A model generated the notes under the pieces. It did no database searches. It worked only from the letters and a program-made list of their open reading frames with translations, and was not told the origin of the DNA. A stretch of DNA of 64,000 nt, from assembly GCA_003193925.1 (NCBI GenBank), contig PSPG01000012.1:32756-96755 (forward strand), given 5' to 3'. Source of the stretch: Candidatus Thalassarchaeum betae (lineage in GTDB: Archaea; Thermoplasmatota; Poseidoniia; Poseidoniales; Thalassarchaeaceae). Below are positions 1-64,000 of this stretch, in pieces (positions within the stretch are counted from its first letter, which is position 1; every line of letters starts with the position of its first letter). The position numbers and the translations under genes were made by a program.

Positions 1-602
1 TGGAAGCCCTCTAGGTAGTTGTCGACGTAGAGAGCCCAGTTCGCTTCGATGTCATAGGAGCGGTGGCGCGATGGGTCGTGCTCGAAGGACTCGATCGGCA
101 TCCAACCCAAGCGCGACTCCAACTCGTCGAGGCAACCCCCGAACCCGTTCGGCTCAGTGCCTGCGAACAGCAGCCCCTTCCAGCGCTTGAGCGCGAAGGG
201 AGCTAGATCGTCGGCAGGGCTGGGAAAACCCTCCACCCCCTCGAACTCGGGCATGTTCCGGAAGCACCCGTCGAGCCCGAAGGTCCGCCCGTGGTAGCCA
301 CAGCGCAGCGTGGAGGCGCTGCACGGCTCGGTCGCGACCAGCATCCCGCGGTGGGTGCAGACGTTGGAAACGCAGCGGACGACATCATCGCGAGTCAGCA
401 GCATCGGCTCGCCGACGAGGCTCTCCATGTGCTCCAGCGGCAGCACGTTGTGCTCGGCCAACTGGCTCTCGTGTGCTGCGAAGTGCCAGCATCCGCAGAA
501 TTCCGAGACGATCCCGGCGAAGACGCCCTCGTCGGTGTAGTAGCGGGAAGGCAGTGTGTGCGCCTTCCTGATATCCGGGTCGATGAGCTGCTGTTCCGAC
601 AT
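1..602 (-). CDS. Rieske [2Fe-2S] non-heme iron oxygenase alpha-subunit-like protein; N-terminal part only, C-terminus lies beyond the window start
   Basis: Manual reverse-strand translation from the ATG at 602 runs open to position 1 and is absent from the ORF track because it leaves the window. It contains a Rieske motif CTHRG-x15-CGYHG and an NW...DNYLEGFH catalytic-domain start. Its ATG overlaps the GrpE stop (ATGA). Confidence 0.55.
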   Translation of the reverse strand, partial: MSEQQLIDPDIRKAHTLPSRYYTDEGVFAGIVSEFCGCWHFAAHESQLAEHNVLPLEHMESLVGEPMLLTRDDVVRCVSNVCTHRGMLVATEPCSASTLRCGYHGRTFGLDGCFRNMPEFEGVEGFPSPADDLAPFALKRWKGLLFAGTEPNGFGGCLDELESRLGWMPIESFEHDPSRHRSYDIEANWALYVDNYLEGF

Positions 603-1108
603 CACTCACCCTCGGCCACTATTACTCTAGCGGCGCGAAGGACGCGGTCATGGTACATGTAACCGACCTCGACGACCTCGATGACGCTCCCTGGCTCGCA
701 GCCCTCGGGGGCTGGGACCGTGGCGATAGCCTCCATGTTCGTCGGGTCGAATGTGGAATCCACCTCTATCTGGGTGACTCCCTCAGCCTTCAAGGCGGCC
801 TTGGCGCCCTCCAGAGTCAGTCTGACTCCCTCTCGCAGAGCGTCGGACTCGTCACCGTTGGAAGACTCCAGCGCCTTCTCGAGGCTGTCTACCAGAGGGA
901 GCATCCTGAGGGCCATCGACATACCGCCGTAGCGCATCCCCTCCGAGCGCTCCCGCCTCGCCCGCTGGCGCACGTTGACCATCTCGGCGGCGGAGTACTG
1001 GAGTTTCTTCTCAAGGTCTGCGACCCTTGCCTCGAGCGCCTCTACAGGATTGGCCTCGGCCTCCTCCTCGACGGCTTCTGCGACCTCGTCCTCGACCTCA
1101 TCGGGCAC
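602..1108 (-). CDS. grpE: GrpE nucleotide-exchange factor
   Basis: 168-aa ORF with an acidic/coiled N-terminus. The C-terminus FDPTNMEAI...GYMYHDRVLRAARVIV matches the GrpE beta-domain signature. Confidence 0.8.
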   Translation of the reverse strand: MPDEVEDEVAEAVEEEAEANPVEALEARVADLEKKLQYSAAEMVNVRQRARRERSEGMRYGGMSMALRMLPLVDSLEKALESSNGDESDALREGVRLTLEGAKAALKAEGVTQIEVDSTFDPTNMEAIATVPAPEGCEPGSVIEVVEVGYMYHDRVLRAARVIVAEGE

Positions 1109-1151
1109 GTTGCGCCGTCCGAGACCTCATTCAAGAATCCAATGGTTCGCG

Positions 1152-2930
1152 TCACTCCGCGTAGAAGTATTCGCCACTCGCCTTCTGCTCGCGGTCCTTG
1201 ACGCTCCCGGGCTTGTTTATCCGAGGCCTGTGCGAGTCGTGGTCGCGCCTGAACGTCACGCCTACATCCGAGAGGAAGCGGTTCATGCCCTTGCGCAGGC
1301 TCAGCGGCCCTACGGCGTTGCCATTGCTGCCTCCCTCGCCGTCGAAGACCAGCAGGGAGTCGCTTACGATATCGATGAAATAGATGTCGTGGTCGATCAC
1401 CATCGCCGCCTTCTCGTTGCTCTCCATCGTCCTGCGGATGGCCTTGGCCGCTTCCATCCTCGCGTTGGCGTCCAGATAGGCGCTCGGCTCGTCGAGCAGG
1501 TAGAGGTCGGCCTCCTTGCCCAGGCAGATGGTGATGCTGACAGCCTGCAGCTCGCCACCGGACAGATTCTTGGCCTGTAACTCGAGCATCTTGTCCACCT
1601 GTAGCGTGCGCACCACCTGAGTGTGGAACTCCCCCGCTCGCCACTTATTGCCCAATTCGGTGTCCAGCCAGTCCTGGACAGTGCCCTCGAAGTCGGCGCT
1701 GACGTGCTGCGGCTTGTAGGAGACCTTGGCGTCCATCGTGCACCAGCCTTCGTCGGGGTCCATCTGGCCGGCGATGATCCTAGCCATCGTCGTCTTACCA
1801 GTGGCGTTGGGCCCGACCACTCCCACGACCTCGGCCGACTTGACCTCGCCCTGTCCGGTCTTGAGGTGGAAGTCTCCAAGCGTCTTCTCGATGTCACCCC
1901 ACTTCAGGATGGGCATTCCGACCCCCTCTCCGCGGGTGCGCCCGCGCAGGAACTGGATTGGCTTCTCGCGAATCCTGATGTTCTCCTCCGCTAGGAAGCC
2001 GTCGAGGTAGGCGTTGATCGCCTTGCGAGTCGAGCGCGGCGGGGTGAAGACGCCGTACGCCCCCCTCTCGCCGTAGACGACGTGCAACAGGTCGCACAGC
2101 ACGTCGAGTATCGCGAGGTCGTGCTCGACCACCAAGACGCGCTTGCCGCGTTTGGTCAGGTCCTGTATGATGCGCACCATGCGCAACCTCTCATAGATGT
2201 CGAGGTATGATGAGGGCTCGTCGAAGAAGTAGACCTCGGCTTCCTTGAGCAGCGTCGCGCAGATGGCGACGCGCTGCAACTCTCCGCCCGAGAGCGCACC
2301 CAACTTCCGCTCGAGGACGTGCTCGATGGAGAGTAGTTCGGCGTACTTGGGGAGCTCTGCACGGTCGTCGACCCTCTCGAGCAGCTCACGGACCTCGCCA
2401 TCGAAGATCTTCGGCAGTTTGTCGATGTACTGCGGCTTCACAGCGACTGCAACGTCCTCGTTTGCGACCATTCCCAGATAGTCGCGCAGTTCCCCTCGTG
2501 GGAACGACTCGAGAATCTCGCCCCAATCGCGCGAGTTGACAGTCCAGTCGCCGAGGTTAGGCTGAATGGTCCCGGCCAGGAGATTCACCGCGGTGGACTT
2601 GCCCATCCCGTTTGGACCCAAGATGCCGACGACCTGCTGCTCGCGAGGAGTTGGCAGCCGGAACAGGCGGAAGCCGTTCTCGCCGTAGCGATGCGTCATC
2701 TCGCCTTTCAGCTCCTCGGGCAGGTTGGTGATGATGAGGGCGTCGAACGGGCACACGTTGACGCAGATCCCGCAGCCGATGCACAGCGCCTCGGAGACCA
2801 GGGGCTTACCGCTCGAGTCATCGAGCACTATGCACTCGATGCCGTTTCGCACGGGAGGGCAGAAGGCCCAGCACTCTGCGTTGCACTTCTTGGGTTGGCA
2901 GCGGTCCTCCAGCAGTACTGCCACCCGCAT
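1152..2930 (-). CDS. abcE1: ABCE1 / RNase L inhibitor-like ribosome recycling ATPase
   Basis: 592 aa. N-terminal 2x[4Fe-4S] Cys motifs (CQPKKCNAEC..CP; CIGCGICVNVCP) followed by two ABC ATPase domains with Walker A GPNGMGKST / GPNATGKTT and LSGGELQ signatures. Confidence 0.95.
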   Translation of the reverse strand: MRVAVLLEDRCQPKKCNAECWAFCPPVRNGIECIVLDDSSGKPLVSEALCIGCGICVNVCPFDALIITNLPEELKGEMTHRYGENGFRLFRLPTPREQQVVGILGPNGMGKSTAVNLLAGTIQPNLGDWTVNSRDWGEILESFPRGELRDYLGMVANEDVAVAVKPQYIDKLPKIFDGEVRELLERVDDRAELPKYAELLSIEHVLERKLGALSGGELQRVAICATLLKEAEVYFFDEPSSYLDIYERLRMVRIIQDLTKRGKRVLVVEHDLAILDVLCDLLHVVYGERGAYGVFTPPRSTRKAINAYLDGFLAEENIRIREKPIQFLRGRTRGEGVGMPILKWGDIEKTLGDFHLKTGQGEVKSAEVVGVVGPNATGKTTMARIIAGQMDPDEGWCTMDAKVSYKPQHVSADFEGTVQDWLDTELGNKWRAGEFHTQVVRTLQVDKMLELQAKNLSGGELQAVSITICLGKEADLYLLDEPSAYLDANARMEAAKAIRRTMESNEKAAMVIDHDIYFIDIVSDSLLVFDGEGGSNGNAVGPLSLRKGMNRFLSDVGVTFRRDHDSHRPRINKPGSVKDREQKASGEYFYAE

Positions 2931-2998
2931 GCTCCTTCCCCCGTTGCGATTCGTTCTATACTTCTTCTGTGTGGCTTGCCAGAGGCAGCCGCTTCTGC

Positions 2999-4318
2999 TC
3001 AGAGCGCAAGGAAGCGGTAGCGCACGTACACGTACGCGGCGAGAAACATCTTCTCGGTCTTGCTGAGTTGTATCCTCTCGGTGAAGACGTCACCGTCCTT
3101 CCTCTGTATCTTATTGAGTATCGACTGGTAGAAGGTCGCCATCGCGGCGGGTGAGTACCGAGACGACCTGTCGAGAAGACCGAACAGCTTGAACGCCTTT
3201 TCGCGGTACCCGTCGCACCTCTCGATGTACTCATCCACGAAGGGCTTCCATCCGGGGTGATTGAGCAGCTCCTTGCCGCTCTTGACGTCGTCCTCGGTGA
3301 TGCCGAAGCGAGCGAGGTCGTCCAGAGGCAGGTAGATCCTGTCACGCTCGGCGTCCTCGGCGACGTCGCGCAGGATGTTCGTGAGTTGCATGAAGACGCC
3401 CCATGACTCGGCGTACTCGCGCGCCCTCGGGTCGTCGTAGCCGTAGATCTCGATGCAGACGAGCCCGACGGTGGAAGCCACCCTGTAGCAGTAGGAGTAT
3501 AGGTCCTCGAAGGTCTGGTATCGGTTGCGGTGGAAGTCGTCCTCCATCCCGCTGACCATGTCGTCGAGCATCTGGCGCGGGATTCCGAAAGTCTCGACCG
3601 TGTCCTTCATCGCCATGAAGATCGGGTCGGTCGAGGTGACGTCGCTGTAGGCGGTGGAGAGCTTCTTCCTGTAATAGAACAACTGCGACATCTTGTCATT
3701 GTAGGCAGAGCGGTCGACGACTGGCCTGCCGGCGCTGAGAAGCTCGATCTTAGACCTGTAGTCGACCGCTTCGGGTTCGTCCGACGAGCCACCGGGGAAG
3801 ATGTCGACATAGTCACCGTCGGCGATGTCGTCGGCGCGCCGGCAGAACGCGTAGTAGGCCATGATGGCGCGGCGCTCGAGGTCAGGCAGATACTTGAACG
3901 AGTGGTAGAAGTTGCCAGCCTCCCTTCTGGTGAGCTCCTCGCAGTAGTCGTATGCGGTCTCAGTCATGCGCTCAGGGACATCCGGCTCGGACCAGATTGC
4001 AGCATCGATGTGGCTGAACGGGTTGACCAACTCGCCCCTGCTTCCAATCACACCCATGAAGACCGCACCTTCGCGAACCGCCTCAAGTGCGGTGATGCTG
4101 ATTACGCGAGCCGCTTCCTTGGTCAGATTGACCGCAGAGCGGACCCTCTCGATGCCTCGGGGCTCCTCATCGGCATCGTACAGGGATATGGTCCGCTCGA
4201 GGCCTAATTTGGCACCGGTGGCCAAATCTGAATCCTGACGCTGAGCCATGCTACTCCCGAATCGGGCACCGCAACCTGCCTTTGAACCTCTCCCTCGTGC
4301 GCGCGGGTCCCGCGTCAC
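2999..4318 (-). CDS. Squalene/phytoene synthase family enzyme (HpnD/CrtB-like) with a possible ~120-aa N-terminal extension
   Basis: Motifs YAFCRRADDIADGD, YCYRVASTVGL and QLTNILRDVAEDAERDRIYLP place it in the trans-isoprenyl diphosphate synthase head-to-head family. The conserved domain begins near MTETAYDYCEEL, so an alternative start near 3958 is possible and the start is uncertain. Confidence 0.75.
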   Translation of the reverse strand: MTRDPRARGRGSKAGCGARFGSSMAQRQDSDLATGAKLGLERTISLYDADEEPRGIERVRSAVNLTKEAARVISITALEAVREGAVFMGVIGSRGELVNPFSHIDAAIWSEPDVPERMTETAYDYCEELTRREAGNFYHSFKYLPDLERRAIMAYYAFCRRADDIADGDYVDIFPGGSSDEPEAVDYRSKIELLSAGRPVVDRSAYNDKMSQLFYYRKKLSTAYSDVTSTDPIFMAMKDTVETFGIPRQMLDDMVSGMEDDFHRNRYQTFEDLYSYCYRVASTVGLVCIEIYGYDDPRAREYAESWGVFMQLTNILRDVAEDAERDRIYLPLDDLARFGITEDDVKSGKELLNHPGWKPFVDEYIERCDGYREKAFKLFGLLDRSSRYSPAAMATFYQSILNKIQRKDGDVFTERIQLSKTEKMFLAAYVYVRYRFLAL

Positions 4319-4353
4319 GCGGTACCGCGGAGCACTATCCCTAGAGCGTTGCG

Positions 4354-5367
4354 TCAGGCACTGCGATTGACGTCGAGTAGCTTCTGACTTCGACGGCCTG
4401 AGAGCAGGGCAAGCATGGTTTTGGACTTCAGTTGCTTAATCTCAGGCCGCAGGACTTTGATGCGGTTCTCGGCGTCCAGAACGTTCTGAGTGCGCAGCAG
4501 CGTCAGCGTCCGTTGGCCGATGAGGACCGGCAACATGCACGCGCCGCGCAGCCGAAACTGGCTGTGAGGCAACAGGCCGATGTACTCGACCGCGGCGTCC
4601 AGGTGCGCGGCGGCCTTGTCGATGTAGCCGTCGAACAGCGGACGGAAACGGCCGATGTTTTCCGGTTCAAGCAGGTCGCGTGGCTCCAAGTCGTGTTCGG
4701 TCAACACTGCGCTCGGAATGTAGCATCGGCCCATGCGCAGGTCCTCTGGCAGATCGCGCAGGATGTTGATCAGTTGCAGCGCCTTGCCGAACCGCACGCC
4801 AGTCTCGAACAGCCGTGCCTCGACCGCAGCATCGGCCTCGAACAAGTGTTCGAGCGACATGTACGTCCAGAACTCGCCGACGCTACCGGCCACGCGGTAG
4901 GTGTAATCGTCGAGTTCCTCCTCCTTGGCGAGAGGAATGATCGTGTCGTCCGTGGCGTCTGCAAACCGTTGCAAGTCCAGGCTCTGTCCGCTGATGATGA
5001 TGTCAAGGCACTGCCGGATTCGCTGCTGATCGATGGTGGAAAATTGCTCGAGGCAGGCAACAGACGAAGCGGCGTTTTCCAGCAATTTCGCCTCGGCGGG
5101 GTTGCTTTGGAGGCTGGTCAGGCTGGCGAGGTCTGGCAGCGTGCTGGCGCGACCCTGGACCCGTTCGTTGTAATGCTCGAGTGCCTGTAGTCGCTGGTCA
5201 GTCGAGCCGCCTTTCGAATCGGCGATGGTGTCGGACGAGCGTGCTAGGAGATAAAGCAAGCTGACCTGAGGCCGGATGCCGGACGGCAACGCCCGGAGGG
5301 TGAGATAGAATGAGCGTGAGGTTTCCTTGAGCAGCGAGTCGATTTCTTGGTTGATCAGTTTGGACAT
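4354..5367 (-). CDS. Squalene/phytoene synthase family enzyme (HpnC-like)
   Basis: 337 aa with Asp-rich motifs ARSSDTIAD and LRDLPEDL plus YRVAGSVGEF. It is a second SQS/PSY-family paralog lying 36 bp upstream of the previous gene on the same strand. Confidence 0.7.
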   Translation of the reverse strand: MSKLINQEIDSLLKETSRSFYLTLRALPSGIRPQVSLLYLLARSSDTIADSKGGSTDQRLQALEHYNERVQGRASTLPDLASLTSLQSNPAEAKLLENAASSVACLEQFSTIDQQRIRQCLDIIISGQSLDLQRFADATDDTIIPLAKEEELDDYTYRVAGSVGEFWTYMSLEHLFEADAAVEARLFETGVRFGKALQLINILRDLPEDLRMGRCYIPSAVLTEHDLEPRDLLEPENIGRFRPLFDGYIDKAAAHLDAAVEYIGLLPHSQFRLRGACMLPVLIGQRTLTLLRTQNVLDAENRIKVLRPEIKQLKSKTMLALLSGRRSQKLLDVNRSA

Positions 5368-5439
5368 GAACCGCTTTCCTCCACCATGCTCGATACCTCA
5401 CTCTCCTAAGACCCTCGCTCAGTTCGTGAGGGAGCAAAC

Positions 5440-6363
5440 TCACCTCAGTCCGGCTTCCCTCAGGGCCTCTAGTAGCGCCTCGCCTATCTTGGATGGGTCC
5501 CTGGCTATGTGGATGCCAGCCGCCTCGAAAGCGGCGAACTTCTCCTCAGCCGTGCCCTTGCCGCCCGAGATGATGGCACCGGCGTGACCCATCCTCTTGC
5601 CTGGCGGTGCGGTGGCCCCAGCCACGAAGCCGACGAGGGGCTTGGTGAAGTTCTCAGTGACCCATTCGGCCGCATCCTCCTCGGCTGTCCCGCCGATCTC
5701 ACCGATCAACACCACGGCCTCGGTCTCAGGGTCCTCCTCGAAAGCGGCGAGGCAGTCGATGAAACCGGTCCCGCTGACTGGATCACCGCCGATGCCGATG
5801 CAGGTGCTCTGACCCTCGCCCACGCCCATCGTCTGGGCTACCGCCTCGTAGGTGAGAGTGCCCGACCTCGAGATGACCCCGATGCGCCCCTTGGCGTGGA
5901 TGTACCCGGGCATGATGCCAACCTTGCAGCCACCGCTCTCTCCGGGGGTGATTATTCCCGGGCAGTTCGGCCCGATGAGCCTCACTCTCGGCCTCTGGCC
6001 GATGTGAGCGACCACGCGCACCATGTCCAGAATGGGGATACCCTCACTGATGCAGACGATTAGCCCGCCGCCGTTGAGCTCGTGGAAGGCGTCGGCAGCC
6101 TCCATTATCGCCGAGGCTGCGAACCTCGCGGGTACGTAGATGACACTGGCTTCCGCACCGGTCTCCAAGACCGCCTCGGCCATGGTGTCGTAGACAGGGA
6201 CCGAGCGACCCGGTAGGCCGACTGTCTGGCCACCCTTCCCGGGTGTGACGCCGCCGACGATGTCAGTGCCGTATGCCACCATCCTGGTCGCGTGAAACAT
6301 CCCCTGGCTGCCTGTGATTCCCTGTACCAGTATCTTGCTGCCTTCGTGGATCCAGATGCTCAT
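5440..6363 (-). CDS. sucD: Succinyl-CoA synthetase (ADP-forming) alpha subunit
   Basis: 307 aa with CoA-binding and ligase-CoA domains and the catalytic-His region [18 protein letters not shown]. Its start overlaps the sucC stop by 4 nt. Confidence 0.95.
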
Positions 6364-7571
6364 GAGAAGTCACCTCCGATGAGCTTGACGATAGCCTCTC
6401 CGGCCTCCGCGAGAGTACTGGTTGTGAGCACATCCAAGTCGCTAGCGTCGAGTACCTCCTTGCCCTCCTCGTGGTTGGTGCCCGAGAAACGGACGACCAG
6501 CGGGACCTCGAGCCCGACCTCCTCGGAAGCCTCGATGATGCTGCGAGCGACCATGTCGCATCGGATGATGCCGCCGAAGACATTGACGAGGACCCCCCTC
6601 AGATGGGGGTCCTCGAGGATGATTCCGAAAGCGGCGGTGATCGACTCGCGGTCCGCCGCCCCGCCAATGTCGAGGAAGTTCGCCGGCTCGCCGCCGCAGA
6701 GCTTGATGACGTCCATCGTGGCCATTGCGAGGCCGGCGCCGTTGACCAGACAGCCTATGTCGCCGTCCAGATCGACGTACGAGAGTCCGTGCCCGCGCGC
6801 TCGGACCTCGATGTCAGACTCCTCGGAGAGATCGCGCAACTCAGCCCGCCACTGGTGCCGGAACGCGGCGTTGTCGTCGAAGCTGATCTTCGCGTCGAGC
6901 GCCACCATCGTGGCGCCTTCGGTCCTGACCAGCGGGTTGACCTCGATCATCGAGCAGTCCCTGTCGACGAACATCGATGCCAGCGCGCCGATCATGTCGA
7001 GGAAGGAGTCGTGCGCCGAGCCCGAGAGGCCCAGCGAGTCGGCCAGCGAGCTCTTCTGCGAGTCCTGCAGACCCTCTATAGGGTCAACCCAGACCTTGTG
7101 GATGGCCTCGGGAGTGTTCTCCGCGACCTCCTCGATGTCCACGCCTCCTTCGGTGGAGGCCATGATAAGCACGGAGTTCGCCTCGCGGTCGATGAGCAGT
7201 GCGAGGTAGTACTCGTGCGCGATGGCGCAGCCTGCCTCGACGTAGAGGTTGTTGACGAGCTTGCCCGAGGGGCCGGTCTGCTTGGTGATCAGTGTGTGTC
7301 CGAGGATATTCGAGGCGTACTCCCCCACATCCTCGCGGGAGAATGCGATCTTCACCCCGCCCTGCATGACGAGGTCGCCCGAGTCGGGGCGGTACAGCTT
7401 GCCCTTGCCGCGCCCGCCGGCGTGGATCTGGCTCTTGACAGCGACCACTTCCGAGCCCAGCGTCTCGTAGGCTGCCAGCGCCTGCTCGACGCTCGTGCAG
7501 TGAACTCCGTCCTGGACTGCGACCCCGGCTTCCCTGAGCAGGGCCTTGGCCTGGTACTCGTGAATGTTCAT
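6360..7571 (-). CDS. sucC: Succinyl-CoA synthetase beta subunit
   Basis: ATP-grasp protein with N-terminus [16 protein letters not shown]. The ORF track extends it to 7622, but the internal ATG at 7571 gives the canonical N-terminus. Confidence 0.95.
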
Positions 7572-7675
7572 AGTGCCCGGGCCGCGATTCGCGCACCGTC
7601 TTTCAACGATGCGCATACGCACCCCGCGTGGCGCGGACGCGAAGCGCTCAAACGGGGTCGCACGCCCGACCCGCC

Positions 7676-8638
7676 ATGGATGTCATAGTTTTGGCCGGTG
7701 GCTTCGGCACCCGCTTGCGTCCGTGGACCGACGGCCGCGCCAAGCCGCTGCTGCCGCTGCTCGACAAGACCCTGCTCGAGAGGGTCGTGGAGGCGGTGCC
7801 CACCGACATGATCGACAGGGTCGTGGTCGCAGCCGGCTACGGCATCGAGGAGATGGAGGCCTACTTCATGGGCGCGAGTCTGCCTTACGAGGCAGTCCTC
7901 TCAGTCGAGGAGGAAGCGCTCGGTACCGGTGGCGCGGTGGCACTCGCGCGGCCTTACCTGAACGGCGACGGACCGGTTCTGGTGCTCAATGGCGACCTCG
8001 TCTCCAGCGTCGACGTCGCCGCTCTGGCCGCGCACCACGATGCTACCGGTGCCACCGCGACACTGTCGCTCTGGGAGGTCGAGGACCCGAGTCGCTTCGG
8101 CGTCTGCGAGCTCGACGATGCTGGCTTCATTCGCCGCTTTCAGGAGAAGCCCGAGCCCGGGACCGAGTTCTCCAACCTGATCAATGCAGGCTGCTACCTG
8201 ATCGAGCGCGACGTGCTGGCCGGCCTTGCCAGCGAGCCTCACAGCATGGAGCGCGAGGTCTTCCCGGGAATAGCCGAGGCCGGCGAGATGGCCGGACTCG
8301 TGTTCACTGGGTACTTCGTCGACGCGGGAACCCCCGACTCGTTCATCGAGGCAGCACAGGTTTGCATTGCCAACGGCCGCTATGGCAGCGGGCAGGTAAC
8401 CGACGACTCCTGGCTCGGCGACGGCTCGCACTGCGAGGGAGATGTCTCGGGGAGCGCCATCGGAGCGGCCTCAAACGTGGGAGCCGACGCCTCGCTGACC
8501 GACTGCGTGGTTCTGGACGGCGCAAACATCGGAGCCGGAGCGACCCTCCACCGCTGTCTGGTGGGCGAGGGCGCTGACGTGGCTGCGGGAGCAGAGCTCT
8601 CGGATACCATCGTAGGACACCACGCTCACGTCGAGTGA
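7676..8638 (+). CDS. Sugar-1-phosphate nucleotidyltransferase with a C-terminal left-handed beta-helix domain
   Basis: N-terminus MDVIVLAGGFGTRLRP has the G-x-G-T-R-L nucleotidyltransferase signature and the C-terminal half carries hexapeptide repeats. The longest ORF starts at 7628, but the canonical N-terminus begins at 7676. Confidence 0.8.
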   Translation: MDVIVLAGGFGTRLRPWTDGRAKPLLPLLDKTLLERVVEAVPTDMIDRVVVAAGYGIEEMEAYFMGASLPYEAVLSVEEEALGTGGAVALARPYLNGDGPVLVLNGDLVSSVDVAALAAHHDATGATATLSLWEVEDPSRFGVCELDDAGFIRRFQEKPEPGTEFSNLINAGCYLIERDVLAGLASEPHSMEREVFPGIAEAGEMAGLVFTGYFVDAGTPDSFIEAAQVCIANGRYGSGQVTDDSWLGDGSHCEGDVSGSAIGAASNVGADASLTDCVVLDGANIGAGATLHRCLVGEGADVAAGAELSDTIVGHHAHVE

Positions 8639-8678
8639 GTCCGTCAGCGTCAAAGCAGGCCGGCTTCTCGCCCGGAGC

Positions 8679-9341
8679 GTGAGCGACTGCCTGATCGTTG
8701 TCAATTTCAAGACCTACCAGACCGCCCATGGCGCGTCTGCAGAGGAGTTGGCTCGCGCCATGGCGAGCATCGAGACCGAGGCACGACTCGTCGCCGCGGT
8801 CTCGGCCCTCGACCTCTCTGCGGTCGTCTCAGCAGCCCCGGACCTCGAGGTCTGGTGCCAACACCTCGACCCGATCAACTCCGGCTCCAACACCGGTTGG
8901 CTCCATCCCGACACCGCGGTCGAGCGCGGTGCGACTGGCTCACTCATCAACCACGCCGAGCACAAGGTCAGCATCGAGCACGTCGCCATGCTGCTTGACC
9001 AGGTTCCTGAGGACTTCCGCGTGTGCGCGTGCGCGTCCGACGTCGACGAGGCGCAGGCGCTCGCCGCACTCAGACCGACCTACGTGGCAGTCGAGCCGCC
9101 CGAGCTCATCGGTGGCAACGTCTCGGTGACTTCGGCCGACCCGGGCATCGTCAGTGGCACAGTCGCTGCGGTACGAGAGGTGACCGACGAGGTAGGAATC
9201 CTCTGTGGTGCTGGCGTGAAGACCGGGGCGGACGTGGCCACGGCGATTGAGCTAGGCACGATCGGAGTCCTCCTAGCCAGTGGCGTGACCAAGGCTGACA
9301 ATCCGCGAGCCGCGCTCGAGGACTTAGTCTCAAAACTCTGA
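8679..9341 (+). CDS. tpiA: Triosephosphate isomerase (archaeal type)
   Basis: 220 aa. NFKTY near the N-terminus, an AVEPPELIGG catalytic-Glu region and a GAGVKTGADV phosphate-binding loop. Confidence 0.9.
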   Translation: MSDCLIVVNFKTYQTAHGASAEELARAMASIETEARLVAAVSALDLSAVVSAAPDLEVWCQHLDPINSGSNTGWLHPDTAVERGATGSLINHAEHKVSIEHVAMLLDQVPEDFRVCACASDVDEAQALAALRPTYVAVEPPELIGGNVSVTSADPGIVSGTVAAVREVTDEVGILCGAGVKTGADVATAIELGTIGVLLASGVTKADNPRAALEDLVSKL

Positions 9342-9345
9342 ACCG

Positions 9346-9453
9346 TCATTGCTTGGCGCGCTTGCGCGAGGCCTTTCTGCGTCGTAGTTTCTTCTTGCGC
9401 CACTTCCAGCGCTGCTTCCCGTGCTTCTTCCACGCACGGGAGCCTCTCTTCAT
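9346..9453 (-). CDS. Small basic protein resembling ribosomal protein eL41
   Basis: 35-aa ORF MKRGSRAWKKHGKQRWKWRKKKLRRRKASRKRAKQ translated manually; it is below the ORF-track size cut-off. The RWKWRKKKLRRRK core resembles eL41 (AKWRKKRMRRLKRKRRK). Confidence 0.45.
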   Translation of the reverse strand: MKRGSRAWKKHGKQRWKWRKKKLRRRKASRKRAKQ

Positions 9454-9508
9454 GCGCGTTGCCGACCTGCTCTCCCTATTTGAGCGATTCGCGGGGGCTC
9501 GCGAGGGA

Positions 9509-9585
9509 TGGTGGGCGATACAGGATTCGAACCCGTGTCACCGGCTTAGAAGGCCGGCATGATATCCAGACTACACCAATCGCCC
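9509..9585 (-). tRNA. tRNA-Arg (anticodon TCT), CCA encoded
   Basis: Reverse complement folds as a cloverleaf with acceptor GGGCGAT/ATCGCCC, anticodon stem CCGGC/GCCGG, loop CTTCTAA and T-arm ACGGG-TTCGAAT-CCTGT. The D-stem has one mismatch. Confidence 0.8.
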
Positions 9586-9608
9586 TGATGTCCCCGCAGG
9601 ACTCTCGC

Positions 9609-10538
9609 TCAAGAACCCTGCACATCGTCTGAGATGTCATCGAGCAGCTCTCCGATCGCTTCCTCGACCGCTTCCTGAATCTCCTCGGCGTCAGCGTCGG
9701 CGCTGTAGTTCAGCGAGCCGTCGTCCTTGGTGTCCGCACGCACGTCATCGACGCTCCTGCCCACCGCCTGCGCTATCTCGCCCTGCATCTTCCTGCGCCG
9801 CTTGCGCTTGCGGCGGACCCTCCTGATGGTGCTGGTGATTCTCAGCAGGATCTCAAGTATGGCCAGCAGCACGAGGCTGCTGAAGAAGGACCTGGCCAGC
9901 TCGGGCAGGTTGTCCATCAGGGCCTCGAACTCGTTCCACTGGACCGAGGTCGAGCCGACTAGGAAGACACCGAGGACGGCGAACGGAAGCATCTTGGCGA
10001 CATCCCTCGAGAGGTCCTCGGTCCAGTAAGCCAGTATGCGCACGGCGCCGACCACCGAGGTCGCGATGAGCGCGTTCCTCGCATGGTCCGAACTGTCCGA
10101 GAGCAAAGTGAGGATGACCGCGAGGACGAGTGTCCAGAAGGCGATGAGGATGGGTATGACCAGGATGTACTGAACGACGAAGAGGATGCTCCTGAGGTAC
10201 TTCTTCACCTTGCCACCGAAGTCGTCGGCGTACTTGCTCAGGTCGAGCGTGAGCAGGTCCTTCTTGGCCAGCACCCGGTAGAACATGAACACGAATCCCG
10301 AGTACACGGCGATGGCGATTATCGCCATCAGCGTCGGGTAGGTCTCCCTGCCGAAGTCCTGTATCAGGGCGAGGAGCTCATCGCTCGTCCGAGGTATCTC
10401 CACAGAGCCCACACGCCGGTGCGACTCAAGGTAGTTGCGCCCTACTGTGGGCTGAATGGCCGGGCGCATTTGGGGCACCTGGTAGGCGCGCTGACCCTGA
10501 CTCTCTGCCAGGTGTGCCCGCAGTTGCCGCAGATCCAC
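9609..10538 (-). CDS. Hypothetical polytopic membrane protein with an RRVRRKRKRRRK motif and an acidic C-terminal tail
   Basis: 309-aa ORF with at least five hydrophobic helices. The first ~30 codons overlap the end of the upstream SprT-like gene, so the start is uncertain (possible alternative at 10469). Confidence 0.5.
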   Translation of the reverse strand: MDLRQLRAHLAESQGQRAYQVPQMRPAIQPTVGRNYLESHRRVGSVEIPRTSDELLALIQDFGRETYPTLMAIIAIAVYSGFVFMFYRVLAKKDLLTLDLSKYADDFGGKVKKYLRSILFVVQYILVIPILIAFWTLVLAVILTLLSDSSDHARNALIATSVVGAVRILAYWTEDLSRDVAKMLPFAVLGVFLVGSTSVQWNEFEALMDNLPELARSFFSSLVLLAILEILLRITSTIRRVRRKRKRRRKMQGEIAQAVGRSVDDVRADTKDDGSLNYSADADAEEIQEAVEEAIGELLDDISDDVQGS

Positions 10539-11005
10539 TGCCTCTCCGGCAGGCTGTCGAGGACCTCACGCCGCATCCTCCTCAGCACCGGCGACCGAGC
10601 CAGGCTGGGTGCCGGCGCGATCTGCTTGACCAGCTCGGCGTGGTTACCGCCGTGCGCGATCAACCCGGCAGCGTGCAGCAGTTCGTGCACGAGGGTGTGC
10701 CGGAACAGCACCTCGTCCTCAGCCAGGATCCGGTTGAGGCCGATTGTGACCGAGCCTGGTGCGACCCTCAGCCGGCGCCGCCGGAACAGTTCGTGGTGGT
10801 CGTACTCGAAGCGGGTCATCCCCAGGCGGCTTTCGTCTGCGGGCAGCCACTCGAGCCTCAGGTGCTTGCCGAGGTGACGCAGGAACGGAGCCTCGTCCTT
10901 GCTCAGCACGGCCTTGAGATCATCGAGCAGGCCGTCGGGCATCTCGGGGCCTCCCAGCACCCCGCCTCCATCGCTCCCCGCGGTCATGGCCCAGCGTGCC
11001 CCCAT
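10442..11005 (-). CDS. SprT-like zinc metallopeptidase-domain protein with a C-terminal zinc ribbon
   Basis: HELLHAAGLIAHGGNH (HExxH-like) followed by CGNCGH...CPKC. The longest ORF (to 11116) overlaps tRNA-Ala, so I trimmed it to the ATG at 11005, which has GGAGA upstream. Confidence 0.55.
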   Translation of the reverse strand: MGARWAMTAGSDGGGVLGGPEMPDGLLDDLKAVLSKDEAPFLRHLGKHLRLEWLPADESRLGMTRFEYDHHELFRRRRLRVAPGSVTIGLNRILAEDEVLFRHTLVHELLHAAGLIAHGGNHAELVKQIAPAPSLARSPVLRRMRREVLDSLPERQWICGNCGHTWQRVRVSAPTRCPKCARPFSPQ

Positions 11006-11041
11006 TCTCCTTAAATGGCCGTCGTCGGTGGCCCGCTCACT

Positions 11042-11115
11042 GGGCGTGTGGCGCAGCATGGAAGCGCGCTTCCTTGGCATGGAAGAGGCCCCGAGTTCAA
11101 ATCTCGGCACGTCCA
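11042..11115 (+). tRNA. tRNA-Ala (anticodon GGC)
   Basis: Cloverleaf with acceptor GGGCGTG/CACGTCC including the G3:U70 alanine identity pair, anticodon loop TTGGCAT, T-arm CCGAG-TTCAAAT-CTCGG and discriminator A. No CCA is encoded. Confidence 0.85.
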
Positions 11116-11229
11116 CTTTCTCTTCCTAGGATGCCGTCATGCGTAGGCTCGCAACCCCGCGATTCTGGTTAATGGGAAAGTCAATGGGGTCACCACCCCC
11201 CCAAACTGCACTACGGTGCGCATTCTACA

Positions 11230-11265
11230 TTGATACTAAATAGTCTATACTTGCGCGCACGACGT
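11230..11265 (+). promoter_or_regulatory. Putative archaeal promoter (TATA-like TAAATAG about 25 nt upstream of the oppA ATG); probably a leaderless transcript
   Basis: AT-rich element ATTGATACTAAATAGTCTATAC immediately upstream of the ATG at 11266, with no Shine-Dalgarno sequence. Confidence 0.3.
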
Positions 11266-13521
11266 ATGAAGTCTAAGCTAACAGCAACACTTCTTTGCAC
11301 GCTAATGATTGTATCAACTCTTGCCGGTTGTCTCGGCGGGGATGATGGAGACGACGACCCAGACCCAACGATGGTCATGGGATGTACCTACGCGGACGCG
11401 ACCAACTACAACGCCGACGCTACGATGGACGACGGATCATGTGAGTATGCGCCCGGTGAGGAGCCAGTTCTTGGCTGCACCAACGCGGGCGCTACGAACT
11501 ACGATTCCGCCGCCACTCGTGACGACGGCTCGTGTACCTACGCTGAAACCGTGATGGGCTGCATGGACCCGGCTGCTAACAACCATAACGCAGATGCCGA
11601 AGACGATGACGGTTCTTGCGACTATGGTATGGCTCAGGGAGACATTATGGCAGCCTACTCGGCTGGCGACATGTCCTTCGAGGAGGCTCTGTACGAGCTC
11701 GAGAAGTCGAGAAAGTGCCGTGAGCAGGGTTCCAACAACCCCTGTGAGATAGTCGAGATGTCGATTGGCGACGCCTCGACAATCGACCCCCACGATGCGT
11801 ACGACTCGGCATCCGGAGACGTCATTGAGCAGGTCTACGACACGCTCTACCGCTATGCGGGTGACGGAAGCGGAAACGCCATCATCGAGCCCCGCCTCGC
11901 CACCGGCTATTCAGTCAGCGCCGACGGTCTGACCTACACGTTTGATCTACGAGATGACGTGTACTTCAGCAACGGTGACCTGATGGAGGCCTCTGACGTT
12001 GTGTACTCATGGTGCCGCGTACTTGGCTACGGCTCGCCCGACAGCCACGTGGGCTGGATCCTAGAGCAGAGCTTCGACTGCAACGACGCTGATGGTAACC
12101 ACAGCGACACTGGCGGCGAAAGTCTCACTGTCAACAGCGCGACCTCTTTCTCGGTCACACTGTTCGCTGAATCCTCGGCGTTCATCTCGACGATCGCCTA
12201 CACGGTCGGCGCTGTGATCAACGCCGAGCTGTGCGAGGCCAACCGCGTCGATGCGGGCGGTGATGGCGACGACTACTGCCACGAGTGGATGGACGAGGCT
12301 CCGTTCGGAGCTGGGACCAACGCTTATCTGGTACAGTCTTGGGTCCGTGAGGACCGACTCGTCCTCGTGCCGAACTGGATGTACTGGGAGAGCGGTGATT
12401 ACAACATCAACCGCCACACCGTGTCCATAGTTACCGAGGCCACGACAAGGCTGCTCGCCTTCACCGACGGTGAGGTCGACTTCGGCAGCATCAACATCGA
12501 GGATCTGGTGAACTTCTGCGACAACCTGGAAGACAAGCCTAACGTACAGTCCAAGGCAGGATACATCTGCAGTTACAGGGAGACCTTCACTACGACCCTG
12601 TCGGCCTTCAACCTACACCCGAAGGCCCTTGATGCAGGAGAGGACAACACCAACACTGGTGCTAACTCGTCCCTCATCCTCAACCACGACTGCAGCGGCG
12701 ACGGCACCAACGACTGCAGCGTCATGGAGGTAGGAGCGGTCCGAGCGGCCATCTCCTACGCGTTCGACTACGAGACCCACCGAAGGGACACGTACGACAA
12801 CTCGCTGGCACCGCAGTACGGCCCGATCCCGACTGGCTTCCTGTATGCGGATACCCAGTACGAGGTCTTCACCTACGACCTGGCCTACGCTGAGCAGCTC
12901 CTAGAGGACGCTGGCTTCATCCGCCAGTACGACTGCTCCTCGCTGAGCCGCAGCGGTGCGGCAGACGTGGTCGCTGAGGCAGACAGAGACGGCACCGAGT
13001 GCCGCCTGCCGAACATCCTGGGCGTAATGGCCAACGAGGGCAACGACTACCGAATCGCCATGGCCGGCCAGCTCGCTGAGGCCCTGGGGACCATCGGAGT
13101 CGCCACCGCCGGAGATGCCAAGCCATGGGCAGAGTACCTGACCATGTACTACACCAGGACATGGGACATCAGGTTCAGCGGATGGGCCCCTGACTACCTC
13201 GACCCCGACAACTACTGGTCGCCGTTCGCCGGCGGTTACTCCATCGGCGGCGACGCCTATGGTACGGGTTACGAGAACGCGGACGTCAACGCCGCCCTGC
13301 TCATTGGCAGGACCTCGCAGGACGACGCTACGCGCGAGCAGGCGTACGTCGATGCCTTCGAGGCCTGGATCCTAGATCCCAACATGATCATCATTGGACA
13401 GTACAACGGCGTAGGTGTCAAGCACGACGACATCTGCAGCCCGGACTGGGTCGCCATTGGGTCCGCCCACTGGTTCGACTACGACAAGCTGCCAATGGTC
13501 AAGTCGGCTCCTGCTGATTAA
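11266..13521 (+). CDS. oppA: ABC transporter substrate-binding lipoprotein, family 5 (oligopeptide/dipeptide, OppA-like), with N-terminal Cys-containing tandem repeats
   Basis: Signal peptide plus lipobox (LAGC), three ~30-aa GC[T/M]xAxATNYxxxATxDDGSCxY repeats, then an SBP_bac_5-like domain. It sits upstream of the permease and ATPase genes. Confidence 0.85.
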   Translation: MKSKLTATLLCTLMIVSTLAGCLGGDDGDDDPDPTMVMGCTYADATNYNADATMDDGSCEYAPGEEPVLGCTNAGATNYDSAATRDDGSCTYAETVMGCMDPAANNHNADAEDDDGSCDYGMAQGDIMAAYSAGDMSFEEALYELEKSRKCREQGSNNPCEIVEMSIGDASTIDPHDAYDSASGDVIEQVYDTLYRYAGDGSGNAIIEPRLATGYSVSADGLTYTFDLRDDVYFSNGDLMEASDVVYSWCRVLGYGSPDSHVGWILEQSFDCNDADGNHSDTGGESLTVNSATSFSVTLFAESSAFISTIAYTVGAVINAELCEANRVDAGGDGDDYCHEWMDEAPFGAGTNAYLVQSWVREDRLVLVPNWMYWESGDYNINRHTVSIVTEATTRLLAFTDGEVDFGSINIEDLVNFCDNLEDKPNVQSKAGYICSYRETFTTTLSAFNLHPKALDAGEDNTNTGANSSLILNHDCSGDGTNDCSVMEVGAVRAAISYAFDYETHRRDTYDNSLAPQYGPIPTGFLYADTQYEVFTYDLAYAEQLLEDAGFIRQYDCSSLSRSGAADVVAEADRDGTECRLPNILGVMANEGNDYRIAMAGQLAEALGTIGVATAGDAKPWAEYLTMYYTRTWDIRFSGWAPDYLDPDNYWSPFAGGYSIGGDAYGTGYENADVNAALLIGRTSQDDATREQAYVDAFEAWILDPNMIIIGQYNGVGVKHDDICSPDWVAIGSAHWFDYDKLPMVKSAPAD

Positions 13522-13540
13522 CGCCGTGAAGACGTAAGGC

Positions 13541-13614
13541 CGACGGCAGCCGCCCTCGGGCGGCTGCCGTCGTACCGTCAATCGACTTTCTCCTGCCTGC
13601 CTATGGCAGGCAGG
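13541..13614 (+). promoter_or_regulatory. Two perfect intercistronic stem-loops between oppA and oppB (candidate attenuator or mRNA-stability elements)
   Basis: CGACGGCAGCCGCC-CTCG-GGCGGCTGCCGTCG forms a 14-bp stem at 13541-13572. CCTGCCTGCC-TAT-GGCAGGCAGG forms a 10-bp stem at 13592-13614. Confidence 0.55.
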
Positions 13615-13663
13615 AGGCAACTGTGATAGAGCAGTCTCAGCATGGTCTTCGCGGGGGGTCACG

Positions 13664-14848
13664 ATGAAGCTGCACGAGTTCGTAGCTCGCCGCCTGCTCC
13701 TGCTGATCCCTGTGATGGTGGGAGTCACGGTCCTGACATTCACCATCTCTCATCTCATCCCCGCAGATGCCGCCGCCGCACAGTGTGGCGACAAGTGTGG
13801 CGTCGTCGTTGATTACACCGAAGATGGTGATCCCATAACCGCTTATGCGGCCAACAGGGAAAGGCTGGGGATGAACGAACCGCTCACCACGCAGTTCAGG
13901 CTCTACGTGACCCATCTCTTACAAGGCGACTGGGGGGAATCGAGCACCTATCACCGTCCCGTCGCAGATGTGGTGAAAGACGCGGCCCCGATCACCTTGG
14001 AGATGTCCTTCTTCGCTCTACTCATAGCCTATCCCCTGGGGATCTCCCTCGGCATCCTCAGCGCTGTTCGGCAGGACCGGATGTTCGATCACATCTCGCG
14101 ATTCTTCGCCATAGCGTTCGTCAGCCTGCCGATATTCTGGTTCGCGATGGTCCTGCAACTATTGTTCGCTACCCAAGCCCCCGAATCAGGAGTTGGAGGT
14201 ATCTGCGACCCGCTCACGAAGTGGCTCCCGCTCGTCCCCGACACGGATGGAGGCTGCTTCCCTATCTACGGGAGGCACGACCCCAGCCTCACGTACCCCG
14301 AAGACGGATTCGCCTCTTTCTACCCTGCAGGAGGGACCGGGTTCCACCTGATCGACAGCTGGTTCGTGACCGACGGGAAGCTGGCCACACTGCCGGCCAA
14401 GTTTGGCTCCAACCGGCTGCTCTTCAAGGACACCCTGTTGCACCTAGCACTGCCCTGCGCATGCCTGGGCATCGCCTCCTCCGGTTCCCTGCTGAGGTAC
14501 ATGCGCGCCAGCCTCCTCGAGGTCCTACACGAGGACTACGTGAGGACTGCCCGCGCTAAGGGACTCTCTGAGTTCAGGGTGGTCATAGTACATGCATGCA
14601 GGAACGCTCTGGTCCCGATAGTCACCATCCTCGGATTCTCAATCGGCGGAGCGATAGGCGGCGCTGTACTGACTGAGACAATTTTCGCCTTCAACGGCAT
14701 GGGCCGGGTGGCTGTCAAGTCAATCCAGTACCTCGATTTCCCCGTCATAATGGGTGTGACGCTGATTACTGCGGCCATCTTCCTGCTGTCCAACCTCGTT
14801 GTGGACATATTGTATGCAATCATAGATCCAAGGGTGAGGCTTGAATGA
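13664..14848 (+). CDS. oppB: ABC peptide transporter permease (OppB/DppB-like)
   Basis: 394 aa with six TM helices and a BPD_transp_1 EAA-like region (YVRTARAKGLSE). It has a Cys-containing periplasmic insertion between TM helices. Confidence 0.9.
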   Translation: MKLHEFVARRLLLLIPVMVGVTVLTFTISHLIPADAAAAQCGDKCGVVVDYTEDGDPITAYAANRERLGMNEPLTTQFRLYVTHLLQGDWGESSTYHRPVADVVKDAAPITLEMSFFALLIAYPLGISLGILSAVRQDRMFDHISRFFAIAFVSLPIFWFAMVLQLLFATQAPESGVGGICDPLTKWLPLVPDTDGGCFPIYGRHDPSLTYPEDGFASFYPAGGTGFHLIDSWFVTDGKLATLPAKFGSNRLLFKDTLLHLALPCACLGIASSGSLLRYMRASLLEVLHEDYVRTARAKGLSEFRVVIVHACRNALVPIVTILGFSIGGAIGGAVLTETIFAFNGMGRVAVKSIQYLDFPVIMGVTLITAAIFLLSNLVVDILYAIIDPRVRLE

Positions 14849-16602
14849 GGGGCTGGGACGAAGGCAAAGAGGATCGCAAGGAAAGCCTGAGGAGGCTTGT
14901 CGAGGCTCTATCTCAATCCAGGAGCGACATTTCGCGGAGCTGGAGGATATACCGCCGGTCCCTGCTTGCAGTAGTAGGGCTCATGCTGGTAATGTCCGTC
15001 GTCACGGTCTCGATTTTCGCCGACGATATAGCAGTCGAGCACCCCTACCGGAACCTGCAGGACACGGAGGACCTCTGGACCATCGACTACGAGCCCCGGA
15101 GGGCCCACCCGTTCTCCGAGGAGTGCGACTGGCACGAACAGTCTATCACCGTGGACACCAGATCCCCCCTCTTCTCGGAGACCGTAGTCGCCGTGTCAGA
15201 CAACAAGGTAGGAGACGACAACAAGTACTACCGCGACACCCTCTCTGTAATCGAGCTCCTCAGCCTGAAGGATGACCTGGGCTACGGCCTCAACATCTCA
15301 TTGATTAGCATAGACCCGAACAACTCCTCTATCCTCATCGTGTCCGAGGAGCTCTACAACAACTCGTCAATGACAGGCAAGGTCTGGCTCACCTACGAGT
15401 TCGAAAACGAGGCCATGCACATCTGGTGGATGCCGGAGGGCTACGAACATTGCATCTTCGGAACCAACGATCAGGGGCAGGACATGTTCAGCAAGGTCCT
15501 GTACGGATCCCGTGTCTCTCTGAAGATCGGAATCACCGTTGCCATGCTCACAGTGACCATAGGGACCATCGTCGGCAGTGTGAGCGGCTACTTCGGCGGC
15601 AGGGTGGACGAGGTAATCATGAGGATCTGTGACGTCTTCTTCGCAATACCCGGGCTGATCCTCGCCATGGCCTTCGTCACGGCGATGTCTGCGATGACGA
15701 GCCTCACTATGCCAATGTGGTTGGGGATCCTGATTCCGATATTATTCCTGGCCGTGGTTTTCAGGTCATACCTGGCATCAACCATCGCAGGAGACCGAAT
15801 CAGCGACCAAGTGATGGGGTCATTAATGCGAAACCGGAACATATTCCTAGGTTTATTCTTACTCTTCTTCTTCGTTGGCTTGTTCCCCGGTGCTTCGTGG
15901 TCAGACCTCTTTGGAATCTCAGACAGCCAGGGATGGAGAATCGGTGCTGCCACGGGTATAATCCTCATCCTCGGAATGTTAGCGCTAGCAGACAAGCGCT
16001 TCATCGAGAAGACAAGCTTCGATGGCGCCGGGGAGCGTCTGAGCAAATCCCTCGATTGGACAAACCCGTGGAGGTACCTCACACTGAGGACCGTGGCGAT
16101 CTTCGTTGCTGCAGTAGTCATCTATCGCTTCTCAGGTAGCCCCGGGGATGAGATAGTCGTGATCAAGGACTTCGACCGACTCTGGAAGATACAGGCCGCC
16201 CTGATTTTCACCGGATGGCCAGGCTATGCCAGGCTGATCAGGGGACAGGTTCTGTATGTCAAGGAGATGACATTCGTCGAGGCAGCTAGGAGCGTGGGCG
16301 CTCCTTCGGGGAGGATAATGTTCAGGCACATCCTTCCCAATGCTTGGGCCCCGCTCCTCGTCGCCTTCACTCTCGACATCGGAGGGACCATTCTGACAGC
16401 GTCCGGGCTGTCGTTCATCGGACTGGGGGCTGCCCCGGGCACAGCGGAGTGGGGCATCCTTGTATCGGAGAGCAGGCGGTACTTCGTCCCCGACCCACAC
16501 CTGATGCTCTTCCCCGGACTCGCTATCGCAGTCACCACTCTCGGTTTCAATCTGCTCGGTGACGGGATCAGGGACGTAGTGGACCCCAAGAACAGGAGGT
16601 GA
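14845..16602 (+). CDS. oppC: ABC peptide transporter permease (OppC/DppC-like) with a ~230-aa extracytoplasmic N-terminal extension
   Basis: 585 aa. The C-terminal 300 aa form an OppC-type permease core; the N-terminus has a single TM helix followed by a large soluble domain. The stop/start overlaps oppB. Confidence 0.85.
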   Translation: MRGWDEGKEDRKESLRRLVEALSQSRSDISRSWRIYRRSLLAVVGLMLVMSVVTVSIFADDIAVEHPYRNLQDTEDLWTIDYEPRRAHPFSEECDWHEQSITVDTRSPLFSETVVAVSDNKVGDDNKYYRDTLSVIELLSLKDDLGYGLNISLISIDPNNSSILIVSEELYNNSSMTGKVWLTYEFENEAMHIWWMPEGYEHCIFGTNDQGQDMFSKVLYGSRVSLKIGITVAMLTVTIGTIVGSVSGYFGGRVDEVIMRICDVFFAIPGLILAMAFVTAMSAMTSLTMPMWLGILIPILFLAVVFRSYLASTIAGDRISDQVMGSLMRNRNIFLGLFLLFFFVGLFPGASWSDLFGISDSQGWRIGAATGIILILGMLALADKRFIEKTSFDGAGERLSKSLDWTNPWRYLTLRTVAIFVAAVVIYRFSGSPGDEIVVIKDFDRLWKIQAALIFTGWPGYARLIRGQVLYVKEMTFVEAARSVGAPSGRIMFRHILPNAWAPLLVAFTLDIGGTILTASGLSFIGLGAAPGTAEWGILVSESRRYFVPDPHLMLFPGLAIAVTTLGFNLLGDGIRDVVDPKNRR

Positions 16603-16606
16603 GAAG

Positions 16607-18292
16607 GTGTCGGATAACTTGCTCGAGATCGAGGGTCTCAGAGTCCACTTCGACACTCTGGACGGGCCAATTGAGGCTCTCCACTCCGTAGACCTGAAGG
16701 TCAAGCAGGGCCAGATAATGGGGCTGGTCGGTGAGTCGGGGTGCGGGAAGTCAGTCACTTCACTGGTGACGATTGGTCTGGCTACCTGTGATGTCGACGA
16801 GGGCAGCGTGAAGTACGAAGGCGAGGAAATGCTGTTCAGTGTTTCAGAGCACGACAAGAAAATCCAAGACGTCTCAGGACGGATAACCGTGCTCGGGGTA
16901 TTGGCATCGATAGTAGCGGTTTTCTGGACGATTCTGATAAACCCCATTCAGGGCATTACCCTCCTTGTCATATTCTTGTTCGTGGCAATAGTCTCGTGGA
17001 TTTTTGGGTTTATCGCTAAGAGCGAATACCGACGCCATCAGAAGTTCATGCAATCGGTGCGCGGCAACAAGATCAGCATGATCTTCCAGGAGCCCATGAC
17101 GGCCCTCAACCCGCTTTACACGGTGGAGAAGCAGATCTCCGAGGTGATGCGCGTGCACGACAGGCTTGTCGAGGCCGAGACTCCGCGTTACGTCAGAGTC
17201 GGTCAGGCACTTGTCAGCCCTGCCACCCTCATCCGCGACGCCTTTTCCTCACGGCCACAAGCGTCGATTGCCACCTCCTCCGTTCTCGCCTTTGTCCTCG
17301 TCGCCCATCTGTCTGGCTTCGCCGACTCCGCTGCAGAGGCAGTCACCGCTCCCTTCGTCTTCGTCTTCAAGGATCTCTTCTGGGTCCTCATCGTCCTCCT
17401 TAGCGGATATCTTGTGAATTCACGGGCACAAATCGAGGCGTTGAACGCCTTGTACCGGCCTCTAAAGTACGCCGCCCCTCAGGTTCCTCTTGTCTCCGCC
17501 GTGGCTTTGGTCATCTTCCTGATGCTCTGGATGCCGCTCTCCGCTTTCCTCGGGATGGCTGTAATCAGCACTCTCCTGGCCCTGCCGGCGATCATAGTCC
17601 TGGACTATCTGAGACTTGACCCCGCGCACACCCGACAGGTCATCGGACTCCTCGAGGAGGTCAGGATTCCGGATCCGAGCGCAGTTGTGAAGATGTACCC
17701 GCACGAACTCTCCGGAGGGATGCGTCAGAGGGTGATGATCGCCATGATGATGGCTTGCGAGCCCAAACTGCTCATCGCCGACGAGCCGACAACCGCCCTC
17801 GACGTTACAATTCAGGCCCAGATTCTACAGTTGATGCGAGACCTGCGCGACGAGAAGGACACGGCTATCCTGCTTATCACACACGACTTGGGGGTTATCG
17901 CCGAGATGTGCGACGCAGTCACCGTGATGTACGCCGGGGCGGTGGTCGAGACAGGCAGTATCGAGGATGTTCTTTCTAAACCTCGGATGCCCTACTCAAT
18001 CGGCTTGCTTCACAGCATTCCAACGATCGATGAAGAGGCTGGTCGCAGGGAGGTACTGCCTATCATCCCGGGCCAAGTCCCGGATCCCAACCTACACTTC
18101 GATGGTTGTAGGTTCCACCCTCGCTGCCCGTTCGCGGACGCAACATGCATCTCAACTCCGCCACCGATGAAGGAGGTCGAACCCGGTCACTTCGCAGCCT
18201 GCCACCACACCAATAGGACGGAGAACGTTGCAGACGTGCAGGCCTCATTCGACGTTTTCGCAGCCGAGTACGATTTGGAAGGAGTTGCCTGA
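16607..18292 (+). CDS. oppD: ABC peptide transporter ATPase (OppD-like) carrying two hydrophobic insertions (about 6 predicted TM helices) inside the nucleotide-binding domain
   Basis: Walker [10 protein letters not shown]-loop [14 protein letters not shown], signature LSGGMRQR, Walker B LLIADEPT and H-loop ITHDL are all present. It is 561 aa versus ~330 aa for a typical OppD. The extra ~230 aa are strongly hydrophobic segments inserted after Walker A and before the signature motif. Confidence 0.85.
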
Positions 18293-18293
18293 G

Positions 18294-19358
18294 ATGCCAG
18301 ATGACAGCAAGACCGACGAGGTCCTCATAGAGGTCGAGGGAATGAGGAAGTGGTTCCCGATCAAGAGCGGTATGCTGACTACGGTGAAGAGCCACGTCCG
18401 CGCAGTTGACGGGGTCGATCTGCAGGTAATGCGAGGTGAGACCCTCGGGATCGTCGGCGAGTCGGGTTGCGGTAAGACCACGCTGGGACGAGTCATACTG
18501 GGACTCACCCATATGACCGAGGGGTCGGTCCACTACGCCGGAGAGGACATCCGGATGATGACAAACAGAGACCTCAGGAGGAGGCTCCAGATTGTGTTCC
18601 AGGACCCCGGAGGCTCGATGAACCCGAGGATGTCGGTGCGATCCATAGTGGGGGAGCCACTCCAGGTGAATGGAATGGCCCAGGGTGCCGAGTTGACGCA
18701 GAGGGTAGCTGATTTGCTTGATTCCGTGGGCCTCAAGCGCGAGCACATGAACAGATTCCCCCACGAGTTCTCCGGTGGACAGAAGCAGAGGATCGCCCTA
18801 GCGAGGGCACTATCTCTGGACCCTGAGTTCATTCTCCTCGACGAGCCAACCAGCGCATTGGACGTGTCCGTTCAGGCCCAGGTTCTGAATCTGCTCGAGG
18901 AGATAAAGGCGAAGCACGGCCTCACTTTAGTCTTCATCACTCACGCACTCAACGTCGTCAACCACATTTGCGACAGAGTCGCAGTGATGTACCTCGGAAA
19001 GATCGTCGAGATTGCCAATACGAACGACCTGTTCAGTAAGCCAGCCCACCCATACACGCATGCTCTGATGTCGGCTATCCCAGAGCCCTCACTAGAAAAG
19101 GCCGCTAGGAGGAGGGTAGTTCTGAGTGGTGACGTACCCAGTCCCACAGACCCTCCTCCGGGATGCAGGTTCCACACCCGTTGCCCCATCGCTGAGGAGG
19201 GGCTCTGCGATGTCGAGGAGCCGAAACTTGAGTCCATCGGTGAAGGCCATGAGGTCGCGTGCCACTTCCCACTGGGTCCCGGGATGAAACTCCCAATGCT
19301 AGACGATGCCGAGAACCCCTCTGAGGAAGACCACGGGCCGAAGACGATCGTATTCTGA
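18294..19358 (+). CDS. oppF: ABC peptide transporter ATPase (OppF-like)
   Basis: Canonical NBD motifs ([27 protein letters not shown]) and a C-terminal oligopeptide-transporter Cys motif. The ATG lies 2 nt after the oppD stop. Confidence 0.9.
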
Positions 19359-19367
19359 GGGACACCA

Positions 19368-19742
19368 ATGGCTGAGAAGGAATCCGACACAGACGGAACC
19401 GAGGCCACTCCCCCTCCGATGCACGACAAGAAAGAGGAGGCAGAGGCCGCCTTCTGGAGACTGAAGAAGGCCTCTGACAAGAGCAGAGAGGAGCGAGTCA
19501 AGCGAGTTCTGGCTCAGGAGGGGGAAGGGCTTCTGACTACACTCGGCAGAGTGGTGTACATTTCGGCGTGCATAGTGTTCGATGGCGTGGTGCTGCTGCA
19601 AGTTCCAGCCGGCATGGGCAGGACCTTAGCCGCCTGGTCCCTGTATGTGGTCTTGCTAGTAGTCGCCATCAAGCTACAGCACGACCTCTACGAGAAGTGG
19701 TTCGATGTCGACATCAGTCCGATCGACTTTGATCGGCAGTGA
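19368..19742 (+). CDS. Hypothetical small membrane protein (two TM helices) apparently co-transcribed with the opp operon
   Basis: 124-aa ORF 10 nt downstream of oppF, with a hydrophilic N-terminus followed by two hydrophobic helices. No recognisable family. Confidence 0.4.
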   Translation: MAEKESDTDGTEATPPPMHDKKEEAEAAFWRLKKASDKSREERVKRVLAQEGEGLLTTLGRVVYISACIVFDGVVLLQVPAGMGRTLAAWSLYVVLLVVAIKLQHDLYEKWFDVDISPIDFDRQ

Positions 19743-20976
19743 TCGGGAAGCGCTCAGTGGCGATTCGCTCGAAGCGCCTGAACGAAGGCACGACGATACC
19801 GATTATCGTGGCGGCGACCATGATCGACACCGCCACAACAAAGGCCGCCTCGAGCCCCAATCTCTCGATCATCATCCCGCCGAGGACCATAGCGGGTGGA
19901 ATCAGGATGAAGGAGCCGATTGCATCGATAGAGTTGACCCGGCCACGCAGATGCTGCTCTACGCTGTCCCCTATCGTCGTGTTCCAGATGACTCCCAACA
20001 CCCCCACGAGGAGGCCTTGGAACAGCGAGATCAGCAGAATGAGCGCGAACCAGGGCACGAACACGAACAGCAGGTCCAACCAAGCGGCGAAGCCGACGGT
20101 GACGTAGAATACCGTCCCACGTGAGCTCTTCGGAATCGGATTACTGCCTGCATAAAGGGCACCCACGGCGGCTCCGATCGGGAAGACGGCGCCCCAGATT
20201 CCGTAATAGAAACCATTCCAGCCGTTATTCAAGGCGATGGAGGGGATGCCGACATCTACTATCGCAGCACCAACGTGGAATGCCATGAACACGAGGATTC
20301 CGACGAACAGCCAAGGCTGGCTGCGAGTGAAAGACAGAGCATGACTCATCTCCGACTTGAAGTCGGAATCCTCTTCCTCATCCCTGACGATTGGGACCTC
20401 CTCCATGTTGTACAGCACATACGCACTGACGAGGAAGGTGACCATGTCGATGAAGAGCGCGACTTCGATGCTTGAATAGGTGATTATTGCACCACCGATC
20501 AGACCACCGAGCGACCACGAGATAGTACGAATGGAATTGAGCAAACCGGTCGCAGAGGCCAGGATCTCCTCGTCTACTAGGTCTGGCACAAGGGCCTGAG
20601 TCGCGGGTATCGAGAAAGCTGTAGACGCTCCCATCATCACGGCGGCGAAGAGCAACACCTTCAGCACGGGGAGGCCGATGAGGAGGAGGCTGATGAAAAG
20701 GAGAGCGAAGCTTGCCTGTACATAGTCGGTGTACAGCGCGACGGTCCGCCTGGGTATTCGGTCGACCACCATCCCGCCAACTGTCAGAAGGGGCAGGTGA
20801 GCGACGAAATATGCGACTCCGAACCACGCGAACCACACCGGTCCGGCTAGCTCATTCACACGCCATCCTGCCGCGACCATGAAGCCGGCTCGGCCGACCT
20901 TGCTAACGCCGTCCCCAATCAGGAAACGCCGCAGGTCGCGGACTTCCCAAGCCTCTCGGAGACCCATTGCCAACAT
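19714..20976 (-). CDS. Major facilitator superfamily transporter
   Basis: 420 aa with 12 predicted TM helices and an MFS-like loop motif (MVVDRIPRR). Confidence 0.8.
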   Translation of the reverse strand: MLAMGLREAWEVRDLRRFLIGDGVSKVGRAGFMVAAGWRVNELAGPVWFAWFGVAYFVAHLPLLTVGGMVVDRIPRRTVALYTDYVQASFALLFISLLLIGLPVLKVLLFAAVMMGASTAFSIPATQALVPDLVDEEILASATGLLNSIRTISWSLGGLIGGAIITYSSIEVALFIDMVTFLVSAYVLYNMEEVPIVRDEEEDSDFKSEMSHALSFTRSQPWLFVGILVFMAFHVGAAIVDVGIPSIALNNGWNGFYYGIWGAVFPIGAAVGALYAGSNPIPKSSRGTVFYVTVGFAAWLDLLFVFVPWFALILLISLFQGLLVGVLGVIWNTTIGDSVEQHLRGRVNSIDAIGSFILIPPAMVLGGMMIERLGLEAAFVVAVSIMVAATIIGIVVPSFRRFERIATERFPITADQSRSD

Positions 20977-21238
20977 CGCGGGAACAGGCGCATTTCAAGA
21001 TGTCTTGAGGGCAATCTGAGCAATCCTCGGAGTACAGTGAATGGACAGATGAACGAAGGCAGTAATATTGATATTTCAATTGTTCTCATTTGAACATATT
21101 ATTCTACGAGAATTGTACAAACGTACAATAATCATCTAATTGAGTGAATATTCTGCTAGTATCAACGTCATGTGATGTTCATTCGACCGAATGATTATAG
21201 CACTCTCTCGCACGCATGCGCGCGTTCGGGGGAGTAAG
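20977..21238. promoter_or_regulatory. AT-rich divergent control region (MFS transporter to the left, glutamate synthase to the right) with a palindromic TTGTACAA motif and TATA-like elements
   Basis: A roughly 35% GC stretch in a >60% GC genome. It contains TTGTACAAACGTACAA (an 8-bp perfect palindrome plus a half-site repeat), ATGATTATAGCAC roughly 40 nt upstream of the ATG at 21239, and a GGGGGAG Shine-Dalgarno-like element. Confidence 0.5.
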
Positions 21239-22741
21239 ATGTTTGAGTCAGCGGCGCAGGTAGGCCTGGAATCCCAAGACGGCCCGTTGACACTCGACAG
21301 ATTCGGGGCCGAATCGGCGCGAATCGGTAGGGAGGTCGCAGACCGCTACCACCGCTATCGCATCGAGACCGAGGAGGTCGACGACGCCCAGCCGCTGCCT
21401 CACAGGTTCCTTGTCAAGGTCGGTAAGGTCGGTCTCGCGAAGTTCATCGCCAAGGAGATGCTGATGTACTTCGGACAGTTCGATGTCATCCTCTCCAGGC
21501 CGTGCACCTATGGTGTATTCTCAGGGCCGGTGGGCGGCTTCGCTCCTAGGCCCAAACTGTGTGTTGGATGCCTGCGCTGCTGCGTCCAGCACCCGGATTT
21601 CGTCAAGGTCCTGCCAAACCCAGATCTTCTGGCCCTGGGAGACTCGTACACCACGCACGGGCACATCACCGCCATCGACGAGGAGGCGAGGAAGGGCATG
21701 GTCCCGGTTCGCGGCCAGGGCTATAGGGGGCGCTTCGGCGGACCTGGCTTCGATGGGATGCTGACCGACATGTCCGAGATCGTCCGCCCGAGCAGGGATG
21801 GCATCCACGGACGCGAACTCATCGGCACCTCCGTGGACGTCGGCAGCAAGCCGATGCACCTCTCGTTCGACTCCAGCGGCAACCTCTCCGGAAGCACCCC
21901 CGAGATGTTCACCATTCAGGTTCCGTTCGTCTTCGACCTGCCCCCTGGCAACCTCGGCTCGACCGGCCTAGTCAAGGTGGTCGACACAACGAGCAGGCGC
22001 ATCGACACCCTCGCGTGCCTCGATGCGCACACCGTCGTACGGCTCAGAATGGACGCGCCTCACATCGTCCCGGTGCTCGATACCGCTGAGGCCGCGCACG
22101 CATCCGAGTTCCCAGCCGCGAGGCTGGTCGAGCTCGATGGTTGGGACGCTGACGCTTTCGAGGCGGCAAACGAGGCTACCGATGCCATGGTCGGAGTGCG
22201 CCTGCACTTCGAGGAGGGCTGGCAGGAGCGCTTGAACGCCGCAGTGGACGCCGGCGCCAAGGTCATCCACCTGCTCGCCGACCTGCACGCACGAGGCACT
22301 GACGGGACCTTTGTCTCTGAGTTGTTCAAGGAGGCACACATGATGCTCATTGAGCAGGGCAGACGCGACACGGTCACCCTGTTCGGAGGGGGTGGCATAG
22401 TCGGCGCTGACCACGTCCCCAAGGCGATTATCAGCGGACTTGACGCAGTTGCGCTGGACCTGGCTGTGCTGTTCGCACTGCAAGGGCGTTCGCACGGCTC
22501 TCTGGAGAAGCGGGATAGGGTCTCAGGTACCCTGCCTAGGATGCTCGACCACGGGTGGGCCGAGCAGAGGCTCGCCAACCTGTGCGGCTCGTGGAGAGAC
22601 CAACTGCTGGAGATTCTCGGCGCGATGGGCATCCGCGAGGTGCGCCGCCTGAGGGGCGAGTTCGGTCGTTCGATGATAGTCAAGCACCTCGAGGACGAGG
22701 CCTTCGAGGGAATAGCGGGCTACACCGGAGGTGGTGCTTGA
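21239..22741 (+). CDS. Glutamate-synthase-associated protein, GltB-related with an N-terminal Cys cluster (C-x20-C-x2-C-x2-CC); putative accessory or electron-transfer subunit
   Basis: First gene of a three-gene unit and translationally coupled (TGATG) to the FMN-domain gene. The C-terminal region VTLFGGGGIVGADHVPKAIISGLDAVALD resembles the TIM-barrel phosphate-binding end of glutamate synthase and NPD-type FMN enzymes. The function is inferred only from context. Confidence 0.45.
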   Translation: MFESAAQVGLESQDGPLTLDRFGAESARIGREVADRYHRYRIETEEVDDAQPLPHRFLVKVGKVGLAKFIAKEMLMYFGQFDVILSRPCTYGVFSGPVGGFAPRPKLCVGCLRCCVQHPDFVKVLPNPDLLALGDSYTTHGHITAIDEEARKGMVPVRGQGYRGRFGGPGFDGMLTDMSEIVRPSRDGIHGRELIGTSVDVGSKPMHLSFDSSGNLSGSTPEMFTIQVPFVFDLPPGNLGSTGLVKVVDTTSRRIDTLACLDAHTVVRLRMDAPHIVPVLDTAEAAHASEFPAARLVELDGWDADAFEAANEATDAMVGVRLHFEEGWQERLNAAVDAGAKVIHLLADLHARGTDGTFVSELFKEAHMMLIEQGRRDTVTLFGGGGIVGADHVPKAIISGLDAVALDLAVLFALQGRSHGSLEKRDRVSGTLPRMLDHGWAEQRLANLCGSWRDQLLEILGAMGIREVRRLRGEFGRSMIVKHLEDEAFEGIAGYTGGGA

Positions 22742-24060
22742 TGACGATAGTCAAGCCCAGCGACGCGCTGATCCACAAGACGACCCACCTGATGCAGGAG
22801 GGGATGAACGCGAGGGCGTTCGGGGAGTACGAGATGCCGGAGGCCCTCGGCGATGCGCGCTGGACCGACGAACTGATCCTCTCGACATGGTACATGGCCG
22901 AGACCGGCGAGGTCCCGGACGATATGAACTTCAAGACCGGCAAGAGCGACGGCGGCTTCGACAGGCTGCGCTTCCGGTTCTTGGCGGAGGGCGAGTGGCT
23001 GGATCACTCGGAGGACATCGACACCAGCCTGCCTCTGAACCGCCGTGACGATGGGAAGAACGAGATCGAGATCGACATCCCCTGGTACGGCGGCGGGATG
23101 TCCTATGGCTCGGTATCGATCAACGTGATGATGTCCAGGGCCAAGACCGCGAAACTCTGGAACACCTTCATGTCAACTGGCGAGGGCGGCTATCCGACGG
23201 AGCTTTACGAGGTCAAGGAGAACATCATCACCCAGGTCGCCACCGGGTACTTCGGCGTCGAGGAGGAGACCATCCAAGCCGCGCCCATTGTCGAGCTCAA
23301 GTACGCTCAGGGCGCGAAGCCCGGCCTCGGCGGGCACCTGCTCGCAGCCAAAGCCGGCGAGGAGGTCGCCAAAATACGCGGCTCTGTGCCCTTCGTCAGC
23401 CTGTTCAGCCCGTTCCCATTCCACTCCACCTATTCGGTCGAGGACCACTCGAAGCACCTCGACTGGATTGAGATCATCAACCCCACAGCACTGCTCGCGG
23501 TCAAGGTAAGCACACCCCACGACGTCGACATGGTCGCCGTCGGCTCGTACTACGCCGGCGCTCACATCATACACATGGACGGTGGCTACGGCGGTACCGG
23601 AGCGGCTCCTGAGATAGCCAAGAAGAACATCGCGATGCCAATCGAGCTCGCCATCCCGAAGGTGCACAAGTTCCTGCAGAAGGAGGGCGTCCGCGACGAG
23701 GTCACACTGATTGCAAGCGGCGGCGTTCGCACCGCCGACGATATCGCCAAGGCCATCGCCTTGGGTGCGGACGGCTGCGTGCTGGGAACCACCGACCTCG
23801 TTGGGATGGGGTGCACCAGGTGCGCCAATTGCGAGGGAGGCCCGTCCGGCCGCGGTTGCCCATGGGGCCTGACGACAACCGACATCGAACTGCAGGAATG
23901 GCTCCAGCAGGACTGGGGCGTCAAGAGACTCGACAACCTGTACACCGCCATGCAGTGGAGGCTGCGCGATATTCTGCGCAAACTCGGCCTGAACAGCGTT
24001 CAGGAGCTCACGGGCCGTACGGACCTGCTGAGGTACATCGGCAAGGAGGACGGCGAATGA
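22741..24060 (+). CDS. gltB: Archaeal-type glutamate synthase, FMN-binding (GltB domain 2) subunit
   Basis: Motifs QGAKPGLGGHL, FSPFPFHSTYSVED, MDGGYGGTGAAP, ASGGVRTADDIAKAIALGAD, and a CTRCANCEGGPSGRGC 3Fe-4S-type Cys cluster. The true start at 22741 overlaps the previous stop. Confidence 0.9.
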   Translation: MTIVKPSDALIHKTTHLMQEGMNARAFGEYEMPEALGDARWTDELILSTWYMAETGEVPDDMNFKTGKSDGGFDRLRFRFLAEGEWLDHSEDIDTSLPLNRRDDGKNEIEIDIPWYGGGMSYGSVSINVMMSRAKTAKLWNTFMSTGEGGYPTELYEVKENIITQVATGYFGVEEETIQAAPIVELKYAQGAKPGLGGHLLAAKAGEEVAKIRGSVPFVSLFSPFPFHSTYSVEDHSKHLDWIEIINPTALLAVKVSTPHDVDMVAVGSYYAGAHIIHMDGGYGGTGAAPEIAKKNIAMPIELAIPKVHKFLQKEGVRDEVTLIASGGVRTADDIAKAIALGADGCVLGTTDLVGMGCTRCANCEGGPSGRGCPWGLTTTDIELQEWLQQDWGVKRLDNLYTAMQWRLRDILRKLGLNSVQELTGRTDLLRYIGKEDGE

Positions 24061-26636
24061 TTGACCCCGAGGTGATTATACGGGCTCGCCGTGAGATGAC
24101 GGCCAGCCATCCGAGGTTCGAGCGCCGCGAGGATGACGCTGCCGAGGGCGGATGCGGGGTGATCGGACTCGCCTCAGAGGTGCCTGTGGCAGGTCGCCAC
24201 CTATTCGACTCCCTCGGCCAGATGAGGAACAGAGGCAATGGCAAGGGCGGCGGCGTCGCGATGGTCGGACTCGATCCGGAGCAGTTCGGAGTCGACGCCG
24301 CGACCCTCTCAGGCTCATACATCTATACCGTGGCATATCTCGACTCGAGCAATCGCGATGCGGTCGAGGAGGTCTGCATACATCCGAATTTCCACGTCGA
24401 CCACGTGCACGAGATGCCGGCTCTGTCGACTTGGCAGACCGATCTACCGGCACTCGACACACAGCCCCCCGACGTGGTCTGCTACTTCGTCAGACCACGC
24501 GAGGAGGAGCTGGACCGGTTCATCGCCGAGAAGCTCGACGACGTCATTGACCCGAATGACAGGGCGGCAGCCTCGGAGGAGTTCGTCTTCCACATCACCC
24601 ACGCGCTCAACGTCGAGTTCTACGCCAAGGACGGGCGAACCGACGCCTTCGTGCTGAGCCACGGACGCGACATCCTGATCCTCAAGATAGTCGGCTACGC
24701 CGAGGACGTCATCCGCTACTACAGCCTCGAAGAGATGACCGCCCACGTCTGGATCGGCCACCACCGATACCCTACCCGGGGCAGGGTGACGCACCCGGGA
24801 GGGGCTCATCCGTTCGGTCAGGGGATAGACTCTGCTCTGGTCCACAACGGAGACTTCTCGAACTATGTCTCAGTCACCGATTACCTCGCCCAGAGGGGGA
24901 TGGAGCCGTTGTTCTTCACCGACACCGAGGTCGGCGCCTTGGCCTTCGATCTGCACCGCCGGGTCTACGGCTACAAGATGGAGTACGTCATCGAGAGCCT
25001 GGCCCCGACCAGCGAGCTCGACTACGTCATGCTCCCCGAGGACAAGCAGGAGGTGTACTCCGCCATCCAGAGGACACACATCCACGGCAGCCCCGACGGA
25101 CCCTGGTTCTTCATCATCGCACAGTCCGAGGGTCCGACCCACCGACTGATTGGAATCACCGACACCAGCATGCTGCGCCCGCAGGTGTTCGCCTACCAGC
25201 GCGGCGAGGTCGCGATTGCGTTCTGCGGCTCCGAGAAGCAGGTCATCGACGCGGTGCTGGAGAGCCTCGCATCCGAGGACAAGCGGTTCTGGCGCCGCGC
25301 CGACGAGTACTGGAACGCCAGAGGTGGCTCGTACACCGACGGCGGCGCCTTCCTGTTCGACGTCAAGCCCACCGAGGACGGCGGCAAGGAACTGGTCATG
25401 ACCAACAAGTTCGGTGATGTGGTCGACACCCACCCCCGCGGCGACTGCAAGCTGGTCCCAGCCGCAGACCATTCTCCAGTCGAAGTTACCAAGATGGGCT
25501 CCAACCTGGCCTACTTCGCCGTCCTCGAGGCACTGCCTCACATGGGTTGGGCCGAGGCCTTGGCCACGCTCGAAGCCATAGAGGCCCACTCTGCCATGGC
25601 CGGGCGCGAGTGGGCTTGGGACCTGCTCACCCGATTGCTCGACAGGAGGTACGACACCGGGGGGCTGCGTCGCAGTTTGTGGCTCGACTTTGTCGGGGCA
25701 GCACTCAATCGAACCCTCGCCTCAGCGACCCACGAGCCCTGCGACGGCTTCGTCGGACAGCGCACCGTCGGTCACCGGCCTCAGCCTGCCTCGCATTCGC
25801 AGAGGATCGTGGTTGATGCTAGGCCATACTCATCCGAGGGCACGGAATCGCTCGCCCTCGAGCTCGTCGCTCTGTATCGGGAGGGCTGGAAGCGGTTCGT
25901 CCTCCTGCACTGCCGTGGTCACCGATTCATCGGCAACGGCTTCGGGCCGGGTACGTCTGGCGTCAGCATAGATGTCTTCGGCGCCATCGGCGACTACCTC
26001 GGAAGCGGCAGCGACGGCATGGAGATCCACATGCACGGGAACGCGCAGGACCAAGTCGCCCAGATACACAAGGCGGGCGAGCTGGTCGTCCACGGCGATG
26101 TCGGCCAGTGCTACGGTTACGGCGCCAAGGGGGGACGCCTGTTCGTGCTCGGCAACGCTGCCGGTAGGCCGATGATCAACGCCGTCGGTAGCCCCAAGGT
26201 GGTCATCAACGGGACAGCTCTCGACTACCTCGCGGAGTCGTTCATGGCCGGCGACCCGCTGGACGGCGGTGGTTTCATCATCATCAACGGGATGCGGTTC
26301 GACGAGCGCGGAGAACTCGAACCGCTGGAGACACCCTATCCCGGGGGGAACCTGTTCTCTCTAGCCAGCGGTGGTGCGATTTACGTCCGCGACCCGTACC
26401 AGCGACTCTCCGACTCGCAGCTCAACGGCGGGGCTTTTACCGATATGACCGAGGCAGACTGGGCAGTCGTCGAGCCGATGCTTCAGCGCAACGAGAAGCA
26501 CTTCGGAATCTCCCTTCAGAGGCTGCTGACAGTCGACGGTGAGCTAACGAGCCCAGCCGAGGTATACCGCAAGGTCATCCCGGTGAAGTCGAAGATCCTG
26601 CACGCCGAAATCGCTTGGGGCGGGCATCACGACTGA
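24057..26636 (+). CDS. gltB: Glutamate synthase subunit fusing the N-terminal glutamine amidotransferase (Ntn, class II) domain with the C-terminal GXGXG domain
   Basis: Cys nucleophile in GGCGVIGLA near the N-terminus, WIGHHRYPTRG, and a C-terminal GXGXG repeat region (GNGFGPG...GSGSDG...GYGAKGG...). ATGA overlap with the upstream gene. Confidence 0.9.
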   Translation: MIDPEVIIRARREMTASHPRFERREDDAAEGGCGVIGLASEVPVAGRHLFDSLGQMRNRGNGKGGGVAMVGLDPEQFGVDAATLSGSYIYTVAYLDSSNRDAVEEVCIHPNFHVDHVHEMPALSTWQTDLPALDTQPPDVVCYFVRPREEELDRFIAEKLDDVIDPNDRAAASEEFVFHITHALNVEFYAKDGRTDAFVLSHGRDILILKIVGYAEDVIRYYSLEEMTAHVWIGHHRYPTRGRVTHPGGAHPFGQGIDSALVHNGDFSNYVSVTDYLAQRGMEPLFFTDTEVGALAFDLHRRVYGYKMEYVIESLAPTSELDYVMLPEDKQEVYSAIQRTHIHGSPDGPWFFIIAQSEGPTHRLIGITDTSMLRPQVFAYQRGEVAIAFCGSEKQVIDAVLESLASEDKRFWRRADEYWNARGGSYTDGGAFLFDVKPTEDGGKELVMTNKFGDVVDTHPRGDCKLVPAADHSPVEVTKMGSNLAYFAVLEALPHMGWAEALATLEAIEAHSAMAGREWAWDLLTRLLDRRYDTGGLRRSLWLDFVGAALNRTLASATHEPCDGFVGQRTVGHRPQPASHSQRIVVDARPYSSEGTESLALELVALYREGWKRFVLLHCRGHRFIGNGFGPGTSGVSIDVFGAIGDYLGSGSDGMEIHMHGNAQDQVAQIHKAGELVVHGDVGQCYGYGAKGGRLFVLGNAAGRPMINAVGSPKVVINGTALDYLAESFMAGDPLDGGGFIIINGMRFDERGELEPLETPYPGGNLFSLASGGAIYVRDPYQRLSDSQLNGGAFTDMTEADWAVVEPMLQRNEKHFGISLQRLLTVDGELTSPAEVYRKVIPVKSKILHAEIAWGGHHD

Positions 26637-27559
26637 GCGACGAGGCGAGCTACCTCGTCTGCGCACCCCCAAGACAGCGTGACACCGGCTCCGCCGTGGC
26701 CGTAGTTGTGTATCACAGGCCTTCCTGAGATCGTCTCGGCCACGAGCCGGACCTCGGTACGGGAAGGTCGCAAACCGACGGCGCTGCCGACAATCTTCGA
26801 GCGGTCGAGGTCGGGCCACAGAGCCTCGACCTTCTGTAGTATGGCCTCGGTGTCCTCAGCCCTGATGTCCAGCCCCCAGTCGCCAATCTGAGAAGTTCCT
26901 CCTAGAACGGTGACGTCACTGCGGGGAATTGTGTAGGTCAGGCTCTCCGGCTGCTGGTCGAAGTGCCCGATACCCGGGTCCTGGTCGAGCAAGATGACCT
27001 GGCCGCGAGAGGGGCGGATCTCCTCGTCTCCGCACAATTCCCGCGCCCCCAGTCCGACGCAGTTGATCACGATGTCACCCGGGACCTCGGAAAGGTCGCT
27101 GACGAAGGCCTGCCTGAATGAACCGCCCATCGACTCGACCTTGGAGCGAAGCCAAGGCATGTATCGATGCATTTCAATCACTGGCGCCCTGAACTCCCAG
27201 CCGAACACGTAACCCTGTGGAATCTCAACGGCTTCGAGGACTCGGAACAAAGCGATATCGTCCTTCCACGAGGGTAGTTCGACTACTTCCCTGAGGTACT
27301 CTCTGCCATCTCTCATCACGACGCCCGAATCCGGTGCCTCGCGAGCCAGCCTCTCCAACTCGGAGTACGTGACCGTGGCCCAGGCTTCGACCCTCTTCGC
27401 CGGTGCGGTGAGGAATGGATACCAGATTGCTGCAGCAACATCGGACACGGTGTCCGGGCTGAATCTGTCCGAGACGACTTCGACCTCGTGCCCCTCCTCT
27501 AACAGCCTCGCTGCGCAGCTCAATCCCGAGACGCCGGCGCCGACTACCGTGCAACGCAT
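26627..27559 (-). CDS. FAD-dependent D-amino acid oxidase family oxidoreductase
   Basis: N-terminal Rossmann motif VVGAGVSGLSCA and a C-terminal HNYGHGGAGVTLSWG motif typical of the DAO/DASPO family. Confidence 0.75.
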   Translation of the reverse strand: MRCTVVGAGVSGLSCAARLLEEGHEVEVVSDRFSPDTVSDVAAAIWYPFLTAPAKRVEAWATVTYSELERLAREAPDSGVVMRDGREYLREVVELPSWKDDIALFRVLEAVEIPQGYVFGWEFRAPVIEMHRYMPWLRSKVESMGGSFRQAFVSDLSEVPGDIVINCVGLGARELCGDEEIRPSRGQVILLDQDPGIGHFDQQPESLTYTIPRSDVTVLGGTSQIGDWGLDIRAEDTEAILQKVEALWPDLDRSKIVGSAVGLRPSRTEVRLVAETISGRPVIHNYGHGGAGVTLSWGCADEVARLVAQS

Positions 27560-27616
27560 GCTCCGCGATGGCCGTACTCTTCATGATAACGTCGGCTGAC
27601 GTGTTCGCCTCTCGGG

Positions 27617-27847
27617 GTGAACCTCTTGAGTGACGGCCTCCCCCGGGTACACGGTGGAGTCTTGCCGAAGGTGAAGCGACCGAAGAAGGGCTGGTTCAGG
27701 CCCGACAAGAAGAAGCCCCGCATGGGCACTCGTGTCAAGCCGAGCGAGAAGGGCCTGCCTCCGTGCCCGGCCTGCGGCCAGTGGAGCATGCAGAGGGACA
27801 ACGCGAAGAGCGAGTTGTACTGCGGCTCGTGCGGCGCGATACTGTGA
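27617..27847 (+). CDS. Small Lys-rich zinc-ribbon protein; possibly ribosomal protein eS31 (S27a)-like
   Basis: KVKRPKKGWFRPDKKKPR followed by CPACG-x14-CGSCG, comparable to the S27a-type CPxCG...CGxCG ribbon. The N-terminal boundary is uncertain. Confidence 0.4.
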   Translation: MNLLSDGLPRVHGGVLPKVKRPKKGWFRPDKKKPRMGTRVKPSEKGLPPCPACGQWSMQRDNAKSELYCGSCGAIL

Positions 27848-27953
27848 GCGAGTAAACCCAATACGCGACCGCCCTCCCGTCCATCTCGCCGCAGTGATGA
27901 GGAACCGCACCGGGCGCTTCGGGCGCCGCGAGTGATGGGCGATCTGAGCGGCA

Positions 27954-29084
27954 CTACAGATAGGTCCAGACTAGAGCAAGCATATTCCACATCATGTGAC
28001 AAGCAATAGATGGCAATAGACTGCCAGTCCTCATTCTAATCCATCCCCACAGGATTCCGCCAATGAAGATCGCACCCACAGAAAAAGGATCGACATGAAC
28101 CAAACCAAACAGTATAGCGCTCCAAATAATGGCGGTCCAATCACTGTGTTTCCTATTGATTGCGTCAAGAACATATCCGCGGAAAAATAGCTCCTCTGCG
28201 ATCGGAGTTACGATTGCGATTGAAAGAAACAAGAAAGCGATATCGATCGAACTTGACTCCCAATCGGTTCCCAAGTCAATATTGGTAGAAGGCTCACCAA
28301 ATATTCCAAACCACGCAATACCGTAAATCGTAGTAAGAACGAAATTGATTATGGTGACGACGATTGGGATTGCTAAGACTAGAATTAGAGCTCTCTTCAC
28401 TGAACCGAATTTCAGCATCTCCTTAATCCTGTCCAAACTGCCATCGACATAGATGTACAGGAGTACGAGAGGAATCAGAATGATTTCTATCAATAGTGCG
28501 GATATTGAAAATGCCAAACCATCAGACAGACCTGCCCAATAAAGGGCAAACCAAAGTGCCAAGATACCAATAATCGTCAGTAGCCACCATCCTATGAGGA
28601 ATGTGATGATGATTAGCCACGAGACCCATGTTTTGTCACTAGCACCGACGGACTTTTGTTCGACAGATAAGTCAGCTGGAACTCCTTCAAATGCCTCTCT
28701 AAGTGAGCCCTTTCCAGATAGGTCCCAGACCTGCCCAACTGCTGATTTACCATATCCATGCAGCAACCTGCCGATATCCCCCATAGCCAAGTGATCCGGG
28801 TCCTTTGTAATCCGGGAGAGTTTTTTTTCCCGTTCCACTCCGATTCTTGAATTGAAATGCGGTTCGATGTAATTGTAGCAGAAATATATCGCCAAATATA
28901 TCGATAAGATAGACATTAGCAGGAAGGATAGCCAGCCCCCTGCTATCCAAGCATCCACCAAGATTGCAAGGGCGATGATCGACAGAGTCCCTTTAGTGGG
29001 GAAATCTCCAATGAATGCCCTTCCAAACGGCCCCAAAACCTCTTGATTCTCGCCTTGAGGAACGAGTTGAAAATCCTGGTTCAC
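27954..29084 (-). CDS. CPBP (CAAX protease / Abi) family intramembrane metalloprotease with an extended N-terminal membrane domain
   Basis: Motifs EELFFRGY, FGLVH and HMMWN in TM segments. Codon usage is AT-rich relative to the surrounding genes. Confidence 0.8.
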   Translation of the reverse strand: MNQDFQLVPQGENQEVLGPFGRAFIGDFPTKGTLSIIALAILVDAWIAGGWLSFLLMSILSIYLAIYFCYNYIEPHFNSRIGVEREKKLSRITKDPDHLAMGDIGRLLHGYGKSAVGQVWDLSGKGSLREAFEGVPADLSVEQKSVGASDKTWVSWLIIITFLIGWWLLTIIGILALWFALYWAGLSDGLAFSISALLIEIILIPLVLLYIYVDGSLDRIKEMLKFGSVKRALILVLAIPIVVTIINFVLTTIYGIAWFGIFGEPSTNIDLGTDWESSSIDIAFLFLSIAIVTPIAEELFFRGYVLDAINRKHSDWTAIIWSAILFGLVHVDPFSVGAIFIGGILWGWIRMRTGSLLPSIACHMMWNMLALVWTYL

Positions 29085-29090
29085 GGAGAT

Positions 29091-30464
29091 CTATTCCTCT
29101 GAAGAATCACCAATTATCTGCTGCTTCCTCAACTCAGCTTGAAGGGTAACCAGCTCAAGATAAGAAGTTCTAGCCTCGAGGTACTTCTTCATCTCATCCA
29201 AGTAGGACTGCTTCTCGGCGGCGTAAAGACTCCCGTCCCTAGCGTTTGCGTCCATCTTGTACAGTATGGTGAAGAAGAAAAGAGTGAGGACTAGGGGCCC
29301 CAGGAGCATGAGGTAATTATCATCCAGATTGTAGGTGCTACCCTTCACTTCGGTACCGGACCCTAGGATGATGGAAATAATCACTACACTAGGCCATAGG
29401 ATCAGATTCGCGAGCAGCAGGACCCACTCGTAGAGCTCATACTCAGATCTCCTACTGGGTCTGCGTGGTTTGGTAACCGGGGCCTGTTCCATGCGACTAT
29501 CTAACTCGCCCACATGGGGGGTGAGATATGAGGATTCTGCACCATCGTCGGCCGAATCAATGAGTAGAGAGGTATCGATTTCAGAGTCCCTCTTGGGACC
29601 CTTCACTCTATCCCTGTAAAGTGGTATGGAAACAGCAGAGAAGAAACCGAACAGACCTACCGCCGAGGAAACAATAACTGTCCAATCGTAGGAATATTCT
29701 CCTACGTCCACCATCCTGAGGACGAAAGATCCAATGAATACCAATGATAGGTAGTACAACGACTGAAATTTCTTCAGTAGGTAAAGCACAGAGGATAGGA
29801 GCAGAAGAACGACCATCACATCGACGACGCCAGAATGCAATGAGAGCGCGTCAAAGGCCTGGTGAGAATCGAAATCTAACGAAATCAGTTTGGCCCCGAT
29901 TAAGCCGAAGATGGAAATCAGAATCGCAACGTCCTGGCCGGTTTCACCTAATCCCTCAACCATTGAGGAAACAAGACCATGCGAGACTGAGCCCTCGGAG
30001 AGATACGCCAGCCAGAGCGCAGTTTGGAATATCACGGTGGCAGGGATGATGTAAGGAAGGTGAGTACCTACTGCCTTCAAGCCGGATACGATCTTTTTCC
30101 CAGCACCCCTCATCCAGTCCCCCAATCCCGAGGCTTTCTCCGGGATATTGGCATTCTCTACCGAAGACGTGATCCTGCTGCCGAACTTCTCAATCCCCTC
30201 CTGGGTCCTCACCAGAAGAGACTCGGTGTCGGATGAGTCGGAAGCCCCCTCCTCTTCTCCGAAACCTCCCCCTTCTGGTTTCGGGTCCTTGCTGAACTTC
30301 TCCCTTATCGAATCCTCCAGTTTTCTGGAAGCCGCATCCACGGTGTCCAATGCCTTCTTCACCCTAGACTCAAATGAGTCGTCATTGGACTCATCCGCCA
30401 TGTCCGGTGCAACGCATCGCAACCCTTGAATCTCTCGTCGCCTTGGAATCATCATGCAGGACAT
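29091..30464 (-). CDS. Hypothetical membrane protein with an acidic cytoplasmic N-terminus, ~8 TM helices and a C-terminal coiled region
   Basis: 457-aa ORF 7 nt upstream of the CPBP gene with the same low-GC composition. No recognisable family; the start may be the internal MADESNDDS. Confidence 0.5.
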   Translation of the reverse strand: MSCMMIPRRREIQGLRCVAPDMADESNDDSFESRVKKALDTVDAASRKLEDSIREKFSKDPKPEGGGFGEEEGASDSSDTESLLVRTQEGIEKFGSRITSSVENANIPEKASGLGDWMRGAGKKIVSGLKAVGTHLPYIIPATVIFQTALWLAYLSEGSVSHGLVSSMVEGLGETGQDVAILISIFGLIGAKLISLDFDSHQAFDALSLHSGVVDVMVVLLLLSSVLYLLKKFQSLYYLSLVFIGSFVLRMVDVGEYSYDWTVIVSSAVGLFGFFSAVSIPLYRDRVKGPKRDSEIDTSLLIDSADDGAESSYLTPHVGELDSRMEQAPVTKPRRPSRRSEYELYEWVLLLANLILWPSVVIISIILGSGTEVKGSTYNLDDNYLMLLGPLVLTLFFFTILYKMDANARDGSLYAAEKQSYLDEMKKYLEARTSYLELVTLQAELRKQQIIGDSSEE

Positions 30465-30855
30465 CGCGAGTGAAGTACCAGCATCGAGTGGCGATTCAAC
30501 GAAAGTGAAGCAAAGGGACCTAGGGGCAGTGGTGCATATCGTTTCTGCCTTACTGATGCCTTTTAGACTTGGAATCGCGATACTAATTCCAGCATTCCTC
30601 TACTTCTATCATAATCGCGAATACGGGGGTGACCAGAGGGACGAATTCATGATCGGACACTTCAGAGAGGCCCTAAACGCAAACGTCACCTTCCTATTGG
30701 CAGCAGTCATCCATGCGATCCTGACCTTGGTGTTGGTCGGTTTCCTGACTGCGATTGTTCACTGGATAGCTCTACTTTCTTGGTCCTTCAGCGCCCAGTC
30801 AGCTCTGAAGTCAGAACGGCCCTATCGGTACCCCCTGACTCTAAGGATATTCTGA
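30454..30855 (+). CDS. Hypothetical small membrane protein (3 TM helices)
   Basis: 133-aa ORF inside the low-GC island, divergent from the 457-aa gene. It has hydrophobic helices and a YHNREYGGDQRDEFMIGHFREALNAN loop. Confidence 0.35.
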   Translation: MQDIASEVPASSGDSTKVKQRDLGAVVHIVSALLMPFRLGIAILIPAFLYFYHNREYGGDQRDEFMIGHFREALNANVTFLLAAVIHAILTLVLVGFLTAIVHWIALLSWSFSAQSALKSERPYRYPLTLRIF

Positions 30856-30918
30856 ATCTCTCTCGCCATTGGATCATTCCGTTCCGTCAGGAACGGACTT
30901 CCTCAAGGGGAATCCTTC

Positions 30919-31707
30919 ATGACCGCCCCATCAGGCAGCGTAGAGCGAGACAGAATGGTGGATGCATCGGCCTACCTAACCGACGACCAGATGATTTCAC
31001 TGGGCCTGGTGGCAGCCCTGCTGCTGATATCCAAGTTGCGCGACATGCTGGACTCGAGCGGCCTTCTGGCAGCTATGGCGGTGGGCCTCACTGTCTCTCT
31101 CCTGGGTCACTGGACCTGGCTGATTATTCTCATCGTTTTCTTCGTAGTGGGCTCATTTGCCACGAAGTGGCGCTTCGAGGAGAAGCAGGCTCTTGCGATC
31201 CAGGAGGCCAACGAGGGAGTCAGAGGCTGGCGCAACGTGATGGCGAACGGCGCCGTGGCATCGATGATCGCCATTTTCAGCTGGTACTTCGGCGAGGGGG
31301 ACTGGTACTACATCGCCGCGGCCTCTTGTATCGCTGTGGCAGCATCGGACACACTCGCCTCGGAGATAGGCAGCATCGATCCGAGGACTCGCAGCATCAT
31401 CAACCTCGAGGCCGTCCCCCCTGGGACGAACGGGGGAATGTCCCCCACTGGGACTGCTGCGGCCCTGTTCGGCGCTTCCCTCATCGCAGTGATTGCTGTG
31501 CTCCTGGCCCCCACAGCAGGCGAACCGACCGATTCCTTTACCCTACTTGCGATTATCACGACGATCGGCTGGCTCGGTTGCCAAGTCGATTCGGTGCTAG
31601 GGGCCCTGCTGGAGAACAAGGGGTACATCGGCAAGCACACTGTGAATTTCCTGGCCACCCTGTCCGGGGCTGTCATGGCGGTCTATGTGGCATTCAGATT
31701 CCTTTGA
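30919..31707 (+). CDS. DUF92 (TMEM19-like) family integral membrane protein
   Basis: 262 aa with a TKWRFEEK...GVRGWRNVMANG motif characteristic of DUF92 and multiple TM helices. Confidence 0.6.
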   Translation: MTAPSGSVERDRMVDASAYLTDDQMISLGLVAALLLISKLRDMLDSSGLLAAMAVGLTVSLLGHWTWLIILIVFFVVGSFATKWRFEEKQALAIQEANEGVRGWRNVMANGAVASMIAIFSWYFGEGDWYYIAAASCIAVAASDTLASEIGSIDPRTRSIINLEAVPPGTNGGMSPTGTAAALFGASLIAVIAVLLAPTAGEPTDSFTLLAIITTIGWLGCQVDSVLGALLENKGYIGKHTVNFLATLSGAVMAVYVAFRFL

Positions 31708-31752
31708 ACCGGAGAGCGTGAGGTTTGTACTGTACGAAAAGAGGGAGTTGAC

Positions 31753-34095
31753 ATGGCAGAGGGCTTCAGCACACCTAGGACGAGCGTGCTGACCCTCATG
31801 CTCATGCTCCTGATGGCTGTCACGGCGAGTTCGATAACGTATGCACAGGACGCCGATGATTCGGCAGGCCCCGGAATCACATGGGATATGCCCGAGCATC
31901 ACATGCTCTACCTCAAGGGCACGGAGGCGGCGCCCTTCCTAGACAGGAACTGGACCACTAACACCGGCGAGCCCCTAGGCAAGGCGGAGTTCACCAAGAC
32001 CAGTTCGGCGCTGTCACCCACTCTGTTGGACATACAATCCGCCCCGCTCGCCGAGTCCTTCCACTTCGAAGGCAACATCACAGTCAGGCTGTTCGCCTCG
32101 CTCGAGTCGAGCAATGACGGCTGCAGGTTCACCAACATCGTCCCCGGATCGCCGGCGGGGGCTGAGACCCAGTTCGAAGTCACGCTGTCTCTGGGCAGCA
32201 CGACCGTTCTGTCCCAAGCTCCGACCAACGCGGTCGTCATGGAGGAGTCTTACCTGTCGGCACATGTGTTCACCGTCCAGGCTATCGACGTGAATGCCAC
32301 CATGAGCCAAGGCGACTTGGTCTCTCTGAGGGTGGACGCCCAGCATAACTGCTTCCTGACAGGAGTGTTGTGGTGGGGTACATACGACGCTACTTCGGGC
32401 ATTATTCTGAACGGTGACGTCGTCGACCCTCTGTTGGATTACAGCATCGACTCGAATAGGATGGTGAGGGTGGAGTTCACCCCCATCTCGCCGTGGGGCC
32501 CTGATGACTTCCACCAACAGGTTCTGGAGATTGTCGGTCCTATGGATTGGGACGGGATGTTGCACGGCTTCGGCAAGGAGGATCAGCGCCTCGAGCACTT
32601 CGAGGCGCCGCACGGAACCCGGGTCGGAGAGGCCAATAGGACGATCCTCACATGGTCCTCGGAGAACCCGTTGCAACCTGGGAGGTACATGGTCGACGCT
32701 TGTTTCACCGTCACCGATCAGGATCCAGGGCAGTTGTGCGATGTGATTGCGGTGCTGCGTTTCGAAGTACCCGAGGACCCGAGGCCGATGGTGGTAGCAA
32801 TGTGGGCCGCGGTCATCGTCCCTCTGGGGATGATCGTGTGGATCGGAGCTTCGATGCGAGAGGCTATGCTGCCTATCCAGACGTACGGCGTCATACTCCT
32901 GCTGGCACTCGCCGCACTCGGGCCGGCCCTGCATCTCCCCGACATCGATGCCAACGCCCCCCGGAGCGATGGTGCTGCGCCCTCATTCGCGCTCCTCTCT
33001 CACGGCGGAGGTGACCTGGTCAAACTGTCTGACCTGCTCTCTGATTCCGATGCTGTCGTCGTCGGCCTATTCCGGACGAGCTCGCCAAACGCAGAGCGTC
33101 AGCACAAAGACTTCGAAGGCGCCGCCATCATGATCGATGCTGACATAGCCTTTGTGCAGATAGCGACCGGAGAGGGGGTCCAATCAGTAGATCTGGACAC
33201 CTACGCCCTGTCGCTGAACGAGTTATGGCCCCTGTTGATGGACGAGGCTGACGCTTCGGTAGGAGAGGCGTTCCCCAGTGGCGCGACAGACGCTGTGATC
33301 GTGATCGATTCCGCGGGTTTCATCACGCACTGGCAACCGGGGACCATGTCCGCCTTGGAGATTGAGAAGGCAGTCTCATCAGCATCCAAGGGCTCTGGGA
33401 ACAACCCCTTGGCCCTGTTCTCGATGATTCTCAGCACGGCTGTACTGCCTCTAGTGGTGCTGGCTATGCCCCGAGAGAGAGAGATTGTGCTGCCCGAAGG
33501 GCCGCTCTTCCCCGCCGCAGGCTCCCTAATGACAGCCGCCGCTGCGGCTCTCGGGTTCGGCATGTGGGCGCTTCCGGTGGCCCTGATGGCCGCCCTTGGC
33601 CTGGGTTCGGTGTGGATTTGGATTGAACTGCTGCTGGCCGCAGTGCTGGTCTATCACGGTCTCTCGGTCCTGCTGCGTGGCAGGATAGCCGAGGTCGAGA
33701 CACTTGCGACCAAGGCGTATTCGCGCCTGCCCGCGGGATACCGCGCTTGGCGCGACTCAGCCAGTTTCAGCGAGGACGTGTATCTCGGGCTCTGGCTCGC
33801 ATGGTTGCTCTGGCTGCGAAACCCCTCCATGATCCCCCAAGGCGTGGGCGCCGTGGCGCGCTCGGACCTGATTGGCATCCCCCTCTCGATTCTGGCCATG
33901 CTGGGGTTCCTATTCGCTGCCGGTATCATAGTCATCCTAGCCCGATCCCTGGCCATGGCTCCCGGAGGGGTATCGCGCGTTTTCGGATGGCTCAGCGTCG
34001 GTATGCGCCCGCGCGCGTGGGGACTGGCCTCAGCCACGCTCGGCGCTTGGGTCTTCCTCAGCCTGCTCGTAGGCCCGGTTCTCGGCTCCCTCTGA
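31753..34095 (+). CDS. Large secreted, membrane-anchored protein with an N-terminal signal peptide, ~330-aa extracellular domain and polytopic C-terminal region
   Basis: 780 aa with a signal peptide (LMLLMAVTASSITYA), a beta-rich N-domain, a central Cys-less thioredoxin-fold-like segment (weak resemblance) and at least seven C-terminal TM helices. Confidence 0.45.
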   Translation: MAEGFSTPRTSVLTLMLMLLMAVTASSITYAQDADDSAGPGITWDMPEHHMLYLKGTEAAPFLDRNWTTNTGEPLGKAEFTKTSSALSPTLLDIQSAPLAESFHFEGNITVRLFASLESSNDGCRFTNIVPGSPAGAETQFEVTLSLGSTTVLSQAPTNAVVMEESYLSAHVFTVQAIDVNATMSQGDLVSLRVDAQHNCFLTGVLWWGTYDATSGIILNGDVVDPLLDYSIDSNRMVRVEFTPISPWGPDDFHQQVLEIVGPMDWDGMLHGFGKEDQRLEHFEAPHGTRVGEANRTILTWSSENPLQPGRYMVDACFTVTDQDPGQLCDVIAVLRFEVPEDPRPMVVAMWAAVIVPLGMIVWIGASMREAMLPIQTYGVILLLALAALGPALHLPDIDANAPRSDGAAPSFALLSHGGGDLVKLSDLLSDSDAVVVGLFRTSSPNAERQHKDFEGAAIMIDADIAFVQIATGEGVQSVDLDTYALSLNELWPLLMDEADASVGEAFPSGATDAVIVIDSAGFITHWQPGTMSALEIEKAVSSASKGSGNNPLALFSMILSTAVLPLVVLAMPREREIVLPEGPLFPAAGSLMTAAAAALGFGMWALPVALMAALGLGSVWIWIELLLAAVLVYHGLSVLLRGRIAEVETLATKAYSRLPAGYRAWRDSASFSEDVYLGLWLAWLLWLRNPSMIPQGVGAVARSDLIGIPLSILAMLGFLFAAGIIVILARSLAMAPGGVSRVFGWLSVGMRPRAWGLASATLGAWVFLSLLVGPVLGSL

Positions 34096-34158
34096 TGGCC
34101 TGTATTCGCCCGACCGAGAGCATCATAAGAGTGAGGCCCTAGGGCAAAGCACTCCTCC

Positions 34159-34346
34159 GGGGGTATAGTATAACCTGGTAGTACCGCGGGCTCCAGTTGC
34201 ACGGGAATGACGACGAGAGGGTTTCTGATGGCTTTGATGACCAACTGGAGCACCGACCTGTCGCAACCCGAGAGCGTGCGCAATCCAGGTGCACGCTAAG
34301 TGGAAGACACCCGCTGATCTGGGTTCAAATCCCAGTGCCCCCACCA
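34159..34346 (+). tRNA. tRNA-Trp (anticodon CCA) with a ~112-nt intron after position 37; CCA encoded
   Basis: Exon 1 (34159-34196) carries acceptor GGGGGTA, D-arm GTAT/GTAC and anticodon stem GCGGG with loop CTCCAG. Exon 2 (34309-34346) carries CCCGC, T-arm CTGGG-TTCAAAT-CCCAG, acceptor TGCCCCC and ACCA. The exons are co-linear only after the intron is removed. Confidence 0.8.
34197..34308 (+). ncRNA. tRNA-Trp intron with box C/D-like motifs and a guide complementary to the anticodon loop
   Basis: C-like ATGACGA (34207-13), D-prime CTGA (34225-28), C-prime TGATGA (34235-40) and a D-like CCGA (34253-56). Intron 34242-34251 (CAACTGGAGC) is perfectly complementary to pre-tRNA 34190-34199, and the 5th nucleotide upstream of the D-like box pairs with wobble C34. 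Confidence 0.55.
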
Positions 34347-34395
34347 TCTCCGGTCTCAGCGTTCAGCATGTCGCGCTGCTCCCTTAAAGGTTGGA

Positions 34396-36561
34396 TTGAA
34401 AGACTACGCGCAGTTCGCGTGGTCGATGGATGCCAAGATGATTAACGCGCTCCTGTGCGCCTTCCTGGTGATTCCGCTCGCTGGAAGCATAGCCCCGCCT
34501 CCGATGGTGACGATGGACGAGCACGGCTTGCAACTGATTGGGGAGGGGCAGACGACTCTCGTGCCAGCACAAGCGCCGGTGACGTGGGCGAACCCGGGCC
34601 CATGGTGGTCATGGACATCGCTTGACGCGGACCGCAACGGCATCCACGACTCCCTGCAACTCGCGACCGGACCAGTCAACGTCGGACTCTCATATCATCG
34701 CGCCATCACCGGTTCCGACAGGACCGCTCTCGCTCAGCTCGGACACCAGATTCACCTCGAGCTACCAGTTGTCGACGCGTTGCTGATCGGCGCTGTCGAC
34801 GCCTCCGAGGTGCCTGTGCTCGCCCAATTGGACGGCGTCGTGATGGTCGAGCGCTACGGCTCGCTGGTGTTCTACGGCGATGTCCAGACGCCCGCGGTCA
34901 AGGCTCGCAACTCGACCGAGTATCCAATCGGTGCATGGGACCTCGGAGTCAGTGGTCACGGAGTAAACATCGCCGTGACCGACACTGGGGTCGACAACGA
35001 GCACCCCGGTCTTTCGGGCAAGTTCGTCGCCGGCTACGATGCCGTGTGCTACATGCACACCGATCCTCAGTGCCTGCTAGCGGGAGGGCGCGAGGAGGAC
35101 GGCTCCTTCGACCCTGACGACGGCAATCAGCACGGCACCGCTTGCATGGGGATGGCCAGCGCCACCGGGCTCGAGGCTGACGGCAGCCAGTCCGAATATT
35201 ACGGCTCGGCGCCGAATGCATCCCTAATCGATGTGCGCATCGGCACCGACGTCGGCGCCGGCCCCTTCGAGAACTACCTCCTCGAGCAGGAGTTCTACGA
35301 GTCTGCCATGAACGGCCTGCAGTGGATCATCGACCACAGGGACGATGCTTGGCCGGGAGTCGACGAAGCCAGCCACGGCATCGACATCATCTCCCTTTCA
35401 TGGGGCATCACCAGCCACGAGAACGGCGGCTCGGACGGCACCGATATGCACAGCAGGATCCTCGACGAGGCAATGGAGATGGGAGTGACGGTCTCGAACG
35501 CCGCCGGCAACGACGGGCCTGACAACGACGGCCTCTCTGGCATGAGTGCCTCATCTCTCTCGATAACCGTCGCAGCCACGGACGACCACAACACCGTCGA
35601 CCGCTCCGACGACACCATCGCATCCTACTCGTCTCGCGGCCAGCGCAGGGACAACGGGGACGGCAACCCAGTGAACGAGCTCATCCCCGAGATTAGCGCA
35701 CCCGGGACCAACATCATCCAAGCAGAGGGATGCGTCACCAGCGGTGGCTGCAACAACTTCCTCGGCGGGGACGCTTCTGGTAACACCTACACGGGTAGGG
35801 GGAGCGGAACCTCGTACGCCACCCCGGCGGTAAGTGGGGTTGCAGCACTGGTCATCGAGGCGAACGGGAACCTGACGCCGCTGCAGGTCAAGGAGGTCCT
35901 CAAGCAGACTGCCGAGCGCCGCGGCGAGCCGAGCGCTCCCGAGGTCGACCCATACTGGAACCAAGACTTCGGTTACGGCTACGTCGACGCACACGCCGCG
36001 GTTACGCTCGCACTGTATCTGGCGGCCAGCGGCCAGTCCGAGTCCATCGACACGAGCCTGCAGAACCACCTGTTGAGCGTCATCGACGCCAACGGCACCA
36101 TCAACATCACGGGCCACGCTTGGGGCCAACTCAGCAGTGTCGAGCGCGTGGAGTACCGAATCGACGGCAGTGACTGGAATGAGGCGACCTACTCGTCCGA
36201 GCCTAGCGAGATAGGCGCACTGACCCCGTTCACGTGGCATGTCATCCTGAACCCGGAAAAGCTCAGCGAGGGTGCTCACGAGATCGAGGCGAGGGCAGTC
36301 TCCGGCGAGGGCAACTCCTTGCCCGTCTTGGCAACCGTACACGGCTCGGGCAGCGAAGGTGACGGATTCTCAGTCCCTCCGCTGTTGATCTTGGTGATTG
36401 TTGTGGTGTTCGCCATCTGGGTAGCATCACTGGGCTTGGTGAGGTTCCGCTCCGACGGTGAGATAGACATCATGCTGTCCACTCTGCGCAGGAAGGAGGA
36501 GGAATCCGCCGTCGAAGGGGTACTGGATGCGGAAATCGTCGAAGAAGGGTCATCAGACTAA
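34396..36561 (+). CDS. Secreted subtilisin-like serine protease (peptidase S8) with a C-terminal TM anchor and acidic cytoplasmic tail
   Basis: Catalytic-triad motifs VTDTGVD (Asp), HGTACMGMA (His) and GTSYATPAVSG (Ser). It has an N-terminal signal sequence and a C-terminal hydrophobic helix followed by an EE-rich tail. Confidence 0.9.
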   Translation: MKDYAQFAWSMDAKMINALLCAFLVIPLAGSIAPPPMVTMDEHGLQLIGEGQTTLVPAQAPVTWANPGPWWSWTSLDADRNGIHDSLQLATGPVNVGLSYHRAITGSDRTALAQLGHQIHLELPVVDALLIGAVDASEVPVLAQLDGVVMVERYGSLVFYGDVQTPAVKARNSTEYPIGAWDLGVSGHGVNIAVTDTGVDNEHPGLSGKFVAGYDAVCYMHTDPQCLLAGGREEDGSFDPDDGNQHGTACMGMASATGLEADGSQSEYYGSAPNASLIDVRIGTDVGAGPFENYLLEQEFYESAMNGLQWIIDHRDDAWPGVDEASHGIDIISLSWGITSHENGGSDGTDMHSRILDEAMEMGVTVSNAAGNDGPDNDGLSGMSASSLSITVAATDDHNTVDRSDDTIASYSSRGQRRDNGDGNPVNELIPEISAPGTNIIQAEGCVTSGGCNNFLGGDASGNTYTGRGSGTSYATPAVSGVAALVIEANGNLTPLQVKEVLKQTAERRGEPSAPEVDPYWNQDFGYGYVDAHAAVTLALYLAASGQSESIDTSLQNHLLSVIDANGTINITGHAWGQLSSVERVEYRIDGSDWNEATYSSEPSEIGALTPFTWHVILNPEKLSEGAHEIEARAVSGEGNSLPVLATVHGSGSEGDGFSVPPLLILVIVVVFAIWVASLGLVRFRSDGEIDIMLSTLRRKEEESAVEGVLDAEIVEEGSSD

Positions 36562-36618
36562 CGAATCCGCAGGATTCGAGGCACCGTGTTCAAAGCCTAG
36601 AGCACTCGTCCGCAGGCC

Positions 36619-37779
36619 ATGGTGAGGTTCTCCGAACGAGCGAACAGCATCCGTCCGACCGGGGTGCGCAGGATGTTCGACATGGCGTTCGATATGGCCG
36701 GCGACGACGCGGTGCAGTTCGGGCTCGGCGAGCCCGACTTCCAACCCCCATCAGTCGCCATCGAGGCCTTCACCAGAGCCATGAATGAGGGCAAGAACAA
36801 GTACACCACGACCGCAGGCCTGCCTGCTCTCAGGCAGAAGATAGCCGAGACATGGCATCACCGCATTCCGGACTTGGATGAGTCCAACGTCTGCATAACG
36901 ATGAGCGGCACCAACGGGCTCCTCGACATCTTCCTCGCCTTGGTAGGACCGGGTGACAATGTACTGATTCCCGAACCCTACTTCCCTCTCTATCCTCCAG
37001 ACGTCGTGATCTGCGGGGGCGACCCGAATCTCTACCCATGCACCTTCGAGAACGACTTCGTCCCGACCATCGACGACCTCGAGTCGAGAGTCGACGACAA
37101 CACCGTGGCGATCCTGTACAACTTCCCGAGCAACCCAACGGGTGGCAACGTGACCGAGGCCCAGCGGGACGAACTGATCGCCTTCGCTAGTGACCACGAC
37201 CTTTGGCTGATCACTGACGAGGTCTACGACCGCATCGTCTACGACGGCCCTCACGTGTCCTTCCTCGGCGCTGGCTACGACAAGGTGATCATGGTCCAGT
37301 CATTCTCCAAGACCTTCGCCATGACCGGCTGGAGGATCGGCTACATTCTCTCCCCGGACATGGATGCCATGGCCCAATTGACCAAGATGCAGTACTACGT
37401 CACGGCGTGCAGCAACGATGCGATGCAGTACGCCGTGCTAGAGGCGCTCGAGAGGGCGCCGGAGTACCCCGAGGAGATGTGTGCCGAGTTCAAGGCCCGG
37501 CGTAATCTGATATGCGAGCGCCTCAATGCGATGCCAGGAGTCTCTTGCCACGTGCCTACGGGCGCGTTCTACGTGTTCCCCAAGGTGGACGTACCCGGCA
37601 TGAACAGCGAGGAGATTGCGATGGCTCTGCTCGAGGGTGGTGTCTTGTGCTCGCCGGGAACCTCCTTCGGCGCCGCCGGGGAGGGACATCTGCGCTTCGC
37701 TTACACCATCGGGCGGGAGGACATCGCGAGAGGCATGGACCGAGTCGAGGCCGTGCTAGCCGGGCTGAGAGGGGACTGA
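36619..37779 (+). CDS. Pyridoxal-phosphate-dependent aminotransferase, class I (aspartate aminotransferase-like)
   Basis: 386 aa with SFSKTFAMTGWRIGY (PLP-lysine region) and an NPTG motif. Confidence 0.9.
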   Translation: MVRFSERANSIRPTGVRRMFDMAFDMAGDDAVQFGLGEPDFQPPSVAIEAFTRAMNEGKNKYTTTAGLPALRQKIAETWHHRIPDLDESNVCITMSGTNGLLDIFLALVGPGDNVLIPEPYFPLYPPDVVICGGDPNLYPCTFENDFVPTIDDLESRVDDNTVAILYNFPSNPTGGNVTEAQRDELIAFASDHDLWLITDEVYDRIVYDGPHVSFLGAGYDKVIMVQSFSKTFAMTGWRIGYILSPDMDAMAQLTKMQYYVTACSNDAMQYAVLEALERAPEYPEEMCAEFKARRNLICERLNAMPGVSCHVPTGAFYVFPKVDVPGMNSEEIAMALLEGGVLCSPGTSFGAAGEGHLRFAYTIGREDIARGMDRVEAVLAGLRGD

Positions 37780-37786
37780 GTCGCCA

Positions 37787-38005
37787 ATGAGCCCGTCCGC
37801 CTCCCTCGCAACCTGCATCCTGTCGCTGCTCGTCGGATGGTACCTCTCCCAACTGAGGCCGAAGCATTATCCTGCGATCATACTCTGCCTCTCACTCGCT
37901 TGGCTCTGGTTCACCGGGCCCAGTGCGTCCGGCTTCGGACTGAGCATAGGCTCTGGATGGGTTCTGCTGAACCAGGCCGTCGACCAACTCGTTCCTGTGG
38001 ATTGA
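37787..38005 (+). CDS. Hypothetical small membrane protein
   Basis: 72-aa ORF with two hydrophobic helices directly after the aminotransferase gene. No homology signal; low confidence. Confidence 0.25.
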   Translation: MSPSASLATCILSLLVGWYLSQLRPKHYPAIILCLSLAWLWFTGPSASGFGLSIGSGWVLLNQAVDQLVPVD

Positions 38006-38006
38006 G

Positions 38007-39125
38007 CTAGTCGTCGAACAGCCTGAAGGGCAGGTCGATCATCCTGCTGCCTTCCTCGTCCGACTCGTCCCCATCATCCTCTCCGTCTTCCTCAGGCTCC
38101 TCGGGCTCCGAGAACTCAGAAGAGGCGAAAGGGGACGACTCGTCCTCAGCCCCAGAGTCCTCCTGCGGGGCGTCCAGCAACTCCATCTGCAAGTTCTCCA
38201 GACCGTGCTCCTGCCCCTTCATCCAGTCTGGCATGTCGTGTGATCCACCCAGTACTGACAGGGTGGTGAAGGTGGCCATCGGAAGCACTGACATCGCCAC
38301 TAGGAAGTCGATGACAGCGGTATCCGGGATAACCGCGTCAGGCACGATGGCGTGCAGGATGACGGTCTCCAGTTGCACCTCGTTCCACTGCGTCACGTCG
38401 ACTTCGAGCCAGCTCAGAGAGGCCGCTAGGAAGGTCCTCGCTATGAGCCAGAACAACAGGATGGGGAGCACCCACGAGAAGCGCGAGACGCGCCATAGTA
38501 CTGTTCGGAACATAGCCGCGTAGCCCACTAGCCTCCATGAGATGACGGGCTGTATCCTCACTGCTATCCACAATGCGATCAAGTATCCCGCCATTCCCAA
38601 CTCGAAAGCCCGGTCCGGTTGTATGATTCCCTCGGGCACGCCCTCCATGATCAGCAGCGGGACTGCAATCAGCAGGACCTGCATCGGCACCGCGAGGAGG
38701 TGCAGCCCGCCATGCACTGAAATGAGGTCGTACTCGTCATCCGAAGTCTTGCTGTGGACCAGCCGAGCCATCCTTCCGTACGGGCTGCCGTGGAGGGAGA
38801 GCCTTGCCCGATCTATCAGCTCCGGGTCACTCTTCCTCCCGCTGAGTCCGAGGACCGGCAACCAGCCACCTCGGTCGGCTACCGCCGTCGGCTGGAACCC
38901 CCCGAAGAAGAGCGCGAGCACTAGCGAGAGCACTCCGTACAGAAGCCCGGCGACGATTATCCAGTGCACCAGCTCGGTGCGGACCGCCATCGAGAAGTTC
39001 TCCTTGTCTATCTCCAGCAGGTAGGTCAGCGAGAATCCGACTATGGGGATCAGGGTAACCTGCAGGACAACCACCGTGTACAGCATGAACCTCTGGAGCG
39101 GATTCTGGCTCGCCATGGGAGCCAC
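38007..39125 (-). CDS. Hypothetical polytopic membrane protein with a highly acidic C-terminal tail
   Basis: 372 aa with ~8 TM helices and an EPEEPEEDGEDDGDESDEEG C-terminal tail. Confidence 0.45.
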   Translation of the reverse strand: MAPMASQNPLQRFMLYTVVVLQVTLIPIVGFSLTYLLEIDKENFSMAVRTELVHWIIVAGLLYGVLSLVLALFFGGFQPTAVADRGGWLPVLGLSGRKSDPELIDRARLSLHGSPYGRMARLVHSKTSDDEYDLISVHGGLHLLAVPMQVLLIAVPLLIMEGVPEGIIQPDRAFELGMAGYLIALWIAVRIQPVISWRLVGYAAMFRTVLWRVSRFSWVLPILLFWLIARTFLAASLSWLEVDVTQWNEVQLETVILHAIVPDAVIPDTAVIDFLVAMSVLPMATFTTLSVLGGSHDMPDWMKGQEHGLENLQMELLDAPQEDSGAEDESSPFASSEFSEPEEPEEDGEDDGDESDEEGSRMIDLPFRLFDD

Positions 39126-39288
39126 GCCTCATCAAGCGACCATAAGCCCTTCATTGCGCTTCCAGCCCCATTGCGCGGTTAGCCTACTGGAATCAAACCG
39201 CCAATTGCACGGGCCTGCCGCCCTACGGGCGGCGAACGCGTCAACCGAACCTTGATACATGGTTTAGAGCCCCCCGAATTCGTTCGTC

Positions 39289-42200
39289 ATGCGTAGCTTG
39301 ACACCATTCCTCCTGGTCTCCCTCATGCTCATGATGAGTATGGCACCCCTAGCTGTCAACTCTATGATGGACGGGCCTGCGCCCGACCGTTCGGCGACCC
39401 CCAAGGCGCTCATCGATTTCGAAGTGACCTCGATTGAGGTAGGTGAATGGTGGAACTTGGCCGAGCAATGGACCCAGCCGGACAACTCGACAGCGGATTA
39501 CGTGATACGGGATGAGCTCATCCAAGTCAATGTCACATTCACCCAAGCCGGCACCTCCAGCCAGCCCGCGTACGCAGAGGGGTGGATGCAGGTGTGGCAC
39601 CCCGTAGGTTTCCTCATCGAGCAGCATCCCGTCAACATGACCCTGTCGGGGCTCCAATCGGTCACGGAGTCCTTCTACTGGACTCCCGATGCCGCTCACA
39701 GCGCCATTGACGATGACGGCTACCTGTACGGCGGGATAATCCTGCGCGGCACCATCGACGGCGGCCTCGCTGATGACAACGGGGACAACGACGTGCTCGA
39801 CAGGGAAGTTCCGGTAGCCGTCTGGGACGATCCCATGGAGAATGGCTTCTGCGGTGATGTGGACGGCGACCAGATCGTCGACTGCCCCAATATACTCAGC
39901 GCCAACGAGCCCACTTGGGCCGGCGCCGGTTACAATTTAGACGGAACCCTCTCCTCGAACCCCAACCACTACGGGCACTGGAGGATGGACAACGCTTCGA
40001 GCAGCGAGGGCGACATGCATTGGCGAGTGTCCAAGCCTGGTGACAACTACGCCAGCAACAGGCATGACAGGCTGTGGTGGGGCTGGTTCACTACCCTCGG
40101 CACCTGCGAGGATCCGGGCCACGGGCTCAACTTCGGCACTCTCGACTCATCCGTCTCGTCGGTCTACGGGAACGACTTCTGCAAGATCAGAATCAGGTCG
40201 TTCGACTTCATCTCGATGCAATTGGTCACCAACGCTTGGGGCGAGATGGCTGCCGGCGACAACATCCGTATTGAGGCGGACGCGGGCGGGGCGCTGGAGT
40301 ACTACGACTACTCCGCACAGAACATCTCGAAGAACCAAGGTGACTGGACCAAGCTGGTCTGGAACATGACCGACATCCATCCCAATGGCGACTACACCCT
40401 GGCTTTCCGCTTCGATTCGAACAGCTCGTTCGCGAATCAGGGCATCCACCTCGACTCGTTCCTGCTGTTCGGCTTCGAGAAGGTGGCCGAATATACACTC
40501 GACGTCGACTGCAACGACCCCCTGCCGAATGCGTACATGGTAGTCCCCGACGACTCCTGGCCACCCTCGCTCTTCTGTCGCATCAAGAACAACGGATACG
40601 TCGACATCACCCTGCGTCTCTACACCGAGGTCTCGAACAGTACCTGGATGAACGGATACCCACTGAGAATCGACTCCAACAACCAGTTCGACCACGACAA
40701 CTACGTCGTCACAGAGGTCATCCACGCACTCGAATCGATGGACACCTGGTTCAACCTCAGCATCCCAGCAGGCGCCAGTGTCCAGGAGCTGGACTGGTTC
40801 GTCTGGATCAACGACGGGATCACCAACCTCTCCAAGGTCTTCTTGGAGCTGCCCGTATCGGTCATTGCCGCATACTCGGCCAAACTGGAGCAGAAGACCC
40901 TCGCCAATCCCGCTGCGGTACTCTATCCCGGAACCTCCGACAGCGTAGCCATGACGCTGAGGAACACGGGAAATCAAATTGCTACTTGGAACCTCGGCGC
41001 GACCTTCGGTGACAACCGCTGGGGCGCCGAGAATCTGGTGTGGTACGATTCGAACGGCACGGTGATCACAAGTCTGGAGATGAACATCACCGATGACATC
41101 GAGCTGACCGCAGGCCTGACCGCCCCGGATGAGATCACACCGGGAACTTACTCGATTACGCTCCTGGCCAACGGCAGGCCTCCGGCGAACTTCGTGGCGG
41201 ACTGGACCATCTACATCGAGGTACCTGTCTCCCACGACCTCGAGTTGGAGCCCGAGATCACTCATATCATGGCACCAGCCGACGGCTTCCTCAGGCTCAT
41301 CGAGATCAGGATGGTGAACAACGGCAACTCGGAGGAGGCCTTCGGCCTCTCCATACTGGCGGACTGGAAGCTTGGCCTCTCTCTCAACGCGGAGCAGAGC
41401 CTCGGCATCGACCCGTTCGGAGGCGATGCCACGGTCATGCTGCTGCTGCCGATGCCCTACGGCATCGCCAACGAGACCTATGAGATATTCGTGCTGGCAT
41501 CGAGCCTAGACGGATCCGGATACTGGTCCAGCGTGCGGATTCTGCTCACTGTGCCGGTCACGAACCTCGTCGAGGTGGAGGATCTCGACATGCTCCAGGA
41601 GGTCTTCAGAGGTGGAGACGATGCTAGGACGGTAAACTGGGAGATCACGAACAACGGCAATGTGAACGATGCCTTCACCATAGGTTTCGAAACCAGTCAC
41701 CCCGATGTCTGGGTGCAGGCCGCCAGCCTGTCGAACGGCAGGACCCCCTACATCGCACCCGGCTCGTCGCACAACCTGACGGTGCTCTACTCGTTCGGCG
41801 ACACTGCGTTCGGGGACCGCGACATCACCCTCATAGCGACCAGCGTAGGAGCAGCCGATGAGGGCCTTGTTGTTACCGGCAGCGGCACTGCTGAGTTCCG
41901 GGTCGGAAATCAGGGCTGGATTGGACTGGTTCCAACCAATTCACCCCTGACAATCACCGAGAGCGGCGACGACTACGCATTGGTCTTCACCGTGATGAAC
42001 CGCCATCCGACCGACGACCAGCTGCTCCGAGCTGACATCAATCGCAATTCTGACATCTTCTTCAACATTTTCGACGCGCGCGTGCACCAGGACGACAGGA
42101 ACTTCGTCCTGCCCTCGCAGGAGTCCAGGACGATCACGGTGTTCCTCACCGTGACCGATGACAATCTAATGAACCTCGCCGAGAATGAGATGTCGTTCGA

Positions 42201-42762
42201 CATCACCCTCGAAGTGGACAGTGACGTGGACAAGGCCTCGAGCAACGCCACGATAGTGATGGTCAAACCGGAACCCGTGAACACCGGGCCCGACGTCGAG
42301 GAGTACGCTTGGCTGACCGGCAACATCCTGTTCCTGCTGATTGGCCTTGGGGTGATTACCGCCGTCCTCGTCGTATCGTTCAGGATTTTCAAGACCGCGA
42401 CCGCCCCGATGGAAGAGATATCGACGCTCGACACGTACGAGATGACGGTCGATGGAAGCGGTTGGGGCGGGCCCGAGGGGGAGATCCCGGAGGCCCCGAT
42501 GCTACCGGCCGACGACGAAGTGGCGAATTCGATGTACGGCGGTGCTCAGGAGATCTTTGAGCAGTCCCCGGAGATGCCGTCTCCGCCGCCGATGCCCGAG
42601 CCGGAGCCTGAGCCCGAGCCGGAGCCCGAGCCCGAGCCAGAGGGGCCAGAGCTGCCGCCTGGCGTCCCGCCGATACCAGATGATGGCCTTCCTGAGGGCT
42701 GGAGCACCGAGCAGTGGATTCACTACGGTCAGCGTTGGCTGGACCAGCAGAATCGTGAATAA
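39289..42762 (+). CDS. Very large cell-surface protein (signal peptide, ~1000-aa ectodomain, C-terminal TM anchor, cytoplasmic (PE)n tail)
   Basis: 1157 aa with N-terminal signal MRSLTPFLLVSLMLMMSMAPLAV, an Asn/Asp/Thr-rich ectodomain, a TM helix ILFLLIGLGVITAVLVV near the C-terminus, and a MPEPEPEPEPEPEPEGPELPP tail. Confidence 0.6.
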   Translation: MRSLTPFLLVSLMLMMSMAPLAVNSMMDGPAPDRSATPKALIDFEVTSIEVGEWWNLAEQWTQPDNSTADYVIRDELIQVNVTFTQAGTSSQPAYAEGWMQVWHPVGFLIEQHPVNMTLSGLQSVTESFYWTPDAAHSAIDDDGYLYGGIILRGTIDGGLADDNGDNDVLDREVPVAVWDDPMENGFCGDVDGDQIVDCPNILSANEPTWAGAGYNLDGTLSSNPNHYGHWRMDNASSSEGDMHWRVSKPGDNYASNRHDRLWWGWFTTLGTCEDPGHGLNFGTLDSSVSSVYGNDFCKIRIRSFDFISMQLVTNAWGEMAAGDNIRIEADAGGALEYYDYSAQNISKNQGDWTKLVWNMTDIHPNGDYTLAFRFDSNSSFANQGIHLDSFLLFGFEKVAEYTLDVDCNDPLPNAYMVVPDDSWPPSLFCRIKNNGYVDITLRLYTEVSNSTWMNGYPLRIDSNNQFDHDNYVVTEVIHALESMDTWFNLSIPAGASVQELDWFVWINDGITNLSKVFLELPVSVIAAYSAKLEQKTLANPAAVLYPGTSDSVAMTLRNTGNQIATWNLGATFGDNRWGAENLVWYDSNGTVITSLEMNITDDIELTAGLTAPDEITPGTYSITLLANGRPPANFVADWTIYIEVPVSHDLELEPEITHIMAPADGFLRLIEIRMVNNGNSEEAFGLSILADWKLGLSLNAEQSLGIDPFGGDATVMLLLPMPYGIANETYEIFVLASSLDGSGYWSSVRILLTVPVTNLVEVEDLDMLQEVFRGGDDARTVNWEITNNGNVNDAFTIGFETSHPDVWVQAASLSNGRTPYIAPGSSHNLTVLYSFGDTAFGDRDITLIATSVGAADEGLVVTGSGTAEFRVGNQGWIGLVPTNSPLTITESGDDYALVFTVMNRHPTDDQLLRADINRNSDIFFNIFDARVHQDDRNFVLPSQESRTITVFLTVTDDNLMNLAENEMSFDITLEVDSDVDKASSNATIVMVKPEPVNTGPDVEEYAWLTGNILFLLIGLGVITAVLVVSFRIFKTATAPMEEISTLDTYEMTVDGSGWGGPEGEIPEAPMLPADDEVANSMYGGAQEIFEQSPEMPSPPPMPEPEPEPEPEPEPEPEGPELPPGVPPIPDDGLPEGWSTEQWIHYGQRWLDQQNRE

Positions 42763-42842
42763 GAGCGTGATGCAGCTTGCCTGCGCCCATGCGAGGGCTT
42801 ATGACCCCCCATCGGTCGCCGGATTCCGGAGCGTGATTTCCG

Positions 42843-44456
42843 ATGTACAGCGGTCAACAGCCGATTTTCATCCTCAAGGAGGGCACTGACAGGACCACTG
42901 GCCGCTCGGCGCAGAGCAACAACATCGCGGCTGCCAAGGCCGTGGCCGACTCGGTTCGTTCGACTCTGGGCCCCAAGGGAATGGACAAGATGCTGGTTGA
43001 CAGCATGGGCGACGTGGTGATAACAAACGACGGCGCTACCATCCTCAAGGAGATGGACATCGAGCACCCGGCTGCCAAGATGATTATCGAGATCGCCAAG
43101 ACTCAAGAGCAGTACTGCTACGACGGCACGACCAGCGCTGTCGTCATCGCTGGCGAACTTCTCAAGCGCAGCGAGGACCTGATCGAGCAGAACGTTCACC
43201 CGACTGTCATCTGCGAGGGTTTCAGGCTGGCTGCTGACAAGGCTTCCGAGATAATTGACTCGCACTCCTTAGCCGTCGATAAGTCGATGCTCGAGGAGGT
43301 CGCCAAGACCGCACTCACCGGTAAGAGCGCAGGGCCCGTGAAGGAGTTCCTCGCCGACATCAGCGTGCGCGCCGTGCTCTCAGTCGCCCAGGAGGTCGAC
43401 GGCGAGACCGTCGTGGACCTCGACGACATCAAGGTCCATAAGAAGCAAGGCGGCTCAATCCGAGACAGCAACCTCGTCGATGGCATAGTCCTCGACAAGG
43501 AGCGCGTGCACAGTGGGATGCCTCGCAGCGTCTCCGACGCCAAGATAGCGCTCATCAACTCGGCCATCGAGGTCAAGAAGACCGAGGTCGATGCGAAGAT
43601 CCAGATCACCGACCCGGGCATGCTCTCGCAGTTCCTCGACGAGGAGGAGCAGTTCCTCAGGTCCCTCGTCGACAAGATGCAGGCCTCAGGTGCCAATGTG
43701 GTCATCTGCCAGAAGGGGATAGACGACCTGGCCCAGCACTACATGGCCAAGGCCGGTGTCTTCGCCATCCGTCGCGCCAAGAAGAGCGACATGGAGGCGC
43801 TGTCCAAGGCCACTGGCGGGCGGATAGTGACTAACATCGACGATCTCTCCTCGGATGATTTGGGCGCAGCCTCGAAGGTCGAGGAGCGCAAGATCGGCGA
43901 GTCCGACATGGTCTTCGTCACCGGCTGTCCCGAGGCAAAGAGCGTCTCGGTGCTTCTGAGAGGGGGCACGGAGCACGTGGTCGACGAGATTCGAAGGGCC
44001 TTCACCGACGCCATGGGCGTCGTCGCGGTCGCTCTCGAGGACGGCGAGGTCCTGACTGGTGGCGGTTCTGTGGTAGCTGCGATCAGCCGTGACCTGCGCT
44101 CGTACGCAGAGGGGATTGGCGGCAGGGAGCAGATGGCCATCGAAGCCTTCTCCGGTGCCCTCGAGGTCATCCCCCGCACTCTCGCCGAGAACGCAGGACT
44201 CGATCCGATTAACACCATCATCGACCTGAGGAAGGCGCACTCTGAGGGCAAGTCGCACTACGGGGTCAACGTCTATGATGGCGGCGTGACCGACATGAAA
44301 AAGGAGAGGGTCTTCGAGCCGAGCAGGGTGGTCGAGCAGGCCATCCTGAGCGCTTCGGAGACCGCAGTGATGATTCTGAGGATCGACGACGTCATCTCCA
44401 GCCGAAGCACCACGCCCGCTCCCGATGGCACTGACTTCGACGGCCTCGGCATGTGA
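42843..44456 (+). CDS. ths: Thermosome (group II chaperonin) subunit
   Basis: 537 aa with [26 protein letters not shown] and the GDGTT-equivalent region. Full TCP-1/cpn60 architecture. Confidence 0.95.
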
Positions 44457-44570
44457 GGCTGCCAAATCCCGATTCAGGTGGAATACGGCCTGTGGCCGTG
44501 GACTTGAGATGCACTAGATTCAATAATCGTGTTCCGGTGCCAGAAGCGCCGATAGGCAGGAGTTGTTGGC

Positions 44571-45971
44571 ATGACCATATTCAGCGTTTACATCGATGAC
44601 GGCTGCATCGTCTGCGATGCCTGTGAGGAAACGGCTCCGGATGTCTTCGAAGTGACCGAGGATACCTGCTTCATCAAGCCGGACGTCAGACTCGACGGCG
44701 GCTACGACCGGAACGTGGGCAAGGCAGGCCTGAAGGACGATGTCATCTCCGCCCTCTCAGACGACATCCTCGACGCTGCAGACGGCTGCCCAGTAGACGT
44801 CATCATCGTGGTCGAAGAGGGCGCCGTCGAGGAGCCCCCCGAGCCGGAAGAGGCTGCGGCCCCAGAGCCAGAGGGGGTAGTGGTCGAGGAGGTCGCCGCA
44901 GAGCCAGTGGAGATGAGCGGTATTACGGCCGCGGTGATCCAAGCCGAGATCAGCATATTCCGCTATGACCCGGTCACGGCCACCACTGGCAGGGACACCT
45001 GGATCTGCGCGCTCCCCGGCCACATGTCCGTCTTGGAGGCGCTCAGGGTGCTCAAGGCGACCCACGACGGGAGCCTGACCTTCAGGGACGGTCCTTGCGA
45101 CGACCCGACCACTGCAATCTCGGTGAACGGCAGGCTGGTCCTGCCGGGCAACGTCCGACTCGACTCGGTCGCCCCGAACCGCGAGGGCGGGCTCCGACTC
45201 CGCATCGAACCGCTTCCAGCGTTCGATGTACTGCGCGACCTCACAGTCGACCACTGGTCGCTGGAGCGCAAGCGTGAGTCGGCAAAGCCATGGATGGTGG
45301 CAGCGACCCGTGAGGGGGCTGACACCGCACAGGGGGTCATGGGGACCATGGACCCCGTCAAGGCGACTGGGCTGCACTCGATGACCGACTTCGCGAGCGC
45401 CCCCCTCCTGCACGCCTGCTCTGATGCCACGCCCTACTCCGACGATTACCTCGGGCCGTCCGTGTTGGCAGGCTGCTGGGCTAGGATCAACGACCCGCGG
45501 ACGGCCGACTCGAGCCGCGCCGCGCTGCAGGCGGTGCTGGACTCCCGGAGCGGCATCAAGGCCGAGACTGACTTAGCATCGATCCGCCGTCAGAACGGCT
45601 CCTCGAGGGCCGTGGCCGAGGCCTTGCTGGTTGCACGCACATCGACCCTGTCGAGAGACGCGTTCAACGGCAGGCACGGCAAGCACGTCTGGTGGTACTG
45701 CTGGACGGTCAAGAGCAGCGGCAGGGTCAATGACACAGTCATCTACAGGCAGGTGCTCGGCCCTGTGGGGCTGATGGGCAACCTGTTCTCCGGTGTCACC
45801 GCGCGCATGGTCTTCGGATTCACCCGGACCGGTGGCAGGATGTTCAACGACATGCTCGGCATGTTCGCTCCCCCGGCCGGCATAGGCAAGATGCCCAAGC
45901 AGTTCAATTCCTCAGTCAACAATCATCACGAGGTGGTCGCGATATTCAACGAAGTGGACGGTAGGTTCTGA
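44571..45971 (+). CDS. Fusion of a single-cluster ferredoxin with an SdhB/FrdB-like domain that lacks the canonical [2Fe-2S]/[4Fe-4S]/[3Fe-4S] cysteines
   Basis: N-terminus CIVCDACEE...GCP (CxxCxxC...CP ferredoxin), an acidic PEPEE linker, then ISIFRYDP...LEALRVLK...IEPLPAFDVLRDLTVD which aligns with the SdhB N-domain. The cluster-ligand cysteines are replaced. Confidence 0.55.
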   Translation: MTIFSVYIDDGCIVCDACEETAPDVFEVTEDTCFIKPDVRLDGGYDRNVGKAGLKDDVISALSDDILDAADGCPVDVIIVVEEGAVEEPPEPEEAAAPEPEGVVVEEVAAEPVEMSGITAAVIQAEISIFRYDPVTATTGRDTWICALPGHMSVLEALRVLKATHDGSLTFRDGPCDDPTTAISVNGRLVLPGNVRLDSVAPNREGGLRLRIEPLPAFDVLRDLTVDHWSLERKRESAKPWMVAATREGADTAQGVMGTMDPVKATGLHSMTDFASAPLLHACSDATPYSDDYLGPSVLAGCWARINDPRTADSSRAALQAVLDSRSGIKAETDLASIRRQNGSSRAVAEALLVARTSTLSRDAFNGRHGKHVWWYCWTVKSSGRVNDTVIYRQVLGPVGLMGNLFSGVTARMVFGFTRTGGRMFNDMLGMFAPPAGIGKMPKQFNSSVNNHHEVVAIFNEVDGRF

Positions 45972-46831
45972 TGGCTGTCAAGTACGCTTACCACCCTGGC
46001 AACGTGGCCCACAGCAGCGCTATCGAGGTGGCCGAGACGATGCCCCCAGTCGCAGATTCCCTAGGTATCGAGCTGGTGCCCCTCAAGGGTGCGACGAGTT
46101 GCGGTGCCGGCATCATCCGACAAGCCGGCAGGCGCCTTCAGCTCACCCTCAACGCGCGTACCTTTGCGATGGCCGAGGGACTCGGCCTCGACATCATCAC
46201 CCCCTGCGCCGCCACCGCTGGGAACCTGCACGAGGACCTGACGGTGCTGAAGGAGGACCCAAATCTGCTGGCCGAAATCAACGTGGTGCTGCAGAAGACC
46301 TGCGGCATGACCTTCTCCGGCGAGACCAACGTCCATCACCTTCTGCACGTCATCGTCGACGAAATCGGCCTCGAGAAGCTCGAGGCCGTGGCCAAGAACC
46401 CGATTGACTTCAACGTCGCCGGTTTCTACGGCCCGAACATCCAGCAGTCGGGCGCCTGCGGAGGCGACGATGTGTACGACCCCAGCTACCTCGAGCAGGT
46501 CATAAAGATCCTCGGCGGTACTCCGGTCGAGTGGGAGAGCCGGACCCAGAGCGTCGGAGTCCCCGGTTTGTTCTCTGAGGAGCCGACGGTACTGCGTCAG
46601 TCCGCCGCTGTCCTGTCCGAGGCCAAGTGCGAAGGGGCTGATCTGATTGTCAGTGCCTGCACCCTCTCGCACTCCATCCTCGACGTCTACCAGGGAAAGG
46701 CCTCGCGCACCACGGGGCTTGCGACCAACATACCGGTCATCCACCTGACTGAAATGCTGTCTTACTCGATGGGCCACCACAACTCCAGGCTGGCTCAGTT
46801 GCGCACACGGATCGCAATCATCGGCGACTGA
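45971..46831 (+). CDS. HdrB/GlpC/SdhC-like Cys-rich (CCG) domain protein with degenerate Cys motifs
   Basis: 286 aa with two CCG-like repeats (PGN...SCGAG...PCAATAGN and ...ACGGDD...SACTLS) in which several canonical cysteines are substituted. ATGA overlap with the upstream gene. Confidence 0.55.
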   Translation: MAVKYAYHPGNVAHSSAIEVAETMPPVADSLGIELVPLKGATSCGAGIIRQAGRRLQLTLNARTFAMAEGLGLDIITPCAATAGNLHEDLTVLKEDPNLLAEINVVLQKTCGMTFSGETNVHHLLHVIVDEIGLEKLEAVAKNPIDFNVAGFYGPNIQQSGACGGDDVYDPSYLEQVIKILGGTPVEWESRTQSVGVPGLFSEEPTVLRQSAAVLSEAKCEGADLIVSACTLSHSILDVYQGKASRTTGLATNIPVIHLTEMLSYSMGHHNSRLAQLRTRIAIIGD

Positions 46832-49411
46832 TCACGGGTTAATCTGCTCGCCGCTGCGGAAGGTCCGACATATCTCACGAACCTGGTCTTCCGAGATTCC
46901 ATCGATCTCGCGCAACTCGCCTTCTTCCGCCCATGCGAGAGCTGCGATCGTACCGAACCTGTCCAGCAGACACGCAGCCAGCTCATCGTCTACGCTGGGT
47001 ATGGCCTCCAGCAGTGCTCGTGCGGCGGCTCTGTGATCATCGTGCCGCTGCCGCAACTCCTTCGCACCAGCGGCCGCCTGAGTGACCGGGTCGTTCCAGA
47101 ACTCTGGTCTGACAGCCTCCAACCGCTCGCGCGCGGACTCGCTCAGCCCATCGAGCATCGACTCCTCCCTGCGCGCGGCCACGGTGAGGAATCTGGCGGT
47201 CTCGGACCCGTCCTTCGTGGTGACCACGGGTATCCCGAAGTCAAGGGTCAGGGTGGTGAGCGCACCCATCAGGGCATGAGGGTGGACCCTCGAGTTCTGG
47301 AACAGCCCCTCGCCCTCGATTAGGATCAGCGTTCTGGGGGCGGCTCCGACGAGGCGCGACGCCTGCTCGAGGAGCCGACCGTCGACCAATGAGTCGACGA
47401 AGTCTCTGACAGTCTTCCTCTCGACCAGGATCCTCTCACCGATGCAGAAGTCGCCGGTCTTCAAGCGCTCAATCACCACGTCAGAGCCCAAGGCCCTCAA
47501 ACGGGCTATTACGGCGCTGTTCAACTCACGGTCATCGGCAGTGATGGTAGAGCCGGGAACATCGGGCGGCCCAATCTCCTCCAAGGCGATTAGGTCTCTT
47601 GCGATCGATATCGGGGAGTGGGTCTCCTCGACCTCCTCCTTGGGTTCGGGAGGCTCCCCGACGAACTGCTCGAGCCCGGTCTGACCGCGCGCCCTGAAGG
47701 TCTGCGGGGAGAGGGGGTCAGGGGGACCTCTGACCTCCTTGGACTCGCTGGAATCGACCTCTGAGATCTCCGTTCGGTGGAGTCCTCGCTCCTCGCGGAC
47801 GAACTGCTCTGCCGCGACAGTCGATGCGTCTCCGCGGACTTCGAACTCACCGAGGTTGGATAGGTCGACGTGCGGACTGCGAGGGAGCCTCCTGCGAACG
47901 CGGTGAACAGCGCGCTGCATGAACTCCTCCTTCCTCTCAGCAGCCGCTCTAGCCCCTTCGTCACGGGTGTCCTCGGCGATCAACACGACTACCTCGCCCT
48001 CGCGGTGCCTCCCAGTCCTCCCCCGTCTCTGGATCGTGCGAATCTCACTGGGCACTGGCTCGTAGAAGACGACGAGGTCCGCCCTCGGGATGTCGAGCCC
48101 CTCCTCACCCACCGAGGTGGCGATGAGGACATTGGCCGAGCCGGACCTGAACTCGTCCAGCCTCTCTACCTGCTGCTTCGGGCTCAGCCCGTCTCTGCCG
48201 CCCCGACTCGATTGGCCGACGAACTGTATCGGACGCGCCCCCTCGACCCCCCCCAACGCCTTCTCAATCGCAGCGACGGTGTCGCGGTAGGTGGCGAAGA
48301 CGATGATGCGGGAATCAGCGTCGCGGCGCAGCCTCTCGCGAATTAGCCTCCTGACTGCTCCGACCTTGGTGTGGACCTCTCTCATCTTCTCCAGGCTCCT
48401 GAGCAGACTGGACACCCGTTGGTCCCTCAGGAAGTTCCGAGTCGACTTGGTCCCCGACTGCTCGCCCCGAGACATGCGCTTGAGGAACTGGCTGGAAGCG
48501 GCGATGCCCTGGCACAGCAGGTGGTTGATCAGATGGTGCAGCCTCATCGCCGTAGCGATCCGTGAGACGGACTGGTAAGCGCTGGACTCGCCCCTGGATA
48601 TCGCCGTCTGGGCGCGCTCCATCGCGTTGGAGAGCCCAGCATGGCTGATGAGTCCGGGCATGACGTACCTGCCCAGCCTCTTCTCCCGGTCTACAATCCC
48701 GCTCTGCCACATGACCAGAGGCTCTGCGAGCTCCCTGATCTGGTCCGGCACCCTGACTCTCACCTCCTGTATCTTGAGGCCAGCTAGATGCTTGGACAGC
48801 ATGGCCTCGCTGGCGGCCCTCAGGTGAATCCTCCCGATACCGAGTCTGGAGCAGATCTCCTCGACCTGGTCGGTCTTGGAGCCCGGGCTCGCCGTGGTGG
48901 CGAGGATGAGTGGCTGCGAGGCCTGGGACAGGTATAGGTCACCGACTTGTGCCATCGCGTGGTTACCCGTCGCGTGATGGGCTTCGTCGACTACCAGCAG
49001 TGAGCAGTCAGAGAGGTCGAGAACGCCTCTGAGAACGTCGTTCCTGACGACCTGTGGAGTGGCGACGACCAGTCTGGACGAGCCCCACATGCCGAGGCGC
49101 TTCTTGGCCACGTTCTGCCCGGTAATCGAAATCGGGTTGACAGCCGCGCTGTCGGCGAGGACAGGTTCGATACCGCGCAGGTGCTGGTCCACTAGAGCTA
49201 CGGTAGGGGCGACTATCAGGATCCAGCCATCATCGGTCGCGAGCCTATCGGCGATGACCATCCACGCGACCACTGTCTTTCCAGCCGCAGTGGGCAGTAC
49301 CAGCATCATCGATCCAGACAGCGCCTCATCGGCCGCTTCGAGTTGGTAAGCACGAGCCTCGATGACCTCTGATGAGAGGCCCGGATGGCATACCGTACGC
49401 TGCATGGACAC
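46832..49411 (-). CDS. hef: Hef (helicase-associated endonuclease for fork-structured DNA), an archaeal XPF/FANCM-family protein
   Basis: N-terminal SF2 helicase (LPTAAGKT Walker A, VVDEAHH DEAH box, HRAGRTGR-like motif VI) and C-terminal ERCC4 nuclease (GDFCIGERILVERK...D) plus an HhH2 region. Confidence 0.85.
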   Translation of the reverse strand: MSMQRTVCHPGLSSEVIEARAYQLEAADEALSGSMMLVLPTAAGKTVVAWMVIADRLATDDGWILIVAPTVALVDQHLRGIEPVLADSAAVNPISITGQNVAKKRLGMWGSSRLVVATPQVVRNDVLRGVLDLSDCSLLVVDEAHHATGNHAMAQVGDLYLSQASQPLILATTASPGSKTDQVEEICSRLGIGRIHLRAASEAMLSKHLAGLKIQEVRVRVPDQIRELAEPLVMWQSGIVDREKRLGRYVMPGLISHAGLSNAMERAQTAISRGESSAYQSVSRIATAMRLHHLINHLLCQGIAASSQFLKRMSRGEQSGTKSTRNFLRDQRVSSLLRSLEKMREVHTKVGAVRRLIRERLRRDADSRIIVFATYRDTVAAIEKALGGVEGARPIQFVGQSSRGGRDGLSPKQQVERLDEFRSGSANVLIATSVGEEGLDIPRADLVVFYEPVPSEIRTIQRRGRTGRHREGEVVVLIAEDTRDEGARAAAERKEEFMQRAVHRVRRRLPRSPHVDLSNLGEFEVRGDASTVAAEQFVREERGLHRTEISEVDSSESKEVRGPPDPLSPQTFRARGQTGLEQFVGEPPEPKEEVEETHSPISIARDLIALEEIGPPDVPGSTITADDRELNSAVIARLRALGSDVVIERLKTGDFCIGERILVERKTVRDFVDSLVDGRLLEQASRLVGAAPRTLILIEGEGLFQNSRVHPHALMGALTTLTLDFGIPVVTTKDGSETARFLTVAARREESMLDGLSESARERLEAVRPEFWNDPVTQAAAGAKELRQRHDDHRAAARALLEAIPSVDDELAACLLDRFGTIAALAWAEEGELREIDGISEDQVREICRTFRSGEQINP

Positions 49412-49695
49412 GTGACTTGAGAGTCAGGGTTCAAAATCGTTGCACAGACCCATCTGTTCACTTACACCCCGTAGGGGTGCTGCGGCTCCTACCCCGATTC
49501 GTTCAAATAGGGTATGTCAGTCGCAAGTCCGCTCACTACGTGAGGAACCAGACACCATAAGGCACTGCAGCAGCATCCTGTACACTGGGTCCGCGCTCGC
49601 GGACCGGGTTCGGTGTCACGGTTCCTCCCTAACGCAGTGGCCCGGCAGAACGCCGCTGTGCGGCGTGATGACGGTAAACGCATGGAGGACCCAAG
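49412..49695. other. 284-nt non-coding region upstream of the L3 operon with extensive predicted secondary structure (operon leader or small RNA candidate)
   Basis: No ORF. Hairpins CCCC-GTA-GGGG, GGGGT..ACCCC and GGTCCGCG-CTC-GCGGACC, plus long-range complementarity GGAACCAGACACC ... GGTGTCACGGTTCC. Confidence 0.3.
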
Positions 49696-50772
49696 ATGGC
49701 CTACCCCAGCAAGCCCCGCCGTGGTAGCATGGGCTATAGCCCCCGTAAGAGGGCATCTCGCCAATACGGTCGAATCACCTCCTGGCGCGACTCGAATTCC
49801 TCGGAGGTCAGAGTCCAAGGCTTCGCTGGCTGGAAGGCGGGGATGACCCACGTCCTGATTCGCGACAACAACCCCCACTCCTCCTCCGCCCGTCAGGAGG
49901 TCCGCAAGGCTGTCACAGTCGTCGAGACCCCTCCGATGAGCGTCCTCGCCATCCGTGGCTACAGGATGACCCCCTACGGCGTGCAGACCGCCGGCGAGGC
50001 GTGGTCTGACTCTGACAGCGGCCCCGACGGCCTGATGCCTCGCTTAGCCAACCAGAGCCGAGGTGAGCGCGACATCGAGGAGGGCCGCAAGCCCTCCATG
50101 CGCGGCGGCCGCATCCCGTCTCGCAGCGACAGCTCGTCGGACGCCGCCCTAGAGGCTCTGCGCAACGCGGACCTGTGCGAGGTCCGACTGATCGTATCCA
50201 CTCAGCCGGCCCTCGTGAAGAGCGTGACCAGCAAGACCCCCGAGATCATGGAGGTCGCGCTGGCTGGCGGCGACAACGGCGCCAAGCTGGAGTGGGCCAT
50301 TGAGAGGCTCGGTGGCACCATCTCCCTCGACGATGTCTACCAGACTGGTCAGGAGATCGACGTCGTCGGCGTCACCAAGGGCAAGGGCTGGCAGGGCTCC
50401 ATCAAGCGTTGGGGCATCAAGCTCCTGTCGCACAAGAACAGCAAGCGCCGACGCCAAGGCGGCAACATGGGCGACTTCGGGACTGGCTACGTCCGCAAGA
50501 CCATCCGCCAGGCCGGCCAAGTCGGTTACCACCAGCGCACCGAGCTGAACAAGCGCATCCTGAGGGTCTCGAACCCCGAGGAGTCTGACATCACTCCCGC
50601 GGGCGGCTTCCTGAACTACGGCGAAGTCACTAACCCATACATGATCATCCAAGGCAGTCTGCCCGGCCCGGCCAAGCGCATGCTCCGGTTCCGCGACGCC
50701 ATTCGACCGAGACCGTCCAAGCCAAAGGACGACATCACCTACGTGAGTACATCGAGCAAGCAGGGAGTGTGA
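49696..50772 (+). CDS. rpl3: Ribosomal protein uL3
   Basis: Archaeal L3 signature FAGWKAGMTHV...GKGWQG, with an acidic insertion. Confidence 0.95.
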   Translation: MAYPSKPRRGSMGYSPRKRASRQYGRITSWRDSNSSEVRVQGFAGWKAGMTHVLIRDNNPHSSSARQEVRKAVTVVETPPMSVLAIRGYRMTPYGVQTAGEAWSDSDSGPDGLMPRLANQSRGERDIEEGRKPSMRGGRIPSRSDSSSDAALEALRNADLCEVRLIVSTQPALVKSVTSKTPEIMEVALAGGDNGAKLEWAIERLGGTISLDDVYQTGQEIDVVGVTKGKGWQGSIKRWGIKLLSHKNSKRRRQGGNMGDFGTGYVRKTIRQAGQVGYHQRTELNKRILRVSNPEESDITPAGGFLNYGEVTNPYMIIQGSLPGPAKRMLRFRDAIRPRPSKPKDDITYVSTSSKQGV

Positions 50773-50776
50773 TTAC

Positions 50777-51655
50777 ATGAAGACGAAGACTTACAACCTG
50801 GTCAATTTGGTCGAGCAGGAGGAGCTCGACGCGGGTCTTCTGGCTGAGTATTACATCGTCGAGGCCAGCGACGGCAAGAGCATAACGCTGCCCGACGCCT
50901 TTTCTTCCGAAGTCCGCGAAGACGTAATTCGCGCGGCGGTCCTCGCCTCGCGCGCCAACCGCCGCCAGCCATACGGCCATCGCGAGCACGACGGCAAGCG
51001 AGCCCCCCAGCCCGGCATGAAGCACTCCGTGGAGTGGTGGGGCAAGGGCCGGGGCGTCTCGAGGATCATGCGCAAGACCGGACAGCGCACCGGTGCCCAG
51101 AACCCACACACCCGCGGCGGTCGCAGGGCGCACGGCCCGTTGGTCGCCAAGGACTGGTCGCAGAAGCTCAACACGAAGCAGCGTAGGCTGGCCCGCGACT
51201 CCGCCATCGCCGCTACCGCCGTTGCCGAGATGGTCTCCACACGCGGGCACCGCTTCGAGGATGGCGTTCGGTTCCCAATCGTCATCGACGGCTACGTCGA
51301 GTCGCGTGACGGCTCCGACGAGAAGTACGAGGTCGAGTCGCTGCCCCCGCAGTACTCGACCCGCAAGTTCGTCGCGATGATGGAGGGACTCGGACTCGGA
51401 GCGGACCTCGACCGAGCCAAGGGCGGCAGGAACATCCGCGCCGGCAAGGGGAAGATGCGAGGCCGCAGATACAGGACCCCGAAGAGCATTCTAGTCGTAG
51501 TCTCCAATCGAGACGGCCTGCACAAGGCCGCTCGCAACGTCCCCGGTGTCGACGTCGTCGTCGCCAAGGACCTGAGCGCAGAGGATTTGGCGCCCGGCGG
51601 TGACGCTGGCCGCCTGACAGTCTGGACGAAGCCGGCGATAGAGGAACTGGAGTGA
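50777..51655 (+). CDS. rpl4: Ribosomal protein uL4 (L4/L1e)
   Basis: 292-aa L4 family protein next in operon order. Confidence 0.9.
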   Translation: MKTKTYNLVNLVEQEELDAGLLAEYYIVEASDGKSITLPDAFSSEVREDVIRAAVLASRANRRQPYGHREHDGKRAPQPGMKHSVEWWGKGRGVSRIMRKTGQRTGAQNPHTRGGRRAHGPLVAKDWSQKLNTKQRRLARDSAIAATAVAEMVSTRGHRFEDGVRFPIVIDGYVESRDGSDEKYEVESLPPQYSTRKFVAMMEGLGLGADLDRAKGGRNIRAGKGKMRGRRYRTPKSILVVVSNRDGLHKAARNVPGVDVVVAKDLSAEDLAPGGDAGRLTVWTKPAIEELE

Positions 51656-51660
51656 TTTAG

Positions 51661-51951
51661 ATGGTAGACCCGTATGACATCATCCTGATGCCTTGGATCA
51701 CGGAGAAGACCCTAGAGGCACGCAGGGTGGCCGACGAGGACAGCGGCTACAGGGAGAACAACAACAGGATCGAGTTCATCGTCCGCCGAGAGGCGACGAA
51801 GAAGCAGATCCGCGAGTCGGTCGAGCAGATGTTCGACGTCAAGGTCGTCAAGGTCAACACAAGGATCACCATCACCGGCAAGCACGCCAGCGTCCGCCTT
51901 GCCGACGGTTACGACGCAGAGGATGCCGCGCTCAAGCTGGGCGCGTTCTGA
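51661..51951 (+). CDS. rpl23: Ribosomal protein uL23
   Basis: 96 aa with DPYDIIL...P..TEK and the L23 fold motif. Confidence 0.9.
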   Translation: MVDPYDIILMPWITEKTLEARRVADEDSGYRENNNRIEFIVRREATKKQIRESVEQMFDVKVVKVNTRITITGKHASVRLADGYDAEDAALKLGAF

Positions 51952-51964
51952 TGAGGTGAGGAGA

Positions 51965-52690
<726 letters not shown>

Positions 52691-52691
52691 G

Positions 52692-53192
52692 ATGGCCCGT
52701 CGTAGGTCGAAGAAGATGTTCCGCTCGCCCAAGCTGGCGAGGCGCCAGGCTCGCAAGCGACGCTCAATGATCAGCGAGCGCCGCAAGAAGGAGTTCCTTT
52801 GGCGCGGCTACACGCTGGACCAGCTCCACGAGCTTCCGCTCTATCCCCCGGAGGACGACCCGGAGGCTGCGTGCATCGCCACGCTGATGCCGGCTCGGGC
52901 CAAGCGCTCGCTGTCGCGCGGCCTCAGCTCGGAATGCCAGAAGTTCCTCGATCGAGTACGCTCGAACAACGACGGAGTCGTCAAGACGCACTGCCGAGGC
53001 ATGTACGTCCTCCCGGAGATGATCGGCACCACCGTCGGAATCCACAACGGCAAGGGCTTCGTCAATGTCGAGATAGTCCCCGAGATGATCGGCCACGCAC
53101 TGGGCGAGTTCGCTCGGACCCGCAAGTCCGTGACTCACACTGGACCTGGTGTCGGCGCTACCCGCTCGTCCCAGCACGTGGCACTGAAGTGA
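52692..53192 (+). CDS. rps19: Ribosomal protein uS19 with a basic N-terminal extension
   Basis: C-terminal KTHCRGMYVLPEMIGTTVGIHNGKGF...GHALGEFA is the S19 signature. The N-terminal 30 aa are Arg/Lys-rich; an alternative start at 52767 is possible. Confidence 0.9.
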   Translation: MARRRSKKMFRSPKLARRQARKRRSMISERRKKEFLWRGYTLDQLHELPLYPPEDDPEAACIATLMPARAKRSLSRGLSSECQKFLDRVRSNNDGVVKTHCRGMYVLPEMIGTTVGIHNGKGFVNVEIVPEMIGHALGEFARTRKSVTHTGPGVGATRSSQHVALK

Positions 53193-53202
53193 GGTGAGAA
53201 GA

Positions 53203-53727
53203 ATGAGCAGGATACCAGGAAAGCCGCAGTCTGGATACACCCAGCTTCTGGAAGGCTCGAACCTGGTCACCGCTCGCACTGTCGACGTCGACTGCCACCA
53301 CAAGCACTGCTACCACATCGCCAAGGCGATTCGCGGCATGAACGCGACCGCCGCCGTGGAGTACCTCGAGGAAGTCATCGCCAAGAAGAGAGCGATACCC
53401 TACACCCGACGCTCTCGCAGAGGCCGCGGCGGCAACACCATGGCGGGGCACCGCAAGGGCAAGATGGGCCCCGGGAGATACCCGAGCAAGGCCTCGAAGG
53501 AATTCGTCAAACTCATCAACAGCGCGATGGACAACGCCCGCCAGCGCTTCGACACCCTCGATGCCGAGGACATGACGATCACTCACGTGGCCGCCCACCG
53601 CGGGCAGGTCGCGACCAACTGGCGTCCCCGTGCCATGGGCCGCGCCACGCCGAGCAACCACTACCAAGTCAATCTCGAGATCTTCCTCGAGCACTTCGGC
53701 GAGGGAGAGGGAGAGGACGAATTCTGA
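53203..53727 (+). CDS. rpl22: Ribosomal protein uL22
   Basis: AIRGM...VIAKKRAIP and HRGQV..WRPRAMGRATP motifs. Confidence 0.9.
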   Translation: MSRIPGKPQSGYTQLLEGSNLVTARTVDVDCHHKHCYHIAKAIRGMNATAAVEYLEEVIAKKRAIPYTRRSRRGRGGNTMAGHRKGKMGPGRYPSKASKEFVKLINSAMDNARQRFDTLDAEDMTITHVAAHRGQVATNWRPRAMGRATPSNHYQVNLEIFLEHFGEGEGEDEF

Positions 53728-53736
53728 GGTGAGTGC

Positions 53737-54516
53737 ATGAAGCAGCATAACACAATCCGGGCATTCATCCACCGCAATGTCGAGCGCCAGCTCGTCCGCG
53801 AGTACCTGCTCAGGGAGACCGAGCGCGCCGGCTTCGGCGGCCTGAGTTTCAACCGTACCCCGGAGGGCACCAAGGTGACTCTGCGGGCCGAGCAGGTCGG
53901 TCGCGTGATAGGCCGCCGCGGCAAGATCATCCACGAGCTGCAACGGCGCCTCAAGAACGATTTCTTCCTCGAGAACCCGCATCTGGATGTTGAGGAGGTC
54001 ACCGAGTCTCGCCTCAACGCGCAGATCATGGCCAGCCGCCTCGCGAGCTCGCTCGAGCGCGGCTGGTTCTTCCGCCGTGCCGGTCACAGCACCGCTCAGA
54101 ACGTCATGGACGCAGGCGCCCGCGGCTGTCTGGTCATCCTGAGCGGCAAGATCACGGGCGCTCGCCACCGCGTTGAGAAGTTCCAGCAGGGACACATCAA
54201 GTTCTGTGGCGAGACCGCTCTCGAGTTCATGGACTGCGGCTTCTCGACCGCTGTCAAGAAGCTCGGAACAGTCGGCTGTACCGTCAGGATCATGCGACCG
54301 GGGGTCAAGCTACCGCACGAGATCATGATCGTCGAGCGCGCGGACTCCGGCCTGCCTTCTTTGGCAGAGGTCGTGATGATCGAGGCCTCGGACGAGGAGA
54401 CCGTCGAGGAGATGCCCGTTCTCTCCGAGGAGCCCGAGGCCGACGCAGAGGACGAGGTCGACCCGGTCGTCGAGAAGACGGCGGGCATCGAGGACCAGAC
54501 ACAGGAGGAGGAGTGA
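53737..54516 (+). CDS. rps3: Ribosomal protein uS3 with an acidic C-terminal tail
   Basis: KH domain (VIGRRGKIIHEL) and S3 C-domain, followed by a 40-aa Glu/Asp-rich tail. Confidence 0.95.
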   Translation: MKQHNTIRAFIHRNVERQLVREYLLRETERAGFGGLSFNRTPEGTKVTLRAEQVGRVIGRRGKIIHELQRRLKNDFFLENPHLDVEEVTESRLNAQIMASRLASSLERGWFFRRAGHSTAQNVMDAGARGCLVILSGKITGARHRVEKFQQGHIKFCGETALEFMDCGFSTAVKKLGTVGCTVRIMRPGVKLPHEIMIVERADSGLPSLAEVVMIEASDEETVEEMPVLSEEPEADAEDEVDPVVEKTAGIEDQTQEEE

Positions 54517-54720
54517 ATGGCGCACGTCAGGTCGAGGGACATCGAGACGATGAGCCCCGAGCAGCGCCAGGACACGCTGGAAGAGCTTCGGGAGGAGCTC
54601 CTCCAACTGCGAGCACAGCAGGCGCTGGGAGGCTCGGCATCAAACTCAGGAGCATACAAGCAGACGCGCAGGAGCATAGCTCGCTTGCTCACCAGGATGA
54701 ACCATGGGACGAAGGAGTAG
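54517..54720 (+). CDS. rpl29: Ribosomal protein uL29
   Basis: 67-aa helical protein with ELREELLQLRAQ. Confidence 0.85.
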   Translation: MAHVRSRDIETMSPEQRQDTLEELREELLQLRAQQALGGSASNSGAYKQTRRSIARLLTRMNHGTKE

Positions 54721-54725
54721 AGTGG

Positions 54726-55025
54726 ATGGCTGGGATTTGCAATCTGTGTGGACTGCCCGATGAACTTTGCATATGTCAGGAGATAGCGAAGGAGCAGCAG
54801 AAGGCGACGATCTCGATTGTTAGAAGGAGGTACGGCAAGATGGTTACGATAGTAGAGGGAATTGACGACTCGGCCATCGATCTGGGCCAGCTCGCCAAGA
54901 TTCTCAAGGGCGCCTGCGCCAGCGGAGGCACCGTCAAGGGACGGACCATCGAACTGCAGGGGAACCACAAGAAGAGGGCCGCCAAGGTGCTCGAGCAGAA
55001 CGGCTACCAGGTGGAGGTGCGCTAG
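54726..55025 (+). CDS. Translation initiation factor SUI1 (aSUI1/eIF1 homolog)
   Basis: 99 aa with a CxxC zinc-knuckle N-terminus and a SUI1 core (VTIVEGI...LAKILKGACASGGTVK). Confidence 0.85.
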   Translation: MAGICNLCGLPDELCICQEIAKEQQKATISIVRRRYGKMVTIVEGIDDSAIDLGQLAKILKGACASGGTVKGRTIELQGNHKKRAAKVLEQNGYQVEVR

Positions 55026-55283
55026 ATGAGCGACGCGATTCACATGACTTGGCTGGCCCGCACAATCACCGTCGTGGACTCGTCCGACCCCACCTTGGTT
55101 GGGCTGAGCGGCACTGTGCTCGACGAGACCCGACGCACCATCCACGTTCAGACCGACGACGGCGAGGTCCGGCTGGCGAAGAACGTGATCACATTCACCA
55201 TCGACTCGGGAGACGCAATCGTCGGTTCTACCGTCACCCAGCGCCCCGAGGACCGCATCAACCGCAGGTACAGGAGGGGGTGA
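55026..55283 (+). CDS. rnp1: RNase P protein component 1 (Rpp29/Pop4)
   Basis: 85-aa Sm-like protein with LVGLSGTVLDETRRTIHV. Confidence 0.8.
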   Translation: MSDAIHMTWLARTITVVDSSDPTLVGLSGTVLDETRRTIHVQTDDGEVRLAKNVITFTIDSGDAIVGSTVTQRPEDRINRRYRRG

Positions 55284-55284
55284 G

Positions 55285-55617
55285 ATGAGGGACATAGGCG
55301 TTGACGTCAAGACCCCTGTGGGGGAGTGGGACGGCAGCGACAGTTGCCCGTTCTACGGCAGTCTGAGGCTCCGCGGACAGATTATCGGGGGCACTGTATC
55401 CTCTTCCGGAATGACCGACTCTATCGTCGTCGAGCGCGAGACTTCTCGCTACATGAAGAAGTACGAGCGCTACGAGAAGCGCACCCGACGCTACGCTGCC
55501 CACCTGCCTTCGTGCATCGGCGGCGTCAGCCCGGGCGACAGGGTCCGCATCATGGAATGCCGACCGCTCTCGAAGACCATCAAGTTCTGCGTGATTGAGA
55601 AGGAGGCGGCCGAATGA
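55285..55617 (+). CDS. rps17: Ribosomal protein uS17
   Basis: OB-fold S17 with GTVVS-like region and MECRPLSKT. Confidence 0.9.
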   Translation: MRDIGVDVKTPVGEWDGSDSCPFYGSLRLRGQIIGGTVSSSGMTDSIVVERETSRYMKKYERYEKRTRRYAAHLPSCIGGVSPGDRVRIMECRPLSKTIKFCVIEKEAAE

Positions 55618-56012
55618 AGGGGATAGCAGGCCGTGTGACGGCAGGACTGCCGACTCAGGCTCGCCTGGTCTGCGTGGACAACACCGGCGCCAAGGTCGTG
55701 CAGCTGATCACCGTCCTGAAGAAGGGCGGGGTCCATCGCCGCTATCCCGCAGCCGGGGTCGGCGACATGATTCGCGTGACAGTGCGCCGCGGCACCCCCG
55801 AGACCCGACGCCAGATTTTCACCGCCGTGATCGTCCGCCAAGCGCGCCCCTTCAGGCGCGTCGACGGCACGTGGGTGCAGTTCGAGGACAACGCCTGCGT
55901 CATAACGAACGACCGCGGCGAGGTGCAGGGCTCGGACATCAAGGGCCCAGTCAGCCGAGAGGCCGCCGAGCGCTGGCCGCGCATCGCAGCCACGGCGAAG
56001 CAGATAGTGTGA
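55614..56012 (+). CDS. rpl14: Ribosomal protein uL14
   Basis: 132 aa with LVCVDNTGAK...GDMI.VTV. Confidence 0.9.
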   Translation: MKGIAGRVTAGLPTQARLVCVDNTGAKVVQLITVLKKGGVHRRYPAAGVGDMIRVTVRRGTPETRRQIFTAVIVRQARPFRRVDGTWVQFEDNACVITNDRGEVQGSDIKGPVSREAAERWPRIAATAKQIV

Positions 56013-56021
56013 GGTGAGAGG

Positions 56022-56462
56022 ATGGCAAGCAAGAGCCCTGGAAAGCAGCGTCGAACCAACAGCAAGGCGGCTCTGCACGTCCAGCGCAAGCGACTTCGCG
56101 CGCGCCTCGTCACCGACGACCCCGAGTTGCAGGCGATTCGCTCCGTGACGGTGCGCACGGGCGACGAGGTCGAGGTCCTTCGTGGAGACTTCGGCAACCC
56201 CAACAGCGTCAAGACAGACTCCCGAGGCAAGCGTCTGGGCCAGTCGAGAGGTCGCGCCGGGGTCAAGGCAAAGGTCGCGCGAGTCGACACCAACAGGGGC
56301 ATGATCTACGTCGATGGGCTCACTATCTCCACCGCTGACGGCAAGGAGGAGGGAGTGCCCATCAGGCCCTCCAACCTCGTAGTGACCAACCTGTATGATG
56401 GCGACCCGCTGCGAATCAAGAGACTCATGGAGAGATCAGAGGGAGGTGAGATCGATGAGTAG
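56022..56462 (+). CDS. rpl24: Ribosomal protein uL24 (KOW domain)
   Basis: VRTGDEVEVLRGDFG KOW motif. Confidence 0.9.
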   Translation: MASKSPGKQRRTNSKAALHVQRKRLRARLVTDDPELQAIRSVTVRTGDEVEVLRGDFGNPNSVKTDSRGKRLGQSRGRAGVKAKVARVDTNRGMIYVDGLTISTADGKEEGVPIRPSNLVVTNLYDGDPLRIKRLMERSEGGEIDE

Positions 56463-57150
56463 TAGTCACATCAAGCGTCTGGTGATGCCACGAAGCTGGG
56501 CCCTGCCCAGGAAGACCTCGATCTGGGTCCAGAAGCCCAACCCGGGCGGCCACAGCATCGAGAACTGCATGCCTCTGGCGCTGATTCTGCGCGACGTCCT
56601 CGGCGTTGCTCACACCCGGCGCGAGGCCAAGCGGATACTACACTCGCGACAGGTCATGGTGGATGGCATGACCGAGACCGACGGAGGCCGCGGAGTCGGC
56701 CTGATGGACATCCTAACCGTAGGCGAGAACAACTACCGATGCGTGCTCGACACCAACGGCAAGCTGCGATACCGCCTCATCCATGTGAGGGACTCGGGCA
56801 GCAAGACCTGCCGCGTCATGGGCAAGACCACCCTCCGCGGCGGAAAGACCCAGCTTCACCTGCACGACGGCAGGAACCTGCTCATGGACGACACCTCGAC
56901 GTACAAGAGTGGCGACTCCGTCGTCATCTCGCTGCCCGAGCAGCAGATCTCCTCCCACTACCCATTCAGGGAAGGGGCTCTAGCCTACCTCACCGGAGGC
57001 AGCCACATCGGCGAGACCGCTGCGGTCCGCGGACGTGACGTCAAGCGTTCCTCCAAGCCGAACGAGGTCCAGTTCGAGGAGTTCCACACCATTGCCGACT
57101 ACGTATTCTTGATTGGCAGCGAGTCAGACATACCGGGGGCTGAGTCATGA
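56455..57150 (+). CDS. rps4e: Ribosomal protein eS4
   Basis: N-terminus MSSSHIKRLVMPRSW with S4 and KOW regions. The ATG at 56455 overlaps the L24 stop. Confidence 0.9.
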   Translation: MSSSHIKRLVMPRSWALPRKTSIWVQKPNPGGHSIENCMPLALILRDVLGVAHTRREAKRILHSRQVMVDGMTETDGGRGVGLMDILTVGENNYRCVLDTNGKLRYRLIHVRDSGSKTCRVMGKTTLRGGKTQLHLHDGRNLLMDDTSTYKSGDSVVISLPEQQISSHYPFREGALAYLTGGSHIGETAAVRGRDVKRSSKPNEVQFEEFHTIADYVFLIGSESDIPGAES

Positions 57151-57674
57151 GCACGGAGGCGAACGCTATGCTCGCGCCTGCCATCACCAAGGTCACCGTG
57201 AACATCGGAGTCGGCGAGGGCGGCCAGCGCCTGCAGCTCGCCGAGAGGGTACTCGAACTGCTGACCGACATGAAGCCGGTGCGAACGCTGGCCACCCAGA
57301 CCAACCGCGACCTCGGCACCCGCAGGGGGGCCCCCATCGGCTGCAAGGTCACGATTCGCGAGCAGGACGCCATCCAGTCGTTCCTCAAGGATGCCTTCTG
57401 GGTCCGCCAGAACACCCTTCCTGCGTACAACTTTGACTCACAGGGCAACCTGTCGTTTGGAATCTCGGACTACACCGACTTCCCGAAGCAGAAGTACGAC
57501 CCGGACATCGGCATCTACGGGATGGATGTCAACATCGTTCTCGAGAGGCCGGGTCACCGCGTATCACGCCGACGCCAGCGCAGTTCCAGGGTTGCACTCA
57601 GCCACCGTGTCAGCCGCGACGAGTGCAAGCAGTGGTTCGCGGAGCGTTACGAGCTCGAGATCGTGGAGGAGTGA
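57147..57674 (+). CDS. rpl5: Ribosomal protein uL5
   Basis: 175 aa with NIGVGEGG...MDVNIV motifs. Confidence 0.9.
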
Positions 57675-57679
57675 GAGGA

Positions 57680-57832
57680 ATGGCACATACTCACGGAAAG
57701 GACATCGGGCGATCCGACGGCTGCCGCCGCTGCGGCCGCAAGAGGGGCATGATTCGACGTCACGGCCTGAGGCTGTGCCGGCAGTGCTTCCGCGAAGTAG
57801 CTCCCGATATAGGATTCAAGAAGTACTCATGA
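57680..57832 (+). CDS. rps14: Ribosomal protein uS14 (zinc-binding type Z)
   Basis: 50 aa [39 protein letters not shown] with a C4 zinc motif. Confidence 0.9.
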
Positions 57833-57833
57833 G

Positions 57834-58232
57834 GTGAAATATATGCAGTTCGACCCCCTAAGTGACGCATTTACACAGATATTCAACGCTGAGCAAGCAG
57901 GACACTACGAAGTGACCGTCAACCCGGCCAGCAAGATGCTGGGAAGCATGCTCTCCATAATGCAGACCTCCGGTTACGTCGGGGAGTACGAGAGGATCGA
58001 CAACGGACGCGGTGGGGCCTACCGCATCGAACTCATCGGAGCCATCAACCGCTGCGGGGTCATCAAGCCGCGACACTCCGTCAAGCGCGCCGAGTTCGAC
58101 AAGTGGGAGTCCAGGTACCTGCCTGCCCGCGACTTCGGCCTGCTCATCCTAACCACCAATCAAGGCGTCATGAACCACTACGACGCCAAGAAGGAGAGAG
58201 TCGGCGGACGACTTCTCGCTTACATTTTCTGA
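57834..58232 (+). CDS. rps8: Ribosomal protein uS8
   Basis: DPLSDAFT...N and the S8 C-terminal GGRLLAY motif. Confidence 0.9.
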   Translation: MKYMQFDPLSDAFTQIFNAEQAGHYEVTVNPASKMLGSMLSIMQTSGYVGEYERIDNGRGGAYRIELIGAINRCGVIKPRHSVKRAEFDKWESRYLPARDFGLLILTTNQGVMNHYDAKKERVGGRLLAYIF

Positions 58233-58245
58233 AGGAGGGAGCAAG

Positions 58246-58797
58246 TTGCCTAAGCTAGACCACATCTCGCACTCCATCGCACTCCCCGAGGGCGCGAGCG
58301 CGAGCATCGACGACGACGTCGTGACCATCTCGAAGGACGGCGAGTCGCTGTCCCGAGAGTTCCGCCACCACAGGGTGGAGATCAGGTCCGCCGAGGGCGG
58401 CCTGGAGGTCTTCGTCAACCTGCCTCGCCGCTCCGACAAGGCACTGGCGGGAACCTGGGCAGCCCATCTGCGCAACATGGCTCGCGGCGTCGACGAGGGC
58501 TTCGAGTACCGCCTCAAGGCCGTCTTCAGTCACTTCCCGATGAGCCTCAAGGTGGAGAGCAAGCAGTTCACCATCAGCAACCTGTTCGGGGAGAAGGTCC
58601 CTCGGGTCGCCAAGCTGCCCTGGACACCTGCCGAGGTCGAGGTGCGCGTCGAGAACAAGACCGATGTCGTAGTGAAGGGCGCGGACCGCGAGAAGGTCGG
58701 ACAGACCGCCGCCAACATCGAGCGCGCGTGCAGAATCAAGAAGCGAGACAGGCGCGTCTTCCAGGACGGCGTCTACATCGTCTCGAAGGGAGCATGA
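58246..58797 (+). CDS. rpl6: Ribosomal protein uL6
   Basis: 183-aa protein with two L6 alpha/beta repeats. Confidence 0.9.
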   Translation: MPKLDHISHSIALPEGASASIDDDVVTISKDGESLSREFRHHRVEIRSAEGGLEVFVNLPRRSDKALAGTWAAHLRNMARGVDEGFEYRLKAVFSHFPMSLKVESKQFTISNLFGEKVPRVAKLPWTPAEVEVRVENKTDVVVKGADREKVGQTAANIERACRIKKRDRRVFQDGVYIVSKGA

Positions 58798-58809
58798 GGA
58801 GGAAGTGAG

Positions 58810-59457
58810 ATGACGGAATACGAGGAAATGACCGTCGCCCAACTGAAGGACGTGCTCCGCGAGCGTGGCCTGCCCGTCTCAGGCAGGAAGGCCGAACTCA
58901 TCGAGAGGCTCCAGGAGGCACCTGAGGAGGAGGCCCCTGAGGCCACCGACGAGGACGTCGATGACTTCGACGAAGACTTCGATGCCGACGACGAGTTCTT
59001 CGACGACGAGTGGGACGACTTCCACGTCGCTCGCCAAAAGCCGGTCCTAGACGAATCCACGATCTCCGACATCGAGATCCTCAACGCCCAGAAGAAGAAG
59101 CAACCCGCCTTCCGCAGACAGGAGTGGTTCCGCTACAGGAGACTCTCCAAGACCGGCTGGAGGAAGCCGAAGGGCATGCACTCCAAGCAGCGCACCAACC
59201 GCAAGTACCGCTCGCCCGTTGTCCGCATCGGCTACAGGAAGATAGCCTCGGTCAGAGGCCTGCACCCATCCGGCTTCGAGGAGGTGCTCATCCACAAGCC
59301 CGGCGAGCTCGAAGGCATCGACCCGGAGCGCCAGGCCGTTCGAATCGGTTCCAGGGTGGGCAACAGGAAGAGGATGCAGATCCACGACCGCGCTGACGAC
59401 CTCGGCCTCAGGATCCTCAACCGCAGGCGCATAGAGCGCAGGGGGGACTTGCTGTGA
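58810..59457 (+). CDS. rpl32e: Ribosomal protein eL32 fused to an N-terminal SAP-like domain and acidic linker
   Basis: C-terminal QKKKQPAFRRQEWFRYRRL...WRKPKG is the L32e core. N-terminal MTVAQLKDVLRERGLPVSGRKAELIERL matches the SAP motif, followed by a D/E/F-rich linker. Confidence 0.85.
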   Translation: MTEYEEMTVAQLKDVLRERGLPVSGRKAELIERLQEAPEEEAPEATDEDVDDFDEDFDADDEFFDDEWDDFHVARQKPVLDESTISDIEILNAQKKKQPAFRRQEWFRYRRLSKTGWRKPKGMHSKQRTNRKYRSPVVRIGYRKIASVRGLHPSGFEEVLIHKPGELEGIDPERQAVRIGSRVGNRKRMQIHDRADDLGLRILNRRRIERRGDLL

Positions 59458-59930
59458 ATATTACGAACCAGAAGCGCATGGCCGCCGCGATCCTCTCTCA
59501 GAGGCAGGGTCGCGAAGTCGGCGTCCACCGCGTCTGGATACACCCGGACTACCTCGACGAGGTTTCTGGCGCGGTCCAGAAGGACGACGTCCGCAATCTC
59601 ATCGAAGAGGGTCTGATCAAGGCCAAGCCGATTCAGGGGACGAGCCGCTCCCGCGCCCGCAAGGCAGCAGCACAGAGGGCCAAGGGGCGCCGCAAGGGGC
59701 ACGGCTCGCGCAAGGGCAGCGCCAACTCTCGCAATCCCAGGAAGGCGCGCTGGATGAGCCTCATCCGGGCGCAGCGCAGGGAGCTCAAGGAGTTGCGCGC
59801 CGACGAGTCGCTCAATCCCTCGCAGTACAGGTACTACTACCGCAAGTCGAAGGGCGGCTCATACCGCTCCATCGGGCACATGCGCTCTAACATCGAACTC
59901 GATGGGATCAAGCTGGGAGGCGGGAAGTGA
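59454..59930 (+). CDS. rpl19e: Ribosomal protein eL19
   Basis: GTG start overlapping the L32e stop; KRMAA.IL motif. Confidence 0.85.
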   Translation: MNITNQKRMAAAILSQRQGREVGVHRVWIHPDYLDEVSGAVQKDDVRNLIEEGLIKAKPIQGTSRSRARKAAAQRAKGRRKGHGSRKGSANSRNPRKARWMSLIRAQRRELKELRADESLNPSQYRYYYRKSKGGSYRSIGHMRSNIELDGIKLGGGK

Positions 59931-60436
59931 TGGCACACGGCAAGAGCCAGAGGCTCCGCTTCAAGCGCCGACGCAACGGCAAGACCGACTACCGCCGCCG
60001 CATGAGGATGCTCAGGGGCGGAGTCCCCAGGGCAGTCGTGCGATTGTCCAACACACAAGTGACCTGCCAACTGGTCGAGTTCGGCATGGAAGGGGACAGG
60101 ATCCTCGCTTCGGTCAACGGCAAGAGCCTCGCCAAGTACGGTTGGCCGGCCGGCGCTTCGAGGAAGTCCGTGCCCGCCTGCTACGTCGCGGGCTACGCTC
60201 TGGCCAAGTCGGCCACGGCCGACGGCCACGGCGAGGCCATTCTTGACATCGGACTCGCCGCATCGTCACCCGGTAGTCGGGTCTTCGCAGCCCTCAGGGG
60301 CATGGTCGACGCCGGTCTCGACATCCCTCACGGCGAGGGCGTCCTGCCAGATGACGACAGGATCAACGGCACGCACATCGACGAATCGATAGCCGCCGCA
60401 GTCGAGGCGGCCAGGAAAGCGATAGAGGAGGCTTAG
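59930..60436 (+). CDS. rpl18: Ribosomal protein uL18
   Basis: MAHGKSQRLRFKRRRNGKTDYRRR N-terminus typical of archaeal L18. Confidence 0.9.
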   Translation: MAHGKSQRLRFKRRRNGKTDYRRRMRMLRGGVPRAVVRLSNTQVTCQLVEFGMEGDRILASVNGKSLAKYGWPAGASRKSVPACYVAGYALAKSATADGHGEAILDIGLAASSPGSRVFAALRGMVDAGLDIPHGEGVLPDDDRINGTHIDESIAAAVEAARKAIEEA

Positions 60437-60438
60437 TG

Positions 60439-61227
60439 ATGAGTGAAGAGGAGATGACTGAAGCCACTGCCACTGAGGAGGCAAAGCCCCCCCTGGCACC
60501 CGGCCTCGAAATGGCCCTTGCTCCTCCGGAGGAGCAGGAGGGCGATGCGCGACGCCGACGCGGCCCGGACCCGCTGGCCGGTCTGAGGGTATGGCAGCCA
60601 CGCACCCGTCTGGGCCGGATGGTGAGGAACGGGCAGGTCTACACCTACGAGCAGGCCATCGACACCGGTCTGCCGATACGCGAGGTCGAGATCGTCGACG
60701 CGCTGCTCCCCGAACTGACCGACGACGTGCTCTCGGTCAACATGATCCAGAGGATGACCGACTCGGGCCGCAGGGTCCGGTTCAACGTCCTCTGCGTCGT
60801 CGGCAACGGCGACGGCTACGTCGGACTCTCCGTATGCAAGGGCAAGGAGGTCGCAAGCACCATCCGCAAGGCCATCGACAGGGCCAAGCTCAATCTGATT
60901 CCAGTGATGCGAGGAAACGGCTCATGGGAGTCCTCAGAGGGTCCCGGCAACAGCGTCCCGTTCAAGGTGACCGGGCGCTCGGGCTCCACCCGCGTCACCC
61001 TGATGCCCTCCCCTATGGGGAAGGGTCTGGTCATCGGTGACTACGGCCGCCGCGTCCTGAACCTCGCGGGAATCACCGATGTATGGTCGCGCACTGCCGG
61101 CCAGACCCGGACAACCATCAACTTCGCTCGCGCGACCTTCAACGCGCTCATCGAGCTGAACCTCACTCGAATCACCGACGAGGACCGACGTCGGCTGAAC
61201 ATCACCAAGGGGAGGACGATGAGATGA
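60439..61227 (+). CDS. rps5: Ribosomal protein uS5 with an acidic N-terminal extension
   Basis: dsRBD-like and S5 C-domain (GNGDGYVGL..KGKEV..IRKAI). The first ~50 aa are Glu/Ala/Pro-rich. Confidence 0.9.
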   Translation: MSEEEMTEATATEEAKPPLAPGLEMALAPPEEQEGDARRRRGPDPLAGLRVWQPRTRLGRMVRNGQVYTYEQAIDTGLPIREVEIVDALLPELTDDVLSVNMIQRMTDSGRRVRFNVLCVVGNGDGYVGLSVCKGKEVASTIRKAIDRAKLNLIPVMRGNGSWESSEGPGNSVPFKVTGRSGSTRVTLMPSPMGKGLVIGDYGRRVLNLAGITDVWSRTAGQTRTTINFARATFNALIELNLTRITDEDRRRLNITKGRTMR

Positions 61228-61694
61228 CTTTCCTGGTGATACGCGTACGAAGCGACCGCGGCGTCAGGCCGAAGATCCGCGATACCATGTCGATGCTGAA
61301 CCTCACTCGCGTCAACCACGCCGTGCTGGTTCCCGACACCCCTGCCTACGCCGGGATGCTCCGCAAGGCCAAGGACTACGTCACTTGGGGGGAGATCGAG
61401 GCCGGCACCATCGCCAACCTGCTTTCGGAGCGTGGCCGGATGACCGGCGACAAGCCCGTCAACGATGCGGTGATCAAAGCAGGCAGCGAATACTCCACCA
61501 TCAAGGCGCTCGCCGAGGCGATTGCTTCTGGTGAGGCCAAGACGGGCGACGTCGACGGGCTCAAACCGGTCTTCCGCCTGCACCCGCCCAGGGGCCCCAA
61601 GGGCTGGGGTGGCATCAAGCGCAGCTTCTCCGTCGGCGGCGCCCTCGGCTTCCGGGGCGAGGCCATCGCCGACTTGGCCGGAAGAATGATCTGA
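61224..61694 (+). CDS. rpl30: Ribosomal protein uL30
   Basis: MTFLVIRVRSDRGVRPKIRDTMSMLNL ferredoxin-like N-domain. ATGA overlap with S5. Confidence 0.85.
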   Translation: MTFLVIRVRSDRGVRPKIRDTMSMLNLTRVNHAVLVPDTPAYAGMLRKAKDYVTWGEIEAGTIANLLSERGRMTGDKPVNDAVIKAGSEYSTIKALAEAIASGEAKTGDVDGLKPVFRLHPPRGPKGWGGIKRSFSVGGALGFRGEAIADLAGRMI

Positions 61695-61703
61695 GGTTCT
61701 CAC

Positions 61704-62129
61704 ATGGTTTCACGCACTAACAAGTTCCGGGGACGCAGCCGCTACCACGGCCGCGGCAAGAAGGCCGGCCGGGGCGCTGGCAAGCGCGGCGGCCGAGGCA
61801 ACGCGGGGATCAACAAGCACCGATTGATGACCCGTCTGAAGTACATGCCAGGACACTTGGGCATGTTCGGCTTCAACCGACACCCCAGCCTGCGCAGCAT
61901 CAACGTCTCGATCAACGTCCAGGAGGTCCAGAACCTAGCAGATGGCGACTCCATCGATCTCGGGGAGGCTGGCTATGACAAGCTCCTCGGCAAGGGTCGG
62001 ATCGACCGCGCCGTCCACATCACCGTGGCCGAGGCGAGCGCACGTGCAATCGAGAAGGTCGAGGCTGCGGGCGGCTCGGTGAGCATCGGGGACGACGATA
62101 ATGACCGGGGCGAGTGGGAAGAGGAGTGA
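61704..62129 (+). CDS. rpl15: Ribosomal protein uL15
   Basis: Gly/Arg-rich N-terminus RGRSRYHGRGKKAGRGAGKRGGRGNAG. Confidence 0.9.
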   Translation: MVSRTNKFRGRSRYHGRGKKAGRGAGKRGGRGNAGINKHRLMTRLKYMPGHLGMFGFNRHPSLRSINVSINVQEVQNLADGDSIDLGEAGYDKLLGKGRIDRAVHITVAEASARAIEKVEAAGGSVSIGDDDNDRGEWEEE

Positions 62130-62134
62130 GCCCG

Positions 62135-64000
62135 ATGGTTGAGCGCCGACCGAATGCGATTGGCCTCGCAATCGTGGCCACCGTTTACTGGGGAGCTCTG
62201 TTCTACTGGCTGAGGGATGATCTCCTCGATGGGGCTGCGGACGAGCAGACCCGCGCGCTCAAGATGTTCCTCGTCTCGTTCCCTTACGTCGGTTACATCA
62301 TGTGGAGCTCGATGACCGACCTGCCTGAGAACATCCGGGAGATCCCATACATCGGCAGGGCGCTGAAGCCAGTGCTTTGGCTCCTATTCGTCATCGTACT
62401 CGCCTACTGGGGCTGGGTCGACGAGGCAGCGGTCGGCTTCCTGCTGGTCGGTGTCGCTCTGCTCGGACTGGGCGCAGCGCTCGCGCTGACGTGCCTGCTG
62501 TACACAGGAACCGAGTCGAGCCGACTCTACGGTATGTCGCGCTTGGTCGACGTCTACCCCAGCATCACCAAACCCGAGGGGCACGTCCGATTCAACCAGA
62601 AACTGTGGACCACCATTCTCGTCCTGATCATCTACTTCATGATGACCAACGTGATGATCTACGGTGTATCCGAATCGACCCTCGACATCTTCTCGTCGTT
62701 CCGAGCCATCATGGCGGGAGCCGCGGGTTCGATCATGCACCTAGGAATCGGGCCGATCGTCACCGGCTCGATCATCATGCAGCTGTTCGCCGGTGCGAAG
62801 ATCATCAATCTCGACATGCAGGACTCCGGCGACAAGCAGCTGTACCAAGGGGTCCAGAAACTGCTCGTGCTGTTCATGATCCCAATCGAGTCGATCCCGC
62901 AGGTCTACGGCTTCCTCGATCCGAGCGAGTCCCTCATACTCGGGTTCGGCATAGGATGGGCAAACGCCATCATCGTCGCCCAGTTGTTCCTAGGCTCGTA
63001 TCTCGTGTTCCTGCTGGACGAGCTGGTGAGCAAGTGGGGGATCGGCAGCGGTATCTCGCTGTTCATCGCCGCAGGCGTCGCCCAGTCGACCTTCGTCGGC
63101 ACCCTGTCCCCCCTGCCCACCGTCAAGGGCGTTCCCCTGTCTTTCGACAACCCGCCTTCCGGCGTCCTGCCGATGATCTTCTACACGCTGCGCACTGCGA
63201 CCAACTCGCAACTGGTCTCGCAGAACGGCTTTGAGCTGATTCTGCTCAATCACGCCAACCCGGTAGCAGCGCTTGTCTCCTCGATCATCGTGTTCCTAGT
63301 GGTAGCGTTCGCTGAATCGAGCAAGCTCGAGCTGCCGCTCACTCACGGCAAGGTCCGCGGGCACAGGGGGCAGTACCCGATTCGCCTCGTCTACGCGAGC
63401 AACATTCCAGTGATTCTGATGGCCGCTCTGCTGGCCAACGTCAACATGTTCACTCTCCTGTTCTGGAGCCACCCCGTCCTGTCCACCGTTCCGATATTAG
63501 GTCGGAACGGCGCTTGGAGCAAGGCGCACTGGTTCGGTGCCTACGAGGTCGGAGCGACCACTCCCTCGGACGGCTTCGCCTGGTACTCCTCCATGGTCAA
63601 CGGCGTGGGCGACTGGCTCATACCGCTGCTGAACCAGACAGGCGACGCCTACGGTCATAGCCTAAGCCAGATCATGATCCACGTCTTCGTCTACGTCTTC
63701 TTCATGACCGCCGGCTCCACCGTCTTCGCCAAGTTCTGGATCGAGACCACGAACATGGGCGCCAAGGACGTCGCCAAGCAGATCGAGAGGACCGGTATGC
63801 AGATTCCCGGGTTCCGCAAGAACCCGGTCGTGCTCGAGCGCATCCTCGAGCGCTACATCCCGCCTGTGACCCTGTTCTCCGGTGCCTTCGTGGGGCTGCT
63901 CGCATCCGGCGCTGACCTGCTCGGGACGGTGGGCAACGCGACCGGCACCGGACTGCTGCTGGCCGTAGGCATAATCCTGCGAACCTACGAGCAGATCCAG
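62135..64000 (+). CDS. secY: Preprotein translocase SecY (partial, runs off the window) with a 133-aa, four-helix N-terminal extension
   Basis: The canonical archaeal SecY begins around NQKLWTTILVLIIYFMMTNV (residue ~145). Upstream, in the same frame with no stop, lie four additional hydrophobic helices starting at the ATG 6 nt after rpl15. It is not in the ORF track because it leaves the window. Confidence 0.85.
   Translation, partial: MVERRPNAIGLAIVATVYWGALFYWLRDDLLDGAADEQTRALKMFLVSFPYVGYIMWSSMTDLPENIREIPYIGRALKPVLWLLFVIVLAYWGWVDEAAVGFLLVGVALLGLGAALALTCLLYTGTESSRLYGMSRLVDVYPSITKPEGHVRFNQKLWTTILVLIIYFMMTNVMIYGVSESTLDIFSSFRAIMAGAAGSIMHLGIGPIVTGSIIMQLFAGAKIINLDMQDSGDKQLYQGVQKLLVLFMIPIESIPQVYGFLDPSESLILGFGIGWANAIIVAQLFLGSYLVFLLDELVSKWGIGSGISLFIAAGVAQSTFVGTLSPLPTVKGVPLSFDNPPSGVLPMIFYTLRTATNSQLVSQNGFELILLNHANPVAALVSSIIVFLVVAFAESSKLELPLTHGKVRGHRGQYPIRLVYASNIPVILMAALLANVNMFTLLFWSHPVLSTVPILGRNGAWSKAHWFGAYEVGATTPSDGFAWYSSMVNGVGDWLIPLLNQTGDAYGHSLSQIMIHVFVYVFFMTAGSTVFAKFWIETTNMGAKDVAKQIERTGMQIPGFRKNPVVLERILERYIPPVTLFSGAFVGLLASGADLLGTVGNATGTGLLLAVGIILRTYEQIQ

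Follow-up and report, generated by a model that had tools for sequence, protein, structure and literature searches.

The nucleotide-binding domains (NBDs) of ABC transporters are textbook soluble, modular engines, which dock on the membrane domains only via the coupling helix. The oppD gene described here lies in a stretch of 64,000 nucleotides from the uncultivated Candidatus Thalassarchaeum betae (the window), and the question it raises is whether such an engine can be interrupted by membrane helices within its own catalytic fold. An earlier note, made from the sequence alone, had described an OppD about 230 aa longer than usual, with two strongly hydrophobic blocks inside an otherwise complete NBD.

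The opp operon and the core of OppD

The window contains an operon of the oppABCDF type, composed of genes for an SBP_bac_5, two BPD_transp_1 and two ABC_tran proteins whose stop and start codons overlap or are adjacent (Table 1). The start codon of oppD is preceded at a distance of 7 nt by the sequence AGGAGG, directly 3' of the OppC stop codon, and the ATG of oppF follows 1 nt after the oppD stop. At NCBI the oppD product is matched exactly by a Ca. Thalassarchaeum betae protein. Pfam recognised ABC_tran (1.4e-24; 87.7 bits against a cut-off of 25), split in two stretches, and oligo_HPY (4.1e-17; 62.8 bits against a cut-off of 27.1), and this combination (PF00005 and PF08352) places the product in the OppD/DppD subfamily. 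With 561 aa, compared to 327-336 aa for DppD and OppD of E. coli, it exceeds these proteins to the extent the earlier note had given.

The motifs of the NBD follow the canonical order of Walker A, Q-loop, signature, Walker B with the catalytic glutamate, and H-loop (THD at aa 425; H426). All of them, already described as intact and normally arranged, were found by motif search and are kept in relatives; the catalytic motifs were invariant in 32 relatives with the exception of one Walker B position, which was conserved in at least 90%. The NBD of the long OppD is intact and is probably competent for catalysis. The four cysteines of the C-terminal domain have the spacing 6/7/18, identical to that of the [4Fe-4S] ligands C284, C290, C297 and C315 of E. 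coli DppD. They are invariant in the 32 Poseidoniales forms of alignment A2 and conserved to at least 90% in alignment A5, a pattern that fits putative [4Fe-4S] binding.

Two of the neighbouring genes also encode additional hydrophobic helices. OppC could be paired with residues 18-63, 71-156 and 166-298 of E. coli DppC. Its insert is present in the OppC proteins of the Poseidoniales loci L081-L085 and absent from that of L001, a locus of another Thermoplasmata clade considered below. The 124-aa open reading frame downstream of oppF, for which no Pfam family was found, is kept at the same position in L081-L085, and the two-helix protein it encodes is a candidate for an extra subunit. OppF itself, which had been called a normal partner, has one uninterrupted ABC_tran stretch and no hydrophobic segment. 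All six Poseidoniales loci (the window and L081-L085) combine a long OppC, a long OppD, a normal OppF and a small two-helix open reading frame.

Table 1. Features of the opp locus. Positions are those of the window; TM, transmembrane segment (predicted).
Feature	Position	Strand	Description or basis
oppA, substrate-binding protein, 763 aa	11230..13521	+	SBP_bac_5, 5.5e-51
oppB, permease, 394 aa, expected docking partner of OppD	13664..14848	+	Pfam; docking by E. coli DppB-DppD pairing
oppC, permease, 585 aa, additional membrane helices	14845..16602	+	BPD_transp_1 in two stretches
OppC insert, aa 281-450, four hydrophobic helices	15685..16194	+	At the canonical TM3-TM4 loop
oppD	16607..18292	+	561-aa OppD/DppD-type ABC ATPase with two hydrophobic insertions; uninterrupted ORF, GTG start
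Walker A, GESGCGKS, aa 42-49	16730..16753	+	Invariant in alignments A2 and A5
Insert 1, aa 77-147	16835..17047	+	Walker A/Q-loop interval: linker, two predicted TM helices, basic amphipathic helix
Predicted TM1, aa 93-111	16883..16939	+	Kyte-Doolittle 2.58, Hessa sum -2.47, Eisenberg <H> 0.87, muH 0.19
Predicted TM2, aa 119-137	16961..17017	+	Kyte-Doolittle 2.88, Hessa sum -4.16, <H> 1.00
Q-loop block, aa 158-169 (FQEP 160-163, Q161)	17078..17113	+	Surface contacting the coupling helix
Insert 2, aa 189-339	17171..17623	+	Helical subdomain, helices alpha3/alpha4, Q-loop to LSGG; four predicted TM helices and amphipathic linkers
Predicted TM3, aa 221-239, marginal	17267..17323	+	Kyte-Doolittle 1.82, Hessa sum +2.46, <H> 0.64
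Predicted TM4, aa 246-264, marginal, least conserved segment	17342..17398	+	Kyte-Doolittle 2.07, Hessa sum +4.28
Predicted TM5, aa 293-311	17483..17539	+	Kyte-Doolittle 2.40, Hessa sum +0.71; best window (295-313) -0.26
Predicted TM6, aa 314-332	17546..17602	+	Kyte-Doolittle 2.50, Hessa sum -0.93
ABC signature LSGGM, aa 368-372	17708..17722	+	Motif search, alignment A2
Walker B with catalytic Glu, LLIADE, aa 388-393	17768..17785	+	Motif search, A2
C-terminal oligo_HPY domain with Cys501, 507, 514 and 532	17945..18205	+	Pfam; predicted 4Fe-4S-type
oppF, canonical ATPase, 354 aa, without insertions	18294..19358	+	Single ABC_tran stretch and oligo_HPY
Conserved 124-aa ORF, two hydrophobic segments	19368..19742	+	9 nt 3' of oppF

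Position and predicted structure of the insertions

The limits of the insertions were set by phmmer against the OppD chain of M. tuberculosis (8j5q_D). Residues 5-76, 148-188 and 340-537 of OppD paired with residues 4-76, 83-123 and 127-322 of this chain, leaving 71 aa (77-147) and 151 aa (189-339) without a counterpart in the M. tuberculosis protein; in canonical OppDs these sites are occupied by 7 and 3 residues. The two blocks had been put at about 60 aa with two helices, between Walker A and the Q-loop, and about 150 aa with some four helices, between the Q-loop and the signature. The alignment bears out both estimates, and both peptides quoted for them were right. OppD thus departs from the usual contiguous, water-soluble NBD by two insertions of 71 and 151 aa with six hydrophobic helices.

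In E. coli, where the pairing of DppB with DppD has been shown, T100, S101 and N103 of DppD contact DppB and E114 forms a salt bridge to it (PMC12136057). These residues are mostly conserved in OppD (T165, N168 and E179, with A166 in place of S101), so nothing obvious seems to be 'missing' from the interaction surface which the insertions may, according to the earlier note, replace. Insert 2 starts 10 residues past E179, and because this glutamate is the equivalent of the DppB-bridging E114, the insertion site should lie beside the membrane-facing docking groove. At the other end of insert 2, TM6 leads into helix alpha4 of the NBD via a conserved YLxLDPAH motif, with a linker of at most 6 residues.

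An AlphaFold2 model of OppD built from an alignment of 79 sequences had a mean pLDDT of 84.8 and a pTM of 0.73, and all segments of the inserts were helical; an earlier model from 32 close relatives alone was poor (pLDDT 56, pTM 0.37). In insert 1 the helices comprise residues 81-110, 113-137 and 139-151 (pLDDT 88-96 over residues 81-140), and in insert 2 residues 194-215, 217-235, 239-269, 273-289, 293-308 and 311-334 (pLDDT 70-86). The best Foldseek match, which concerns the core of the model, was E. coli OppD (8z21_C; E = 5e-27, target-normalised TM-score 0.88), and no chain of the PDB covered more than 56% of the OppD model. As modelled, the inserts are helical hairpins on a canonical OppD core.

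Predicted membrane character of the inserts

Hydropathy was determined in Kyte-Doolittle windows of 19 residues and supplemented by Hessa sums and by Eisenberg <H> and muH. Over the full length of 33 canonical OppD(F) proteins the Kyte-Doolittle value reached a ceiling of 1.57, as against 1.82-2.88 in the insert segments. These segments have <H> values of 0.64-1.00 and a low hydrophobic moment (muH 0.01-0.21). TM1, TM2, TM5 and TM6 each contain 19-22 uninterrupted hydrophobic residues and have Hessa sums between -4.2 and -0.3, and with one exception no permease helix of the operon is more hydrophobic than these four segments. The Hessa sums of TM3 and TM4 are marginal (+2.5 and +4.3). By these measures OppD has predicted helices of at least 19 residues with insertion-competent hydrophobicity, two of the segments being marginal.

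The distribution of charges points in the same direction. Across 32 sequences the content of K+R per residue was 0.000-0.018 in the TM1-TM2 and TM5-TM6 turns, compared to 0.15-0.39 in the long, putatively cytoplasmic linkers; the upper value belongs to the turn between TM1 and TM2 (112-118), and the TM5-TM6 turn is free of K, R, D and E in all 32. The number of helices is even in each insert (2 + 4 in the window protein). A crude hydropathy count gave 3 or 5 segments for insert 2 in 10 of the 32 relatives, counts which would break the topology if taken literally. Helix number and positive-inside pattern of the OppD inserts are what would be predicted for TM hairpins. The earlier note had proposed such hairpins within the NBD, and hydropathy and the positive-inside rule across the 32 relatives, together with the AlphaFold2 model, support this proposal.

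It might be argued that the hydrophobic helices anchor OppD and do not span the membrane, being monotopic or re-entrant hairpins or interfacial helices in the cytoplasmic leaflet. With 2-7 residues the turns are very short, and they are uncharged; no sizeable translocated loop requires a full span, and the hydrophobicity of TM3 and TM4 is marginal. Moreover, there are conserved proline and glycine residues in the turns or close to them. P310 and P327 are invariant, and P113 and G116 are both invariant in the seven sequences of alignment A1, although in the 32 sequences of A2 only G116 stays at 90% or above. We nevertheless regard a non-spanning arrangement as unlikely. TM1, TM2, TM5 and TM6, with their 19-22 hydrophobic residues and Hessa values at or below 0, have the length and hydrophobicity of true spanning helices and are more hydrophobic than most helices of OppB and OppC, and the helices of the AlphaFold2 model are straight and 16-30 residues long, most of them at least 19, and show no kinked wedges.

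A location outside the membrane altogether, with the inserts forming a hydrophobic helical bundle in the cytoplasm that is buried against the permeases or serves oligomerisation, seems to us decidedly more improbable. It is true that the topology was predicted only from simple scales, and that a Thermoplasmata clade has soluble, charged inserts at both sites, which means that these loops are able to carry cytoplasmic modules. However, six helices with the <H> and muH values given above would be insoluble in water, a positive-inside charge pattern would be unexpected in such a bundle, and no canonical OppD is as hydrophobic.

Conservation and distribution

Insert 1 was found in all 32 Poseidoniales relatives, with a length of 71-76 aa and two hydrophobic segments, while insert 2 ranged from 128 to 240 aa across the 32 relatives of A2. 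The inserts were present in every Poseidoniales orthologue seen, and in same-locus orthologues both had the same boundaries. L307, W308 and P310 in the TM5 region are invariant, and so are P327, L335, L337, D338, P339 and H341 in the 32 sequences of A2; TM4 has a column identity of 0.41, with indels in relatives. The dN/dS ratios of 0.16-0.48 in the inserts, compared to 0.06-0.10 in the core, indicate that the inserts are under purifying selection. The ratios are four- to five-fold above those of the core and hydrophobicity is retained where the sequence diverges; much of the constraint may be just to stay hydrophobic.

The taxonomic range of the long OppD was judged from source names and metagenome contigs. 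The architecture occurs in assemblies from JGI, ENA, NCBI and TARA, on hundreds of independent contigs of Ca. Poseidoniales. One variant was found on more than 130 contigs, and the long form persists in clades down to about 53% identity. In an exhaustive search of 1.84 billion representatives, long forms made up only about 8 of the 150 best-scoring matches, which were those listed. A contig scan with the long-form alignment gave L001; the matches listed included no Poseidoniales genome and were for the most part fused OppDF genes of bacteria. As far as these searches reach, the long form appears to be confined to a restricted clade. The suggestion of a lineage-specific architecture is thereby strengthened: it recurs in many independent assemblies from four data sources, and the alignment of orthologues from the same locus shows both inserts conserved.

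A local shift in GC content and AT skew between 16750 and 17650, and the mosaic divergence of insert 1 from one close relative, might suggest that the long reading frame is spurious, be it through a chimeric join in the assembly, as a pseudogene with a frameshift, or because the mature protein loses an intein or mobile element. This is scarcely credible. The frame is uninterrupted, the same architecture occurs on hundreds of independent contigs of four different sources and in clades with as little as about 53% identity, the dN/dS ratios of the inserts are below 0.5, and the AT skew is the product of T-rich hydrophobic codons. An intein or mobile element was also rejected as such, since no Hint/intein or transposase family of Pfam was found even at E = 10 and the presence of the inserts is not patchy; moreover, no intein is as short as the 71 aa of insert 1 would require. 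Pfam searches with the isolated inserts returned sub-threshold matches to generic two-helix membrane families (holin, DUF4190, promethin), which are no evidence of homology.

Proposed architecture and its significance

The explanation that we consider probable is that in Marine Group II (Ca. Poseidoniales) the OppD of the core oligopeptide ABC importer is an NBD tethered in the membrane by three TM hairpins in two loops. Both would be surface loops permissive for insertion. The NBD would have acquired one hairpin where the strand that follows Walker A gives way to the one before the Q-loop, and the other two in the variable part of the helical subdomain, from helix alpha3 to helix alpha4. Every hairpin would exit and return on the cytoplasmic side, so that the NBD fold would remain unbroken. 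OppD would in this way become an integral membrane protein, tethered beside OppB. The best-conserved hairpin, TM5-TM6, would be coupled to alpha4 by the short linker described above, and because of this close connection the rigid-body rotation of the subdomain in the ATP cycle would probably be transmitted to the membrane element or restrained by it.

The membrane-embedded element may pack against the permeases, against the four extra helices of OppC and/or against the small two-helix protein. Since OppD docks on OppB and it is OppC that has the additional permease helices, a bundle formed directly between OppC and OppD would not be an obvious geometry. Membrane insertion, the packing partners and the functional role of the inserts, be it permanent anchoring and assembly or an added mechanical link, are what we infer from the data presented here; of the functions suggested for the putative membrane helices, tethering is the most economical. 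A further-reaching version would join the six helices of OppD, the four of OppC and the two of the small protein in an accessory membrane domain of 12 helices, in which TM5-TM6 would be a second transmission element between ATP hydrolysis and the permeases or a membrane-state sensor gating the ATPase. We think this rather doubtful; if it were true, it would represent a coupling principle undescribed for any ABC transporter.

If OppD is tethered as proposed, an ATPase engine would be threaded three times into the membrane with no catalytic motif lost, and two NBD loops would be able to accept membrane hairpins. This raises a question of biogenesis, namely how a cytoplasmic domain folds around hairpins that are inserted co-translationally, and it would provide a natural test of the freedom that the helical subdomain requires in the ATP cycle. 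Few planktonic archaea are as abundant as Marine Group II, for which proteins and peptides are the presumed diet. The transporter with the long OppD is not peculiar to one MAG; it is the oligopeptide importer that has been reported in most Marine Group II genomes (PMC6336850). Long OppDs are currently labelled 'hypothetical' or 'ABC transporter ATP-binding protein' in databases, and as a consequence of these labels the inserts are invisible to annotation-based studies.

Comparison with known systems

The long OppD shares with canonical OppD/DppD proteins (E. coli OppBCDF, 8Z21, and DppBCDF, 8Z1V; M. tuberculosis OppABCD, 8J5Q) the motifs and their order, the oligo_HPY domain, the cysteine spacing and the operon order oppABCDF. 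The canonical proteins, however, are peripheral and soluble, measure about 325-335 aa and have 7 + 3 residues where the long OppD has 71 + 151. The OppDs of the Thermoplasmata clade mentioned above (L001 on JAVRLJ010000001; P0365-P0382, 454-467 aa) come from the same phylum and have insertions at exactly the same two NBD loops, but their inserts are shorter (32-37 and 110-113 aa), charged and hydrophilic, with a maximum Kyte-Doolittle value below 0.9. In L001, the one locus of this clade examined, OppC is normal (302 aa). A derivation of the hydrophobic inserts from these hydrophilic ones is unsupported: the hhalign probability was below 1% and BLASTP found no similarity within the inserts.

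Soluble insertions occur in other NBDs, such as the regulatory insertion and the 'structurally diverse region' of CFTR NBD1, the arm of ABCF/EttA and the chromodomain of eEF3. They show that an NBD can bear additional modules in its surface loops and keep its ATPase function, and the variable region between Q-loop and signature is a particular hotspot. The modules of CFTR, ABCF/EttA and eEF3 are cytoplasmic, regulatory or ribosome-binding, and to our knowledge none of them consists of membrane helices. In the open-access and bioRxiv literature, a search of which is not proof of absence, we found neither an account of an ABC NBD with membrane helices within it nor one of such a feature in Marine Group II; the arrangement of six predicted membrane helices in the catalytic domain of OppD was found in no solved structure and in no searched paper.

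The remaining comparison is with fused TMD-NBD proteins (ABC half-transporters and MacB-type proteins with an N-terminal NBD), which like the long OppD combine an NBD and membrane helices in one polypeptide. Identity with such a half-transporter was rejected: the inserts match no permease family in Pfam and sit inside the NBD. In the fused proteins an uninterrupted NBD has the membrane domain attached to one of its ends, and this domain provides the translocation pathway, whereas in the long OppD the helices are nested inside the NBD, and OppB and OppC remain separate genes.

Gene organisation and identity of OppD

The product of oppD exactly matched one listed by NCBI for Candidatus Thalassarchaeum betae, a member of the Marine Group II archaea (Thermoplasmatota, Poseidoniales, Thalassarchaeaceae). 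The gene is the fourth in a tightly packed operon. From oppB through a 124-aa ORF, each stop codon either overlaps the next start or is 1-9 nt away from it; oppA and oppB are separated by 142 nt. Shine-Dalgarno-like elements (AGGAGG and GGAGG) were found 5' of the operon gene starts.

Features of the opp operon (window positions) and of its products (residues)
Feature	Window position	Strand	Residues	Size or remark
oppA	11230-13521
oppB	13664-14848
oppC	14845-16602
oppD	16607-18292	+		561 aa
oppF	18294-19358
124-aa ORF	19368-19742	+		9 nt past oppF stop
OppC hydrophilic, extracellular insert			74-194	~120 aa
OppC insert, four hydrophobic helices	15685-16194	+	281-450	~170 aa
OppD Walker A			42-49
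OppD insert 1	16835-17047		77-147	71 aa
OppD predicted TM1, TM2 (Kyte-Doolittle)			93-111, 119-137
OppD Q-loop			Q161
OppD insert 2			189-339	151 aa
OppD predicted TM3-TM6 (Kyte-Doolittle)			221-239, 246-264, 293-311, 314-332
OppD LSGG			368
OppD Walker B with Glu			388-393
OppD H-loop			H426

OppD carries the full set of ABC motifs in canonical order. Pfam matched ABC_tran in two separate stretches as well as a C-terminal oligo_HPY domain, and phmmer aligned the protein with M. tuberculosis OppD (PDB) in three blocks (5-76, 148-188 and 340-537), leaving both inserts without a match. At the insert sites 33 aligned canonical OppD(F) proteins have only 7 and 3 residues. The spacing of C501, 507, 514 and 532 is exactly that of the [4Fe-4S] ligands in E. 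coli DppD. The best Foldseek match of an AlphaFold2 model (79-sequence alignment, mean pLDDT 84.8, pTM 0.73) was E. coli OppD (8z21_C; TM-score 0.88 target-normalised, 0.52 query-normalised), and among the solved structures searched no chain covering the inserts was found. OppD is in every respect considered an OppD/DppD-type ABC ATPase, except for the usual contiguous soluble domain. Motif, Pfam, phmmer, alignment and model checks agreed with the coordinates, lengths and sequences given in the earlier note, and OppF, described there as normal, was ordinary in Pfam and hydrophobicity scans.

Predicted transmembrane character of the inserts

The six insert segments had Kyte-Doolittle means of 1.8-2.9. 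In the controls, all 19-residue windows of 33 canonical OppD(F) were at or below 1.57 and the maximum of 14 Thermoplasmata OppDs was 1.65. On the Hessa biological scale, applied additively with the Hessa et al. 2005 values, TM1 (-2.5), TM2 (-4.2), TM5 (-0.3) and TM6 (-0.9) scored at least as favourably as all OppB/OppC helices of the same operon but one; the minimum of OppF was +7.9. AlphaFold2 placed helices at 81-110 and 113-137 in insert 1 (pLDDT 88-96) and at 217-235, 239-269, 293-308 and 311-334 in insert 2 (pLDDT 70-86). Both inserts are therefore predicted from the sequence to span the membrane. Because each contains an even number of helices, the chain would enter and leave it on the cytoplasmic side, so that the NBD fold could close around the inserts.

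A serious alternative is that the hairpins insert only partly, as re-entrant or monotopic elements, since their turns are very short and uncharged and TM3 (+2.5) and TM4 (+4.3) are marginal by the Hessa scale. It is unlikely that the inserts form a cytoplasmic hydrophobic bundle. Amphipathicity is lacking in all six segments, which combine high Eisenberg hydrophobicity (0.64-1.00) with a low hydrophobic moment, and the charge distribution across 32 relatives agrees with the positive-inside rule: K+R per residue was 0.018 in the TM1-TM2 turn and 0.000 in the TM5-TM6 turn, as against 0.15-0.39 in the predicted long cytoplasmic linkers. The flanking helices 139-151 and 273-289 are strongly amphipathic.

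Conservation of the inserts

The best 120 clusters (79-100% identity), drawn from JGI, ENA, NCBI, Logan and TARA, were 542-587 aa long, except for one fragment of 467 aa. When 1.84 billion representatives were searched exhaustively with HMMER, only about eight of the 150 best matches listed were long forms, three of them full-length (568, 586 and 651 aa; 57-59% identity); the other matches were OppD-OppF fusions from bacteria, which lack the inserts. Annotated as Ca. Poseidoniales, the 651-aa clade is very abundant, two of its variants being present on 136 and 95 contigs.

Insert 1 was found in all 32 long forms compared (71-76 aa, two hydrophobic segments). Insert 2 ranged from 128 to 240 aa, and a crude hydropathy count gave it 3-5 segments, in most cases four. 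Per-column identity was 0.57-0.64 in the inserts versus 0.88-0.95 in the core. TM4 and the loop after it, with many indels, are the least conserved part, and TM5-TM6 with the motif LW.P ... P ... YL.LDPAH are the best-conserved part of the inserts. The core gave pairwise dN/dS values of 0.06-0.10 against four orthologues and the inserts 0.16-0.48 (insert 1) and 0.24-0.40 (insert 2), so selection on the inserts is purifying but relaxed. The spread of long forms over many sources, their conservation and these dN/dS values cannot be reconciled with a chimeric join, a pseudogene or an untranslated element, and an artefact, intein or mobile element is effectively excluded.

Divergence from a 94%-identical orthologue (L085:4569-6254, on a Poseidoniales metagenome contig) was mosaic: insert 1 had a dS of 0.58 and a dN of 0.235, and insert 2 and the C-terminal domain were nearly identical (dS 0.02-0.04). 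This suggests that recombination exchanged only the first hairpin cassette.

Partner proteins and neighbouring genes

Alignment of OppC (585 aa) with E. coli DppC showed two gaps, corresponding to the two inserts in the table. The hydrophobic one occupies the position of the TM3-TM4 loop and also follows a positive-inside pattern. Both are kept in Poseidoniales. The operon architecture is common to five Poseidoniales loci of distant clades (L081-L085), with a long OppC (579-636 aa), a long OppD (538-651 aa), a normal OppF (353-355 aa) and, directly downstream of oppF, a conserved small protein with two hydrophobic segments (117-124 aa). The 124-aa product, which has a charged N-terminus followed by these segments, matched no Pfam family. 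Its ORF is kept in place in all five loci (41% identity to the most distant) and may encode a sixth transporter subunit.

OppA contains three tandem Cys-containing repeats of ~27 aa (GC.....A.NY...A..DDGSC.Y; aa ~50-135, window ~11380-11635, +) between a lipobox-like LAGC and the SBP_bac_5 domain. In OppB the TM3-TM4 external loop includes a hydrophilic, Cys-containing stretch of ~80 aa (aa ~172-254, window 14177-14425, +), longer than that of E. coli DppB. Pfam matched none of several large ORFs (457-780 aa) at 21191-22741 (+), 29091-30464 (-) and 31753-34095 (+); the first is the immediate 5' neighbour of glutamate-synthase-like genes, a position kept in L082, L084 and L085.

A non-Poseidoniales locus of the Thermoplasmatota (L001, JAVRLJ010000001) lacks the small ORF and both OppC inserts (OppC 302 aa); its OppF (428 aa) appears extended near the C-terminus. 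Its OppD (L001:3543-4907, 454 aa) has short charged inserts in precisely the two NBD loops that are extended in Poseidoniales, as does its clade (P0365-P0382 and L001; 454-467 aa, inserts of 32-37 and 110-113 aa, charged and non-hydrophobic). Profile comparison found no relationship between the inserts of Thermoplasmata and Poseidoniales OppD. As both clades carry inserts at the same loops, these are insertion hotspots, which in Poseidoniales are predicted to hold membrane hairpins.

Possible mechanism and comparison with known systems

E. coli DppD docks on DppB via T100, S101, N103 and E114 (PMC12136057). The equivalents in OppD are T165, A166, N168 and E179; since all but A166 are conserved, OppD most likely still uses the usual coupling-helix mechanism to dock under OppB. 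Insert 2 begins ten residues past E179 and TM6 ends at most 6 residues before helix alpha4, which would place this part of the helical subdomain at the membrane surface. The architecture would be best explained by a membrane-integrated NBD, whose hairpins would anchor OppD permanently next to the permeases. Because the DppBCDF complex dissociates upon oxidation of its [4Fe-4S] clusters (PMC12136057), one might speculate that anchoring would keep OppD membrane-bound in a sunlit, oxygenated habitat. As regards architecture, the interpretation of the earlier note, that of an OppD with predicted hairpins inside its NBD, is supported.

Genome papers on Marine Group II name the oligopeptide transporter among shared traits and do not mention the inserts (PMC6336850; PMC9723583). 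Searches of solved structures (PDB phmmer, Foldseek) and of the searchable literature corpus returned no case of membrane helices nested in an NBD. Soluble insertions into NBDs are known from the regulatory insertion of CFTR, the arm of ABCF proteins and the chromodomain of eEF3. TMD-NBD fusions carry their membrane domain at one end, whereas the predicted helices of Poseidoniales OppD are nested within the NBD. This predicted feature is surprising for the ABC field and strongly conserved in a lineage of ecological importance.

What the first reader, a model, noticed from the sequence alone, without database searches (positions are those of the whole stretch)
44571..46831. Ferredoxin-fused SdhB-like protein and HdrB-like protein that have both lost their cluster-ligating cysteines, with no flavoprotein partner
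Gene 1 starts with an intact CxxCxxC...CP ferredoxin. It continues into a domain that aligns with the succinate dehydrogenase/fumarate reductase Fe-S subunit (ISIFRYDP...LEALRVLK...IEPLPAFDVLRDLTVD, compared with E. coli FSIYRYNP...IRPLPGLPVIRDLVVD). The [2Fe-2S] cysteines are replaced (RDGPCDDPTTAISVNG), and the C-terminal 250 aa contain only three Cys. Gene 2 is translationally coupled (ATGA) and resembles HdrB/SdhC-type CCG-domain proteins, but with CCG degraded to SCGAG/ACGG and the first PGC changed to PGN. No SdhA/TfrA flavoprotein lies nearby. This looks like a redox-inactive or repurposed derivative of an SdhBC/thiol:fumarate-reductase module retaining a single ferredoxin cluster. I do not know of a described function for such a pair.
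Basis: partly seen in the sequence, partly recalled or inferred. Interest (0 to 1): 0.6.

Follow-up and report, generated by a model that had tools for sequence, protein, structure and literature searches.

The report
Cluster-free SdhB/SdhE pair carrying tethered ferredoxin
This two-gene operon, found throughout Marine Group II archaea, descends from the iron-sulfur and anchor subunits of a "type E" succinate dehydrogenase, has lost almost all its iron-sulfur ligands, and instead carries small fused electron carriers (ferredoxin and/or flavodoxin); its function is unknown and databases mislabel it.

Summary
Gene 1 (44571-45971) is an intact single-cluster ferredoxin, an acidic linker, and a full-length SdhB homologue with 0 of 12 canonical cluster cysteines. 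Gene 2 (45971-46831) has the HdrB/SdhE fold (TM 0.85) but keeps only 3 of 10 CCG cysteines. No SdhA lies in the window or in 161 related loci.

- The pair is not a relic. It occurs in at least 247 species-level genomes. The 80 best matches shown are all Marine Group II (Poseidoniales). Gene order and synteny are fixed, and dN/dS is 0.03-0.2.
- Nearly all orthologues carry one to three flavodoxin (FMN) domains in front of the SdhB-like part (Fld-Fld, Fd-Fld, Fld). The window lineage lost its flavodoxin cleanly. That loss is real: the identical protein sits on at least 22 independent contigs.
- The nearest canonical relatives sit in sdhA-sdhB-sdhE operons. The family is therefore a type-E SdhB/SdhE module whose SdhA was replaced by fused carriers.

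Two corrections. The true second "CCG" is SVG (S194-V195). With C/D44, C79 and C230 it forms a conserved set that could be a new metal or thiol site. The stop/start overlap is TGATG, not ATGA.

The function is inferred, not shown.

The parts
44571..45971 (+). Gene 1 (466 aa): ferredoxin, acidic linker, then a cluster-free full-length SdhB homologue (SdhB*)
   Evidence: ORF. Pfam Fer4_13 and Fer2_3. Full-length alignment to ~320-aa canonical SdhB. The identical protein is on at least 22 independent contigs.
44571..44825 (+). N-terminal single-cluster [4Fe-4S]-type ferredoxin domain (aa 1-85; C12, C15, C18, C73-P74)
   Evidence: Fer4_13 34.6 bits against a cutoff of 24.5. The four Cys are invariant in Fd-bearing homologues. 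dN/dS 0.07-0.09.
44826..44927 (+). Acidic Pro/Glu/Ala-rich linker (aa 86-119). Orthologues carry a ~190-aa flavodoxin domain here.
   Evidence: In alignment A1 the window and P0001 show one clean in-frame gap where 17 homologues have PF00258. The DNA alignment to L002/L003 shows a 555-nt gap whose exact edges are ambiguous in the low-complexity linker.
44928..45266 (+). SdhB* N-terminal domain (aa 120-232), homologous to the [2Fe-2S] plant-ferredoxin-like domain, with 0 of 4 ligands
   Evidence: Fer2_3 34.7 bits. The canonical Cys positions read P175, D178, T181, G193. dN/dS 0.03-0.10.
45267..45665 (+). SdhB* middle domain (aa 233-365), homologous to the two-cluster ferredoxin domain, with 0 of 8 ligands. 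Mostly hydrophobic or small residues fill the former ligand positions.
   Evidence: Canonical Cys replaced by F274, A277, L280, S284, E332, L335, I338, N342. S284 and E332 are invariant in 141 sequences.
45666..45968 (+). SdhB* C-terminal extension (aa 366-466). It is the most conserved part of the protein and is homologous to the extension of ~320-aa SdhB proteins that pair with SdhE. It carries a family-specific Gly-rich insert (GFTRTGG...PPAGIGKMP).
   Evidence: Alignment to P0287/P0291. Near-invariance. dN/dS 0.04-0.09. AF2 gives low confidence here. No transmembrane segment (maximum Kyte-Doolittle score 1.2).
45969..45973 (+). Stop/start overlap TGATG (1-nt overlap), indicating translational coupling
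   Evidence: Sequence. The same 1-nt overlap or a spacer of at most 16 nt is seen in the great majority of related loci. About ten have an overlapping upstream start candidate under the first-start rule used.
45971..46831 (+). Gene 2 (286 aa): HdrB/SdhE-fold protein with degenerate CCG motifs (SdhE*)
   Evidence: HdrB E=3.7e-35. AF2 pLDDT 84.6; Foldseek TM 0.85 to 8rvy_B and 5odc_B. 33-34% identity to SdhE of sdhA-sdhB-sdhE operons.
45983..46222 (+). First CCG-domain remnant (aa 5-84): N11, S43, C44, C79, T82, i.e. 2 of 5 Cys kept
   Evidence: This domain is fully intact (C, CC, CxxC) in 11 of 138 family members, and two more keep four of the five cysteines. All 13 fall in one sister clade.
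46412..46678 (+). Second CCG-domain remnant (aa 148-236): P155, S194, V195, C230, S233, i.e. 1 of 5 Cys kept, plus the family-specific C163 in a 'GACGGD' loop
   Evidence: The second domain is degenerate in all 138 sequences. C230 is invariant. C163 is present in 91%.

Best explanation
What it is (shown):
- A conserved, co-translated two-subunit protein found across Marine Group II archaea (all identified members are Poseidoniales).
- It descends from the sdhB-sdhE genes of a type-E (heme-less, CCG-anchor) complex II operon.
- The SdhB descendant (SdhB*) has lost all three Fe-S clusters. The SdhE/HdrB-like descendant (SdhE*) has lost one or both non-cubane cluster sites.
- The position of SdhA is taken by one to three small electron-carrier domains fused to the N-terminus of SdhB* through long acidic linkers. 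These are ferredoxin, flavodoxin or both. In this window there is a single [4Fe-4S]-type ferredoxin, because the flavodoxin was deleted.

How it most likely works (inferred):
- SdhB* no longer conducts electrons. It is an adaptor whose highly conserved C-terminal extension grips SdhE*.
- The only certain redox cofactors are the tethered Fd/Fld modules. They swing on their linkers between a cytoplasmic donor (for example 2-oxoacid:ferredoxin oxidoreductases) and the conserved pocket of SdhE*.
- That pocket is the former quinone/heterodisulfide site. It now holds invariant C79 and C230, C/D44, C163 and many invariant polar residues.
- Electrons are passed there to a quinone or a thiol/disulfide substrate at the membrane surface, as other CCG-domain modules do.
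- The drift from Fd plus an intact CCG cluster to Fld-Fld with no Fe-S ligands at all looks like progressive iron sparing in an iron-poor habitat.
For: Origin:
- Full-length alignment to ~320-aa SdhB, including the C-terminal extension.
- The family profile hits SdhB/FrdB in the PDB at 1e-16.
- The nearest canonical relatives lie in sdhA-sdhB-sdhE operons.
- Gene 2 is 33-34% identical to those SdhE proteins and has the HdrB fold at TM 0.85.
- In an NJ tree the family is monophyletic and sister to canonical SdhE.

Loss of ligands:
- 0 of 12 in 141 SdhB* sequences.
- CCG2 is dead in 138 of 138 sequences. CCG1 is fully intact in 11, with two more keeping four of five Cys.

Functional constraint:
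- At least 247 GTDB species genomes carry it.
- Gene 2 lies directly downstream in every complete locus.
- Synteny is identical even for the most distant member.
- dN/dS is 0.03-0.2 in every segment.

Modular carriers:
- Architectures Fld-Fld, Fd-Fld, Fld, Fd, Fd-Fd and Fld-Fld-Fld were seen. Five were confirmed by Pfam. Fld-Fld-Fld (L155) rests on motifs and the read sequence.
- The flavodoxin domain was lost independently at least twice.
- Fld-only forms occur only alongside a degraded CCG1.

Conserved pocket:
- C79 and C230 are essentially invariant. C163 was gained in 123 of 125 sequences with degraded CCG1.
- There are many invariant polar residues: Y7, Q51, Q57, H123, Y153, D166, Y173, D238, Y240, Q241, H258, E261.

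Established background:
- SdhE is proposed as a monotopic anchor and quinone site (PMC2754724).
- Structural neighbours of the gene 2 model include other CCG-fold proteins, LutA and EtfD. That such modules link dehydrogenases to quinone rests on PMC2754724 and on background knowledge.
Against: - No biochemical, expression or interaction data exist for any member.
- Neither protein has a transmembrane segment. Membrane association was not tested.
- The AF2 model of SdhB* is poor (pLDDT 56.7). No complex model or coordinates could be obtained, so neither the SdhB*-SdhE* interface nor the geometry of the four conserved Cys is known.
- The donor and the acceptor are guesses.
- Either Fd alone or Fld alone suffices in some lineages. 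That fits a generic tethered carrier but does not identify a reaction.
- The association of the C163 gain with CCG1 loss rests on few independent events.
Confidence: 0.4

Rival explanations
1. Docking or accessory subunit of another respiratory complex. SdhB*/SdhE* has no acceptor site of its own. It anchors the tethered Fd/Fld next to the authentic SdhA-SdhB of MGII, possibly serving as its only SdhE-type anchor, or next to the NuoEFG-less complex I. In that role it would provide an alternative electron input or output.
For: - KEGG-based pangenomics lists sdhA in 98%/98% and a separate sdhB cluster in 92%/90% of MGIIa/MGIIb genomes. It lists only one 'sdhC' cluster (96%/92%) and no sdhD (Tully 2019 supplement).
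- JGI labels gene 2 itself as 'SDH cytochrome b subunit'. The single sdhC cluster is therefore probably gene 2.
- The SdhB* N-terminal domain, which contacts SdhA in complex II, is under strong constraint (dN/dS 0.03-0.10).
Against: - No sdhA or canonical sdhB lies within 6-10 kb in any of 161 loci or in the window.
- Gene 1 and gene 2 are translationally coupled to each other, which implies their own 1:1 complex.
- Succinate (+30 mV) cannot reduce Fd/Fld.
- The identity of the Tully gene clusters with these genes was not verified.
Confidence: 0.22
2. The core still binds a metal centre. C/D44 and C79 (domain 1) together with C163 and C230 (domain 2) ligate a new inter-domain Fe-S cluster or Zn. 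The ligands are then 'present but shifted', and SdhE* remains a metalloenzyme fed by Fd/Fld.
For: - Four conserved positions: C79 99%, C230 100%, C163 91%, C44 83% with Asp in the rest. Asp is a known alternative cluster or Zn ligand.
- C163 is a family-specific gain that tracks the loss of CCG1.
- The loops carrying these residues have low pLDDT, as expected for cofactor-dependent loops.
- A Zn site with S3(N/O) coordination was reported in SdhE and HdrB (PMC2754724).
Against: - In HdrB the two CCG sites are separate clusters. Two Cys per site is too few for either cluster type, and the geometry could not be measured.
- 24 sequences have Asp at position 44, and two lack C163.
- Phylogenetic non-independence: one to three events.
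Confidence: 0.15
3. The database labels are correct: gene 2 is the SDH 'cytochrome b'/SdhC subunit, and gene 1 is CysJ (sulfite reductase flavoprotein) or an ordinary SdhB.
For: JGI and KEGG-style names. Pereira 2019 uses those labels for this syntenic pair (PMC6741140).
Against: - Gene 2 has no heme-binding transmembrane helices and has the HdrB fold.
- Gene 1 has no FAD/NADPH (FNR) domain, and in this window it has no flavodoxin either.
- SdhB models score far below their cutoffs (52.7 against 228; 51.5 against 88), and 0 of 12 ligands remain.
Confidence: 0.02
4. The pair is a decaying pseudogene remnant, or the missing flavodoxin is an assembly artefact.
For: Loss of almost all cofactor ligands. 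The window copy is about 190 aa shorter than most orthologues.
Against: - dN/dS is 0.03-0.2, including within the flavodoxin-less lineage (window against L166).
- ORFs are intact in about 160 loci.
- The identical 466-aa protein is on at least 22 contigs from independent assemblies, including a 285-kb contig.
- A 98%-identical variant has the same deletion.
Confidence: 0.01

Closest known systems
Type E ('non-classical') succinate:quinone reductase / methylmenaquinol:fumarate reductase, subunits SdhB and SdhE (Sulfolobus, Acidianus, Campylobacter/Wolinella SdhABE)
   Same: - Gene order sdhB then sdhE.
- A ~320-aa SdhB with a C-terminal extension.
- A ~285-aa two-CCG-domain partner with no transmembrane helices.
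- The nearest canonical relatives are exactly such operons.
- NCBIfam MFR SdhE scores 111 bits.
   Different: - No sdhA.
- All three SdhB clusters are lost. CCG2 is always dead and CCG1 is dead in most members.
- Ferredoxin and/or flavodoxin domains are fused to the N-terminus of SdhB.
- No SdhF-like gene.
- Scores are far below the family cutoffs.
HdrB/HdrC of heterodisulfide reductase (PDB 5ODC, 8RVV)
   Same: Gene 2 has the HdrB fold: TM 0.85, rmsd 2.6 Å, 30% identity, E=3.7e-35. It pairs with a ferredoxin-like subunit encoded directly upstream.
   Different: - Only 3 of 10 cluster cysteines are kept, so the two non-cubane [4Fe-4S] clusters that perform heterodisulfide cleavage cannot form as in HdrB.
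- There is no HdrA.
- The partner is SdhB-derived. The family profile does not hit HdrC.
Thiol:fumarate reductase TfrB (SdhB-HdrB fusion of methanogens)
   Different: TfrB is one fused polypeptide with all clusters and a TfrA flavoprotein. Here there are two genes, no clusters in the SdhB part, and a score of 22.5 bits against a cutoff of 385.
Other CCG-domain modules that pass electrons from a flavoprotein to quinone (EtfD, GlpC, GlcF, LutA)
   Same: The gene 2 model also matches LutA (9a6l) and M. smegmatis EtfD (9ojn) structurally. These modules accept electrons from soluble flavoproteins or carriers, which is the working analogy proposed here. That role is taken from background knowledge and PMC2754724, not tested here.
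   Different: Those proteins keep their CCG cysteines and Fe-S clusters. The similarity is in fold only (13-16% identity).
CysJ-type flavodoxin domain / fused ferredoxin-flavodoxin carriers
   Same: Orthologues carry PF00258 flavodoxin domains at 98-215 bits, which is why pipelines call gene 1 'cysJ'.
   Different: There is no FNR-like FAD/NADPH domain. The window copy has no flavodoxin domain at all.

Membership tests
SdhB/FrdB iron-sulfur subunit (TIGR00384; PF13085 plus Fer4 domains) | Sequence homology across the N-terminal and C-terminal domains | tested here: met
   Fer2_3 34.7 bits against a cutoff of 27. The family profile hits PDB SdhB/FrdB at E about 1e-16 over profile positions 7-242. 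Full-length alignment to ~320-aa SdhB.
SdhB/FrdB iron-sulfur subunit | [2Fe-2S] ligands Cx4Cx2C...C | tested here: not met
   Positions read P175, D178, T181, G193. 0 of 4 in the window. Absent in all 141 family sequences, except a lone Cys at the third position in 6.
SdhB/FrdB iron-sulfur subunit | [4Fe-4S] and [3Fe-4S]/second [4Fe-4S] ligands (two CxxCxxCxxxC(P) motifs) | tested here: not met
   F274, A277, L280, S284 and E332, L335, I338, N342. 0 of 8 in all 141 sequences.
SdhB/FrdB iron-sulfur subunit | Curated whole-protein score cutoffs | tested here: not met
   NF004616: 52.7 against 228. TIGR00384: 51.5 against 88. MFR SdhB: 27 against 600.
SdhB/FrdB iron-sulfur subunit | Encoded with an SdhA/FrdA flavoprotein | tested here: not met
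   No FAD_binding_2 ORF in the window. tblastn with SdhA gives no hit in the window or in 161 loci. Whether SdhA is encoded elsewhere in the genome was not testable here; the literature says yes.
HdrB / SdhE CCG-domain proteins (PF02754 x2; TIGR03288; NF042965) | HdrB fold of two tandem CCG domains | tested here: met
   AF2 pLDDT 84.6, pTM 0.87. Foldseek TM 0.85, rmsd 2.6-3.1 Å to HdrB chains.
HdrB / SdhE CCG-domain proteins | Two CXnCCGXmCXXC motifs (five Cys each) ligating non-cubane [4Fe-4S] clusters | tested here: not met
   The window reads N-SC-CxxT and P-SV-CxxS, i.e. 2 of 5 and 1 of 5. CCG2 is degenerate in 138 of 138. CCG1 is fully intact in only 11 of 138, and two more keep four of five Cys.
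HdrB / SdhE CCG-domain proteins | Curated whole-protein score cutoffs | tested here: not met
   TIGR03288: 127.6 against 345. MFR SdhE: 111 against 500. Pfam CCG passes for the first domain only (31.5 against 20.6).
Single-cluster [4Fe-4S] ferredoxin (PF13370 Fer4_13) | CxxCxxC...CP ligand set and domain score | tested here: met
   34.6 bits against 24.5. C12, C15, C18 and C73-P74 are present and invariant. Cluster occupancy is not testable with these tools.
CysJ sulfite reductase flavoprotein (the label used by annotation pipelines) | Flavodoxin plus FNR-like FAD/NADPH-binding domains | tested here: not met
   No FAD/NAD-binding Pfam hit in any architecture. Flavodoxin is present in orthologues only, not in the window protein.
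TfrB thiol:fumarate reductase subunit B | A single polypeptide fusing SdhB and HdrB modules with all clusters | tested here: not met
   Two separate genes. NF004898: 22.5 bits against a cutoff of 385.

The most novel reading that the evidence does not exclude
The pair is a previously unrecognised, nearly or completely iron-free oxidoreductase that is core to Marine Group II archaea. It would be a complex II electron-transfer module rebuilt so that tethered flavodoxin/ferredoxin domains replace both SdhA and the Fe-S wire. They would deliver electrons directly to a remodelled HdrB-type active site based on cysteines (C/D44, C79, C163, C230) instead of non-cubane clusters. That site would reduce quinone or a disulfide. 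The variation in architecture (Fd plus cluster, then Fd-Fld, then Fld-Fld with no Fe-S ligands) would record stepwise iron sparing in the surface ocean.
Probability: 0.25. Interest if true: 0.75.

Novelty: new variant of a known kind. Interest (0 to 1): 0.55.

Why it matters
Marine Group II archaea are among the most abundant planktonic archaea, and this pair appears to be one of their core genes. The cysJ-labelled gene clusters that probably correspond to gene 1 occur in 100%/99% of MGIIa/MGIIb genomes in one pangenome study. That correspondence was inferred, not verified.

The pair is currently labelled 'SDH cytochrome b subunit' plus 'sulfite reductase flavoprotein'. These labels feed into metabolic reconstructions of complex II and sulfur assimilation, and both are wrong.

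Biochemically, the pair shows that an SdhB/HdrB-type scaffold can stay under strong selection after losing all or nearly all of its iron-sulfur ligands. It has swapped a built-in Fe-S wire for interchangeable tethered carriers.

If the iron-sparing reading is right, the family offers a graded natural series for studying how Fe-S enzymes are rebuilt under iron scarcity: an intact CCG cluster, then a Cys-only site, then a flavin-only protein. It would also be a new candidate route for re-oxidising ferredoxin or flavodoxin in these uncultured heterotrophs.

Tried and rejected
**Looking for the authentic sdhA/sdhB of this organism**
- Walking off the window edge with the look-up of encoding contigs: two look-ups failed on wrong ORF ends. 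The third extended the view 10 kb to the left and found no sdh genes.
- Cluster-member names for ten canonical SdhB hits carried no organism names.
The presence of sdhAB therefore rests on the literature only.

**Structure**
- The AF2 model of the SdhB* part was poor (pLDDT 56.7). Foldseek still ranks SdhB/FrdB chains first but with TM about 0.27. I used this only as weak support.
- No coordinates are returned, so Cys-Cys distances in the good gene 2 model could not be measured.
- The afdb50 library was unavailable.

**Homology to HdrC for the C-terminal half of SdhB***
- The family profile does not hit HdrC in the PDB. I therefore dropped the 'HdrC-like' wording.

**Literature**
- Searches on flavodoxin, HdrB, SDH, Poseidoniales and Thermoplasmatota found no functional description of this family.
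- The only mention is of the synteny, under the wrong names.

**Explanations rejected**
- Pseudogene, assembly artefact, CysJ, canonical SdhB/SdhC and TfrB. See the rival explanations and membership tests.


Full report
**Observation**

The window is from a Marine Group II (Poseidoniales, MGIIb-like) archaeon. It has about 61% GC. The pair sits between a thermosome gene (42843-44456), a convergent Hef helicase-nuclease gene (46832-49411) and the rpl3 ribosomal operon.

Gene 1 (44571-45971, 466 aa):
- It starts with a Fer4_13 single-cluster ferredoxin (34.6 bits, C12/C15/C18/C73-P74). After an acidic linker comes a Fer2_3 domain, above Pfam's gathering score.
- NCBIfam SdhB models align to aa 124-330 but score far below their cutoffs.

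Gene 2 (45971-46831, 286 aa):
- It matches HdrB (TIGR03288, 127.6 bits) and the MFR SdhE anchor (111 bits), both below cutoff.
- It matches solved HdrB chains at E=3.7e-35.
- Its AF2 model (pLDDT 84.6) superposes on HdrB at TM 0.85.

No SdhA-like ORF is in the window.

Two details needed correction:
- The residues homologous to the second CCG are S194-V195 ('QSVGVPG'), not 'GACGGD'.
- The stop/start overlap is TGATG.

**What gene 1 really is**

A search of 1.84 billion representative proteins with aa 120-466 found a small, tight family: 17 clusters below 1e-30. The next tier was canonical SdhB proteins of about 316-320 aa. The alignment with those proteins runs end to end.

So aa 116-466 is a complete SdhB of the type that pairs with a CCG protein. 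All 12 canonical cluster cysteines are replaced. This holds in the window and in all 141 distinct family sequences I collected. Hydrophobic or small residues (F274, L280, L335, I338) and invariant S284 and E332 occupy the old ligand positions.

Two such canonical relatives were looked up. They sit in sdhA-sdhB(323-327 aa)-sdhE(CCG, 281-294 aa) operons. Gene 2 is 33-34% identical to those SdhE proteins, which is closer than to HdrB. In an NJ tree the family is monophyletic and sister to canonical SdhE.

The pair is therefore a descendant of the sdhB-sdhE part of a type-E complex II operon.

**The missing flavoprotein is in cis in nearly all relatives**

Of the 120 closest homologues of gene 1, all but one cluster are 607-662 aa. 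They carry a PF00258 flavodoxin domain between the ferredoxin and the SdhB-like part. The window protein and P0001 (98% identical) have one clean in-frame gap there.

| Source | Architectures found |
|---|---|
| 80 GTDB species genomes | 39 Fld-Fld, 22 Fd-Fld, 14 Fld, none Fd-only |
| More distant metagenome loci and representatives | also Fd-Fd, Fd only, Fld-Fld-Fld |

The flavodoxin domain was lost independently at least twice: once in the window lineage, and once in L092/L097 relative to L086.

The window's flavodoxin-less form is not an artefact. The identical 466-aa protein is on at least 22 contigs from independent assemblies, including a 285-kb contig. A 98% variant shares the deletion.

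**Gene 2 across the family**

At the ten HdrB cysteine positions, 101 of 138 distinct sequences read N-SC-CxxT / P-SV-CxxS, as the window does. Another 24 have Asp in place of C44. The remaining 13 form a separate clade that always carries a ferredoxin domain. Eleven of them keep the whole first CCG motif and two keep four of its five cysteines.

The second CCG motif is dead in all sequences. C79 and C230, the first Cys of each former CxxC, are essentially invariant.

C163 aligns to a lysine in HdrB. It is present in 123 of 125 sequences with a degraded first motif but in only 2 of 13 from the clade that retains the first motif. On the tree this corresponds to only a few events.

Many polar residues are invariant family-wide: Y7, Q51, Q57, H123, Y153, D166, Y173, D238, Y240, Q241, H258, E261.

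The statement 'the cluster ligands are lost' is therefore right for the canonical motifs. A conserved four-residue Cys/Asp set remains, and I could not assess its geometry.

**Not a relic**

- The pair occurs in at least 247 species-level genomes. The 80 best matches shown are all Poseidoniales-type MAGs.
- Gene 2 follows gene 1 in every complete locus, in most cases with the same 1-nt overlap or a spacer of at most 16 nt.
- The synteny aminotransferase ... thermosome - pair - Hef - rpl3 operon is kept even by the most distant member, about 40% identical.
- Pairwise dN/dS is 0.03-0.2 for the ferredoxin, each SdhB* segment and gene 2. Comparisons within the flavodoxin-less lineage involve very few substitutions, so those values (0.03-0.29) are noisier.

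**Literature**

Pereira et al. [quoted passage not shown]

Tully 2019 lists the following for MGIIa/MGIIb genomes (PMC6336850 supplement):

| KEGG label | MGIIa / MGIIb genomes |
|---|---|
| cysJ clusters | 100% / 99% |
| sdhA | 98% / 98% |
| a separate sdhB cluster | 92% / 90% |
| a single sdhC cluster | 96% / 92% |
| sdhD | not listed |

By inference, cysJ is gene 1 and sdhC is gene 2, so an authentic SdhAB exists elsewhere. I could not verify this directly. I found no functional description of the family.

**Mechanism**

Shown:
- The only intact canonical cofactor site in the window pair is the ferredoxin's four-Cys site.
- SdhB* cannot act as an Fe-S wire.
- The carriers are modular and joined by long acidic linkers.
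- The C-terminal extension of SdhB* and the whole of SdhE* are the most constrained parts.

Inferred:
- SdhB* is an adaptor that holds SdhE*.
- The tethered Fd/Fld modules shuttle electrons from cytoplasmic donors to the conserved SdhE* pocket, or to a partner at the membrane surface. This is by analogy with the proposed monotopic-anchor/quinone role of SdhE (PMC2754724) and with other CCG modules that are structural neighbours of the model (LutA, EtfD).
- The series runs from Fd plus an intact CCG1, to Fd-Fld with a Cys-only site, to Fld-Fld with no Fe-S ligand anywhere. It suggests iron sparing.

I put about 0.4 on this reading.

Rivals:
- A docking or accessory subunit of the authentic complex II or another complex (0.22).
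- A shifted metal site in SdhE* (0.15). This is compatible with the main reading but contradicts 'cluster-free'.
- The database labels (0.02).
- Pseudogene or artefact (0.01).

**Verdict**

The family fails the defining ligand tests for SdhB, HdrB/SdhE, TfrB and CysJ, so it should not be filed under any of them. It is a new, undescribed variant built from known parts, core to an abundant group of marine archaea, and of moderate to good interest.

Noticed in passing
window 28001-30000 (ORFs 27954-29084 -, 29091-30464 -): GC drops to 0.469 against about 0.61 elsewhere. The two ORFs are an Rce1-like CAAX protease and a 457-aa protein with no Pfam hit. This may be a horizontally acquired island.
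   Followed up: no
window 39289-42762 (+): A 1157-aa protein with no Pfam hit, an N-terminal signal-like segment, a C-terminal transmembrane helix and a (PE)n repeat tail. A protein of similar size sits at the same place, upstream of the thermosome gene, in the MGII loci where gene tables were inspected, including the most distant one.
   Followed up: partly
window 2999-4318 (-) and 4354-5367 (-): Two tandem squalene/phytoene synthase (SQS_PSY) genes lie next to sucCD (5440-7622).
   Followed up: no
window 46457-46474 (gene 2 aa 163-168, 'CGGDDV'): C163 aligns to a lysine in HdrB. It is present in 123 of 125 family members with a degraded first CCG motif but in only 2 of 13 from the clade that retains that motif. 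With C/D44, C79 and C230 it gives a conserved four-residue set of unknown role.
   Followed up: partly
L081:8840-11833 (MGII REDSEA-S11_B3N4): Gene 1 and gene 2 are read as one 997-aa ORF. The last ~26 codons of gene 1 are missing and the stop is lost ('...APPADGRKILMPLKY...'). This is either a natural fusion or an assembly error in a single MAG. If real, it is Rosetta-stone support for a physical complex.
   Followed up: partly
L092, L097 against L086 (metagenome loci): A second, independent in-frame loss of the flavodoxin domain in a distant clade that still has an intact first CCG motif in gene 2.
   Followed up: yes
L155 (metagenome locus), gene 1 orthologue of 910 aa: An architecture with three tandem flavodoxin domains. 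The first two copies are near-identical, which suggests a recent duplication. It was identified from motifs and the read sequence, not by Pfam.
   Followed up: partly
L169 and L170 (same species as the window), downstream Hef gene: The Hef helicase-nuclease gene is called as 857 aa in the window, L168 and L171. In two other assemblies it is called as shorter or split products (334+523 aa; 517 aa). This may reflect assembly or frameshift differences.
   Followed up: no
window 22555-24060 (+) and 23811-26636 (+): Archaeal-type glutamate synthase domains (Glu_synthase; GXGXG plus GATase) lie on two ORFs that overlap by 250 nt as listed. The true start of the second is probably further downstream.
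   Followed up: no
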